Assembly (NCBI GenBank): GCA_002269645.1
Contig: NIVC01000553.1
Location: 156,554-220,553 of the forward strand
DNA length: 64,000 nucleotides
Direction of reading: 5' to 3'
DNA from: Macrostomum lignano
Taxonomy: Eukaryota
This document shows positions 1 through 64,000 of this stretch, piece after piece. Within the stretch, counting starts at the first letter, position 1, and each line of letters begins with the position of its first letter. The translations under genes were made by a program, and so were the position numbers. Under the pieces are notes generated by a model that did no database searches, had not been told where the DNA came from, and was given only the letters and a program-made list of their open reading frames with translations.

Positions 1-479
1 GCCACGCACTACATTGTTAGCAAAGTGGTGGATTGGCAAAAGGATCTAACATTGTATAGCGACTTTGTCGGCACTGCCGCAGAACATATCAACGACTAAT
101 ACCATGCTGACATAAGTGGGAGTGGGAAAACCCATTGAAAATGAAGGCTAATTTTGAAAGTAATATAAAGTGCTTAAGTGTATGAATCTAAGTTGTGGCA
201 AATACTAAGTTGCAAAAATTGAAAATGTCAATAACAAGTCCCAGACAGTCTTATTTCCATAGTCATATAGTGCATACATGTTTAATGAGCCTCAGAAATA
301 TCTATCCTCAAGAATGTGGCTAGTTGCCAATGGGCAACCAAAAATAGCCATTGGCAACTGGATTTTAAGCCCCAAGGGCTAGCTGGCAACTAGATTTCCA
401 ACCTTAAAAAAACCAGAAGGCAACTACCTATATAACTTTTGCCAACACATATTCAGACAGATTTTCCAACACTTAAAAT

Positions 480-855
480 GTTGCAAAAAGTGTCGGAAAG
501 TGTTGCAACGGTTAACTTTTGCCGACACATTTTCAGATTTAGACAGATCTTCCGACACATTTTACGACACTTAAAATGTTGCAAAAAGTATCGGAAAAAG
601 TGTTGTAAAAGTTAACATTCGCCAACACATATTTTCCGACACCTAAATTAATGCTGCAGTGTCTGATGCTTTACTTCTGCCAACACATCTTCCGACACTT
701 AAAATGTCATTTCTTAGAGCGAGGTCATGTACATGTAACTTTTTCCGACACTTTTTGCGACATTTTAAGTGTCGTAAAATGTGTCGGAAGATTTGTCTGA
801 AAATGTGTCGGCAAAAGTTAACTGTTGCGACACTTTTTCCGACACTTTTTACAAC
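480..855. repeat. Foldback/inverted repeat element (~120-bp arms)
   Basis: 480-600 (gttgcaaaaagtgtcggaaagtgttgcaacggttaacttttgccgacacattttcaga...) is the near reverse complement of 738-855 (...aaaatgtgtcggcaaaagttaactgttgcgacactttttccgacactttttacaac). Internal CCGACAC sub-repeats. Confidence 0.75.
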
Positions 856-980
856 TAAGGTAAGGCAACTAAGCGGCTCCTAGGGCCTAATTTTAAAAAG
901 AACAATATTTTTACAGAATGTTCTAAAACATGGTAACAAAAACAAACAAATGTTTAATCAATATTTTTACTCAAAAATAC

Positions 981-1331
981 TTACAAAGCAACATTAAAGA
1001 TGGGCATAAAATCTTCTGATGTTAATTTCTCATTATTGATTTCAATAATATCAAATTGAATGACTTTAATCACAATATCATCAACATTCTTGCAAATTGA
1101 CACAGACTTGTTGGCACTATCAATTCGTGCAAAGAAAAGTTGCTTATCTTGTTGAACAGGTTTGAGAGTAGCAAAAAAGTCTATACCATCACTAAAAGCA
1201 CTGGAAACCTTAAGAAGAGAAACACAAGAACCTTCAATTTTCCATCCAGTGATAGAAGTTTTGGAGGCGGACAGCAAAATAAAGCCTGGTTCGGAGTCCT
1301 CTAACTTTATAGCAACGATTGTATTGTTCAT
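981..1331 (-). CDS. Unassigned 116-aa ATG-initiated ORF, possibly a transposon or gene remnant
   Basis: Non-repetitive ORF in otherwise stop-rich AT-rich DNA; no motif recognised. Confidence 0.2.
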   Translation of the reverse strand: MNNTIVAIKLEDSEPGFILLSASKTSITGWKIEGSCVSLLKVSSAFSDGIDFFATLKPVQQDKQLFFARIDSANKSVSICKNVDDIVIKVIQFDIIEINNEKLTSEDFMPIFNVAL

Positions 1332-1896
1332 GATGAGTGAGACAAAAATAGATTTAATTACTAATTCAATAAAAATATAGATTAAGATATATGGGTAAGG
1401 TAACCACTAATTCCCAGGTAAATAAATTTTCAAAAAATATAATTAAAGCTCACAAGCAGACCTCTAGCCTAAAAATATGATAGAAACTGTATATCAAGCA
1501 GAAAACTTTAAGATAATTTCTTATACCTGTTATTTGTATGCTTTTGTTCATTACCAATTTAAAGTATTATTACCAAAAAATTGTTATGGTGTTTTTTGGA
1601 AAAGGTAATTTGTTTTAGATCGATGAAGACTATTAAGCAAAAATACTTTTTTTAAAATACAAAATGTAAATAAAAAGTTTTTTTTTCTAAACTACACATA
1701 TTGACACTAGCAAACTTAACTTAATTTTTAAGTATTTGTTTAATGCAACTAAAAAATTAAACATTTTTATTCCACGAATTTTATAACGAAATGACCAACG
1801 TTCCGTACTCTGTTTCCCCATGGATATTCGTTATTGATATTCAATTTCTAAAAAAAGTTGCAAAATAAACTTGTGCTAATAAACTAATAAACTTGT

Positions 1897-2150
1897 ACAG
1901 CTTGGATTTGCATGAAAATTTACAGAGAAATTATTACACACAAAACAATCGCCTGTGTGAAATTTCAAGTCTATCAGTCTACGCAGAGCGGAACGGCGAG
2001 AGTTTTAAAGGTGCTCGTATTTATAATGCATTGTATATGCGCACAGTATATATACACGTGTGCCTATTTACAGCACTTACACAGCTCGGATTTGCATGAA
2101 AATTTACAGAAGAATTATTACAAACAACAAAACAAACGCCTGTGTGAAAG
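1897..2150. repeat. ~70-bp direct repeat, two copies 184 bp apart
   Basis: acagcttggatttgcatgaaaatttacagagaaattattacac... at 1897 and acagctcggatttgcatgaaaatttacagaagaattattacaa... at 2081. Confidence 0.8.
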
Positions 2151-2379
2151 TTTAAAAAAACTTATCTAGGCTAGCTTTTATCAAGATAAAGACAAACTGT
2201 CTTTTAAAAATGCAATATTCATAAAAAGGTATTTTATATATATTTTTAGAATTGGACAAAAACAGCTACTTATTCTTAGACTATCTTAACATAGAAAGTT
2301 ATTTCTAGGACATTTTGTCAACTAGCATTTCGTCAATTTGTATTTTGTCAACTTTGTCAGACATTACAGCAACCAGACA

Positions 2380-3206
2380 GGTACCAACTAAATTGCAGAA
2401 ACAGATGTGGATACAGAATGGATTTGCATACTAAAATGTGGATACAGATGCAGATTTCTATTTTGCAGAATCAATGCAGATATACATAGCAGATGCAGAA
2501 AATCTCCTGTCAAAACGTTGATTTATATTCTGCTTTATATCTGATTCTGTTTATTTTTAGATAATTTTTTCTTTTCAAATTTATTGTGAAAATGATGGAA
2601 AATTGTTTTCTCCATTTTCAAAAAACCAATCACAATGAGGAAATCATCAAGAGATTTACACGTACCCTACAGAATTGGCATAGACTATAAAAACAAGAAA
2701 CTAATCAATCTAGACTTGAACTATCTAGTTTAACTATTTAGAATCAAAACTTAAACTTTACACAATTGTGGTCTCCAAAAGTACACATTTACGTTTCTAT
2801 TATATCTAGCGAGAAAAATAACTTAAGACCTATAATCAAATTTCTTATTTTCTATTATCAGTAGAGTATCTCAAGGCAGCTTTACTTTTAAAAGCAGAGA
2901 AAATGATTTTCTATCATTTTATCACAAATTAAAATGAGAACAATTCATCTGAAAATGGGACCTAAACAGAAACAGAAATAAAACAAAATATATAAATCCA
3001 TATTATAATATAATAGAACTAAATCTGGAAATTTTCTGCATCTGCTATTTAATATCCATATAGGCCTACCACATTGATTAGTAATAATAGGCCTAATCCA
3101 AATTTCCACATTAATCCACAGAAAATAGTAATCCATATTTGCATCTACATTTAAATATGCAAATCTGTTCCATATCCACATCCATTTCTGCAGTTTAGTT
3201 CGTACC
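2380..3206. mobile_element. Non-autonomous Mutator-like (MULE) MITE
   Basis: Long imperfect TIRs (left ggtaccaactaaattgcagaaacagatgtggata..., right reverse complement ggtacgaactaaactgcagaaatggatgtggata...). Perfect 10-bp TSD CAACCAGACA at 2370-2379 and 3207-3216. 9-10-bp TSDs with long TIRs are typical of MULEs. Confidence 0.8.
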
Positions 3207-4701
3207 CAACCAGACATTTGGTTTAGGCCAAAATTATTTGTCTATCATATTAGCCACTGTCAAGAAGGTGTCCAATGTATACCATAATTTTTTTAAGAAA
3301 CATTTTTTGTATTTGCCAAGTATGCTTAAAATTAGAAATTTGACTCTGTTATTCATAATAAAATTTCAAAATTATGCAACTTTACTTGCTGCTACAATAA
3401 TAAAGGACATTTTTTCCATTGTTACATTTAACATTTACATGTAAATTATAATATAAGTGTCTTGTCTATGACTCCTTTATAAAAACTTGCAATTACTTTA
3501 AGTTTTAGTATTTAAATTTGGCAACATCACATTCAATTATTTTTTGTTTAAGCTCCCATTATCTCTTAACTGCTTACCTTTTTATTTCAAATGTTCTATA
3601 TTTTGTTATAGAAACTAGAAGATACTTGCACCTATTTTAAAATTGCTTTTCATACTACTTTTTATATGTCAAATTCAACTTGTTGAGATTCAAACATGCC
3701 AACTATATACACGAATGAACTATGCAAAGCTAATGCATGCTAGAAAATTCTGGCATATAGGAAACCTTCCTGACTATGGCTTATTAGCCCATTAGCCATT
3801 TATCTAAACTGAATAACTAATTGAATCTATATATACAATTGTAATTTGTTTTTTAGAATATAGTGCATGTTCCTACATATATCACTTTATTAATATTAAA
3901 AAAGGAAAGCCTAAAGTACTGTAACAGTGTTGCAGGCATGATGTAACCATTTTCTGCAACTGTTGTAGTCTAGTCTATCATTATTGTCATTGATGCCCTT
4001 TCAGTAAGCAGTGCATTTTGGAGCTTGCCAATGCCCATAAGGCACTATTCAGTTGCATAATGCAACTCTAAGGTGTGACACCATTGATGACTAGTTTTCT
4101 ATAGAAATTTACTTCTTAGAATTATATATGTTTTAAACAAATTTGACATCATATTACCATCTTGCACATTCTCTAGCTGGTATAGCTATAATAATCAGCA
4201 CAATTTGCTGAGTTGCTATAATGTCTAATTAACAAAATGCCATTTTATGAAATGTCTTGTCACTAGAAAGTCATTATAATTCAAAGCCAAAAAAATATTT
4301 TTTTTTAAATTCTAAACTAATCTGTTTGATTTAATATGCTTGAAATTTTTATAAAATTCTCATAGTTTTTATTTTTATACATTTAGCATATACATTTAGC
4401 ATACATTTAGCATTTATACATTTTATACATTTTGTTGTTTCTAATCCAGTATAAACAATTTTCAGTATAGTGAATTTAAGTTTTATTCACTAGAATAAGA
4501 AAAACAATTTCCTTTTTTGCTATGATCAGACTTATTCGACTTGTAGACTTATAAGAAGATAACAAAAAGTTTTTTGTGGTTTTCCCAATCCCATGCATTT
4601 TATTAGAATTAAGATTTATTTGTGGTATTTTCAAAAGGTCATTATTATATTAAATTTATTTTTATCAATAGATAAAGAATAAAAAAGCTAAAAATGACAT
4701 A

Positions 4702-5280
4702 TCTCTACATATAAAATCAAAACTCTGTCTGTATGTGTGTGTACAAATTACTTTGCTATGAACTCCCAAACTGCTCAACCAAATCACACCAAATTTTGCA
4801 CCCACCCTAAATTCACTATGGAAAGTGTCATAGGCTACCTTTAAATTTCCTAAATTTGAGTCTTCCTATCTAAAAGTGCAAAAAAACTGCTCAAAACGTG
4901 CAATTTTTTTTTTACTTAATCCTCCATAGCGCTGCTCCACTTTTACCAATCATCTTTAAATTTGACACAAACAATCTTTAAGTATTTTGACACAATCTTG
5001 TAAAGTTTGGAGTCTCAAAGTTGATCCCGAATGGCGCTGTGCACTTTTAAAGTTAAGCTGCTTTTTGTCAGTGAGACAACCACCCCAACCTCCACCCGCC
5101 TGCCTCTCTTTCCCAATCTGGAAAAGGGGTGTAAATAGGTTTTAAGATGACTAACTTTTGGCTGCCATAAATTTGCTCCACATGAAGCGATTAACTTCAA
5201 ATTTGACACATTTCTTTATTGACTCATTCTCTGATTAGATTTGAGGCTTTAAAAAGTGGAGCATTAAGAATCTAGTTTAT
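4702..5280 (+). mobile_element. Possible non-autonomous Helitron 5' portion
   Basis: A|TCTCTACATATAAAATCAAAACTCTGTCTGTATGTGTG...ctgctcaaccaaatcacaccaaatttt resembles common Helitron-N 5' ends and the 5' end at 51003. No convincing hairpin+CTAG 3' end, so the end coordinate is approximate. Confidence 0.35.
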
Positions 5281-5888
5281 AGAACATTGGATTTAGGGCA
5301 CTGGATTCCCAAACTCAGAGGGGTGGGATCGCCCTTTGGTCTATTGTTCATAAATATATATGCCTTTTTGGCAAGGGCTGCTAAAGCATTAGGCCAAATA
5401 CATGTATAAAATACCATGTGCTTCTAGCAATGAGCAGTAAGTAATTGCAATTTATCAAAAATGAATTCATTCAACTATTAATCAGTACTATTGGCAAGTA
5501 GCAGATAAGTAGTGAGGTAGGCATATTATTGACTAAAATATTTGCATTCAATAATATTTGATATTTAAATTAGTTCTGTGGGATATTTGAGTTGAATCAA
5601 ATAGGTTCAAAAATTCAAATTAATGAGAATATCTAAGGTAAATATCTAGTTTCTTGTGTCGATTTGAATGGTAGTTATCAATATATTTTCTAAAAAATAA
5701 AACAATTATTTTTTGAGCTTAGGATATAGACTTTAATCTTTGAACCAATCCTAAAAATTAACCTATGTGGCCTAAATATACAACAAGACTAAATCAGATC
5801 CCAATTATTTTCATAATACATTTATTAGCTTTTATTTATGAATCTAGACTAGTCATTTGTGCTTTTGAAAAAAAATTAATTGTTTCAG

Positions 5889-7625
5889 CTTCTTTCAAAG
5901 CATTGGCTGCTGGTGCTGATCTCAGTAGCAGCTTATAATTTATTATTAACAACTGATGCATCTCGAAATCTAATTCGTATTGTGAGTCACAACAATGTTG
6001 GCGAGTTTATCACTTATCGGTTTACTAAGCTGGCTGATAAAGGTGCGAAAATTTTGGTTGTCACCACTGAGCCAAGGCCTGGACAAACTGATGTGTCAGC
6101 GGCCTTTGATCCTGTCACCTCTTTGGCTAGTTTTCGTTTGATTGTGCCGCCTCAATTAGGCACAGGGACTGATAAGAGACAGGCTCACGTGCCACTTGGA
6201 TTTTGCTTTTTAACATCGGTGCCGCCTCAGGTAATTCTGCTGTTTTATGGCTGTGAAACTTTTGATTTTGTTATTTCAGGTTTTTTTAATTTTTTATGTA
6301 AAATTGGGGTAGATATAAATGTTTGAAAAATGAGAATGTATGTGTGAATAACTGATTTGAACTGATTTGTGTGAATCAGTAGAATGGATTTGTGTGAATC
6401 GGTAGATAGGATTTGTGTTGTCAGGTACAATGCATTTGTGTGAATCGGTAGATAGGATTTGTGATGTCAGGTACAATGCATTTGTGTGAATCGGTAGATA
6501 GGATTTGTGATGTCAGGTACAATGCATTTGTGTGAATCGGTAGATAGGATTTGTGATGTCAGGTACAATGCATTTGTGTGAATCGGTAGATAGGATTTGT
6601 GATGTCAGGTACAATGCATTTGTGTGAATCGGTAGATAGGATTTGTGATGTCAGGTACAATGCATTTGTGTGAATCGGTAGATAGGATTTGTGTTGTCAG
6701 GTACAATGCATTTGTGTGAATCGGTAGATAGGATTTGTGATGTCAGGTACAATGCATTTGTGTGAATCGGTAGATAGGATTTGTGATGTCAGGTACAATG
6801 CATTTGTGTGAATCGGTAGATAGGATTTGTGATGTCAGGTACAATGCATTTGTGTGAATCGGTAGATAGGATTTGTGATGTCAGGTACAATGCATTTGTG
6901 TGAATCGGTAGATAGGATTTGTGATGTCAGGTACAATGCATTTGTGTGAATCGGTAGATAGGATTTGTGATGTCAGGTACAATGCATTTGTGTGAATCGG
7001 TAGAATTTATCTATAGGAATATAAAAATGGATTGACTCTGCACCCTTCACAGGACCATGTCCCCATGCGCGAGCTCCGCCATCGTCTTGCCTCAATGATG
7101 CTGTCTCAGAAGCAATCTCTACTAAGCTTTGTGGCAAACGAAGATCGAGGCAAACTCGCTCACTGGGCTAGTCAATCGGTTGCCATGGCAACGCTAGTTA
7201 AAGTTTCCCCAACGCTGGCCAAGCACTGCATCAGGGCTATAGGCCGGATGGGCACTGCTCACTTTGCTCCAGAGGATTTGACCTTGTCAGCCCAGCTCAG
7301 GCCCCATAATCCTGCTATGCGAACTATGCTTAACCAGCTAAAGCGTGCGGGTATTAATCAACAGTTTCCATCGATAACTTGTCGCCAAGCTTGGAGTCTG
7401 GACTCAAATTTAGCTTCTTCATCTTCATCGTCTGGTTGTGTCTGTCAGCTAGCTGCCTGTCTGCTATGGTACCCCTGCGGCTTGTTGTCGTGTGCGGCTG
7501 CTCAGCCTGCTGTTGATGGCTCCGCGCCAACCTGCAGAAATGAGTTCGGCTTGCGCTCTTGTCGCATCTGTCACCAGTTTCATTTCCGAGCTGACAATGT
7601 CTCAGCTTGTCCGTTGTACGCTTGA
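5889..7625 (+). CDS. OAF: Out at first homolog (secreted, BRICHOS-like OAF family); exons 5889-6230 and 7053-7625; initiator ATG not located
   Basis: The phase-0 intron 6231(GT)-7052(AG) joins ...FCFLTSVPPQ|DHVPMRELR. The C-terminal CVCQLAACLLWYPCGLLSC...GLRSCRICHQFHF matches the OAF motif CVCRYGLSLAWYPCMLKYC...CGIRSC. The N-terminus is hydrophobic and signal-like. Confidence 0.8.
6392..7003. repeat. 46-bp minisatellite (~13 copies) in the OAF intron
   Basis: Unit gtgtgaatcggtagataggatttgtgatgtcaggtacaatgcattt; period 46 (6438 to 6484). Confidence 0.95.
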
Positions 7626-7684
7626 TTTGAGAACTATTTTATTGAGCCTTTGACAGTCTAATCTCTGCTCAGAATGGTCCTTGA

Positions 7685-7822
7685 ATCTAAACTGTAGTTA
7701 GGAATGGCCATCTGAGTCTCAACTGTAGTTAAGAATGGCCTTCTGAGTCTCAACTGTAGTTAAGAATGGCCTTCTGAGTCTCAACTGTAGTTAAGAATGG
7801 CCACCTGAGTCTCAACTGTAGT
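7685..7822. repeat. 31-bp minisatellite (~4 copies) just 3' of OAF
   Basis: Unit ctgagtctcaactgtagttaagaatggcctt. Confidence 0.9.
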
Positions 7823-8319
7823 TAAAAAACTTTCAGATTTTCCAAATGTATGAGCGTAATAAGTGAAAATCAGTTTCTTATTATCAAGTAAATTATGTTC
7901 AGTTTAGGTCATTCTGTAGTTTTATTAGTGGCTTAATCCTATTTTTGTTTATGCATGAAGCATTTTTACTAGTGTTGACAACTCCTATACAAAACAAATA
8001 CTAGTACCGCATTGCGTTAATAAATTCAGGTAATGTTGCAATTTGCATGTATATATTTAACTAAAGCTTGTATCCATTTTAAATGTATTATTAAATGTAT
8101 ATAATTTTTAAGATTTTTGAATGCCTTACATCTTGAATGACAATTCATGTTTTTTTAATTGACAGAATAACTATCTATTATATATATTGAGTCTCTTTAG
8201 ACCGTAGCAACCATGCCAAAGCTCAACGTCTCCATAGTAATAAGTATTTTATTGAAAAATTGTATTTTATTGAGGATTTCATTGAAAACTCGTTGAAAAC
8301 ATCATAAATGTCCCTGGCA

Positions 8320-8710
8320 CCATAGCAACCAGGCATAAGCTCCTTAACTCCATAGCAACCAACCATAAGCTCCTTAACTGCATAGCAACCAAGCATAAGC
8401 TCCTTAACTCCATAGCAACCAAGCATAAGCTCCTTAACTCCATAGCAACCAAGCATAAGCTCCTTAACTCCATAGCAACCAGGCATAAGCTCCTTAACTC
8501 CATACCTACCAAGCATAGCTCCTTAACTCCATAGCAACCAACCAAGCATTAGCTCCTTAACTCCATAGCAACCAGGCATAAGCTCCTTAACTCCATAAGC
8601 TCCTTAACTCCATACCAAGCATAAGCTCATTAACTCCATAGCAACCAGGCATTAGCTCATTAACTCTATAGCAACCAAGCTTAAGCTCCGTAACTCCTTA
8701 GCAACCAAGA
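8320..8710. repeat. 30-bp minisatellite upstream of CCDC112
   Basis: Unit catagcaaccaagcataagctccttaactc; degenerate toward the 3' end. Confidence 0.9.
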
Positions 8711-8840
8711 GAATTAAGCTTCCGGAGTTAATATCCCCAAAATTAAGCTCCCGACGCCATAGTAATCAACCTTAAGCTCTCTAAAACCATAGCAACCCTT
8801 TATCCGCAGCAATAGCAACTGCACCGCACTGCACAGTCAG

Positions 8841-11800
8841 ATGACGTCATCGGCAGGCCTGGACCGAGTTCAAGCTTGGCGCGGCCAAACCGAGTCGGCC
8901 AGACGCCAGGAGACTCTGCGCGATCTGCACCGTTTGGATGGCAGCGCCCGTGGCATCGAGCGCGAATTTCGGCAGCTTTTGTCCGGTAGGCGCGTTGGCG
9001 CCGTTGCTGGTTGCGCCGAATTGGCGCCGCTGATCGAACTAGAGACGGAGCTGAATACCACTAGGCTGCAGGACCGGCGCCAACTCCAAGCGGGAGCCAA
9101 CAAAATCCGAGCAGCTGTGGAATCGTTTAAAAAGGAATTTTCCCAACCGGCCACAGATCCAGACGCCGTGGAGCCGCCAAGCGCGGATTTCGTCTCGCGC
9201 GCCAAACAGGCCGTTGAAACCATTGAACGACTGGTGCTGGAATTGAAAGAATCTCAGCGATCGAAATACGATGAGCTCACTAATGAAGAGCGTCTGTTAG
9301 GACAGGAAGTGACCGCCTTAGATAAACGAATTGACGCCTGGAAGGTGGAGGATGCGGCCGCTTCCGTTAAGTAAGAATCTTAGTGGATTGTGTACTAATA
9401 TGTTTAAGCTTTTTTATCTATAGTAAGCTTTAACCAGCTGAGGTGTAGTGCTTTCGAATGAATTCTTTGTACTGGCATCAATTAATCGGCTTTTATAATT
9501 CCTTGTTAATTTCTGGTCCTTATTAGCTGAGACCGGGGTCGTATCTGCAGCTGGATAGAAACTTTAAGGCCAATAAAAATCGTCCCTCCCTAGGTAGCCA
9601 ATAAAAATCGTTTTCTTCTCCAGCCAGCCAATAAACTCATCCCGCCAGATAGCTAATAAAATCGCCCCCCCCTCAGACAGCTAAAAAAACTCCCCCCCCA
9701 GCCAGCCAATAAAATCGCCCCAACAGCCAGCCAATTAAATCGCCCCCCCAGCCAGCCAATAAAATCGCCCCAACAGCCAGCCAATTAAATCGTCCGCCAG
9801 CTAGCCAATAAAAATCGTACCCCAGCCAGCCAATAAAACCGCCCCCCCAGCCAGCCAATTAAATCGTCCCCCAGCAAGTCAAGAAAATTGTACCTCAGCC
9901 ATGCGGTTAATAAAATCGTTGCAATAGCAAGCCAAGCCAGTAGCAATCTCTCCTTAGACAGCCTATAAAAATAGTTTGATTAGCCATCAGCCAGCCAATA
10001 AAAATCGTGCCTCAATTAGCCAATAAGAATTGCTTCTTCAACCAATCAATAGTAATCGTCTTTTTTAACCCATCTCGCTCCAGGCCCAAAGCTGTTCCAT
10101 CTGGCGCCGCAGCCCCAGCCACAACCCGAACAGACATTGCGGACGCTCTGCCGCCCGAGGTGGCCGAATTCGAACGCTATCTGGCCCAGACCGGCGGCCA
10201 CACAGGCGGCTGGGAGGACGTGGATCATCGGGCTTTTCTACGCGCTAGGCAGCGGTTCGAAGGAGCCAGCGCCAGGAGCGGCAGCCTTGTTGATGAAGCT
10301 CTTTCCAGCCTGCCTACTAAGACGGCGCAGCAGGTCTGTGGCTAGGGAAGACATTAGGAGATCTGAGATGTCAGTGAGGGATCTGAGATGTCAGTGAGGA
10401 ATCTGAGATGTCAGTGAGGGATCTGAGATGTCAGGGAAGGATCTGAGATGTCAGTGAGAGATCGGAGATGTCAGTGAGGGATCTGAGATAACAGGGATGG
10501 ATCTGAGATGTCAGGGAAGGATCTGAGATGTCAGGGAAGGATCTGAGATGTCAGGGAAGGATCTGAGATGTCAGTGAGAGATCGGAGATTTCAGTGAGAG
10601 ATCGGAGATGTCAGTGAGGGATCTGAGATAACAGGGAAGGATCTGAGATGTCAGGGAGGAATGTGAGATGTCAGTGAGGGATCTGAGATGTCAGGGAAGG
10701 ATCTGAGATGTCATGGAAGGATTTGAGATGTCAGTGAAGGATCTGAGATGTCAGGGAAGGATCTGAGATGTCAGTGAGAGATCGGATATTTCAGTGAGAG
10801 ATCGGAGATGTCAGTGAGGGATCTGAGATAACAGGGAAGGATCTGAGATGTCAGGGAAGGATTTGAGATGTCAGGGAAGGATCTGAGATGTCATGGAAGG
10901 ATCTGAGATGTCAGTGAGGGATCTGAGATAACAGGGAAGGATCTGAGATGTCAGGGAGGAATCTGAGATGTCAGTGAGTGATCTGAGATGTCAGGGAAGG
11001 ATCTGAGATGTCAGGGAAGGATCTGAGATGTCAGGGAAGGATCTGAGATGTCAGGGAAGGATCTGAGATGTCACGGAAGGAAGAATCAATTCAAGCATAC
11101 TACTAAACCAAAAAATCAAGTAGTGAGTACGTCAAATAATTGGTTTTGGCCTGCTCTCAGGTACGCGAGCATGAGCAGTGGTACACCGAGTACAATCGGT
11201 TGCTACGGCAGAAGAAGTCGGCCATCGCTAGATGGCGCCAACAGAAAGCCGACGCTGCCGCTGCCGCTGCTGTCGACGCGGCTGAGGCTGACGCCGCAAT
11301 CGACAGCGACGAGGAAGCCGAGCGGCGTCGTGCCGAACGACTGCGCCAACGCGCCGAAGCTGAGAGACGCGAGCGCGCCTCCGAGTTGGGCGCCTGGAGA
11401 GCGGAGAAATCCGCCAAAGAGAGGCGCGAGGCCGAAGAGCGCCGAAAGAAGCAGGCTGAGGCGGCGGCGCGGAAAGCAGAGGCTGAACGGCAAAAGCAGG
11501 TGAGGACTGCTTTTTGTGATTCACTGAATAACATAATTGAGTCAGTGAAAGAGCAATTGAGTAAGTGAATGAGCAATTGAGTCAGTGAATGAGCAATTGA
11601 GTTAGTGAATGAGCAATTGAGTAAGTGAATGAGCAGTTGAGTCAGTGAATGAGCAATTGAGTCAGTGAATGAGCAATTCAGCAAGTGAATGAGCAGTTGA
11701 GTCAGTGAATGAGCAGTTGAGTCAGTGAATGAGCAATTGAGTCAGTGAGTGAGCAATTGAGTCAGTGAATGAGCAATTGAGTCAGTGAATGAGCAATTGA

Positions 11801-12524
11801 GTCAGTGAATGAGCAATTGAGTCGGTGAGTGAGCAATTGAGTCGGTGAGTGAGCAATTGAGTCTGTGAGTGAGCAATTGAGTCAGTGAATGAGCAATTGA
11901 TTGAGTGAATGAGCAATTGAGTCAGTGAATGAGCAATTGAGTCAGTGAATGAGCAATCGAGTCGGTGAATACGCTCAGTCTGGGTGTACAGCTGTCCTGA
12001 ATTTCCAACTGTCAGTAGGTTTGTACACTCGATGTGCTAGAATGGCATCGTTGAGAAGTGCTGATTGAACATCCTTGAACCGCCACTCCGACCGCCAGGC
12101 TGAGCTTCGCCGTCAAGCCGACGAGTTCCGCGCCAGACGCGAGGCGGAGCGCGCCGAAGCCGCCGAACAGGAGGCCAGACGGGAGGCTGAAGAGCGCGCC
12201 CGTCGTCGAATTCAAACCGAAGCGGACGCCGGCCGGCTGGCCGACCGAAATCGTCAGATTGTTGACGAACGTCTGGCCCGACGGCAGCAGCAGGCTGAGC
12301 AGGAGGAGGAACGCCAGCGTCGGCTGGCTTCGTTGAAAGCCGCCGTTGAGGTTCGGGCAGTTCGCGACCCGAACCGGCTGATGCAGCCCACGGCAGTCTG
12401 TCGGGAGCGAATGGCGGCCGCGGCTGATGATCAGCGATCGGCGGCGGCTGGTGGACGGCCGATGGCCGGGGCGGCGTCTATGCCGCATCGAGCTGTGCCG
12501 TCCTGGCGCAGAGGCCTGTCTTGA
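8841..12524 (+). CDS. CCDC112: Coiled-coil domain-containing protein 112; exons 8841-9370, 10084-10333, 11161-11499, 12099-12524
   Basis: All three introns are GT-AG with compatible phases (2,0,0). Motifs GGWEDVDHRAFLRAR, VREHEQWY...KKSAIARWR and C-terminal PHRAVPSWRRGL match CCDC112. Confidence 0.88.
9580..10025. repeat. ~26-29-bp degenerate minisatellite, CCDC112 intron 1
   Basis: Unit approximately cagccagccaataaaatcgccccc(c). Confidence 0.85.
10356..11075. repeat. 20-bp minisatellite, CCDC112 intron 2
   Basis: Unit gatctgagatgtcagggaag / gatctgagatgtcagtgagg. Confidence 0.95.
11545..11968. repeat. 20-bp minisatellite, CCDC112 intron 3
   Basis: Unit gtcagtgaatgagcaattga. Confidence 0.95.
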
Positions 12525-12597
12525 CGATTGGTGTCGATGCTTGTATGAATTGGTGTCTTTATTCTCGTCCTTGGAAATTCAGAGTCTACTTTCGATT

Positions 12598-12800
12598 CTC
12601 ACCCTGAGATTCGTCACTTATCTCACCCTGAGCTTCGTCACTTATCTTACCCTGAGATTCGTCACTTATCTCACCTTGAGATTTGTCACTTATTTCACCC
12701 TGAGATTCGTCACTTATCTCACCCTGAGATTCGTCACTTATCTCATCCTGAGATTCGTCACTTATCTCATCCTGATATTTGTCACATTTCACCCAGAAAT
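12598..12800. repeat. 24-bp minisatellite 3' of CCDC112
   Basis: Unit accctgagattcgtcacttatctc. Confidence 0.9.
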
Positions 12801-13239
12801 TCGGTGTGACGTGTTTTACGAGTTAGAATGGCCTCCTATAATCTTTGGTTCGAACTAGTTATTCCTATCAGCTAGTGTGTCAATGCATTGTTTAGCCTTA
12901 AAATTTTCTTTTTATCCTCTGTGGCCTTGAGATATCATTTTATGGTTCAATTTTTAGTGATAAATTTTACGAATGAAAATGCTCTACCACTCCGTCCAAT
13001 AGTACAATAGTTATCTTGTTCTTTGCTTTGCTTGTATGCCTTTATAATTTAAATGATTGTTATTTGCATGTGTATAGCATACTGTATACGTACACATATT
13101 TCTGCTGATGTTTCTTGTAGATGCTGTGCATTCATTGAACTTTTGTAACTGTTTTAATTCCCTGTAATTTGTTTTCCTTTGTAACTTGTAGCTAGAAATA
13201 AAAGTACAATATAGTACAGAAGTTCTTTCAAAAGTTCAG

Positions 13240-13372
13240 AAGTGACTATTCCAATTCAGTCATTCGCCATTATGACCATTCCAATTCAGTCATTAGCCAT
13301 TATGACCACTCAGATTCAGTCATTCGCCATTATGACCACTCCAATTCAATCATTCGTCATTATGACCATTCC
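13240..13372. repeat. 30-bp minisatellite (~4 copies) upstream of FAXDC2
   Basis: Unit gtcattcgccattatgaccactccaattca. Confidence 0.88.
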
Positions 13373-13451
13373 TAAAAATTATCATTTTTAATTAGTCATT
13401 AACTCTTATAATATATATGCGTAATTGCTTCCAGCTCACGTCTCTGTTGCC

Positions 13452-15189
13452 ATGGAAACTGCTCGTCAAAAAGCCGTTGCTATGGTACCGCCGCGACGCC
13501 AATGGATAGACTCGGCCAAGAAGACGGCCTTCGTACTTGGCACCTCTCTAATCGTATTCGTGGCGGCTAGGAACACCGCCACGGATTTGTTGCAGCGCTT
13601 CTGGGGCGCGTCCGGTAACTATTGGCAACAGGCATTCGATTGGACCTACGCAGCGTTCGGATCCGACGATCGTTGCGCTTGGCTGTTCGGGACTTTAGCC
13701 ATCACTGGCGTGGTCTACTGGGCCTTCAATCTGTTCCTCATGCTTCTGGACGTTTTTAATTGGCCGCAATTTCTATTGAAGTACAAAGTCCAACCGGATA
13801 AGAACGCCCCTATTGATAAGCGAATGCTGGCTAAAGCTGTAGCCACTGTTCTCTTCAACGAGTTTGTTGTAGCCCCTCCGTTTATGCTGCTAATGTTTGC
13901 TCTGTACAGTTGGCGGGGTGTCGCATTTAGCGGCGAATTGCCAACGTTTCAATGGGTTATCTTGGAGATTGCCGTGTTCTCTCTGACCGAGGAGGTGTTC
14001 TTTTATTATTCGCATCGGATGCTGCATCATCCTAGAATTTATCGGTGAGATTTTTCTCTTATATTGTCGCCAATTGTATTTAAATGTATTCAAGTAAGTA
14101 GCTTCTTTGAGTTCTTTGAGCTAGACAAGCTTAAATGTACATTGGCTAGTCAAGCTTAAATGTACATTGAATAATCCAGCTTGAATGTACATTAGCTAGT
14201 CAAGCTTGAATGTACATTGGCTAGTCAAGCTTGAATGTACATTGACTAGTCAAGCTTAAATTTACATTGGCTAGTCAAGCTTAAATGTACATTAAATAGT
14301 CAAGCTTAAATGTACATTAAATAGTCAAGCTTGAATGTACATTGGCTAGTCAAGCTTGAATGTACATTAGCTAGTCAAGCTTGAATGTACATTGACTAGT
14401 CAAGCTTAAATGTACATTGGCTAGTCAAGCTTGAATGTACATTGACTAGTCAAGCTTGAATGTATTGTACATTAACTAGTCAAGTTTAAATTTACATTGG
14501 CTAGTCAAGCTTCAATGTACATTGACTAGTCAAGCTTCAATGTACATTGGCTAGTCAAGCTTCAATGTACATTGGCTAGTCAAGCTTTGGCTACATCGCT
14601 TAGCCTAGCCTAAACGTACATTATCTGTTAACTTTATTATCAAGTTGCCAGAAAAAATGACCGGCTTACGAACTATATCCCTCTCCTACCTGTCAACCAA
14701 CCACCCAATCAAAACACCAGCTACGTGCACAAGATCCACCACGAATGGACGGCTCCGATCGGCATAATCTCGTTGTACGCTCACCCAATTGAGCACGTGC
14801 TATCCAACCTACTGCCGCCGTGCATGGGACCTCTGATCATGGGCTCGCATCTGGGCACCATCTGGCTCTGGTTCTGCCTAGCCTTAGTATCGACCTCTAT
14901 CTCTCACTGCGGCTATCACTTCCCTCTGCTGCCGTCGCCTGAGGCGCACGACTTTCATCATCTAAAATTTGTTAACAATTTCGGTGTGCTGGGCATTTTG
15001 GACAGTCTGCACGGCACGGATCGGCTGTTCAGGGCTAGCCGAGCCTATCAGCGGCACTTCCTGCTGCTTAGTCTGGTGCCTGTGAGGGAACTGTATCCCG
15101 ACGGGGACAAGGCGATGAAGAAGGAGAAGCTGAACGAAACGGATGCTGGGAAAGCCGGACTCGAAGATTCTTCCGGTGGAGAAGATTGA
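13452..15189 (+). CDS. FAXDC2: Fatty acid hydroxylase domain-containing protein 2 (sterol desaturase family); exons 13452-14044, 14721-15189
   Basis: The phase-2 GT-AG intron gives [41 protein letters not shown]...HCGYHFP...EAHDFHHLKF. His boxes and the WGASGNYWQ motif match FAXDC2/C5orf4. Confidence 0.92.
14120..14590. repeat. 25-bp minisatellite filling the FAXDC2 intron
   Basis: Unit ctagtcaagcttgaatgtacattgg, containing the palindromes CTAG, AAGCTT and TGTACA. Confidence 0.95.
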
Positions 15190-15234
15190 AAGAAATACTC
15201 ATTATTGTGTTATTCAGATTCAGTTCAAGTAACG

Positions 15235-15850
15235 GCTGATCAACTGATTGACAGATAGATTAGGTGATTGATTGACAGGCTGATTAGGTGATTGATTGAC
15301 AGGTAGATTGGGTGATTAGTTGAAATTTGGATTGTGGGATTGATTGACAGGTAGATTAGGTGATTGATTGACAGTTAAATTAGGTGATTGATCGACAGGT
15401 AGATTAGCTGATTGATTGACAGATAGATTTGGTGATTAATTGACAGGTAGATTAGGTGATTAGTTGACAGTTGGATTGTGGGATTGATTGACAGGTAGAT
15501 TAGATGATTGATTGACAGGTGTATTGTGTGATTGATTGACAGTTGGATTAGGTGATTGATTGACAGGTGGATTCCGTGATTGATTTACGTCGATTAGGTA
15601 ATTGATTTACAAGTAGATTAGGTTATTGATTGACAGGTAGATTAGGTTATTGATTGACAGGTAGATTGGGTTATTGATTGACAGGTAGATTGGGTTATTG
15701 ATTGACAGGTAGATTGGGTTATTGATTGACAGGTAGATTGGGTTATTGATTGACAGATATATTAAGTAATTGATTGACAGGTAGATTAGGTAATTGATTG
15801 ACAGGTAGATTAGGTAATTGATTGACAGGTTGATTACGTGAATGATTGAT
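15235..15850. repeat. 24-bp minisatellite 3' of FAXDC2
   Basis: Unit attgattgacaggtagattaggtg and variants. Confidence 0.9.
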
Positions 15851-16529
15851 AGAAATAACATTAACTATTTCTTTAATATTGTCGTTTTACTTTTTCCTGT
15901 TATCTTTCGCAGGCAACAAACAAACAAACAAATTTTGCACCTTTGTAATTCTCAACTAAGGAAGTCTCTTGTTTTGAAGTTTTTGATAATCTTTGCTATT
16001 GCAACAAAGCTTTAGCAAGAACACCTGCAGACAGCTTGATTAGTATTACTTCTTCGAGTACAGCTTTAAAGTTTTCTTAAACTTGATTTTGTTTTCTCAT
16101 TATTCACTGTTAAAATGAGTTCATTACTCAATAATTGTTAATAATATGTTGTTGGTGGTCTAGATTTTCTTTAGATTTTTTATTTAGGTAAACGGTTTTA
16201 GCAATGCTTTTAGCAATATACAGCCTTGTAGGTTCGGCTTTCAGTTTTGAAAAATAATCTATTAAATTTTTTGTTTTAATAATATAGTAACGAAATAGTT
16301 AATGTTTGCTTTAACTACTGTTGGTAAACAATGTTTCAGTAAATATATCAGTTTTTCGCTACACAATTTTACAATAGTCTTGAGTATTTTTTCTTTTTAA
16401 GAAAGCCTAGATGTTGACAGCTTTTGTTAAAATCTAATTAGTTACAATATTTAAATTTAAACTTCTCTATTTTTCAAAAATAATGCATGCAAGTAAACTT
16501 TAAAGTTGAAATATTTTGCCGACACAATC

Positions 16530-19500
16530 ATGTTTCAACCGGCGTCCACCTCGACGTCCGCAATGTCGAAAGAGGACAAATTGAAGAAGCTGCGGGAGCT
16601 GACGGCTAAGAGGGTGAGCTGGTCTAATTATTATTGTTTATTATATGTTTTATTAGTAATTCACTGCTACTGTTCACAAAGTCTGTTCCCGAACCTTCAG
16701 GAGTGTGTTCCTAAAACTTCAGGCTGTGGGTTCCCAAACCTTTAGACTGTGTGTTCCCGAACCTTCAGACTGTGTGTTCCCTGTGTGTAACCTTTAGACT
16801 GTGTGTTCCCAAACCTTTAGACTGTGTGTTCCCAAACCTTTAGACTGTGTGTTCCCAAACCTTTAGACTGTGTGTTCCCAAACCTTTAGACTGTGTGTTC
16901 CCAAACCTTTAGACTGTGTGTTCCCAAACCTTCAGGCTGTGGGTTCCCAAACCTTTAGACTGTGTGTTCCCAAACCTTTAGACTGTGTGTTCCCAAACCT
17001 TCAGGCTGTGGGTTCCCAAACCTTTAGACTGTGTGTTCCCAAACCTTCAGGCTGTGGGTTCCCAAACCTTTAGACTGTGTGTTCCCAAACCTTCAGGCTG
17101 TGGGTTCCCAAACCTTTAGACTGTGGGTTCCCAAACCTTCAGACTGTGTGTTCCCTGTGTGTAACCTTCAGACTGTGTGTTCCCAAACCTTCAGACTGTG
17201 TGTTCCCAAACCTTCAGGCTGTGGGTTCCCAAACCTTTAGACTGTGTGTTCCCAAACCTTCAGACTGTGTGTTCCCAAACCTTCAGGCTGTGGGTTCCCA
17301 AACCTTTAGACTGTGTGTTCCCAAACCTTCAGGCTGTGGGTTCCCAAACCTTTAGACTGTGTGTTCCCGAACCTTCAGACTGTGTGTTCCCTGTGTGTAA
17401 CCTTCAGACTGTGTGTTCCCAAACCTTCAGACTGTGTGTTCCCAAACCTTTAGACTGTGTGTTCCCAAACCTTCAGGCTGTGGGTTCCCAAACCTTTAGA
17501 CTGTGTTCCCTAACCTTCAGACTGTATCTGAGTATCTCTAATCTTCAAGTGGTATTTTTTTAGCTTGGACTTGTAAAAATTTCGCAAACTAATATTTTCA
17601 TTTCAAAAACTCCCTCACCATGCTTATTCAGCAAGACGCCTGCAAGCAAAACCACCAGGAGGTGGTGGCGGAGGACAAGCGCAGAGCCCTGCCGACCAAC
17701 TGGGAGCACAAAAGGCGTCGACTTGAATGGGAAGAAAAAGACGACCAGTTTAAACAGGTTTGTCCTATTGATCTGCTTTGCTGAGTTGGGATTAGCTAGT
17801 TTCAGTAGAGTAGATAACATTTGGGATCAGCTACTTTAAGTAGAGTAGATAACATTTGGGATCAGCTGCTTTAAGTAGAGTCAATAACATTTGGGATCAG
17901 CTACTTTAAGTAGAGTAGATAACATTTGGGATCAGCTGCTTTAAGTAGAGTCAATAACATTTGGGATCAGCTACTTTAAGTATAATCAATAACATTTGGG
18001 ATCAGCTACTTTAAGTAGAGTCAATAACATTTGGGATCAGCTACTTTAAGTAGAGTCAATAACATTTGGGATCAGCTACTTTAAGTAGAGTCAATAACAT
18101 TTGGGATCAGCTACTTTAAGTAGAGTCAATAACATTTGGGATCAGCTACTTTAAGTATAATCAATAACATTTGGGATCAGCTACTTTAAGTAGAGTCAAT
18201 AACATTTGGGATCAGCTACTTTAAGTAGAGTAGATAACATTTGGGATCAGCTACTTTAAGTAGAGTCAATAACATTTGGGATCAGCTACTTTAAGTAGAG
18301 TAGATAACATTTGGGATCAGCTGCTTTAAGTAGAATCAATAACATTTGGGATCAGCTACTTTAAGTAGAGTCAATAACATTTGGGATCAGCTACTTTAAG
18401 TAGAGTCAATAACATTTGGGATCAGCTACTTTAAGTAGAGTCAATAACATTTGGGATCAGCTACTTTAAGTAGAGTAGATAACATTTGGGATCAGCTACT
18501 TTAAGTAGAATCAATAACATTTGGGATCAGCTACTTTAAGTAGAGTAGATAACATTTGGGATCAGCTACTTTAAGTAGAGTCAATAACATTTGGGATCAG
18601 CTACTTTAAGTAGAGTAAATAACATTTGGGATCAGCTACTTTAAGTAGAGTAAATAACATTTGGGATCAGCTACTTTAAGTAGAGTCAATAACATTTGGG
18701 ATCAGCTACTTTAAGTAGAGTAAATAACATTTGGGATCAGCTACTTTAAGTAGAGTAAATAACATTTGGGATCAGCTACTTTAAGTAGAGTAAATAACAT
18801 TTGGGATCAGCTACTTTAAGTAGAGTAAATAACATTTGGGATCAGCTACTTTAAGTAGAGTAAATAACATTTGGGATCAGCTACTTTAAGTAGAATCAAT
18901 AACATTTGGGATCAGCTACTTTAAGTAGAGTCAATAACATTTGGGATCAGCTACTTTAAGTAGAGTAAATAACATTTGGGATCAGCTACTTTAAGTAGAG
19001 TAAATAACATTTGGTATCAGCTACTTTAAGTAGAGTAAATAACATTTGGGATCAGCTACTTTAAGTAGAGTAAATACTTACTAATACTTAAATACCGGAC
19101 TGTCGAGATATTCAACAATAGCCATGAAATTTACTAAGAAGAAGCTGCCTATTGAAGGATGTCAATAGCTTCTGGATGTCTTGTACAGAGAGAGCTGAGG
19201 GCTTGATTTTTAGTATAGTGATGAATTTATTTAGAAACCTTAACGCTTATTTCAACATTACTTTCATTATTATATTCATACTTATATTGAATAATGTCGA
19301 AGCATATATTATAGTTGCTAAGCAATAAAGGGCTTTTCGATTTTTCAAATTAGAGTATGCTTGGGCTGGCCTCGTTAGAGCTCTGCACTTCGGTCTCTCT
19401 TTTCGTCATGTTGTCGTCAGCAGTCGCGGAAATGCATTTATGTATTTCATATTGAGCTTGTGGCGAGCTGCCAGCATTACTTGATAAACTGATTGTCGCT

Positions 19501-19875
19501 TCTTCGCTTACACTCCTCCTCCACGGAGCACTTTTTTATCAGTTTGCATCAGTTCTGTTTAAGCGCTTGGTACACATTAATGTATGTAGATTTTTTTTCG
19601 AATGTATCGTATCTGTGCGGTCATGGAGCAGTTCAGCGGTGAATGCGTCTGATTCTCGACCTTTTGGTTCGATTCTTGGCCCAGGGGGTTATCGTGCGAT
19701 TCAACCCTGAGGGCCAACCCCCAAGGCACTGAGAGTGTGTACATGCCAGACGATTGGAAAGGCAGGGGTCGCTGTACACCCTTACAAATGGATAGATTAA
19801 TCTATATATTGATAAATAAATAGACAGATGGATAGCTAGATACTGTAGATATATAGTTAGATAGATAGAAAGATG

Positions 19876-19939
<64 letters not shown>

Positions 19940-19944
19940 GATAA

Positions 19945-19981
<37 letters not shown>

Positions 19982-20589
19982 CAGATGGATAGTTAGATAG
20001 ACAGACAGATGGATAGATAGACAGTTTAAGGCTTATTTGACCCTACAAGACAGCCTCTCACAGTACAGTAGGAACTCAAAAAGCCAACTATTCCCATCGC
20101 CAATTCCAGGACTGCGAGTCCAAAGGCCATGACCATCGCCGGATGCGCCTCTTGGAGGTCGGCGCCGAGACGGCGGACAAGCTGGACACGCGCCGACGCC
20201 GCAAGGCCAACCCGGACACCGGCTTCGCCACCTTCGAGGCGGCCAGCAGCCGCAAGTACCAGACCCTGTGCCGGCAGCTCAAGCCGGACATGCGGGCCTA
20301 CGCCGAGGAGAAAGCTCGCATGGGCGAGGATCGCTTTTATCCCACTTCGTCTACTCTGGGCGTAGCCGATCGCAAAGACGATCCTCAGGCCGTGGAGCGC
20401 ATGTCTCAGGATGTGAAGCAGCAGGTTGAAAAGCGCAAGAAATACTCGCGCAGGCGCGCCTTCGACGAGGACGCCGATGTGGATTACATTAACGACCAGA
20501 ATATGCGCTACAATCGCAAGCTGGAGCGGGCGTTCGGACATTACACGGCCGAGATCAAGCAGAATCTGGAGAGGGGTACCGCCATCTGA
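16530..20589 (+). CDS. SYF2: Pre-mRNA splicing factor SYF2; exons 16530-16613, 17632-17757, 20110-20589
   Basis: Two phase-0 GT-AG introns. NHQEVVAEDKR..LPTNWEHK..RLEWE, NPDTGF..F and KYSRRR.FDEDADVDYINDQN.RYNRKLER.FG.YTAEIKQNLERGTAI are diagnostic SYF2 motifs. Confidence 0.93.
16680..17525. repeat. 23-bp minisatellite, SYF2 intron 1
   Basis: Unit ttcccaaacctt(t/c)ag(a/g)ctgtg(t/g)g. Confidence 0.95.
17812..19075. repeat. 35-bp minisatellite (~36 copies), SYF2 intron 2
   Basis: Unit aataacatttgggatcagctactttaagtagagt(c/a). Confidence 0.95.
19800..20022. repeat. (GATA)n/(GACA)n microsatellite, SYF2 intron 2
   Basis: agatagatagat... tract. Confidence 0.95.
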
Positions 20590-20654
20590 AGTTGCTGCTG
20601 GCCGACTGACTGTTACTGACTGATCTTTGCTTTTATGTGTCTGTATTAGAGGCC

Positions 20655-21295
20655 GTATGGGTCATTGGCGTCATATTGGTGTCAAGTGCTGGTTCTAGGG
20701 TCATGACCTCAATTAGATTAGAGGTCATATTGGTCATTGGCGTCATATTGGTGTCAAGTGCTAGATCTAGGGTCATGACCTCAATTAGATTAGATTAGAG
20801 GTCATATTGGTCATTGGCGTCATATTGGTGTCAAGTACTAGATCTAGGGTCATGACCTCAATAAGATTAGAGGTCATAGTGGTCATTGGCGTCATATTGG
20901 TGTCAAGTGCTGGATCTGGGGTCATTGGCGTCATATTGGTGTCAAGTACTAGATCTAGGGTCATGACCTCAATTAGATTAGAGGTCATATTGGTCATTGG
21001 CGTCATACTGGTGTCAAGTGCTAGATCTAGGGTCATGACCTCAATTAGATTATAGGTCATAGTGATCATTGGCGTCATATTGGTGTCAAGTGCTAGATCT
21101 AGGGTCATTGGCGTCATATTGGTGTCAAGTGCTGGATCTAGGGTCATGACCTCAATTAGATTAGAGGTCATATTGGTCATTGGCGTCATATTGGTGTCAA
21201 TTGCTGGATCTAGGGTCATGACCTCAATTAGATTAGAGGCCATATGGGTCATTGGCGTCATATTGGTGTCAAGTACTAGATCTAGGGTCATGACG
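20655..21295. repeat. 72-bp composite minisatellite 3' of SYF2
   Basis: Unit ggtcattggcgtcatattggtgtcaagtgctagatctagggtcatgacctcaattagattagaggtcatatt, with shorter dropout units. Confidence 0.9.
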
Positions 21296-21779
21296 TCATA
21301 TAAAGTGAGTCATGCGATATAGCTATCGGATGACCTATACAGTTTCACTCTATCATGTACATATATGTATTCTCCGCAAATTAAATACATTAATAATAAA
21401 TTCACTAATCAATATACTATGCAGTCTTGTATATGTACCGTTAAGGTTATTCGCCCTCAAATTTCAGCCAGAGAAAAGTTTTTGTTTATACGCAAGTATT
21501 TTTTGAGTTTATTCATTTTCTGCTTTGGTAGTCTGCACTAAGCGAGAAATCTGTCAGACCGTTGTGTTTTGAAAGCGGAGCATCAATGATTCACAAGATT
21601 TGCCAGCTACCACCGTGTCCAAAGTCTTCTAGCAATTAGATTCTATTCTAGCAATTAGATCTGAATCTTTTTATACTGGTAGATTAACAAGACAAAATAG
21701 GTTTTAAGATGGCTTGGATTTTAGGCTGCCGTGTTATCCAGCAGCTTCTTGAATACCGAAGGGCCCCTTAGCAACGGCT

Positions 21780-22560
21780 TATTATAATCTTCCTTTAAGA
21801 GCGGTTTCTTAGAATGACACCGTAGAAACGGTTTCTTAGAATGGCCCCTTTGCACCCGTTTCTTAGAATCGCTCCTTAGGAAGGTTTCTTAGAATGGCTC
21901 CTTAGCAACGGTTTCTTAGAAGGGCTCCTTAGCACCGGTTTCTTAGAAGGGCTCCTTAGCACCGGTTTCTTAGAATGGCTCCTTATCAACGGTTTCTTAG
22001 AATGGCTCCTTAGCACTGGTTTCTTAGAAGGGCTCCTTAGCACCGGTTTCTTAGAATGGCTCCTTATCAAGGTTTCTTAGAATCGCTCCTTAGGAAGGTT
22101 TCTTAGAATGGCTCCTTAGCAACGGTTTCTTAGAATGGCTCCTTAGCAACGGTTTCTTAGAATGGCCCCTTAGCACCGGTTTCTTAGAATCGCTCCTTAG
22201 GAAGGTTTCTTAGAATGGCTCCTTAGGAATGGTTTCTTAGAATGGCCCCTTAGCACCGGTTTCTTAGAATCGCTCCTTAGGAAGGTTTCTTAGAATGGCT
22301 CCTTAGCACCGGTTTCTTAGAATGACTCCTTAGCAACGGTTTCTTAGAATCGCTCCTTAGGAAGGTTTCTTAGAATGGCTCCTTAGGAATGGTTTCTTAC
22401 AAAGGCTCCTTAGCAATGGTTTCTTAGAATGACCCTTAGCACCGGTTTCTTAGAAGGGCTCCTTAGCACCGGTTTCTTAGAAGGGCTCCTTAGCACCGGT
22501 TTTTTAGAATCGCTCCTTAGGAAGGTTTATTAGAATGGCTCCTTAGGAATGGTTTCTTAC
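21780..22560. repeat. 27-bp minisatellite
   Basis: Unit ggtttcttagaatggctccttagcacc and variants. Confidence 0.93.
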
Positions 22561-23379
22561 AATGACAATTTTAGAAGCGATTGGTTTTTCAGATTCTAGT
22601 AATCCTGAATAGTTTTAGCTTTGCAATTGAAATCACATTGAATACCAAGTAGTTACTATAGCATTATATGCGATGTCATCTAGTTGCAGTATATAATTAT
22701 TAATCTGTACACGCAGTCTGTGGACTCTTTGGAATTCATCGTAATTATAGCTCAATTATCTGATAGGCCATGACTCTGCAAAACTTATAATTACCCCTGA
22801 CAAATGCCTTGCAGCCGATTCAGTTTAGTCCTGTAGCCATTTCTCTCTGACTAAAGTCTAGAAAAAAATTTTTGCTACAGCTGCGTCTATAGGGAACATA
22901 AAAATCAATAATATCTTAGCTGGAGGGTAGAGCTGATGCTGTTAGAGGTGAGTTAGCACAGGAGTACGGGGTGCAGCTCTGGCTGTACATTATTTGACAG
23001 CTCCACCAGCCTCCATGTAGCAAGGCTCCGTCCGTAATGTGTTGCATTTGTCTACTGGGTTAATTATTTAACACAGCTAGCTGTAGCACCCGCCGTACAG
23101 GCGTTGTGTCCTGTAAAACAGATGTTGAGAAATTTATGCCTGCATGTGTGTGAGGCGGCTGTGTTCCTATGCTAGTGAGTAAATGAACCTCTGCAGTTTG
23201 ATTGAGTGTGTGGGATTATAGTTGAATGTATTAGAGTACTTTTGTTATAGTCAACTCTTAGTCTGCAGAGCTGCTTGTAAAATAATTCAATGGAAACAGC
23301 AAAAATCAAAAACTAATGACGAGGGATTAAAGGGTGATTAAAGAGAGGTGGAAGGCGACGTTAAAAGGAAAGATAAGTA

Positions 23380-23792
23380 AAAGGGAGAGGGGAGATAAGG
23401 AACTGAAGCGAGAGGGAGATAAGGAATTGAAGCGAGAGGGAGATAAGGAACTGAAGCGAGAGGGAGATAAGGAACTGAAGTGAGAGGGACATAAGGAATT
23501 GAAGCGAGAGGGAGATAAGGAATTGAAGCGAGAGGGAGATAAGGAATTGAAGCGAGAGGGAGATAAGGAACTGAAGTGAGAGGGACATAAGGAATTGAAG
23601 CGAGAGGGAGATAAGGAACTGAAGCGAGAGGGAGATAAGGAATTGAAAGGAGAGGGAGATAAGGAATTGAAAGGAGAGGGAGATAAGGAATTGAAAGGAG
23701 AGGGAGATAAGGAATTGAAAGGAGAGGGAGATAAGGAATTGAAAGGAGAGGGAGATAAGGAATTGAAAGGAGAGGGAGATAAGGAATTGAAG
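23380..23792. repeat. 21-bp purine-rich minisatellite
   Basis: Unit gagagggagataaggaa(t/c)tgaa(g/a)(c/g). Confidence 0.93.
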
Positions 23793-24439
23793 AGCAGCGA
23801 TGAGAAATGGGATTGGCATCAGTGTGAGATAAGAACACGGGAAGGCTAGCCAAGACACTAGGTAGGCAGATAGGCAGGTCCATTGGAGACTCAAATTGAT
23901 TGGAGAGGGAGAGCACGGAATCTTTGAAGTGTAGTCTTTAAACTACTTACTATTATTATTATTAACTACAGACGCAGTGCAGGCCTCGGGTGGGGGGGAC
24001 GTAGAGACGGGGTCAAGTGACTTTAAAGACTGGAGTTTTTTCATCAATCCACTGTCGCACTTTGAGCCCGCTAAAGCGTATACTGCCAGCTTTACTCCCT
24101 ATACGAGTTCCCCATCCAGTGAAGGAGATCGTTAATTTGATTGATCTTCTCCCAGTTCCACTCGGCCAGGCCTCCGCCCCGTTCTTTTTCCCCGAGATGT
24201 GGGCTGGATTGGTTTAGGCTGCTTAGGGGATATAAGAGGATATGAAATAGGAATTCTGGGAATTGAAAAAAAGATATCCATGGGATTGAAGTAAGTCGCT
24301 TCGCCTATTCTTTGGCTGGGGGATTAGTCTGCTGCAACGGTGCCACCCGCTTCGAACTGTTGCTAGGGCCAGTTGGAGATTTGGGCGCTGCGCCTGAACC
24401 GCTGCCTGTGGGTTTGGGTCCAACTGCGTCTGTCCGTCG

Positions 24440-24486
24440 GTCTGTCTGTCTGTCTGTCTCAATCTGTCTGCCCGTCCGTCTGTCTG

Positions 24487-24557
<71 letters not shown>

Positions 24558-24614
24558 GTCTGTCTGTCTGTCTGTCTGTGTGTCTTTCTGTCTGTCTGTC
24601 TGTCTCTGTCTGTC

Positions 24615-24695
<81 letters not shown>

Positions 24696-24745
24696 GTCTG
24701 TCTGTCTGTCTGTCTGTGTGTCTGTCTGTCTGTCTGTCTCTGTCA
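24440..24745. repeat. (TCTG)n microsatellite
   Basis: Direct reading of the sequence. Confidence 0.97.
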
Positions 24746-25424
24746 ATCTGTTTGCATGTGTCTGTCCGTCCCTCCACCCTCTGAGTATCTAGCATCCGCA
24801 TTAGCCCTAGATGCGATTCGGCTCACATCTTTGCAGAGCTCCATTAGCATTTCTGCTTCTAGCAAAAGCTGACTGAATACTTTCTAGAACAGACAGAAAA
24901 TTCAATGCAAGCTTTGCAGATTTTCCCCGCCTAATGCATCAGGTTTTTTTTCTTTTCGTCTGTTTAAAGGATACAATGCTTGAACTGAGTTATTTTTTTT
25001 TATTCCGGGACTGAGTGCTGCTCTAGATTAGTTAGCGCAGCTAGAAAATCCGCGATTTTGATTGACAGTTGAATCTGGTAATGCTGAAGATAATGAAAAC
25101 AGTTTTCTTTCGAGCAATTCCATCATCGCACGACTTAAGTGAGAACTTCGGTTCAAAAATTAGCTAATAAAATTTTGTTTTAAAAAGCAACACATTATAA
25201 CAGCATGATTTCATTACTGTATAATCTAGAATGAGACTGCCATGCAGAGCGCTTGCACAATATAATTTACAATCTATGAAAAAATGCTGTCAAATAAGGG
25301 CGATTCTATCAAAGGTATTTTATTACGGTGCAATGAATCACTGCTTTTAATATACTAGTTCGGATTAGCACTAATTATCGCATTTCACTGCAGGAATGCA
25401 TATGGGATCTGATAAAGTTAAACT

Positions 25425-26490
25425 ACTCAGTTGGGATATTTGGTGTTTGAGGATATTTGGGAGCCTTTAATTAGTTGGACAATACTCAACTGGGATATTT
25501 GGGGATCTCTAATTAGTTCGACTATACTCAATTGGGATATTTTAAGATCTAATTGGTTGGACTATACTCAACTGGGATATTTGGGGATCTCTTTAATTAG
25601 TTGGACAATACTCAACTGGGATATTTGGGGATCTCTAATTGGTTAGTCTATAGTCAACTGGGTTATTTGGGGATCTCTAATTGGTTTGACTATACTCAAC
25701 TGGGATATTTGAGGATCTCTAATTGGTTTGACTATACTCAACTGGGATATTTGAGGATCTCTAATTGGTTTGACTATACTCAACTGGGATATTTGAGGAT
25801 CTCTAATTGGTTTGACTATACTCAACTGGGATATTTGGGGATCTCTAATTAGTTGGCCTATACTCAACTAGGACATTTGAGGATCTCTAATTAGTTGGCC
25901 TATACTCAACTGGGATATTTGGGGATCTCTAATTAGTTGGCCTATACTCAACTGGGATATTTGAGGATCTCTAATTAGTTGGCCTATACTCAACTGGGAT
26001 ATTTGAGGATCTCTAATTAGTTGGCCTATACTCAACTGGGATATTTGGGGATCTCTAATTAGTTGGCCTATACTCAACTGGGATATTTGGGGATCTCTAA
26101 TTAGTTGGCCTATACTCAACTGGGATATTTGAGGATCTCTAATTAGTTGGCCTATACTCAACTGGGATATTTGGGGATCTCTAATTAGTTGGCCTATACT
26201 CAACTGGGATATTTGGGGATCTCTAATTAGTTGGCCTATACTCAACTGGGATATTTGGGGATCTCTAATTAGTTGGCCTATACTCAACTGGGATACTTGG
26301 GGATCTCTAATTAGTTGGCCTATACTCAACTGGGATATTTGGGGATCTCTAATTAGTTGGCCTATACTCAACTGGGATATTTGGGGATCTCTAATTAGTT
26401 GGCCTATACTCAACTGGGATATTTGGGGATCTCTAATTAGTTGGCCTATACTCAACTGGGATATTTGGGGATCTCTAATTAGTTGGACTA
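25425..26490. repeat. 42-bp minisatellite (~25 copies)
   Basis: Unit tatactcaactgggatatttggggatctctaattagttggcc; degenerate at left, homogeneous at right. Confidence 0.95.
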
Positions 26491-26684
26491 CTCAGTAAAA
26501 AAAGGACCTCAATTAATCAACAAGAGCCGCTAAGGGTCTCAAGCTAGATTGATATGCACCTGGGATATTTACCGATCTTCATCGACTGACCCTCCAAAGA
26601 GATGCTTAAGGGATCTGAATTAAGACGGGCTCAGGTGGAATTTTCCCTGGATTTCGGCTCAATTAAAATCAAGTTAGATCAGTT

Positions 26685-27857
26685 CTAGTTCAGCCGGTAC
26701 TCTGCCTGCCCTCGCACGGTCGGAGGCGCGGCTGCTGTCACGGCAGCGCCAGTTGCTGTCGAGGAGACGCCGCTGCAGTGCGAGCAGCCGCCGTCCTGAA
26801 GCTGCAGCCAGCGTTGCCGGGCGGCCATGGTGCCATCGTCTGCCAGCAGCAGCTGGTCATTCGTTGTTGGCGATAGAAACGCCTGCTGCTGTTGTTGTTG
26901 TTGGCTCTGCTGCTGCTGCTGACTCTGCTGGCCTCCAGCATTCCGCAGCGCTCTGCAGTACAGGGCACCCAGGCAGAGGCACATGCAGGCCGCTGTGGTC
27001 AGCAGCAGCAGGCAGAAGCACTCGGCAAAGAAGGCGGCCCGTCGCAGTCCGGGGCAGGCAGCCGGCAGCAGGTTGGCGAACTGCCGCCTGACCGTCGGGG
27101 ACATCTCGCACAGGGCCAGCAGGTGCACCTTCACGATGCTGCCCGAGATCGCCAGCAGGCCGACCGAGGCTGCCAACGCCGAGATCGTCAGGGAGGCGAC
27201 CAGGCCGCACACCGAGGCTCTGTCGCCGCCGATCTCGTCGGCATCAGCCCGAAACTCGCCGTCCATCTGGCAAGTGAGCAGCTGCAGCTGCTGGCCGGCT
27301 CTCTGCCGTATCAACCGTTGACGCCTTCGTTGAAGTCGCAGACGAACCGGCAGGGCGGCCGTCAGCAGCATCAGCAGGCAGGCCGCTGAGCTGGCGTGCG
27401 CTAACAGGCGAATTAGCAGCCTGGGCGGCTCCCGCTGCCCGCCCGTGTACTCCAGGAAATTGCCTAGCAACCAGACGAAAGCTCCGACTGTCTGCTTCCA
27501 GTTGCCGACTGATTCGGACGCAACCTGCGGCAGCGCCAGCGGCGAGGATGGCGCGGCTGTTGTAGCTGCTGAACCCGCCGGTGCTGACTGTGACTCATGC
27601 TCGGTGCAGTCCAGCCAAGTCACCCTGTCCGTCTTCGCGGATGAGCTGGTGGAGCCGATGCTGTACCTCAGGTAGCTGCCCGCTGACCACCAGGCGAAGG
27701 TGACCAGCTTGATGACGTCGATAGCCAGCACCAGAGCCGCCAGCAGCAGCAGCGCGCTGGCGAATCGGCCGGATCGGCCGTCCAGACGTCGAGATCGACA
27801 GGTCGGCGTCGGCGTTGTCTGTGTTGAGTGGAAATTCGATCGCTTCTGGTTGTTCAT
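26685..27857 (-). CDS. Intronless four-transmembrane membrane protein of unassigned family (claudin/PMP22-like topology), polyQ tail
   Basis: Long GC-rich ORF with coding-like codon bias. Likely ATG at 27857 (MNNQKRS...). Four hydrophobic segments (FASALLLLAALVLAI..., LLAHASSAACLLMLLTAAL, VCGLVASLTISALAASVGLLAI, FFAECFCLLLLTTAACMCLCLGALY). The family call rests on topology only. Confidence 0.65.
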   Translation of the reverse strand: MNNQKRSNFHSTQTTPTPTCRSRRLDGRSGRFASALLLLAALVLAIDVIKLVTFAWWSAGSYLRYSIGSTSSSAKTDRVTWLDCTEHESQSAPAGSAATTAAPSSPLALPQVASESVGNWKQTVGAFVWLLGNFLEYTGGQREPPRLLIRLLAHASSAACLLMLLTAALPVRLRLQRRRQRLIRQRAGQQLQLLTCQMDGEFRADADEIGGDRASVCGLVASLTISALAASVGLLAISGSIVKVHLLALCEMSPTVRRQFANLLPAACPGLRRAAFFAECFCLLLLTTAACMCLCLGALYCRALRNAGGQQSQQQQQSQQQQQQQAFLSPTTNDQLLLADDGTMAARQRWLQLQDGGCSHCSGVSSTATGAAVTAAAPPTVRGQAEYRLN

Positions 27858-28519
27858 GGGTTGGCAGCGGCTGTCTGGACTGTCTGATAACTGTGAGTTG
27901 GGCAACCCTGCGGGGCAATTTTTAGGGGAAGGAGCTGAGAGCTGCTCTGTCTGTCTGTCTCTCTCTCTTGTCTCGCTATCGCATTTTAGAGGGAGAAAGA
28001 GCTTCACCTCTGATTTGGCCAATCGCGCTGGGCTGCGGAGAGCTGAGGGCTTGGCTGGGCTGTGATGCCGCTGTGTCTGCCTGTCTGCGCCTGGCTCTGG
28101 GCTGTCATCTCTCTTCCCTGCAGCTCAGCTCCCCTTCCCCACTGGCCCTCTCACTGATTCTGTCTCCTTCTGCTCATTGGTGCGGTAAAAGCTCATTAAA
28201 ACCTCTATAATCCTGAGTCTGTATCGGCGTTTGAGCGATATGCATGTGCGGCTGCAAGTTGCTGTGTATTCTTGCAATTCCACGGACTGGTTAAAGTTGT
28301 ATCCCCTGTAGCAAAATAAATACTTTAAAAGTAGCACTATCTCTTTTAACTCATCTGTACGGTTAGTTATAATTATTATTTGCTACAGAAAAGCTGAAAG
28401 AATATACATGTGAATGGGTACTTGAAACAGAGAAATTAAGGCCAGTGCTGTTAACTAAGCGCAGACGTTCAGTGACTGAGGCGCCACAGTCGGTAAAAAA
28501 TGTCACAGTCAGTGAAAGA

Positions 28520-28705
28520 GACGCCACAACCTGAGGAAAGAGACACCACAATCGGGGAAAGAGACGCCACAATCGGGGAAAGAGACACCACAATCGGGGA
28601 AAGAGACGTCACAATCGGGGAAAGAGACGTCACAATCGGGGAAAGAGACGCCACAATCGGGGAAAGACACCAAAATTGGTGAAAGAGACGTCACAATCGG
28701 AAAAG
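28520..28705. repeat. 21-bp minisatellite
   Basis: Unit aatcggggaaagagacg(t/c)cac. Confidence 0.9.
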
Positions 28706-30119
28706 AAGTGCCAAACGAGGCGCATATTCGCCATCCAGCCCCTCAGCTGCATGTCACATATCACACACTCACACACACAGTTGAAACGCTAGAAAATACA
28801 GTCTTGCCCTGTTTGCCCTCCACCAAAGCCACTCCATGCTGAACTGTGTCCTGCACTGCCGGCAATCTGAGTCCTCAGTGCCACCAGCCTTCAGCATTGA
28901 GCTTATTTGTTTGGCCACTCTGCCCAACTCTCCCTCTCTCCCTCTGTCTCTCCGTTTCTATTTCCTGCCAATAGCGCTGTCAATAATGTCTGGCATAGCG
29001 GCCGTTCGCAAGCGTTTCTCTCTGTCCCCTTGCTGCATATTTTCATGCAATTCACCTTTGGGTATAAAAGGAGGAAAAACACAGTTTGGCAAAGCCTCCG
29101 ATGTAGCAATGCAACCAATAAGGACTTCCTCATTGTCTCCTCGACTCTTCTGTATAAATATTGAAATATCGTTTGTGTAAACTGAAATCGATAAGCCAGT
29201 TTTTTTGCAATCGTGCGCTCAACTCTCTATAAGTTGGATAGATGAACATGGAAAATGGTTTTGTATCATAAAAGTAGTTGCCTGCAGCACCCTAAATTGG
29301 TCTTCTACATCGCTGACTTTGTTACCAATTTATAATATTTCGATATTAGTAAGCTATATACAATAGAACTGATAGAATTCCAAGCTGATAATCGATGCTC
29401 TCCGTAACGAAGAATTGTTTTTTGTTCGTAATTCTCTACTCACAGTAGAGAGTTAGGTATTGTCTTGATATTGTATTAATTCGGATTGGGTTTCCCAGTC
29501 CCAGTGCTTAAAGTAAAGAAACTACAATATGTATGAACCAGGCGTTAGGGCGTCCTGGCCATCAATATAAACGATTCGTCGGACACGATCTGGTGATTCA
29601 TGTAGACAGACGTGAACGCACTCCCTCAGCTGACAACGACGACATCGCCCTCCTTGAAGGCGCCCAGCATCAGATCGGCAGGCTGGTCAAAGTGGCTTCC
29701 AGCGATAACCTTGTGGTCAGCTGGAACTGTGGTCTTGTGGTCACTCAAGACCGATGACAATTGAATTCATTATGCCGGCCATAAGAGGGGCCAGAAATGT
29801 CGCGGAGCAGACAGGCAGAAGACCACTCTCGCACACTGTCGGCGGTTCTTACTTGCATGGGGTTCCGGGCATCTGGATGCAGCGGGGAGGCGTCGCCGCC
29901 CATTCCGACCACGGGCAGCTGGTGCTGCGGTGTCGTGCAGGGAGATCCGGTGGTGCCAGTGTCCGCAACGCGGCTCCACTCTGGAGAGTCCAGGAAGTGC
30001 ACGGATTGTCGCTCGCCCGGTAGCCCTTAGGTAGCAGACGAGCTGGCAGAGATTCTTGGGCGTGAAAGTGTCGGAGAGGTCCGGGTTTGAGCCGAGTTAG
30101 TTGTGCCCGTCCTGAAAGC

Positions 30120-30447
30120 TAGGGCAGTCAATTTTCATGGACCCAATGACCATTGCTAGCATTGGAGAAGCTCAGTCACCTACTCGCCAGACTGGAGCAG
30201 ACATTCAACACTGCACATTTGGTCTGCAAGCAACTGCAACTCCTGCAGCTCATCCGTTTGGCCAGTCCAAAGATTAAAACAGATCCCTTGGATTGGTCAG
30301 AGCAGAGCTGCTCAATGAGGATTCAAACATCAGGGTAGCCATAAAGTGCGTCTCTTCTGCAAAAATTTTTTTGCCCTTTTTTAAAATAAGCTCCCAAAAC
30401 AGCAGCTAAGAAACTCCAGGTCCCTTAGAAACTTGAGAGCGTCGAGC
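30120..30447 (+). promoter_or_regulatory. Conserved ~300-bp upstream module of lectin gene 1 (also at 39318-39666 and, inverted, ~41610-41930)
   Basis: ttttcatggaccc...gagaagctc...ccagactggagcag...cagctcatccgtttggcc...gagcagagctgctc...ataaagtgc recurs before lectin copies 1, 3 and 4. Regulatory function is inferred. Confidence 0.5.
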
Positions 30448-31182
30448 ATGACATCAATGAAAGTTCTGTCGCTGCTGCTGCTGATGCTGATGAGCTCACC
30501 CGGTGTGTCCCCTGGCCAGGTGTTCCACGTCATCAACGGCTCGCTCTGCATCCGGCCCGAGTTTACCAGAAACGAGCCTCGAGCCAGGTCGGACATTGAG
30601 TGCTCAAACCTCTGCAGCATGGAGCCGCGCTGTCAGGCGTTCAGCCTGGCTGACGGTCCGTGCCAGCTGTTCGTGTTCGACAAGTGCAGCAAGTCGGTGA
30701 GGGACTGCGGCTGCTCCAGGAGAGGCCGGGTGTTCGTGAAGCAGCAGCCGGGACTCGAGCCGGGCGCGCTGTGTCCGTCCGACTTCGGAGACGACCACTG
30801 CGGAGTGAAGTACAAGCTGTTCAATGCGATCAACACCTGGGCAGTGCAGAGACAGAGGTGCGAGTCGGAGAGCGGTCTGGTGATCATGGCGGACGTGATC
30901 GACAGCGCCGAGCGGGCTGCCATCGGACAAGTTTACAACACGAAGGCTGGCGGCGTCTCCATGTGGGTCGGCGGCTTCCAGACTCCGGGCAGTGCGGAGC
31001 CCGACGGAGGCTGGCGCTGGGTGGCCTGCAACATCAGCTTCGACGCCAGCCTGTGGGCCAGCGCAGAGCCCGACAACAGAGGAGGCAGCGAGGGCGCAGT
31101 CTTTGCTCGCTTTGTTCTTGGTGACGCCAACCAAGGAACCTCAAGGAACGGGCTGTGCGAGTGCGTGTCGCCCTTCGAATGA
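30448..31182 (+). CDS. Secreted PAN/apple-domain + C-type lectin-like protein, copy 1 (intact)
   Basis: Signal peptide MTSMKVLSLLLLMLMSS; apple-like C..C..C..CQAFS..C pattern; CTLD features CP.DF...C..YKLF...TW...R..C, MWVGG, W.W, LW...EPDN, GLCE; intronless. Confidence 0.8.
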   Translation: MTSMKVLSLLLLMLMSSPGVSPGQVFHVINGSLCIRPEFTRNEPRARSDIECSNLCSMEPRCQAFSLADGPCQLFVFDKCSKSVRDCGCSRRGRVFVKQQPGLEPGALCPSDFGDDHCGVKYKLFNAINTWAVQRQRCESESGLVIMADVIDSAERAAIGQVYNTKAGGVSMWVGGFQTPGSAEPDGGWRWVACNISFDASLWASAEPDNRGGSEGAVFARFVLGDANQGTSRNGLCECVSPFE

Positions 31183-34134
31183 CGAAAAAATGAACTCAAG
31201 GTGTTTGCTTTGAATTCAGGCTAAACTTTCGTAGGCATCCGGCGTGTACTCACATGAGTCTGTACGATTGTTCCGCCGGAGCTCTTCTCATCAATATTCC
31301 CGTGCTTATTTTTCCAACATTTTTGGGTTTTGTTCAATTTTGCAGTTTGGAAGTTTTAGAGATCTGTAACTATCTTACGAAAAACGCTCGTATGCAGTAC
31401 TTGAAGTATCATTGAAACGAAACGCTAGTCGAAAGAGAAAAGCTGTAATGGCTCCTTTTAAACAAAGTAAAAGACCTATTTATTATCATTCCTATAAAAT
31501 GGCACTTTTCGAGAAAAAGTGCTTACTATTGATAATTTATTCATTGCTATATTCGGTTGCTTTGGTCTTAGCTTAGTCGGCAGGCGGGGTGGCATCATAA
31601 ACCCGAAATATCATAACTCCGAAAGTGTTAGCAATATCCAACACTATTTTGGTTTTCGGAGTTATGATGAGGCGACCCAACAGGCGCACCAGTGGGACGT
31701 CAAAGGACGGCAGAGGAAGCAGTGTGTGTCCCAGTTTAGGGAGGCAGCGCACCGTTAATTTTTTGACTGACTGCGGGGCTCAAGGTCCCACATTTGCTGT
31801 GTGTTGATCATTACCTAAAACCTACCTGCCCGTAGAAGCGGCAAGTTCCTGCTTGTCGTAGATCTGACATTTTTACGAACATTTTTAATTGCAGCCTGCT
31901 AATTAGCTCCAACTATGATTGATGTTAAATTGCTGTACCGCTTCCAGTTATTTAAGCCTGTCTTCAATTTCGGAGGGCATGGGAATCGGCATCAATAGCT
32001 CCACAGTTGGCTATGAAGACAATAAATAATTGAACAGTGCTTCATTATATTATCCCATACCTGAAAGACATAAGTATGTCGTTCGTTAGCAGTTTGTTAG
32101 CAGCACATTGGACTACTTTTAGTATTAGCAGAAAAATATTATGCACACGTTAGGAAAATGCTACTTCTTGTACTAAAATCGATGTACTTGCGACACCACA
32201 AAAGCTTTAGTAAAACTACTACAGGTTGCAATTGAAGGCTCCACGATTAGCTTGAGCAGAGAGCTACTAAAGACTATAGTCATAAAATAAAACTTTCTGA
32301 GACGATGTTTGCCTCAGGCGGAGCTAAAAAGGAGCCCAGAAGACGGGAGAGGCAGCGGCGTCCGCGCGTAGGTCGAAAAATCGTTGACTTTGATGCCCGC
32401 GTGCCCGGGGATCCAGAGCAGAGGGACCTGGCAAGACGGAAGAGGGATCGAGTGGGCCAGAGGCGGCAGGCGCATGCGAATGCGTGGGGCAGAAGGACAC
32501 CATTAAGCGAGAATGGGACTGACTCAGAGTGCTTGGGAGGGGCGGATAAGATGCAATCATACAGTCTAAGAATAAATCGATAATAGACTGCCGTTAAAAG
32601 CACCCGCACAAGCGTACATGCCATGAATATCAGTGTACGAGCTAATAGCCCGCAAAAGAATGTGTTGCGCAAATTATAATACACCCATTCTTTTCAGATA
32701 GTTGGAATATATTTCTTGTCCAAGTCCTACGTTTTGGAAAAAAATTCACGCTTCATTCGGCGGATCGCCAGTTTTTGATTTATCGAATCAGATTGGGGAG
32801 GGGAGTAACTTTTCGGTTGACAGTAGTAGCTTTAACTTTAATTCTTTTGGAGCGTGTGAAATGCGAAACTGTTATTGAAATATACACATGCAGTTAAATA
32901 AGCATGACGTAGATGTTTCCGATTGAAAAGTAGCAAAAAGTGATTTTCTACTAGCGTACTTTGCGAAAATTGATCTAGAAATTTAGCTATTTCTAGCCCC
33001 GGATATCAGTAGCCGGATGTCCTAAAGCAAACCTTTGTCTCCGCAGACTGACCACTCTCTTTCAACCTACAGTCGGATGTCCCAAGACAACTTCCCCTTC
33101 TTGTGATCTCCGGGCCGGATAGCAGAGTCAGTGCCGTACGATGTCCGGAAGAGACATCTCAAAGTGCCCAGACAATGCAAAGCAGCTCAAGATATCCGGG
33201 AAGGAGAAAAAAAGCAGGTTTTTTGCTTGGCAGTATCCGGGCGGATATTGTAAGTGCGTTCGGATATCCGGGCCAGACAAAAAAACCCGGATAGTTTAAA
33301 GTGTAACACCGGCGACAGTGATGCGCTGCCCCAATACCGGTGCGGAGGGCTCACCGTTAGTGGAGCGACCAGTAGCTGACGCTGAGCCGTCGCAGTAGAT
33401 GAGAACGGAGGCCAGCAGCAGACGGATGAGGTTGAGCGCGCAACTCATCGTGAACAAGGCCGACAAATTGTGTACAAATACAAGCGAAAATCCTAGCTGA
33501 TATCTCAGACTCTGAGAAGCCTCAAGAGATCTTGGGCTTTGCAAGAGGCTTAATTTACTGGGTTATTGAATTTGAGGCCTCCCTATTCCTAAGGGATTGG
33601 ATAGGATCTGCGGACTGATTCCGATACCCTTAGAGGATTATCGATTAATTGATTTTGGTACCCTAGAGTAACCGATAGGGGCACACGACTCCGATTCCGT
33701 TATTTCTAGAAGAAGACGGCCTTTCTGGAGGACCTCAATTATTTGGGCGCATCTTTGATTTCTGCACTTGAGGACTACTTCGACGTCGACGGATTAAACT
33801 GTTAAGCTCTCATATTCGGCCGATTTTAGAACTCAAGAAGACTGTTCCGGATGAAGAAGAATTGAAGAAACGAGCTCGGAGAACCTGCCCGACAAAGAAG
33901 AGGAGCCCGCACCAGTAAGTGATCACTGAATTTTGTTACTAGGCTTGACGTCTGGAAGTGGGAGTTCGTGCGTTTAGACACTCGACTTAATTCTCTCTCT
34001 CTCTCTTCAAGAGAGTAAGAGAGATTTTCTCTCCGTCTGACATCATATGAAGTCCAGAAACTCAGCAGTAAAGTCTGCTTTTTGGCCCATGAACATTAAC
34101 ACCCAACTGCAGCCGAACTCTCATTTGGACTGAA

Positions 34135-34425
34135 GTAGTAGTCCTGTAAAATAATCCATGTGCATGTGAGCTACCAGTGAGATACTGGAGCTGAGTAGCC
34201 CTGTAAAATAATCCATGTGCATGTAAGCTACCAGTGAGATACTGGAGCTGAGTAGCCCTGTAAAATAATCCATGTGCATGTAAGCTACCAGTGAGATACT
34301 GGAGCTGAGTAGCCCTGTAAAATAATCCATGTGCATGTAAGCTACCAGTGAGATACTGGAGCTGAGTAGTCCTGTAAAATATTCCATGTGCATGTGAGCT
34401 ACCAGTGAGATACTGGAGCTGAGTC
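34135..34425. repeat. 57-bp minisatellite (5 copies)
   Basis: Unit gtagccctgtaaaataatccatgtgcatgtaagctaccagtgagatactggagctga. Confidence 0.93.
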
Positions 34426-35046
34426 GTCAGAGACCAAATGAGACTCATGACACTTCAAATTATATCAAACTCTATCAGCAGTGTGCCAGTGCGTCCGCTG
34501 ATTAGCACAAACGTTCTCAGCACCATCAATTCAATTTCTCAAGAGATGCTGAAGCTCTTATCTAACTCTCTCTTCGCGTCCGCGATTTTGTAGCAGACAT
34601 TTCTCCTTGAGCTCTCGAGATGACTTGTACTTATACTTTATACTCAACCCGCAACCCAGCAGAGTCAATGAAAGTTTCTCACCCACTTAAAAGTCAAACA
34701 AGCGAGCACTTAAAGAGACTTGAAGTTGCATGGCTTGGGACGCAAGGCAGGTGCTGCAGACTCAGACAGCCCTGTCAGTAGTTATTCAATCTGACACCAA
34801 CAGACAAACAGGTGCAAGATCGTTCATTCAAAACTCAATATTTATTCTGGCAATACAGCTCTGTCGTCTTGTTGATTCTGGAGGAGCACGAGGTTCTCAA
34901 ATTGACTTTATTTAGTCGCGTCTGGCAAACAGCAAGCCAGCCGGGACTCTTGCGCTTGCAGAGCCCTCTGCAATTTTTCAGCATTCTGTGCTTGCAGAAC
35001 CTGTGAAATTGAGAGCTTGGAAACTGAATCGAAGAAACTACAGAGA

Positions 35047-35770
35047 ATGGCATCCGCAAACATCGCGCCGCGGCTGCTTCTGCTGCTGCTGCTGAGCTCA
35101 CCCGGTGTGTCTTCGGGCCAGGTGTTCCAAGCCGTGTCTGGCTTTCTCTGCATCCGGCCAGAGTTTGTCAGAAACGAGCCTCGAGCCAGGTCGGACATCG
35201 AGTGCTCGAACCTTTGCAGCATGGAGCCGCGCTGTCAGGCGTTTAGCCTGGCTGACGGTGTTCGACAAGTGCAGCAAGTCGGTGAGGGACTGCGGCTGCT
35301 CCAAGAGAGGCCGGGTGTTCGTGAAGCAGCAGCCAGGACTCGAGCCGGGCGCGCTGTGTCCGTCCGACTTCGGAGACGACCACTGCGGGGTGAAGTACAA
35401 GCTCTTCAATGCGATTAACACCTGGGCAGTGCAGAGACAGAGGTGCGAGTCGGAGAGCGGTCTGGTGATCATGGCGGGCGTGATCGACAGCGCCGAGCTG
35501 GCTGCCTTCGGACACGTTTTCAACACGAAGGGTGGCGGCGTCTCCATGTGGGTCGGCGGCTTCCAGACTCCGGGCAGTGCGGAGCCCGACGGAGGCTGGC
35601 GCTGGGTGGCCTGCAACATCAGCTTCGACGCCAGCCTGTGGGGCGGAGCGGAGCCCGAGAACGGAGGAGGCAAAGAGGACGCAATCTTTGCTCGCTTTGG
35701 TCTTGGTGACGCAAACCACCGAGGGTCGAACAGGAACGGGCTGTGCGAGTGCGTGTCGCCGTTTAACTAA
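35047..35770 (+). pseudogene. PAN/apple + C-type lectin copy 2, frameshifted by a 17-nt deletion
   Basis: Relative to copy 1, ccgtgccagctgttcgt is missing after gctgacggt (~35259). The downstream CTLD frame is still open to the TAA at 35768-35770. Confidence 0.8.
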
Positions 35771-35797
35771 AACGAGTAGACTTGTGGCTTGGTGAAA

Positions 35798-36242
35798 ACT
35801 GACTGACTGACTGACTGACTGACTGACTGACTGACTGACTGACTGACTGACTGACTGACTGACTGACTGACTGACTGACTGACTGACTGACTGACTGACT
35901 GACTGACTGACTGACTGACTGACTGACTGACTGACTGACTGACTGACTGACTGACTGACTGACTGACTGACTGACTGACTGACTGACTGACTGACTGACT
36001 GACTGACTGACTGACTGACTGACTGACTGACTGACTGACTGACTGACTGACTGACTGACTGACTGACTGACTGACTGACTGACTGACTGACTGACTGACT
36101 GACTGACTGACTGACTGACTGACTGACTGACTGACTGACTGACTGACTGACTGACTGACTGACTGACTGACTGACTGACTGACTGACTGACTGACTGACT
36201 GACTGACTGACTGACTGACTGACTGACTGACTGACTGACTGA
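35798..36242. repeat. Perfect (GACT)n microsatellite, ~110 units
   Basis: Uninterrupted tract starting ~28 bp after the lectin copy 2 stop codon. Confidence 0.98.
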
Positions 36243-36520
36243 TATTGCCCTGAGATTGTTGCAGAATTTGTCTTAAAGTTTTGAAACAGGGTTTTTTTTA
36301 TTTTTTTCAAAAAACTGCCTAACTTTCAATTAGATAATTTGCTGAAGCTACGTTCATTCCTATGTTTATTGACAGCATATCAAGTCTTGACCATAGAGCC
36401 AATAGGCTATAGAGCTTTTCCACTCAAAACGATTCTCTATGCCGTGCAGTCTGTGGGTAAATTAATGTCAACTCTAGCTCACTATTCCAGACGGCTAATT
36501 CTGCTGAGCAGAGCGATTAA

Positions 36521-39301
36521 CCATAGATTTCTTTGTGGCACTGCAGTTAAGGACTGATGACCTGCATGGCAGACCATCCGCTCATTCAGCAGAAGCAACG
36601 ACACGGTATTACGCTGTGGTTCAGATAATTTTATTTATAGAAGAGAAAAAACCGTTAATAAAGTGAACATTTTTTACTTTTTACTCAATCTGACAAATAG
36701 CAAAAAGTGCCAGCGGTTTCAACAAGAATAACCTTACAAATTTGTTAAAATACGAGTACGCGGAGTCGCAGAGGTTTCAATACAAATGAGTACGAGTATA
36801 TAAACTTTCGGGAATTTACCATGTCAATTACTGAGAAGAAAACTGAGGATAATAAGTTCAATGGGCCTAAGTACAGGGATATAATTTATCATAACATCAA
36901 AATATAAAAGAGATTTATACACGAAAGCAATTGAATCAACATAGAGTTAATTCAATTGTACTATATTCGATTATTTATTAATTTGCCGATGCATTTGGTC
37001 ACAATGGACATCTTCAGGACTTCATTTATGCTCGTAATTTATAAGTCAGAAAACGATTTAGCACAATTGAATTCATTTTATATGTGGATGCGGATGTGGA
37101 TTCTCGCTTTCGTGTATAAATATCTTTTTATCAAGCGAGCTACTTTACCTAAATGAGGTTTAAATAACAAAGTACAGCAGAAATTTCAACTCAATATATC
37201 AGTTTTAATGTGAGTTAGAATTAACAAAGCCATAATTAGTTCTCCGTGTGCCACTCACGAAAGCATTCACCAATGCACAGTCCGGGCGACCCTTGGCAGC
37301 TGGAGCAGACAAAGACTGTCTTTTTCTGAACACCATTTTGCCAGCAAACTCTGCATCTTTTGGCAGGTCTTTCTTGAGCTGCTGTCGCTGGGAGACACTG
37401 AGTGTAGTAGCCATTGTTCTGCTGTGCCTGGCCATTCACAGGAGCAGCCCGTTTTCTGCCAGTACCAGAGTTGACCATCAGCTGACGCACAGTTGTGCGC
37501 AGAAATGAGAGAAATTTAGCGGACCCACCAGCCTTCGAATACAAAATCCAGCAATTGTGTACTCCCTGAAGTAGCAGGTGAAAACCAAAGGCAAGTCTTA
37601 CCATGTTCTTGGAGTAAACAACAGCCGTAATCAGCTTTGTTGCCACCTCTTGCTGACCGCCACGTCGAATTCGGGTGATCTCGGCGGTCGGTACCAGCAA
37701 TGCTCCTGGTGTCGATGAAGTTAACCGTCTTAACTCCACTTTGCTTTCGATCAAGCTTCACAAGCTTCACAGCTAGCAGGCCCCCTTTTCGAGAAAATGC
37801 ACATAGAGTTGGCAGGAAGAGCCAGCTGCCGTAGACAGTCGGGGATCCCGCCATCTTGTCGAACTGTGCCCGTCAGAAATGTGGATTTAGACAGCAGGAA
37901 CTCGGGCAGTCGAGCCGTAGAAAGCCTGCAGCTGTCCGTGAACAGGTTATAGCCAAGGTTTAAAATTTGGCTGCTCAACTCAACCACATTGCGCTCGCTG
38001 ATGGAAAGGTGATCACACTCCAGCCCTTGTCCAAATTTTCCGTTTTCCGCATCCGTACTGTGAATTAAAAAGTTCCACATGTACCCTGTCTGGGATTCGC
38101 ATAGACAGTACATTTTGATGCCAAACTTGTTTCGCTTGCTTGGTATGTACTGACGAAAAATCAGGCGTCCTTTGTACAGCACTAGCGATTTGTCAAGGCA
38201 GATGTTCTGCTCTGGCAAATAAGTATTCTGCATTGCCTGCTGCACAATTCTAAGAAACGGTCGAATCTTTCTTAGAATGTCGTTCAAGTCTGCGATTGCG
38301 GTGCAGTCGTAGAAGCGCAGGAAGTGCATGATTTGTTTATATCGATCTCTTGACAGGCTTGAAGGTTGCTGCATGAAAGGGCACTGGTCGAACGGGTCCG
38401 TAGACCAGTAAAGGTCCAATTCCGGCTTTTTGCTCAGCCCCATGAAAAAGTTGGTCGCTATCACCTTCCTGATCTCGTTCAATGTGCAATTCTTCCAAGT
38501 CTTCAAGATTGGTGGCACCTCAGCTGGCTCACCTCCTTCAGCTTGAAACCTTTCTAACTCAAACCAAGCTTTCTTGTTGGTCCTCTCGCACAGCTTGTTC
38601 ATCAGCGCGTCAGTTAAAAATAGGTCGAAAAAACCATTGAATATTGTTGTCTGGATCAGCTGGCGCCACCAAATCCGGATGCAAGCCAGAGGTCGCCATG
38701 AATTCCGAATTTGGCTCCTGCAAACCATTCTCTCCGGGTACGACGCGTTGCCAGCCACCTATTTCTTCATCCACGGATGCATTGTCTAGATCGGAAGCCT
38801 CATCGGACGAGTCAGTATAGTGGAATCGCTGCTATCTTGATCCTCGTCATCAGACATCAACTGCTCAAAATTTGGTTCCTCGTTGAGTGATGCCATGTAT
38901 AACTACTCGCATCTGTATGCCAACTCTTACAAAATCCAAGCTCTTATGCTAGGTTTTTACAGTGAATTTCCTAACCACATTCATAAGATTTCCTAAAACT
39001 CCAGGTCTTTAGCGGACAGTCCAACCAACTGTCTATGACATAACTACGAGCTATAAAATTATTCAACCTGTCAATGCAGTGAGAACTCCAGTACAATTTT
39101 CAGTCAGGAGCTGTGACACTGAGTACAAACACGCCCATAGACAAAATCGTTGTTGCCTGCAGCCATGGCCTGCATAGCAGACCATCCGTCTTTAAGTGAG
39201 GAGATCAGAAGGTTCACAAAATTAGAATTTCTTCTATGGCCTGCAATGCAGGCCACCCGTTCGCAATTCAGATGACTTGTTTTCAATTCGTCAGGAAGAG
39301 G
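36521..39301 (-). mobile_element. Defective piggyBac transposon (left boundary uncertain)
   Basis: Right terminus ...caggaagagg|TTAA at 39301/39302. A palindromic subterminal motif cctgca-gcag lies near both ends. It contains the transposase remnant below. No matching TIR was found at the left end. Confidence 0.6.
37236..38896 (-). pseudogene. piggyBac transposase (PGBD4-like), multiple frameshifts
   Basis: Acidic N-terminus, FFDLFLTD, FFMGLSKKPELDLYWS, LDKSLVLYKGRLIFRQYIPSKRNKFGIK, LFTD and C-terminal CRVC..C..C..PGLC...CF..WH. The GGVD motif with the third catalytic Asp appears deleted. Confidence 0.9.
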
Positions 39302-39666
39302 TTAATTAAGATTAAGGTAGGCAGTCAATTTTCATGGACCCAGTGACCATTGCTGGCATTGAAGAAGCTCGGTCTCAGCCACCTGCTCGCCAGACTGGAG
39401 CAGGCATTCAACACTGTACATTTGGTCTGTAGGCGACTGCAGCTCATGCAGCTCATCCGTTTGGCCAATTGGCGAAATTTCCAGGTCCAAAAATTAAAGC
39501 AGAGCCCTTCGATTGGCCAGAGCAGAGCTGCTCAATGAGGCTGTAAACATCAGGGCGGCCATAAAGTGCATCTCTTTGTGCAAAAAGATTTTGCCATCAT
39601 TTTCAACTCAGCCCCAAAACTGCAGCCAACAAATTCCAAGCCACATGGAAACTGAGAGCGTCGAAC

Positions 39667-40398
39667 ATGACATCAATGAAAGTTGTGTCCCTGCTGCTGA
39701 TGCTGAGCTCACCCGCTGTGTCCCCTGGCCAGGTGTTCCACGCCATCAACGGCTCGCTCTGCATCCGGCCCGAGCTCGTCAGAAACGAGCCTCAAGCCAG
39801 GTCGGACATCGAGTGCTCGCTGCTCTGCAGCATGGAGCCGCGCTGTCAGGCGTTCAGCCTGGCTGACGGTCCGTGCCAGCTGTTCCTGTTCGACAAGTGC
39901 AGCAAGTCGGTGAGGGACTGCGGCTGCTCCAGGAGAGGCCGGGTGTTCGTGAAGCAGCAGCCGGGACTCGAGCCGGGCGCGCTGTGTCCGTCCGACTACG
40001 GAGACGACCACTGCGGAGTGAAGTACAAGCTGTTCAATGCGATTAACACCTGGGCAGTGCAGAGACAGAGGTGCGAGTCGGAGAGCGGTCTGGTGATCAT
40101 GGCGGACGTGATCGACAGCGCCGAGCTGGCTGCCATCGGACACGTTTTCAACACGAAGGGTGGCGGCGTCTCCATGTGGGTCGGCGGCTTCCAGACTCCG
40201 GGCAGTGCGGAGCCCCGCGGAGGCTGGCGCTGGGTGGCCTGCGACATCAGCTTCGACGCCAGCCTGTGGGGCAGCGGAGAGCCCAGCAATGGAGAAGGCA
40301 AAGAGGACGCTATGGCCGCCCGAACCTTTCTGGGAGACGCTGACAGTCGCGGCGCAGTCAGAACCGGTCTGTGCGAGTGCCTGTCGCCGTTCAACTGA
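39667..40398 (+). CDS. Secreted PAN/apple-domain + C-type lectin-like protein, copy 3 (intact)
   Basis: 243-aa ORF paralogous to copy 1; ligand-site tripeptide EPS. Confidence 0.8.
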   Translation: MTSMKVVSLLLMLSSPAVSPGQVFHAINGSLCIRPELVRNEPQARSDIECSLLCSMEPRCQAFSLADGPCQLFLFDKCSKSVRDCGCSRRGRVFVKQQPGLEPGALCPSDYGDDHCGVKYKLFNAINTWAVQRQRCESESGLVIMADVIDSAELAAIGHVFNTKGGGVSMWVGGFQTPGSAEPRGGWRWVACDISFDASLWGSGEPSNGEGKEDAMAARTFLGDADSRGAVRTGLCECLSPFN

Positions 40399-40999
40399 CT
40401 GTTGAATGGACTTAAGAGAATTTTGGATCTGACCTTTGATTATTATGCAGCGTTGACGCCTCAGACTGTTTTGGTTACTGCTCCACAAACTTTAAGTAGA
40501 ATACGAGCGTAGCATTGAGACAGCATTGAGGCAGTTTAGCGAGATAAATATCCAAACAAAAAATGTAAGAACTTTTTGTTGATTTTAAATACGATTTTCA
40601 ACACATTTTAGTTGCCGTCTTTCGACTAAACTGCCAAGCGGCTACGCTATAGTTTAACCTACAGGAAACCGACTAGTTCAATGTTCGTAGCAATCACAAA
40701 CGGATTGGCTTCTTGGCCGCTTAAAGACGGACATCAACTTTAGCATCGGAACTAGCAATCTACTGACATTGAAGGCAAACTGGAACGGCAAAGCAATTTA
40801 AAATCCATTGTATTTGGAGCTAAAGCAGAGACTGCATTTTTCTGATCGTAAAATAATGTCAGATCTACGACAAGCAGGTAGGTTTTAGATAATGAGACAC
40901 AGCAAAAATGAGACCTTGAGCCCCGCAGTCAGCCAAAAAATTAACTTTGCGCTGCCTCTCCTAAATTGGGACACACCACTGCCTCCTCTGCCCCTTGCA

Positions 41000-41609
41000 C
41001 TGACCTCCCACCGTTGCTGGGCTCTCCGCTGCCCCACAGGCTGGCGTTGAAGCCGTCGGCTCCGCACTGCCCGGAGTCTGGAAGCCGCCGACCCACATGG
41101 AGACGCCGCCACCCTTCGTGTTGTAAATTTGCTGCACATGAGCCAGCTCATTGCCGTCGATCACGTCCGCCATGATCACCAGACCGCTCTCCGACTCGCA
41201 CCTGTCTCTGCACTGCCCAGGTGTTGATCGTATTGAAGAGCTTGTACTTCACTCCGCAGTGGTCGTCTCCGTAGTCGGACGGACACAGCGCGCCCGGCTC
41301 GAGTCCCGGCTGCTGCTTCACGAACACCCGGCCTCTCCTGGAGCAGCCGCAGTTCCTCACCGACTTGCTGCACTTGTCGAAAACGAACAGCTGGCACGGA
41401 CCGTCAGCCAGGCTGAACGCCTGGCAGTGCGTCTCCCTGCTGCAGAATGAAGAGCACTGGATGCTCGATTTAGCGTGTGAATAGGTTCTTATGAACTCAG
41501 GCCGGGTGCAGAGCGAGCCGTTGATGGCGTGGAACACCTGGCCAGGGGACACAGCGGGTGAGCTCAGCAGCATCAGCAGCAGCAGCGACACAACTTTCAT
41601 TGATGTCAT
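41000..41609 (-). pseudogene. PAN/apple + C-type lectin copy 4, inverted, frameshifted and 3'-truncated
   Basis: ATG at 41609 (MTSMKVVSLL). 2-nt deletion in cagagacag(ag)gtgc (~41200), further 1-nt and ~30-nt deletions, and homology ends after EPSNGG. Confidence 0.8.
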
Positions 41610-43467
41610 GTTCGACGCTCCCAACTTTTTATGGGCTGTTTGGGCTGAGTTGACAATAATCTGCAAAATATTTGCAGTAAGAGACGCACTTTATTGCCGC
41701 CCTGATGTTTGAAGCCTCAGTGAGCATCTCTGCTCTGGCCAATCCAAGGGATCTGTTATAATATTTGGACTTGGGAATTTCGCCAATTGGCCAAACGGAT
41801 GAGCTGCATGAGCTGCAGTCGCTTGTAGACCAAATGTGCAGTTTTGAATGTCTGCTCCAGTCTGGTGAGCAGGTGGCTGAGCTTCTCCAATGCGAGCAGG
41901 TGTCAGCGGGTCCATGAAAATCGATGCCGACCCTAACGCTAAACCTAAACCCTAAGCAAGTTGCAAGTTCCTAGTCATGTGCAAGTATTGCCAAGAACAA
42001 GATTGAAAAAATTATTTTATTGTGTTTTTTAAACGGATTTCACAATTTGCTATTCGACTCAGCGTTTGAATGGGGTGAATTAGTGGCAGGGGGCTGTGTG
42101 CACCCTGGCGCACTTTAAGCGACATTGCCACACAACCGGTGAGAGGCATTACTGCTTATTCCATCGAATCCCCTGAGCAGGCACACAGGCGCGCGGATAC
42201 GTACGCAGTCATACTGTACCAACACTTCTAACAAACTGCAACTGTAACGACTGACTCCAACCAATTTTTAACTGCTTGCCTTCTAATATCTATATCTCAA
42301 GACGACTAATAGAGCGAGTTGCTTACTACTGCTGAACATTTTGTTAATGGTGTGTATTTATTATTTACAATTGTTTGCCATACCATAGGCACTAGTAGCA
42401 GAGTTATAAGTCAGGAGTAAATCAATAGGTCTCCAAGCTTCTATCCACGTTTTGGTACTTGAAATGAATCCTGATGAAAATTCTCCCCCATCCCCCATGC
42501 CCCCGTGGTTCGCTGTAAGCTTTGAAAATTTGGGCTGAACCTCCTAACGAACAGAACTCTAAGGAAGGCAAGTTATATCAAAAGATGAACATTGGGTCTG
42601 CCTCCTATCAAAGGAAATAACCATTTTTGTTCTGAAATAATGAAAACCCATCTCCGTAATGCTTTTTTCGGTAAAACCTGCCTCCTAAAATTTTCCAAGA
42701 AACAGCTTCCGTCACACTTGAGTAGTATAAGGATCATATTTAATCGACTATTGTAGGGACTATTAAGAATAGGATTTAGGTTAGGTTAGGTTTGGAAATT
42801 AGAAAACTGTTGTTATCAGAGCGTGGTGGAGTGTACGCTCGTAGCAGTTGTGGACAGCTGCACTCTTACAAAAAGCCACAAGTGTTTGATAACGGCATTG
42901 TAAAGGGCGAGTGCAGGCCGCCTTAACTTCACTTATTTCCACTTTAAAGATTATTTATGCATTTTATGTGAGGCGGGGATTCAACTACATCTAGTACTAT
43001 ACAAGTTGTATCAGATGACCCACAATCGAGGAAGGTCCGTTGAATCGGCCGGAACGTTGCGAGCCTGGGAACGGCGCGTTATCTGATGATGCAAATTTTT
43101 TGAAGGGGTTGCGTGGGGGAAATTTATTATAAATACCTCGATGGTTGAACATCTATCCTCACCTGTTGTTCAACGCGGGTTCAGCTAGGCTAGACGCGGA
43201 TCAGCCCTAGGAGGGGGCTCTGCGGGGCTCTGCGGCAGAGGTGTGTAGAGGGGTGGGTCCACCAAGGGTACTAGACCCAGGTCACCTGAAAATTGGATTC
43301 CTCCTGTTCATAGAGCACAAAGCTAGTTTTTTGGGCTGCGCACAAAGTTTCGCAGACTATTGGAGAGGCCGGAGAGCCAGAGCCATAAGAGGCAAGATTG
43401 GGCGCCTTCAGGGGCGAAAATTTTGGGGGTCCTAACTGCGAAGCTCAATTTTTATTCCAAGGCCAGC

Positions 43468-46400
43468 CATAGAAATCTAGAATACTAACTGGAAGTGAAG
43501 GCTTCTTTGTCGGGGAGTTCAAGTCGTTCCTACCCGGGCCGATTCTTTTTAGCTTGAAAATGTTATAGTGACTAAACCCGCATCCAAAAGACCCTCCCAA
43601 AAACCCCCAGCCCTTTAAAACTCTTTCTTGTTGCTCATGCCTTCATCTTTCATTCCCTTCAAGCTCAGACAGCACCCAGATGTACACTGTAAATGCTGTA
43701 CAGTGATAGCAAACCCTGGACTGGAGCAAAACAGAGAGCTCTTTACAGTGGTGCACGATCAATTGAATAGGAGTGGGGATATTCTTGGGAGGAAGGAAAG
43801 GATATGGGAAATGAGAGGAGGGAAATGTACATCAAACAGTATTCTGCACAGGAAAATAATATATATAACAAAGAGGCAACCGGCTGTTAGCACCCAAATC
43901 CAGCCAAAACTGAATATCATAACTGAATATAATTTGCCTAGATGGGATACAAATGCGCTGCATTTAATTGCCAATCTGGCTACGCAAGAAGGACTTCGAA
44001 CAATGATTCGAATGTAAAAACATCTTTCCATGCCTTTCCGTTAAATGATCCACAACTGATGACTGAGTGGCTCCGAAGAATTCGCAGAGAGCACTATGCC
44101 CCAACTAAGGAGTCTCGGTTGTGCTCTGCGCACTTTTTGGAGTCGGACTTCATCAGCACATCGCAAGACTCCAACACTCGTCGAAAGCGCAAGAGAAATG
44201 CGCAACTGAGCCTGCGCGTTTTACGAAAGGGAGCCATCCCCTCTGTTTTCCCTCAACTTCCGGAAAGACTGCAGCCAATGGCTTCTACTTCCCGGACCGA
44301 ATCAGCCACAGCTGAGCTACGACACCAAGCCGAAAGTGACAGGCTAGAAACAGCGGCATCGGAGTTTCTGTCGTTGGATAAAGTGGGATCGCTGGAGGAA
44401 ATCAAGACCATGCTAGAGAGCAATCCGATTCCTGTTGGATTCGTTCCTGTGTTTGGCGCCGACTCCATTGCGTTCTGCCTGATTGATGTGGAGGATGTCC
44501 CGAATCTGGTCTGCTCTGTAAAAATTCAACGCGATATGATTGCTTCTTGGAAAGATCACCTTGTTTTCGCAGATTCAAAACTTATTAGCTTTAGCAAAAT
44601 CGTGGGGCATCCCTGATCCCAATCCGAGAAGCGCAGAAGCTAAATGGATTGAAGCTGCCATCGATTGCCTGTGCAACTTGCTGGAGGAATCGAATGACTC
44701 TGCCACGCCACTGATGCAGCAAGTCCAGTTTATAGTGGAGCAGCTTAGGCTTCGTTGCCAGGCAAAGGAGGCTTGACGGTACTCCCCTGGTTTGATAGTG
44801 TTTGCCATGGTGCTGAAGTCCACCAGTTCAGCTTGCTACCAGGTGCTGCTGGATCAAGACCTGCTTGTTCTGCCATCAGTTAGACGACTAACGGCGATTT
44901 CTAGTCCTCTGTCTGTCAGCCCTGGCGTCTCGGACGAAAATTACCTTCATCTACGGACTCAAAATCTGTCAATAATGGAGAGTAATGTCAACCTGATTAT
45001 TCATGAGATCGCCTAATATTACTACACCTAAATCGAAGAATAGACTACTCTTCCGGGTCTATTGTTGGCATGCAGGAGGCCAACCCGGCTTCAACAATGC
45101 TCTGCTTCATGGTCAAGTCAATCGCCGGAAAGTACCGCGATGTCGTCGCACTTTTCCGCCTCAGCAAGTTGACTGCCGAAATATTGCACGAGCACTACAG
45201 CGTCATGGGGATGCTGCAGCGCACAAACCTTAATGTAGTGACCATCTTGGTTGACAACCATTCCGCAAACCGTGCGTTTTTTGTCCACAAGCTTTGCGGT
45301 GGCATTCTGCAAACATGCGTACCCCATCCGTTTCATCGAGAAAAGAAGATTTTCCTTCTGTTTGACCCAACGCACACAATTAAAAACGTCTATAACAATT
45401 TTCAGAAAAGGCAGTCTCTGGAGCTCCCAGCAAAAGATAGCGCCTTTTTTAATGTCCCGCTACCACATGAGAAGAGAACGGCTGATTCCTTAATTGTAGC
45501 AAAATTTGAGAACATCAAAGAGCTGTACAATCTGGAACAGGACAAGCCACTCAAACTGGCCCCAAAACTCAACTCAAGCGTCATCGATCCAAAAAGTATT
45601 CAGAAGACCTCACCAAAGTTGGCACTAGCTGTGTTTTCTGAGTCTACCGCGCACGCCTTGGAATATTACTCGGCGAATCAAGGAAAGCCGTGGGGCGACA
45701 CTGCGACTTTTGTCCATGCGGTGACGCAACTTTGGAAAGTTTTAAATGTCAAGACGAGCTCAATTGGCAAACATAAAAGAGACTGTTGCTGAGATCCAGT
45801 CAGGTCAGACACAGATTGGAAGCTTACCTACCTCGCGGACGTCGCTAATTATCTGCGCGAATGGAAGGCCTGCAGAAGCAAAGGTCTTAGTGACGAAACC
45901 TTTCTGGCCCTCAGTCACAAGCTGGATGCTCTAGTTGAAGTCTGCAGGTACTTACTCATAGTCTTATGTTTGAATATGCTCTGGTCGGAGCTTTCCAGTC
46001 GGATCCACTGGAAGGAAGATTTGGATGGTACCGTCACCGAAAAGGATTAAACTACTATGTTTCGTGCAAAGATGTTCTGGATGGTGAGAAGGCAATCCGT
46101 TCTGTTTCAGTTCTGAAGTTCAGACATGCTGCACCACAGGCAATTCAGTCACTTGCAGCTGCAAAGGACCTGCACAGCGAGAGCAGCGACTTAATGGAAG
46201 AAGCCGGGCAAATTGCAGACCAACTAAACCTAATTGGGGAGATCGAAGCAGCTGATGCCAACGTAACCTACTATGTGGCTGGAAAAATCGCCAAGTCCAT
46301 CACAGCGCAAAGAAGCTGCACTGCATGCAACCAGCTACTAGTTGCCACTCCAGACGAATCTGCAGCCGAAGCGCCATCTGACTTTCTGCGACAGCTAGAC

Positions 46401-46943
46401 CGCGGTGGTCTAACGAACCCTTCTGACCTGGTGTTCACCATCTGCAAAGAGGCTTGGGTGATAATCATGCAACTGCAGCGCTGTCAGCGATTTCTGAAAT
46501 CGAGGTACAGACACATCAGTCTGTTTGAAGCAGTTTGTTCCAAGATTTTTGAACAACTCCCACAGTTGCGATTCCAAACGCATTGTGAGTATCAGCATCC
46601 AATCTTGCAGCTGGTGTGCAGGAAGATGTTTAACACTGCTGCAAAGAACTGGACTAAACACCTGTCCGCATCAGCGACTGGACCGACTGTAAGAAAAGTT
46701 GCAAAGTTTGGCGCCCACTGATGGTAAGTTTTGCATTCACTGCACTGCTTGAGAAATATAGCTTGTGTACTCTTGGTGAGCAATATACCTTAAATAAAAT
46801 TGTTTCAATGGAAAGAATGATAAATAAACATTAAAATTTTGGGGGAAATAAAACTTTTGGGGAAGAGGAGCTTTTTATCCCGGCCCGGGTATGTACGCCC
46901 CCGCGAAAGCCTTCACTTCCAGTTAGTATTCTAGATTTCTATG
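43468..46943 (+). mobile_element. P-superfamily DNA transposon (THAP transposase), decayed
   Basis: Perfect 37-bp TIR CATAGAAATCTAGAATACTAACTGGAAGTGAAGGCTT at 43468 and its reverse complement ending at 46943. No TSD detected. Confidence 0.9.
43942..46721 (+). pseudogene. THAP-domain P-element transposase (THAP9-like), stops and frameshifts
   Basis: THAP C..C..FH.FP..W...LCSAHF...IP.VFP; catalytic-region motifs IIHEI (D to H), VDNHSAN, FDPTHTIKN and FQSDPLEGRFG, split over several frames. Confidence 0.88.
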
Positions 46944-47627
46944 ACTGTTCAAGCCAGGAATTCGTTCCTCTGGTCTTTATGTGGGGTGGGGTAGGGAAGA
47001 GACGAAGTCAGTTAAGGGTGCCTAGCTAGCTAGCTTGGAGCACGCTCTAACTTGACAAGTCCGCTAGGGCAGGGAATACTCTACATATGGAAGTGACACT
47101 CCCCGATTCAGGCCTCTCAGGGCGGACCAACCCAGGCCAAGGTTTTTTTCGAACGAAAAAGCATGACTTGAAAAAAGCTTTGTTACTTCTTGCTTAGAGG
47201 GGGGTTTCAAACACTGTCCACTCTGTCCCGACTCCCTTATTTCGAAAGGAGCAGAAGAGCAGGGGCAGAGAGGACAGTGAGAAAAAAATAATGTTAGAGA
47301 GGAAAACACTGACTTAACAAAAATAAAGACACTTAATGTACATCCTGTATACAATAGTTGGCGCTCTGGGGATGAACCATGAACGTACATCTGCCTTTTC
47401 CCTGTCCTTTCAGTTGTGATTATTATATAAACTCCAACAAAGTTTCGAGTAACGAAAAATCCCATTTTCCTGCTGTGTTATTGACTGCAATTCCTGGTTC
47501 CGGCTATGCGAATGCGATCCACACCGACAGAGAAGAAAATTCGCTTTTATTCCTTTTCAAAGGACACTTCATTGCTGCAGCGACGGCTACATGCCATTCT
47601 GAACAAAAATCTGCATCAGCATTTTGA

Positions 47628-50531
47628 ATGTAGAACATTAAAGATCCACCATGTCGAAAATTAAAGAGCCACCATGTAGAATATTAAAAAGCCACCATGA
47701 AGAACATTAAAGAGCCACCATGTCAAACATTTAGAAGCCATTATGTCAAAGATTTAAGAGCCACCATGTCAAACATTTAAGAGCCACCATGTCAAACATA
47801 AAAGAGCCACCATTTTAAACATTGAAGAGCCACCATTTCGAACATTGAAGAGCCACCATGTCAAACAATTAAAAGCCAGCATGTCAAACATAAAAGAGCC
47901 ACTTTGTCGAACACTAAAGAGCCACCATGTCAAACATAAAAGAGACAACATGTCAGACATTGAAGAGCCACCGTATCAAACATAAAAGAGTTACCATGTA
48001 GAACATTAAAGATCCACCATGTCGAAAATTAAAGAGCCACCATGTCAAAAATAGAAGAGCCACCATGAAGAACATTAAAGAGCCACCATGAAGAACATTT
48101 AGAAGCCACCATGTCAAAGATTTAAGAGCCACCATGTCAAACATTAAAGAGCCACCATGTCAAACATAAAAGAGCCACCATTTTAAACATTGAAGAGCCA
48201 CCATTTCGAACATTGAAGAGCCACCATTTCAAACATTAAAGAGCCACCATGTCAAACAATTAAAAGCCAGCATGTCAAACATAAAAGAGCCACTTTGTCG
48301 AACACTAAAGAGCCACCATGTCAAACATAAAAGAGACATGTCAGACATTAAAAAGCCACCGTATCAAACATAAAAGAGTTACCATGTAGAACATTAAAGA
48401 GCCACCATGTCGAAAATTAAAGAGCCACCATGTAGAATATTAAAGAGGCACCATGAAGAACATTAAAGAGCCACCATGTCAAAAATAGAAGAGCCACCAT
48501 GTCTAACAGTAAAAAGCCAGCATGTCGAACATTAAAGAGCCACCAAGTCAAACATAAAAGAGCCACTTTGTCGAACATAAAAGAGCCACCATGTCAAACA
48601 TAAAAGGCCACCATGTCAAACATTTAGGAGCCACCATGTCAAACATATATGTGACTTTATGTCAAATATTAAAGAGCCACCATGTCAAACCTAAAAGAGC
48701 CACCATGTCGAACATAAAAGAGCCACTTTGTCGAACACTAAAGAGCCACCATGTCAAACATAAAAGAGACAACATGTCAGACATTAAAAAGCCACCGTAT
48801 CAAACATAAAAGAGTTACCATGTAGAACATTAAAGAGCCACCATGTCGAAAATTAAAGAGCCACCATGTAGAATATTAAAGAGGCACCATGAAGAACATT
48901 AAAGAGCCACCGTGTCAAAAATAGAAGAGCCACCATGTCAAACATAGAAGAGCCACCATGTCTAACAGTAAAAAGCCAGCATGTCGAACATTAAAGAGCC
49001 ACTAAGTCAAACATAAAAGAGCCACTTTGTCGAACATAAAAGAGCCACCATGTCAAACATAAAAGGCCACCATGTCAAACATTTAGGAGCCACCACGTCA
49101 AACATAGAAGAGCCACCATGTCTAACAGTAAAAAGCCAGCATGTCGAAAATTAAAGAGCCACCAAGTCAAACATAAAAGAGCCACTTTGTCGAACATAAA
49201 AGAGCCACCATGTCAAACATAAAAGGCCACCATGTCAAACATTTAGGAGCCACCATGTCAAACATATATGTGACTTTATGTCAAATATTAAAGAGCCACC
49301 ATGTCAAACATTTAAGAGCCACCATGTCAAACCTAAAAGAGCCACCATGTCAAACATAAAAGAGCCACCATTTCAAACATAAAAGAGCCACCATGTCAAA
49401 CATAAAAGAGCCACCATTTTAAACATTGAAGAGCCACCATTTCGAACATTGAAGAGCCACCATGTCAAACAATTAAAAGCCAGCATGTCTAACATAAAAG
49501 AGCCACTTTGTCGAACACTAAAGAGCCACCATGTCAAACATAAAAGAGACAACATGTCAGACATTAAAAAGCCACCGTATCAAACATAAAAGAGTTACCA
49601 TGTAGAACATTAAAGATCCACCATGTCGAAAATTAAAGAGCCACCATGTAGAATATTAAAAAGCCACCATGAAGAACATTAAAAAGCCACCATGTCAAAC
49701 ATTTAGAAGCCACCATGTCAAAGATTTAAGAGCCACCATGTCAAACATTTAAGAGCCATCATGTCAAACATAAAAGAGCCACCATTTTAAACATTGAAGA
49801 GCCACCATTTCGAACATTGAAGAGCCACCATGTCAAACAATTAAAAGCCAGCATGTCAAACATAAAAGAGCCACTTTGTCGAACACTAAAGAGCCACCAT
49901 GTCAAACATAAAAGAGACAACATGTCAGACATTAAAAAGCCACCGTATCAAACATAAAAGAGTTACCACGTAGAACATTAAAGATCCACCATGTCGAAAA
50001 TTAAAGAGCCACTATGTAGAATATTAAAGAGCCACCATGAAGAACATTAAAGAGCCACCATGTCAAACATTTAGAAGCCACCATGTCAAAGATTTAAGAG
50101 CCACCATGTCAAACATTTAAGAGCCACCATGTCAAACATAAAAGAGCCACCATTTCGAACATTGAAGAGCCACCATTTCGAACATTAAAGAGCCACCATG
50201 TCAAACAATTAAAAGCCAGCATGTCAAACATAAAAGAGCCACTTTGTCGAACACTAAAGAGCCACCATGTCAAACATAAAAGAGACAACATGTCCGACAT
50301 TAAAAAGCCACCGTATCAAACATAAAAGAGTTACCATGTAGAACATTAAAGAGCCACCATGTCGAAAATTAAAGAGCCACCATGTAGAATATTAAAGAGG
50401 CACCATGAAGAACATTAAAGAGCCACCATGTCAAAAATAGAAGAGCCACCATGTCAAACATAGAAGAGCCACCATGTCTAACAGTAAAAAGCCAGCATGT
50501 CGAACATTAAAGAGCCACCAAGTCAAACATA
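47628..50531. repeat. 23-bp satellite array A with ~370-bp higher-order repeat
   Basis: Monomer gtcaaacattaaagagccaccat. The variant block acaattaaaagccagcatgtc recurs at ~47866, 48257, 49470, 49836 and 50206. Confidence 0.95.
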
Positions 50532-50685
50532 GGAGACGCAATTTCAAACGTAAAAAGAAGCGTCATGCCAATCACAAAGGAGCCATTATAAAGCTAAGGA
50601 AATTGTTGCACTTGCTACTTATTGTCCAGTGGATGCTTGCTATTTAGTATAGGATCAATACTTGCTATCAATTGGTTGCTTGCTA

Positions 50686-50855
50686 TCTGGGGTGCTTGCT
50701 ATCTGGGGGTGCTTGCTATCTGGGGTGCTCGCTATCTGGGGGTGCTTGCTATCTGGGGGTGCTTGCTATCTGGGGGTGCTTGCTATCTGGGGGTGCTTGC
50801 TATCTGGTGGTGCTTGCTATCTAGAGGTGCTTGCTATCTGGGGGGATGCTTGCTG
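50686..50855. repeat. 17-bp minisatellite in the Helitron unit 1 tail
   Basis: Unit atctgggggtgcttgct. Confidence 0.92.
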
Positions 50856-51587
50856 TCTTAGGATGTTTTCTTTTTGCATTTCACTTCATCTGAGCAGTTT
50901 TTCTATTGACTATGTGAAGGCTTTGTTTGGCCATCTTATTGATACTTGTAGAGAACAGAGATTCTATCTAGATGTCCCCCATCGGGGGGCGAAGATTGCT
51001 AGTCCTATATACTAAAAATGAAATGTCTGTAACTAACTAGCTATGCGATAGATTTCAGAAAAAATGGCTCAACCGATTTTCTTCAAACTTGCACCATTCG
51101 ATCAGAAATGTTCCTGGGACGGTACATGTATCTTGGCTAAGAAATTGCTCAATGTTAAAGGGATTAAATATTCGAAAAACATGCTTTTTTGCAAAGGTCA
51201 AGCCAAATTTTTGACTTGAAATGCATTGTAAGAATGCTAGAGAAAAAACTGACTGGCTGAATTACGATTGTGATAAAGATTGCATCACAACAAGGTGAAA
51301 ACAGTGCCACAGAAACGCACACAAGACTTCATTGAAATTGCGTAACCATATTGCTAACTTTAATTGAGACTGATACTGGCTGACTGAGAAATTGATTATG
51401 TCATAACTTTTTACTCTAACCGACTTGCTATAAGTATTGAATTATAAGGGCCACAAGTCATGTTCTCCAATTGAAAAGAGATAGCCGGATGAAACAGACT
51501 GGAATGCTAATGTAGCGACCTTGGTTCGAATCTTAGTGGTGAAAAATGTTTTTTTTATTAAAACACGTTAAAAAACACAAAATTCTC

Positions 51588-54362
51588 AACATTAAAGAGC
51601 CACCATGTCGAAACATTAAAGAGCCACCATTTCAAACATTAAAGAGCCACAATGTCAAACATTAAAGAGCCACCATGTCGAACATAAAAGAGCCACCATA
51701 TCAAACATAAAAGAGTTACCATGTCAAACATTAAAGAGCCACCATGTCGAACATTAAAGAGCCACAATGTCAAACATTAAAGAGCCACCATTTCAAACCT
51801 AAAAGAGCCACCATGTCGAACATTAAAGAGCCACAATGGCAAACATTAAAGAGACACCATTTCAAACCTAAAAGAGTTACCATGTCAAACATTAAAGAGC
51901 CGCCAGGTCAAACATAAAACAGACACCATTAAGAACATTAAAGAGCCACCATGTCGAACATTAAAGAGCCACCATGTCAAACATAAAACAGCCACCATTT
52001 CGAAAATTAAAGAGCCACCATTTTAAACATTAAAGAGCCACCTTGTCAAATATTAAAGAGCCACCATGTCGAAACATTAAAGAGCCACCATTTCAAACAT
52101 TAAAGAGCCACAATGTCAAACATTAAAGAGCCACCATGTCGAACATAAAAGAGCCACCATATCAAACATAAAAGAGTTACCATGTCAAACATTAAAGAGC
52201 CACCATGTCGAACATTAAAGAGCCACAATGTCAAACATTAAAGAGCCACCATTTCAAACCTAAAAGAGCCACCATGTCGAACATTAAAGAGCCACAATGG
52301 CAAACATTAAAGAGACACCATTTCAAACCTAAAAGAGTTACCATGTCAAACATTAAAGAGCCGCCAGGTCAAACATAAAACAGACACCATTAAGAACATT
52401 AAAGAGCCACCATGTCGAACATTAAAGAGCCACCATGTCAAACATAAAACAGCCACCATTTCGAAAATTAAAGAGCCACCATTTTAAACATTAAAGAGCC
52501 ACCTTGTCAAATATTAAAGAGCCACAATGTCAAACATTAAAGAGCCACCTTATCAAACATTAAAGAGCCACCATGTCAAACATTAAAGAGCCACCATGTA
52601 AAACATTAAAGAGCCACCATGTCGAACATAAAAGAGGTACCATGTCAAACATTAAAGACCCACCAGGTCAAACATGAAAGTGCCACCATGTCAAATATTA
52701 AAAAGCCACCATGTCAAACATTAAAGAGCCACCAGGTCAAACATGAAAGTGCCACCAGGTCAAGCATATACATGACTCCATGTCAAATATTAAAGAGCCA
52801 CCATGTCAAACATTAAAGAGCCACCAGGTCAAACATGAAAGTGCCACCATGTAAAACATTAAAGAGCCACCATGTCAAACATTAAAGAGCCACCAGGTCA
52901 AATATATACATGACTCCATGTCAAACATTAAAGAGCCACCATGTCGAACATAAAAGGGCCACCATGTCAAATATTAAAGAGCCACCATGTCAAACATTAA
53001 AGAGCCACCAGGTCAAACATGAAAGTGCCACCATGTAAAACATTAAAGAGCCACCATGTCGAACATTTAAGAAGCACCATGTCAAACATAAAATAGCCAC
53101 CATGTGAAACATATAGGTGACTCCATGTAAAACATTAAAGAGCTACCATACCAGACATATACATGACTCCATGTCAAACATATACGTGACTCCATGTTAG
53201 ACATTTAAGAGCCACCATGTCGAACATTAAAGAGCCAACGTGTTAAAAATACAAGAGCCACCAGGTCAAACATATATATGACTCCATGTCAAACATTAAA
53301 GAGCCACCATGTCGAACATAAAAGGGCCACCATGTCAAATATTAAAGAGCCACCATGTCAAACATTTAAGAGCCACCATGTCAAACATATACATGACTCT
53401 ATGTCAAACGTTAAAGAGACACCATGTCAAACATTACAGAGCCACCATGTCAAACATTTAAGAGCCACCAGGTCAAACATGAAAGTGCCACCATGTAAAA
53501 CATTAAAGAGCCACCATGTCAAACATATACGTAACTCCATGTCAAACATTGAAGAGACCCCATGTCAAACATTAAAGAGCCACCACGTCGAACATAAAAG
53601 AGCCACCATGTAAAACATATACGTAACTCCATGTCAAACATTGAAGCGACACCATGTCGAACATAAAAGAGCCACCATGTCGAACATTAAAGAGCCACCA
53701 TGTCGAACATAAAAGAGCTACCATGTCAAACATTAAAGAGCCACCATGTTAAACATAAAAGAGCCATCATGTCAAACATATAAGTGACTTTATGTCGAAC
53801 ATTAAAGAGCCACCATGTCTAACATTAAAGAGCCACCATGTCCAACATTAAAGAGCCACCATGTCAAAAATTAAAGAGCCACCATGTCTATCATTAAAGA
53901 GCCATCATCTCAAACATTAAAGAGCTACTTTGTCTAACATTAAAGAGCCACCATGTCAAACATTAAAGAGCTACTTTGTCTAACATTAAAGAGCCACCAT
54001 GTCAAACATTAAAGAGCCACCATGTCAAACATTAAAGAGCCACCATGTCAAACATAAAAGAGCCACCTTTTTGAACATTAAAGAGCCACCATTTCGAACA
54101 TTAAAGAGCCACCATGTCAAACATAATAGAGCCACCATGTAAAACATTAAAAAGCCACTTTGTCAAACATAGAAGAGCCCCCATGTCAAACATAGAAGAG
54201 CCCCCATGTCAAACATAGAAGAGCCCCCATGTCAAACATAGAAGAGCCCCCATGTCAAACATAGAAGAGCCACTATGTCAGACATTGAAAAGCCACCGTA
54301 TCAAACATAAAAGAGTTACCATGTACGAGCGTAGAACATAAAAGAGCCACCCTGTAAAACAT
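51588..54362. repeat. 23-bp satellite array B (same monomer; 461-bp internal duplication)
   Basis: Monomer period 23 (51951 to 51974); the block at 51605 repeats at 52066. Confidence 0.95.
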
Positions 54363-54459
54363 AAAAGATACACAATTTCAAACGTAAAAGTAAGCGAATT
54401 TTAAAGGAGCCGCTATAATGCTAAGGAAATTGTCGCACTAGCTACTTATTGTCTGGTGG

Positions 54460-54850
54460 ATGCTTGCTATTTGGGGATGCTATCTATCTTGGGGATGCTT
54501 GCTATCTGGGGGATGCTTGCTATCTGGGGGATGCTTGCTATCTGGGGGATGCTTGCTATCTGGGGATGCTTGCTATCTGGGGGATGCTTGCTATCTGGGG
54601 GATGCTTGCTATCTGAGGGATGCTTGCTATCTGGGGGATGCTTGCTATCTGGGGGATGCTTGCTATCTGGGGGATGCTTGCTATCTGGGGGATGCTTGCT
54701 ATCTGAGGGATGCTTGCTATCTTGGGGATGCTTGCTATCTGGGGGATGCTTGCAATCTGGGGATGCTTGCTATCTGGGGATGCTTGCCATCTTGGGGATG
54801 CTTGCTATCTAGGGGATGCTTGCTATCTGGGGGATGCTTGCAGTCTTGGG
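54460..54850. repeat. 18-bp minisatellite in the Helitron unit 2 tail
   Basis: Unit atctgggggatgcttgct. Confidence 0.93.
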
Positions 54851-55845
54851 ATGATTTCTTTTTGCAATGCACTTTATTTGAGCAGTTTGTCTGTTGTCTT
54901 TTTGAAGGATTTTTGGCTGTCTTTTTGTTACTTTAGAAAACAGAGATTCTATCCAGATGTCCCCCATCCGGGGGTCGAAGATTGCTAGTCCCAACTGAAA
55001 ATTTAGATCAGAGGCCGGCAAACTCCGTCCACGAAGTCTCTCTATCAATGGCAATTGATGGCAATGGCAAACTTCAATGGCAATTCGGCTCGGCCCGCAC
55101 AAAGTTGCTGTCCCTTCTAAGTTCTCTCCTCTCCTCTCTCCTCTCCTCACCTTTCTTATCACCTCTATTCTTTCATCTCCTCGTTTTTCTTATCTTCTGT
55201 CTTCTCTCCTTTCTTTTCTCCTCTCATCGATCTTCTCTCTTTTCTCTCTCTTATTTCTCTCCTTTCTTTTCTCCTTTCATCGATCTTCTCTTCTGTCTCT
55301 CTCATTTCTCTCCTTTTTTCTCCTCTCATCGATGTCTCATCTCCTCTTTATTCTTCTCTCTCCCCCCATTCCCTCACCTTTCCACTCTCATCTGGGTGGG
55401 TTTTGGGGACGAGTTGGCCCGGGTTGGTCCGCCCCCATTGGGGAGTGTCACTTCCATATGTAGAGTATTCCCTGGCTAGGGCACCTAGATTCAGATAGCT
55501 AGCTAGCTTGGAGCACGCTCTAACTTGGGTAGTCCGCTAGGGGTTGGAGCATGCTCCCGTGCTCCCAGTAAAGTGTAGCTAGTTAATTGTGGAGCATGCT
55601 CCCTGATGACAGCCAATGGAGTAACACGGAAGAAAAGACCAATAAAAGTGCGTCCTTTTAAATTTGTTGCTTGTCTTATTTAGACTTTACATTAATAAAA
55701 ACATTAGGCCAACCTAGGCCTATCCTTATGTACTTAGACCTTTATTTAATTAGAAATACAACGGTAGTGCCAACACACCAGTACTCATTACAACATAACA
55801 CAAGTTTTTCTTTGTGCTATATTTTTGCAATAAATTTGCTGCAAC

Positions 55846-58800
55846 CACAGACCAAGAAATATAACTAGACTGCGCATCCCGCATTTCTTGCTTGGGCTTG
55901 TTTTTGACCAAATGACAGTGGAAAAAATGGTCCCTCTCTCCCTACTCGAAAACGATCGATAATTGTGCTTGGGCAAGAAGTTAGGGTACAGGCCTGCTTT
56001 TCTTTCCGCCTGCGTTGATATGTAGCTATATATTAAAGTGGTCTGGGGCCAAAAATATAAACTTATAAAACACATACTTGAAATACAAAGCAAGCTGCTT
56101 CAGTCTAATCTAAATCAATCCTCACCAAATCGAACTGCCATGGAAGAATCTAATTCTTCAAAACTGCCTAGCAGAAAAAGTCACGGCAGCTTTTGCTGCG
56201 CTCTAGGCTGCTCGAACAACTCGTCAATGTCTCCGGCAGTGTCCTTCCATTTTTTTCCAAAAGACACTGAAATGAAGAGAAAGTGGCTGGTTGCGCTCCG
56301 ACGCAAGGAGTTCAAACCATCGGCGACCACCCAAGTCTGCTCGGTCCACTTTGCAGAGTCTTGCTTCAAGGAACAACTAGCTGGCTTTCTGCCCACCACA
56401 AGAAGGCGGCTGTATCCAAATGCTGTTCCTTCTATCTTCCCGACGCTCCCTGACCGCCTGCAGCCTGTTGAAAAGAAGCGAAAAACAGCCACCGCCGCCG
56501 CCGCCGCTGCTCAGGAAGTTGACTTTGCTGCATTTTTGAAAGCGCCGGAATGTAGCAAGACGAAGGCTCAGCCAACTGACACGGAGGCAGATGAACCAGA
56601 ACAACCCCTACAAGAACTGCATGCCAACTGTGTGGCCAGAGAACTATTCGAAGAAAAGGTGAGAGTCCTAAAAAACCTGAGGCGCAGATACAAAAGGCTT
56701 TTGGCTGCTCATAAGAGATCTAAGAAAAGTGCTAAGGCCATTGAAATCCTGCGTCGGACGGTACAGAGCAAGTACAGAAAAATTCGATCTCTGCGCTCAA
56801 AGCACAGGCAAATTAAACATAGAGCCAAAACATTGAAGGACGCAATTCTGGATCTAAAGGCCAAGTGCATGTTAAACGAAGCAGCGGCATCTCGATTGAA
56901 TTTCTTGACCTCCGATTCACTGCTGAGCAGCATCGTGCCTTGCAATAGAAAAAGGACAAAGAGGTTCTCTGACGAAGTGCGCAAATTCGCCTCTACATTG
57001 CATTTCTATAGTCCGAAGGCTTATGAGTATGTACGAAAGTACTTTCAGCTTCCACATCCTGCGTCACTTAGAAAATGGCTCTCAAATGCAAAGTGCTTTC
57101 CAGGGTTTTGCGATCAGGCTTTCCAGGAACTTTCGCGGCGACGCAGCTCCACTGACGGCCAAGCCTTTGACTACTGCAACGTTGTTGCTGATGAAATGTC
57201 GCTAGAGTCGATGATTGAATGGAATTCAAGCGAAGGTATGTTTTTTGGCTACGTTGACAAAGGTGATGGCAAACCAAGTGATCAGGAGGCGTCTTCGGCA
57301 CTGGTAGTGATGGCAGTGGGGCTTAAGAGCTATTGGAAGCTGCCTTTAGGGTATTTTCTAGTGAATGGAGTTGACGGCGAATTTCTTTCGAGCGTTGTAG
57401 AGGAATCCATTCAGCGACTGTACCAGGTTGGCGTCATAGCAACATCATTCACATGCGATGGAACTCAGCACAACATTCGAGCGATCGAACTCCTTGGCTC
57501 CAGGATAAGTTCTCCGAACGAGGTCGTCGCCTGCTTCCCGCACCCCTGCGATCCTAGCATTCAGGTTGCAGCCTTCCTGGATGTGCCTCACATGTTAAAG
57601 CTGATTCGCAATCAGTGGCAGTCACTGGGAAGATTTGTTTGGCCGAACAGAGGAAATATTGAATGGAAATATGTTTCCATGTTGCAGCAAGTACAAGAAA
57701 GTCATGGACTCCGACTTGGAAACAAGTTAAGCAGGCATCACATCAACTTTGCTAATTTAAAGATGAAGGTCTATTTGGCATCACAACTGTTTAGCAAGTC
57801 AGTGGCCGACTCTTTGCGATGGGTGCATCAGCAAGGTGTGATCGGATTTGAGCACTCTGATGTGCTAGTCACCGCAGATTTCGTTGAGCACATGAATGAT
57901 TTGTTCGACGCTTTCAATTCCAAGCGGCTGGTCAGTTATGGCGCCAAAATGGCGCTTAGAGCTGACAATCAGTCGGATTGGATCGATTTCTTCTCTAGCT
58001 CGATCGAACTTCTCCGTAGCCTTGAAACTCCGGCTGGCTGTAAGATAGTAGAAACCGCAAAGAAGACTGGCTTCCTAGGCTTCATCACCAACTGCCATGG
58101 CATTATGGAGCTCGCTAAGTATTTATTTTCGACTGGCGAATTCTTCTTTCTTTGCACTTACAAGCTTTCGCAGGATTTTCTCGAACTGTTTTTAATGCAG
58201 TAAGGCTACGAAATGGCTGGAACCATAACCCAACGCCCACGCAATTTCGCTCAGCATTCAGGCAGCTGTTGGTGCATGCCGGAGGTGGAATTCTACAGTC
58301 CGTGAGTCCGAATGTGAGGCAGCAGGATGCCACTATTCAGTTATCATTGTCTTGTCTGCCATCATCATCAGGACAGCAGCCATGGAAGCAGATGAAAGCT
58401 CAAAATGAAATGGGACTGAGTCTGGGTTTAATCCAACACTGCAAGAATGCATCGGTGTGTGAAATTTGCCAGTCCATCGTGTGCTATATCGCAGGCGCGG
58501 TCGTCCGAAGAATGATGAAAGCAGTTGAATGTGCTCCGTGCAGTTCAGCTCTGATCGCAAGCTCTGAGACGCCAGGAGCTTCACGCGGACCATGCTCACT
58601 CGTTGCCATAAAAAATGTTTTGAACAAGGAAGGAACTGGCGGCCTGATTTTTCCTAGCAGCAATGTCCTGCGGGTGCTGCTCAATGCAGAGACTGTTGTT
58701 CGGCGTTCCAGCTACAGCAGCGGATTCTCTAGTGATTTAGCTGTTCAGGAGATTCTGCGCATGTCAATCGATCTGTTCCCTGAACTGGACTCTCATTCGG

Positions 58801-59329
58801 CATCCGCGAGTATCAGCATTGAGTCTCACAAGCTGCATTTGATTCGAGTAATGGCTATGCTTTTTATAAATATTCGAATGAAGAAGCTGGCTAAGGATCT
58901 TTCACGCGCTGGAAGAAAACCCGGCAAGAGGCAAAGGCTGCTTCGAACAGCGATTTTTCTTAATTTGTAATCAGCGTATTCGCATATGGAGGCTGGTAAG
59001 TTATGGCTTCAATGCATTCTGTTTAAGCTTATTCCCGTGATAAACTATATATTTGCCATTAAATGCGTGCAAAAAATTCTAGATAAATTAAAAATGAATC
59101 TGTAGTTGTTGATTTGTTAATCCTATTTCTTACTGAGTCTGAATTTTCACTAGTTACGAACATAAAGAAAAAAGAGACCCCGACAAGCTGAGTTGGCTGA
59201 GGGTAAGAAGAAAGGCCCGGGCACAATTATCGATCGTGGGGGAGTGGGCACTGGGGTGCCACTTTTCCTACTAGGAAAAAGGCACAACTTTTTTTACCCT
59301 CATGCGCAGTCTAGTTATATTGGTCTGTG
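55846..59329 (+). mobile_element. P-superfamily DNA transposon, nearly intact
   Basis: TIR CACAGACCAA(gaaa)TATAACTAGACTGCGCAT; perfect 8-bp TSD GCTGCAAC at 55838-55845 and 59330-59337; internal inverted motif cgatcgataattgtgc at ~55955 and 59221. Confidence 0.92.
56140..58970 (+). CDS. THAP9-like P-element transposase (~943 aa) with a single 1-nt frameshift in a T5 run at 58189-58193
   Basis: THAP domain (CCALGC..FHFFP..W..CSVHF..AVPSIFP); RFSDEVRKFASTLHFYSPKAYEYVR; VADEM, CDG, DVPHMLKLIRN, KMKVYLASQLFS and LSQDFLELF/NAVR..G.N.NPT..QF..AFR.L. Confidence 0.85.
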
Positions 59330-59658
59330 GCTGCAACCCCCTATGTACGCAATTTTTATTGGTTTATACTGGGAGCATGCTTCGGGTATAGCTAGCTATG
59401 GAGCACAGGAGCATGCTCCAGCCCCTAGCCCAGATTGGGCTTCGTGTGACTCAACCCTAGCATGTCCGTTCATATCCCACTCTTCTTTCTTTTAGTTCGT
59501 AAATGTACTCTCTCATTCTTCCCGTCCTTATATACAGTAAGAAAATGGTAGGAATATAGTCTTCCTGCAAACCTGCAACCCTGCAATCTCAATCTACCTT
59601 ACTGATTCAAGTTTTTACTTCACCAATCTTATATACTAAAATCTATTACTAAAAGAAC

Positions 59659-62520
59659 ATGGGTTACAAGTGTTGTGCATTTGGCTGCACAAGTGGCTAC
59701 AAAAATCATTCGCAACAAGTCGATACTAAGGTGACATTTCATTCTATTCCGAAAGATGAAGCTCTCAAAGCTTTATGGTTGAAAGCCAACCCAAGAAAAG
59801 ATTTTGTTCCTTCTAAGCACTCGAGGATGTGCTCCCTGCATTTCGTGCCCAGTGACTTCATCGAGGAACATTCCGACAGCAATTTTCGCAGATCGAAGAA
59901 CTTTGAAACGAAGAAGCTGACGAAAAGGTACTTAAAGAAGGACGCAGTACCAACTATCTTTCCTAACGCACCGTCTTATCTGTCATCAAGGCCAGCCGCT
60001 GTTCGACACTCCGCTTCGATTGCAACTGTCTCCGGTCGCCTAGACAAAGAAGTTCAACGCTTAGAAGCCATGGAAGAGGCATTTGAAGATGACGATAACA
60101 TCAGCTCTCTGAGTCTGGCGGAGGTGAAAGTTCGACTGGCTGAGGAGAGCAAAAAGCCTGAAGGATTTCAGGTTGTCATCATGGACTTGATTTTAATGAT
60201 CTATTTCTTAGCGTATGTCAGTGGCGTTCTAGACTTGGCCGGTTCAATCTCAGTTTACGCTGATTTTAAAGTGCAGGTAAGTTGTGGCAAGGAAGTCCTT
60301 TCGCCTAGGCTTTACCATGGCATCTTGCCAGATAGACTAAGCACTTTGTCTCAATTATTGAATCTCTTGGCTCGCTTAAAAGCATGGTGTAGTGATGACA
60401 AGTGTGCGTCAGACCGACTTTTGGACTCCGTTATCACGAACTTAAAAAGATACATAGGAATTCTAGTGGAGGGGTGTGACAAACATTGGAAGCTTAGCTT
60501 CATTCTTGAACAAATCGAGTTGGCTTCTTCAACAAAGTACCATCGGAATTACTCGCCCGAGCTATCGATTTTCGCCTATCTTGTCCACGCGTCGAGTTCA
60601 GCAGCCTACCGAGTTCTACTGGAAGAAGATGTGCTATGCCTGCCATCCGTAAAAACTCTGCAGAAGATTACTAAACGCGTACAGGGTGAGTCTGGACTGG
60701 ATAATGGACTGGCCTATTTAAACCTTCGAATCTCTAACCTAAACAATTTCGAAAGAACATGTTTGCTGATTATTGACGAAATATACATAGCAAAACGTGT
60801 AGAATATAGCAGCGTGGAAGTCTACGGTCTTACAGCTGATGGTGCAGTTGTGTCTACTTTGCTTTGCTTTATGGTAAAATCTCTGGTGAGCAAGTTCAAA
60901 GACATCGTAGCAATATTTCCTATGGCGAATCTAACAGCCGAAAAGCAATACCACTGCTACCAAGAAGTCATGAGAACAGTGAGGAGCGTTGGATTTAATA
61001 TCGTTGCGATTTCTGTAGACAATGCTGCAGTTAATCGTAAGTTCTTCCATATTTATCTCTGCAATGGCTTGTTAACAACTAGTATTTCAGATCCTGTGTC
61101 TGGACAGCCAATCTTTCTAATTTTTGACCCAGTCCATGACTTAAAAAACGTCTACAACAATTTTCAATCTCGAAAACTTTCCCGCTGTCCAGAATTTCTA
61201 TCATACTTGCCAAATGGTTGCCTTGCTAATTTTAACCACATTGCGGAACTGTTTCAAATGGAGTCCTCTGCGCCTCTTAAGAAGGCACACTAGCTTTCAC
61301 GCACCGTTCTGGAACCAAAAAATATTGAACGGGTCTCTGTACAACTGGCAACTTCTGTGTTCTCGGAGTCCACGAGAGATGCGCTCATATGCTATTCTAG
61401 ACACAGCGGAAAGCCTGAATGGAACGATGCGGCCCTTTTTATATCACTTGTTTTAAAGCTCTGGAATGTGCTGAACGTAAAGTCGTCCGTCAAAGGTAAG
61501 CATAAGCGAGACATAAGTATGGACCCCGTGCGCTCGTCTTTGGACTGGAAGTTAGTGTTTCTTAGAGATTTTGCCAATTTTTTGCAACGCTGGAAGTCTA
61601 GTGGCCGGTTGGGATTAACGGCGGAAACGTTCCTCGCTTTGAGGCAAGCTTGTCTTGCTATTTCGGTCTGTGCTAGTTTCTTGATTGATCATCTAGGATT
61701 CAATTATGTTTTGCTAGGTCAACTGCAATCAGATGCATTGGAATCTCGATTTGGCTGGCTGCGGCAGCTATCTGGTGCAAATTACTTCGTGTCAATGAAG
61801 CAAGTTTTTGAGAATGACAGAAAAATCCGCGCTGTCTTGCTTCTGAAGTTTTCAAATGTAACGCTGCTGGATATCGAAAAAGCAGCTGCACTTTCAGTGG
61901 AAGAACGCCAACCGGAAAAAACAACGGAACTTGAAAATGTCGCCGACTCTGTATCTGAGGCTATCCAACTCGATACAAAGCCATCGATTGATGATCTTAA
62001 TATAATTTTCTACGTAACTGGTGCTGTCGCTCGCTCTACTGTTGCGGTAACAAAGTGCAAGTAGTGTGTTGACTCGCTTATTGCCACAGATGAGAGCTCA
62101 AGAACTGACGAAGCCAACCTGTGCCATTCAATTTTTCTGGACAGCGTCGACAGAGGCGGCCTTGTAAGGCCCAGTGATTTTGCTTATCAGGTCGCAGTTC
62201 ACTGTTGGAAAGTATTTCTGGGAATTTGGAATAGTGAAGCCACTAAAAACATGTTTTTGACGTTATCTTGCCATCGACAATTGTTCTGTAAAGTTTTTGA
62301 TCGGTGCACCGACGATGAGCGGTTTTCAAGCGTACTCTTCGGCAATAACATGTGCACTGCCGGTCACAATATTCAGCACCATCTAGTTTGTAGGCTTTTT
62401 AACTGCTTTAACTGCTTTGCCAAGAATTTCGTAAAAGACATGTCAAGCGCTACTCAGTCTAAAAGCGGTCCGAACCAGCGAAAGATTCCTAAGCTTTCAG
62501 GAGCGTCTGCAATGCATTAG
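59659..62520 (+). pseudogene. THAP P-element transposase, one continuous frame (953 codons) interrupted by two in-frame TAG codons
   Basis: ORFs at 59659, 61357 and 62251 share one frame; stops at 61291-61293 and 62062-62064. Motifs IIDEIY, VDNAAVN, FDPVHDLKN and LQSDALESRFG are intact. Termini not identified. Confidence 0.88.
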
Positions 62521-63462
62521 CTGGTGAGCTGTCAAATACATTATTTTGTATTCTTTTAGTAGATAGTACCACATTTGCCAAGTGGCTAGAGGATTTGTTA
62601 CATAGCGATCGTATTCGACATCTCAACAGCGTTTCTAGTGTCTTCTTAATAATATTTGTCTAGCTTGTTCTTGCCCCTATTAAGTGCTACTTAGATGTAG
62701 AATTTATCTTATTTTATTCGAAGTTCTAATAATTTAGACATATTTAATTGCCTGCTCTTCAGAAGAAATTTCTCATCTCTAGCATAAAGTAGCTATGTCA
62801 ATTTTCCAGAAAGCGCTGTGTGGTTTTAAGCTTCAGTTATTTTAGGAAATTTTCTAAATTAATAACCTGGGGGGTAGAAAATCTTGGGCCGCATCTCGTA
62901 CACCCCCAATTTCTGTTTCCTGTCCAGACCTTCTACTATTCAGGGGTCCGTGGCTGACGTAAACTACCCTTCAGGCAGGGCCGCTGTATAGGCAACCAGT
63001 GAGATCGATTGCATCTCTGGACTGCGAGCCGTATTGCCACCCCGTACCCCAGGTGAGAGCCAGTCGCCAATACTGCTGAGTTTGGGTCGACCCAAACTGG
63101 ACCCAAAACTCAACCCAAACACATCCAAGATGCCAGATCCCCGATCTATTCTTCACTTACTTACTCACTCACTTACTTACTTAATTACTTACTTACTTAC
63201 TTATAATTAGTCCTTGATTTTCAATAGGTTATTAAAAAATCTGCGACAACTTCAAGACGACATGAGCTTACGCTCATAAACCGACTCTGAAGGAATTGTA
63301 GGAGACTGTCGAATATAATTCATTCGGGTCGATGGCGTTGTTGCGACTGCAGAGTTTGCGAAACTGCCTCCTGCGTAATGCAGTTTGTTTGCAGCTGTGA
63401 ACGCCAGAGATTCAACAATTGAAAGCCTGTCTTTACGAGTATAAAGACGCCATTTCCAGCGA

Positions 63463-64000
63463 GGCCGGCCTATCGTGTCTGACGTGCACAGCGAGTCATA
63501 TGCCAGCGGCCGCTTCATCGACAGCTTCCTGCAGCCGATCGTCATCAGGGATACCGACCACTTCCAGGCGGCCATCAGAGACATCACCTGCCCGGCGCCG
63601 GGTGAGACCTTTCTGTTCACCATGGACGTCTCCAGCCTGTACACCAACATCCTGACCGCGGACGGACTCGAGTGCGTGCGGAGGGCCTTCAGGGAGCACC
63701 CGGACGCCCGGCGCCCAGACGCGAGCCTCCTCAGTCTGCTCAAGCTGAACCTGGAGCGCAACGACTTCGAGTTCGACGGGAAACTTTTCCTGCAAGTGAA
63801 AGGCACGGCCATGGGGAAGTCGTTTGCACCCAGCTACAGCAACATCTACATGGGCTACTGGGAGCAGCGGGGCCTGGAGCTCAGCCCGCAGAAGCCTGCC
63901 CTGTGGCTTTGCTACATCGACGACATCTTTGGCGCCTGGCATGGAACGAGAGACGAGCTGGTCCGCTTCCAAGAGCTCCTGGATGGCCTCGACCCGAACA
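63463..64000 (+). mobile_element. Penelope-like retroelement reverse transcriptase, 5'-truncated, runs off the window end
   Basis: My translation: GRPIVS..S......FID..LQPI..IRDT.HF...FLFTMDVSSLYTNI...NDFEFDGKLFLQVKGTAMGKSFAPSYSNIYMG.WE...WLCYIDDIFGAW, i.e. typical PLE RT motifs. Confidence 0.9.

Follow-up and report, generated by a model that had tools for sequence, protein, structure and literature searches.

Satellite-like arrays dispersed on chromosome arms are increasingly being traced to transposons, namely to Helitrons or Helentrons in oysters and Drosophila and to foldback elements or MITEs elsewhere. In Drosophila, DINE-TR1 is one of the non-autonomous Helentron/Helitron elements that are endowed with satellite-like arrays. 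Another is Cg_HINE of the Pacific oyster, a non-autonomous element of the rolling-circle type whose central tandem array is accompanied by two flanks, the right one terminating in a palindrome, and by a short simple repeat; it lacks a TSD, and whole copies of it can stand in tandem (PMC7492417, PMC8268682). Internal tandem repeats able to expand and to seed satellites are also found in cut-and-paste elements such as Tetris of D. virilis (PMC4079207) and Galileo (PMC4168063), the latter belonging to the P superfamily and generating 7-bp TSDs. As to mobilization in trans, BuT5 of the Drosophila repleta group is a non-coding element of ~1 kb moved by the P-family transposase of a master P element; it resembles the autonomous element only in its outermost tens to hundreds of bp, and it has subterminal inverted repeats and TSDs of 7–9 bp (PMC3698922). 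Tandem repeats make up 13% of the genome of Macrostomum lignano, and annotated DNA transposons only 3% (PMC5730564); the literature searched does not address how its arrays have spread.

The locus described here lies in a 64-kb stretch of M. lignano DNA, hereafter the window, and its coordinates, together with those of two adjacent elements (P#1 and P#2), are collected in Table 1. It is a nested-transposon structure, as can be seen from its TIRs, its TSD, the kinship of its ends with those of P#1 and the anatomy of its modules. The focal element, which is non-coding, spans 8,405 bp between two copies of GCTAGGG; its ends are perfect inverted repeats (CAGGGAATACTCTACATATGGAAGTGACACTCCCC, 35/35) and its interior is composed of ~1.04 kb of arms and of 7.36 kb arranged in two head-to-tail modules, so that the first-pass annotation, which had described perfect 35-bp TIRs and an exact 7-bp TSD bracketing ~1 kb of unique arms and a two-unit interior of 7.4 kb, was accurate in these respects. 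With up to three mismatches allowed, the TIR sequence matches the 64-kb window only at these two sites (0 expected by chance); the TIR pairing can be extended to 38 bp at 97%, the inverted similarity of the two ends stops after ~62 bp, and a subterminal inverted repeat of 21 nt is present at either end. The chance of a 7/7 identity between the TSD copies at fixed junctions is ~6e-5. A reading of the TSD as 8 bp (GCTAGGGC) would require the C at 47070 to be used twice. GCTAGGG shows local enrichment, five of its eight occurrences in the window being located around the focal element and at the ends of P#2. None of the ORFs inside the element exceeded any family threshold in a Pfam search.

Table 1. 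Features of the focal element and of the adjacent P-type elements (positions in the window)
Feature	Position	Strand	Remarks
P#1, decayed P/THAP9-type element	43464-46947	+	TIRs 40/41; 8-bp TSD 6/8 (TCCAAGGC / TTCAAGCC); end motifs in common with focal element
Left TSD copy GCTAGGG	47063-47069	.	Identical to 55475-55481
Left TIR, 35 bp, begins CAGGG	47070-47104	+	0 mismatches to right TIR; carries GAATACT-N7-TGGAAGTGA, in common with P#1 TIRs
Left arm, unique, non-coding	47105-47627	+	Subterminal repeat 47120-47140; speculative Helitron 5' end, A followed by TCCTGTATAC, at 47343
23-bp array 1	47628-50536	+	~122 monomers, ~2.9 kb; 16-monomer higher-order period; internal segmental duplicates 92.5-93.6% identical
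Spacer 1, array to minisatellite	50537-50676	+	86.9% identity to spacer 2 over aligned columns
17-bp minisatellite TGCTTGCTATCTGGGGG, 10.7 copies	50677-50858	+	
Tail 1, hairpin CCCCC/GGGGG, terminal CTAG 50999-51002	50859-51002	+	Helitron-type 3' end of module 1
Module 2 5' region, begins TCCTATATACTAAAAATGAAA	51003-51587	+	Putative Helitron-type 5' end; first 21 nt = L002 2470-2450(-), there after an A
23-bp array 2	51588-54390	+	~115 monomers, ~2.8 kb; consensus as array 1
Spacer 2	54391-54451	+	Compared with spacer 1
18-bp minisatellite TCTGGGGGATGCTTGCTA, 21.9 copies	54452-54841	+	One fixed base off the 17-mer
Tail 2, hairpin and terminal CTAG 54985-54988, then T	54842-54988	+	Helitron-type 3' end of module 2
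Right arm, unique, non-coding	54989-55439	+	CT-rich low complexity 55122-55333; subterminal repeat 55414-55434
Right TIR, 35 bp	55440-55474	-	0 mismatches to left TIR
Right TSD copy GCTAGGG	55475-55481	.	Identical to 47063-47069
P#2, nearly intact P/THAP9-type element	55536-59429	+	One frame change; ends unrelated to focal element

Three P/THAP9-type genes are found near the focal element. The last ORF of P#1 stops 342 bp, and its TIR 115 bp, upstream of it. The motif GAATACT-N(3-7)-TGGAAGTGA occurs four times in the 64 kb (0 expected), each time in a TIR of either P#1 or the focal element, and alignment of the right ends pairs ~75 bp of the focal end, TIR included, with ~78 bp of P#1, a score equalled by none of 500 shuffles. 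This homology with the ends of an adjacent element encoding THAP, TNP-like RNaseH and GTP-binding insertion (GBD) domains supports the assignment of the focal element to the P superfamily as a non-autonomous member, and its 7-bp TSD falls inside the range of the superfamily (7 bp for 1360 and Galileo, 8 bp for P; PMC3698922). The P#1 family is probably the one that mobilizes the focal element, if the likeness of their termini is a guide; since the TIR tip of P#1 is 12 bp longer, P#1 represents a sister subfamily rather than a demonstrated master, and since P#1 is itself broken, an intact partner transposase is assumed and not seen. As regards BuT5, a P-associated MITE to which the ~1-kb shell is comparable, that element has 3-bp TIRs and no cargo, whereas the focal element has perfect 35-bp TIRs and 7.4 kb of foreign tandem-repeat modules. 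A foldback-like relative of the Galileo type was considered and rejected, the inverted similarity being confined to the short terminal stretch mentioned above and the arrays having direct orientation; indeed, the repeats of Tetris and Galileo lie within long inverted termini, whereas the focal element has short termini and direct arrays that are placed internally, between Helitron-type ends.

The ends of the focal element display no detectable similarity to those of P#2, whose ORF begins 557–659 bp downstream. The focal insertion sits within, or 54 bp outside, the left terminal repeat region of P#2, and its flanks, once joined, rebuild a continuous 62-bp tandem duplication. P0005, a UniProt model derived from another assembly, fuses P#1 to P#2. 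The P-type call had already been made in the first-pass annotation and now has better grounds, i.e., the end homology with P#1. The single neighbouring transposase implied at that time becomes three genes, and its description as nearly intact and bearing different TIRs is appropriate for P#2, with an ORF start farther away than the ~370 bp then indicated, while P#1, whose TIRs are related, had been overlooked.

Each module proceeds from a 23-bp array through a spacer to a 17- or 18-bp minisatellite and then to a tail containing a GC hairpin and CTAG, followed by T. The two arrays have the consensus AACATTAAAGAGCCACCATGTCA in common; the single array returned by TRF (47634-54324) is an extension artefact, there being in reality two. 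Among the monomers that were split out, 116/122 in array 1 and 108/115 in array 2 are exactly 23 bp long, so that they vary by substitution and do not show the indels that raw long reads bring in as noise. This regularity, together with the continuity of the rejoined flanks and the fact that mis-assembly does not yield perfect 35-bp TIRs and an exact TSD, speaks against a mis-join, a collapsed repeat or mere chance having produced something that resembles an element, an explanation that, although assemblies of M. lignano are repeat-rich and partly redundant (PMC5730564), is hardly credible. The two units of the first-pass annotation, each with a ~2.8-kb array of 23-bp monomers and a 17/18-bp minisatellite, are retained but are not equivalent, a 585-bp head being present in the second only; no significant homology to this stretch (51003-51587) was detected ahead of array 1 or in the left arm. 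A tRNA or SINE origin of this region, which contains the B-box-like GGTTCGAATC, was discarded, since neither a tRNA nor an Rfam family was found.

In both modules the tail contains the hairpin TCCCCCATC(C)GGGGG followed after ~10 nt by CTAG and TCC; with its 5-bp G/C stem, its 4-nt loop and the 9–10 nt preceding CTAG, this arrangement is that of a canonical Helitron 3' terminus. A T directly follows both ends. The homology between the modules stops at 51005 and 54991, i.e., 3 bp beyond CTAG. The generic Helitron 3' motif (GC hairpin 5–15 nt before CTRR-T) is encountered four times on both strands against ~2.2 expected, and two of the four sit within 3 bp of the points where module homology ends. 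At the opposite end, module 2 opens with TCC immediately after the CTAG of module 1, the terminal G of which is the base located 5' of it. The comparison was extended from the window to two other M. lignano loci, L001 and L002 (43 kb together), whose sole match is the 21-nt 5' terminus of module 2; this is repeated exactly in L002 after an A, the homology there beginning precisely at TCC. A 15-nt version, likewise after an A, is found at position 59627 of the window (0.02 expected), the 5' terminal motif having altogether three occurrences in ~107 kb of M. lignano DNA. Module 1 has no clearly recognizable 5' end and no 5' part matching that of module 2, the candidate at 47343 matching at 9/10 bases (~0.016 expected) with no homology after it. 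No Rep/helicase gene was found among the ORFs of the window, and neither a complete second Helitron-like copy nor a second copy of the module 3' end or tail beyond this element was found in the window and the 43 kb of other M. lignano DNA.

The modules can accordingly be described as Helitron-like and non-autonomous, a Helitron origin being partly supported by their sequence. An assignment to the Helentron or HINE type was rejected because 5'/3' subterminal repeats are absent, the best complementarity being a 10-nt A-rich stretch of background score. HINEs have 11–12-bp subterminal inverted repeats, a preference for T-rich/TT targets and a microsatellite in the left flank, whereas the focal modules have canonical Helitron-type 3' ends (hairpin and CTAG), a candidate 5' end with TC in module 2, a putative insertion point between A and T, a second short repeat 3' of the array and 23-bp monomers in ~120 copies. 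The earlier reading of the arrays as Helitron-borne is partly supported by the hairpin-CTAG-T at the homology boundary and by the recurrence of the 21-nt 5' start, and not by a module 1 5' end, a second 3' end or a Rep/helicase; similarly, of the proposed nesting of a satellite in a rolling-circle element in a cut-and-paste element, the arrays in modules in a P-type shell are borne out, the support for the rolling-circle layer being structural.

The arrays, the minisatellite and the tail could instead be native to the P-type element, having undergone an ancestral segmental duplication with 585 unrelated bp in between, and the hairpin-CTAG could be coincidental. Module 1 does open directly with its array, lacking a Helitron-like 5' portion, segmental duplication is active inside array 1, and internal tandem repeats are well documented in TIR transposons (Tetris, PMC4079207; Galileo, PMC4168063). 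On the other hand, the homology boundary falls within 3 bp of a hairpin-CTAG-T for which the background is ~2 per 128 kb scanned, the very next base opens the 21 nt of which an exact copy, preceded by A, is present at an unrelated locus, and the arrays are direct and not inverted, unlike those of foldback-type P relatives. Such a native origin is quite unlikely.

The order of events can be approached through the divergence of the repeated parts. The module tails differ at 19 of 144 positions (86.8% identity, ~13% divergence) and the spacers to a like extent (86.9% identity), whereas the TIR and TSD pairs show 0 differences in 42 positions, with a 95% upper bound of ~7% divergence. At 13% divergence the chance of finding 0/42 differences would be 0.868^42, i.e., ~0.003, so that a duplication of the module in place after the insertion is rejected (P ~0.003); when based on the internal 93% duplicates of array 1, the same calculation gives only ~0.05. 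Furthermore, the minisatellites carry a fixed difference of 17 vs 18 bp, and arrays 1 and 2 show no orthologous register. Judged from these divergences, the module pair, as sequence, predates this insertion event, and the cargo would either have moved with the shell or have come later, having diverged beforehand. The dating is compatible with the late entry of a Helitron dimer diverged elsewhere, or with two successive Helitron insertions at one site between A and T.

Late entry corresponds to a nested insertion in which a P-type MITE of ~0.76–1.0 kb was in place first and the Helitron-like modules arrived later by rolling-circle transposition, be it as a single read-through dimer that had diverged elsewhere or by two successive insertions from diverged masters at one A-T dinucleotide, the composite never having moved. 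In the two-insertion variant, the host A and the T of the 5' TC of the resident Helitron provide a valid target. Nested insertion is the commonest origin of structures of this kind. The A preceding TCCTGTATAC at 47343 and the T following CTAG at 54988/54989 would set the complete composite in a site between A and T, the three occurrences of the 5' terminal motif hint at an abundant family, and the TIRs, arms, satellite and tails are absent from the rest of the window (55 kb) and from L001 and L002 (43 kb). However, late nesting requires either that a well-preserved internal terminator was bypassed or that a single dinucleotide was hit twice, it must fit the short time set by the undiverged TIR and TSD pairs, and the candidate at 47343 has the imperfect match mentioned above. 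It is a possible course of events, though on balance somewhat improbable.

To the remaining reading, namely a non-autonomous P-superfamily shell of ~1 kb that holds 7.4–7.6 kb of two Helitron-like modules and that has probably been relocated with them as one, we would give about an even chance. The transposase recognizing the ends of the shell would belong to the family of which the decayed neighbour P#1 is a representative. The insert would consist of two Helitron-like modules in head-to-tail order, and in each of them a 23-bp array of ~2.8 kb would be accompanied by a 17/18-bp minisatellite and by a 3' terminus of the hairpin-CTAG type. A P-type transposase acting in trans would cut at both 35-bp TIRs, relocating the arrays as passive cargo, and a cut at GCTAGGG with a 7-bp stagger would have let the whole element enter P#2 in its left terminal repeat region, in a cluster of three P-type genes. 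We lean towards the cargo having been on board at the last move of the shell, and the composite may be capable of further movement, as would be required of the vehicle seeding satellite blocks that the first-pass annotation suggested.

The sequence examined contains one copy only, with no second insertion, empty site or 1-kb empty shell. As in ordinary nested insertions, the outer ends are intact and could still be used, and the focal element, known from one filled copy, is indistinguishable from these. Exact scans of metagenome contigs with the TIR and with the Helitron tail gave 0 matches each, the sequences of the monomer, the minisatellite and the TIR had no match in the literature, and a protein-level search with the ORF spanning the left TIR and arm gave none either. 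With the satellite-encoded ORF, an exhaustive search of representative proteins returned only unrelated 23-aa-periodic proteins from other tandem repeats (≤57% identity); neither P0005 nor the neighbouring lectin ORF is on record, the latter having no close annotated relative in the protein search, and ten ORFs of the window looked up in a protein collection were not present there. The other arrays of the window (~20) have neither a TIR-bounded structure around them nor transposon boundaries, so that the focal element is no general explanation of arrays. That a live multi-copy shuttle exists, with a P-type transposase repeatedly pasting multi-kb Helitron-derived satellite arrays to new sites, is rather doubtful.

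As it stands, the locus is one well-preserved nest inside a cluster of P-type elements. A P-type shell able to move kb-scale Helitron-borne arrays would be a concrete and testable route for their spread, in which one transposon family would hitch-hike on the machinery of another. If the shuttle were real, satellite blocks would be dispersed by the joint action of two transposition mechanisms unrelated to each other, adding to the unusually high content of tandem repeats (13%) in M. lignano.

Every feature that the first-pass annotation had reported for the 8,405-bp focal element, i.e., its TIRs, TSD, arrays and minisatellites, was found in the sequence, and the nested structure is real and well preserved: tandem arrays are contained in Helitron-like modules, which are contained in turn in a P-type non-autonomous shell. 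The TIRs are perfect as claimed and are the sole matches of their 35-mer in the window, none being expected; the claimed 7-bp TSD, GCTAGGG, immediately flanks both of them, an 8-bp reading being possible only if the C at 47070 is counted twice. The arms sum to 1,041 bp and the two head-to-tail modules to 7,364 bp. The 23-bp arrays share one common consensus, with a monomer identity of ~0.81 within as well as between arrays; the single array of 290 copies called by TRF is an extension artefact that bridges the 1-kb interruption. The two homologous tails, GATGTCCCCCATC(C)GGGGGNCGAAGATTGCTAG, have the terminus TCCCCCATC(C)GGGGG followed, after ~10 nt, by CTAG and TCC. No mention of the 23-mer, minisatellite or TIR sequences was found in the searchable literature.

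Features of the focal element and of its surroundings
Feature	Position	Remarks
Focal TIRs	47070-47104 (+), 55440-55474 (-)	CAGGGAATACTCTACATATGGAAGTGACACTCCCC
23-bp array 1	47628-50536	~122 monomers
17-bp minisatellite	50677-50858	
23-bp array 2	51588-54390	~115 monomers
18-bp minisatellite	54452-54841	
P#1	43464-46947	41-bp TIRs matching 40/41; 8-bp TSD matching 6/8; at least 3 frame changes
P#2	~55536-59429	one frame change vs 900-aa relatives
P#3	59659-62226	P/THAP9-type transposase gene
Foldback-like dense inverted-repeat cluster	435-855	within 420 bp; arms 41-73 nt, 81-95% complementary
Minisatellite run	6379-26490	~18 unrelated arrays at 0.4-0.7 kb intervals
Spacer ORF within the run	7032-7625	'Out at first' C-terminal domain
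Secreted lectin-like gene, four copies	30116-31182, 35073-35770, 39314-40398, 41053-41936	85-91% identical, one inverted
(ACTG)111 microsatellite	35798-36242	perfect, 100% matches over 445 bp; between two lectin-like copies
piggyBac-type transposase	37236-38758 (-)	DDE_Tnp_1_7 + zinc finger; broken into two ORFs

The attribution of the shell to the P type was borne out by its termini. The TIRs of the focal element and of P#1, the decayed upstream P element, both start with CAG, and in both GAATACT precedes TGGAAGTGA at a distance of 3-7 nt; this composite motif, with zero occurrences expected, is found four times in 64 kb, all four in these TIRs. At the right ends the alignment continues via GGGGGCG-AC--ACCCGGGCC and CTC-TCCCCAAAA, with a score reached by 0/500 shuffles, and the similarity of the focal ends to those of P#2 is at background level. 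Because the ends are shared with P#1 and the internal ORFs gave no protein-family match above threshold, the focal element is a non-autonomous relative of the P#1 family. BuT5 stands in a comparable position toward its P element, similarity again being limited to the termini (PMC3698922). The TSD length of the focal element is within the range of the P superfamily (7 bp in 1360 and in Galileo, 8 bp in P elements; PMC3698922).

The claim that the arrays are Helitron-borne stood only in part. In its favor, module homology ends at 51005 and 54991, 3 bp beyond a CTAG that in both modules is directly followed by T and has a 5-bp G/C hairpin 9-10 nt ahead of it; a scan of both strands of the window with a generic Helitron 3′ signature yielded four sites vs ~2.2 in shuffles, two of the four being these homology boundaries. 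Helitron 5′ ends display identity restricted to a terminal block starting at TC after A. The head of module 2 begins, at the base directly after module 1's CTAG, with the 21-nt TCCTATATACTAAAAATGAAA, which recurs exactly, after A, on the minus strand of another M. lignano locus (L002, 2470-2450), the homology beginning precisely at TCC and stopping after 21 nt; the 15-nt version TCTTATATACTAAAA occurs after A at window position 59627 (0.02 expected). On the other side, the 3′ tail had no second match in the rest of the window or in 43 kb of other M. lignano DNA, there is no Rep/helicase among the window ORFs, and module 1 lacks a homolog of the 5′ stretch 51003-51587, its sole 5′-end candidate being TCCTGTATAC after an A at 47343 (9/10 match, ~0.016 expected). 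Also against full membership, the modules lack subterminal repeats of the Helentron type, which HINEs have (PMC7492417). A non-Helitron origin, in which the modules would be native repeats and the cargo likewise aboard at the last transposition, is improbable.

As to P#3, the Helitron-like 5′ motif TCYTATATACTAAAA (59627-59641) follows an A 32 bp upstream of its start codon, and a looser copy, TCCTTATATACAGTAAGAAAATGG, is located ~100 bp further upstream (59525-59550). These motif copies could place the gene inside a Helitron-like element, or the motif could serve some other function. No TIRs of P#3 and no matching 3′ end were found.

The order of events can be approached through divergence. 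Between the two modules, identity amounts to 86.8% in the non-repetitive tails (19 mismatches in 144, with indels in addition) and to 86.9% in the spacers; the minisatellites are each homogeneous with a fixed one-base difference between them (17 vs 18 bp), the arrays have no orthologous register, and array 1 underwent later internal duplications (92.5-93.6% identity). The 35 TIR pairs and 7 TSD pairs display 0 differences in 42 positions vs ~5.5 expected at 13% divergence (0.868^42 ~0.003), with a 95% upper bound of ~7% for the divergence since insertion; duplication of the module in place after shell insertion is therefore rejected. Alternatively, the shell could have been entered after its insertion by a Helitron dimer whose halves had diverged beforehand, or by two Helitrons that used the same A|T one after the other; this is a tenable though lesser possibility, and requires that a terminator was bypassed, or that one site was hit twice, in a short time. 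We lean slightly toward a module pair that would already have been in the shell at its last transposition, a history whose sole requirement would be a P-type transposase able to move an 8.4-kb element.

Removal of the focal element with one TSD copy restores a 62-bp tandem duplication (47023-47069 vs 55496-55542, 94%), the predicted empty site reading …AAGTCCGCTAGGGCACCTAG…; next to this duplication lies a 30-nt inverted repeat belonging to P#2 (55536-55565 / 59400-59429). GCTAGGG is also present at both P#2 ends (positions 55475, 55536, 59423(-) and 59455(-)). P#2 itself may carry CTAGGG as a 6-bp terminal repeat, with 30-nt repeats in subterminal position, and be flanked by an 8-bp TSD. A candidate for the latter, CAAGTCCG / CATGTCCG (47056-47063 / 59461-59468, matching 7/8), would put the focal insertion inside the extreme left end of P#2, a TSD reading that an ACATGT palindrome, along with the tandem duplication, makes ambiguous. 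Furthermore, the 900-aa UniProt gene model P0005, which is based on ML2, another M. lignano assembly, joins P#1 exons (43942-46643) to the P#2 N-terminus (56164-56625), spanning the site where the 8.4-kb element sits. Since its identity to the window is 94-99%, there is a second copy of the locus, paralogous or allelic, which could be filled or empty; the assembly that contains the window is partly duplicated.

Within 20 kb there are four elements of the P superfamily; the three that have transposase-type ORFs are all on the + strand. THAP, P-element HTH, TNP-like RNaseH and GTP-binding-insertion domains are carried by three window ORF sets; the P#1, P#2 and P#3 genes, in tandem within 19 kb, are mutually only ~25-35% identical, and the best protein matches of the neighboring transposase ORF are M. 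lignano entries (76-99% identity). The window has a G+C content of 43.7% and a CpG observed/expected ratio of 0.71; tandem repeats constitute 13.1% and DNA transposons 3.05% of the assembly of this free-living flatworm (PMC5730564). The arrays of the minisatellite run have repeat units of 20-72 bp and individual lengths of 0.15-1.3 kb, and GATA and GTCT microsatellites accompany them; the arrays have no bracketing TIRs, nor do their spacers display mutual homology. None of the four lectin-like copies is present in the protein collection, their nearest database relatives being M. lignano C-type lectin domain proteins (≤57% identity).

The P-type shell sits within or next to another P-type element, P#2, and the focal element, of which one copy is known, has a putative role as a satellite carrier. 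Every layer of the nest is of a known kind; combined in this way, they are new for flatworms and perhaps also for P-type shells.
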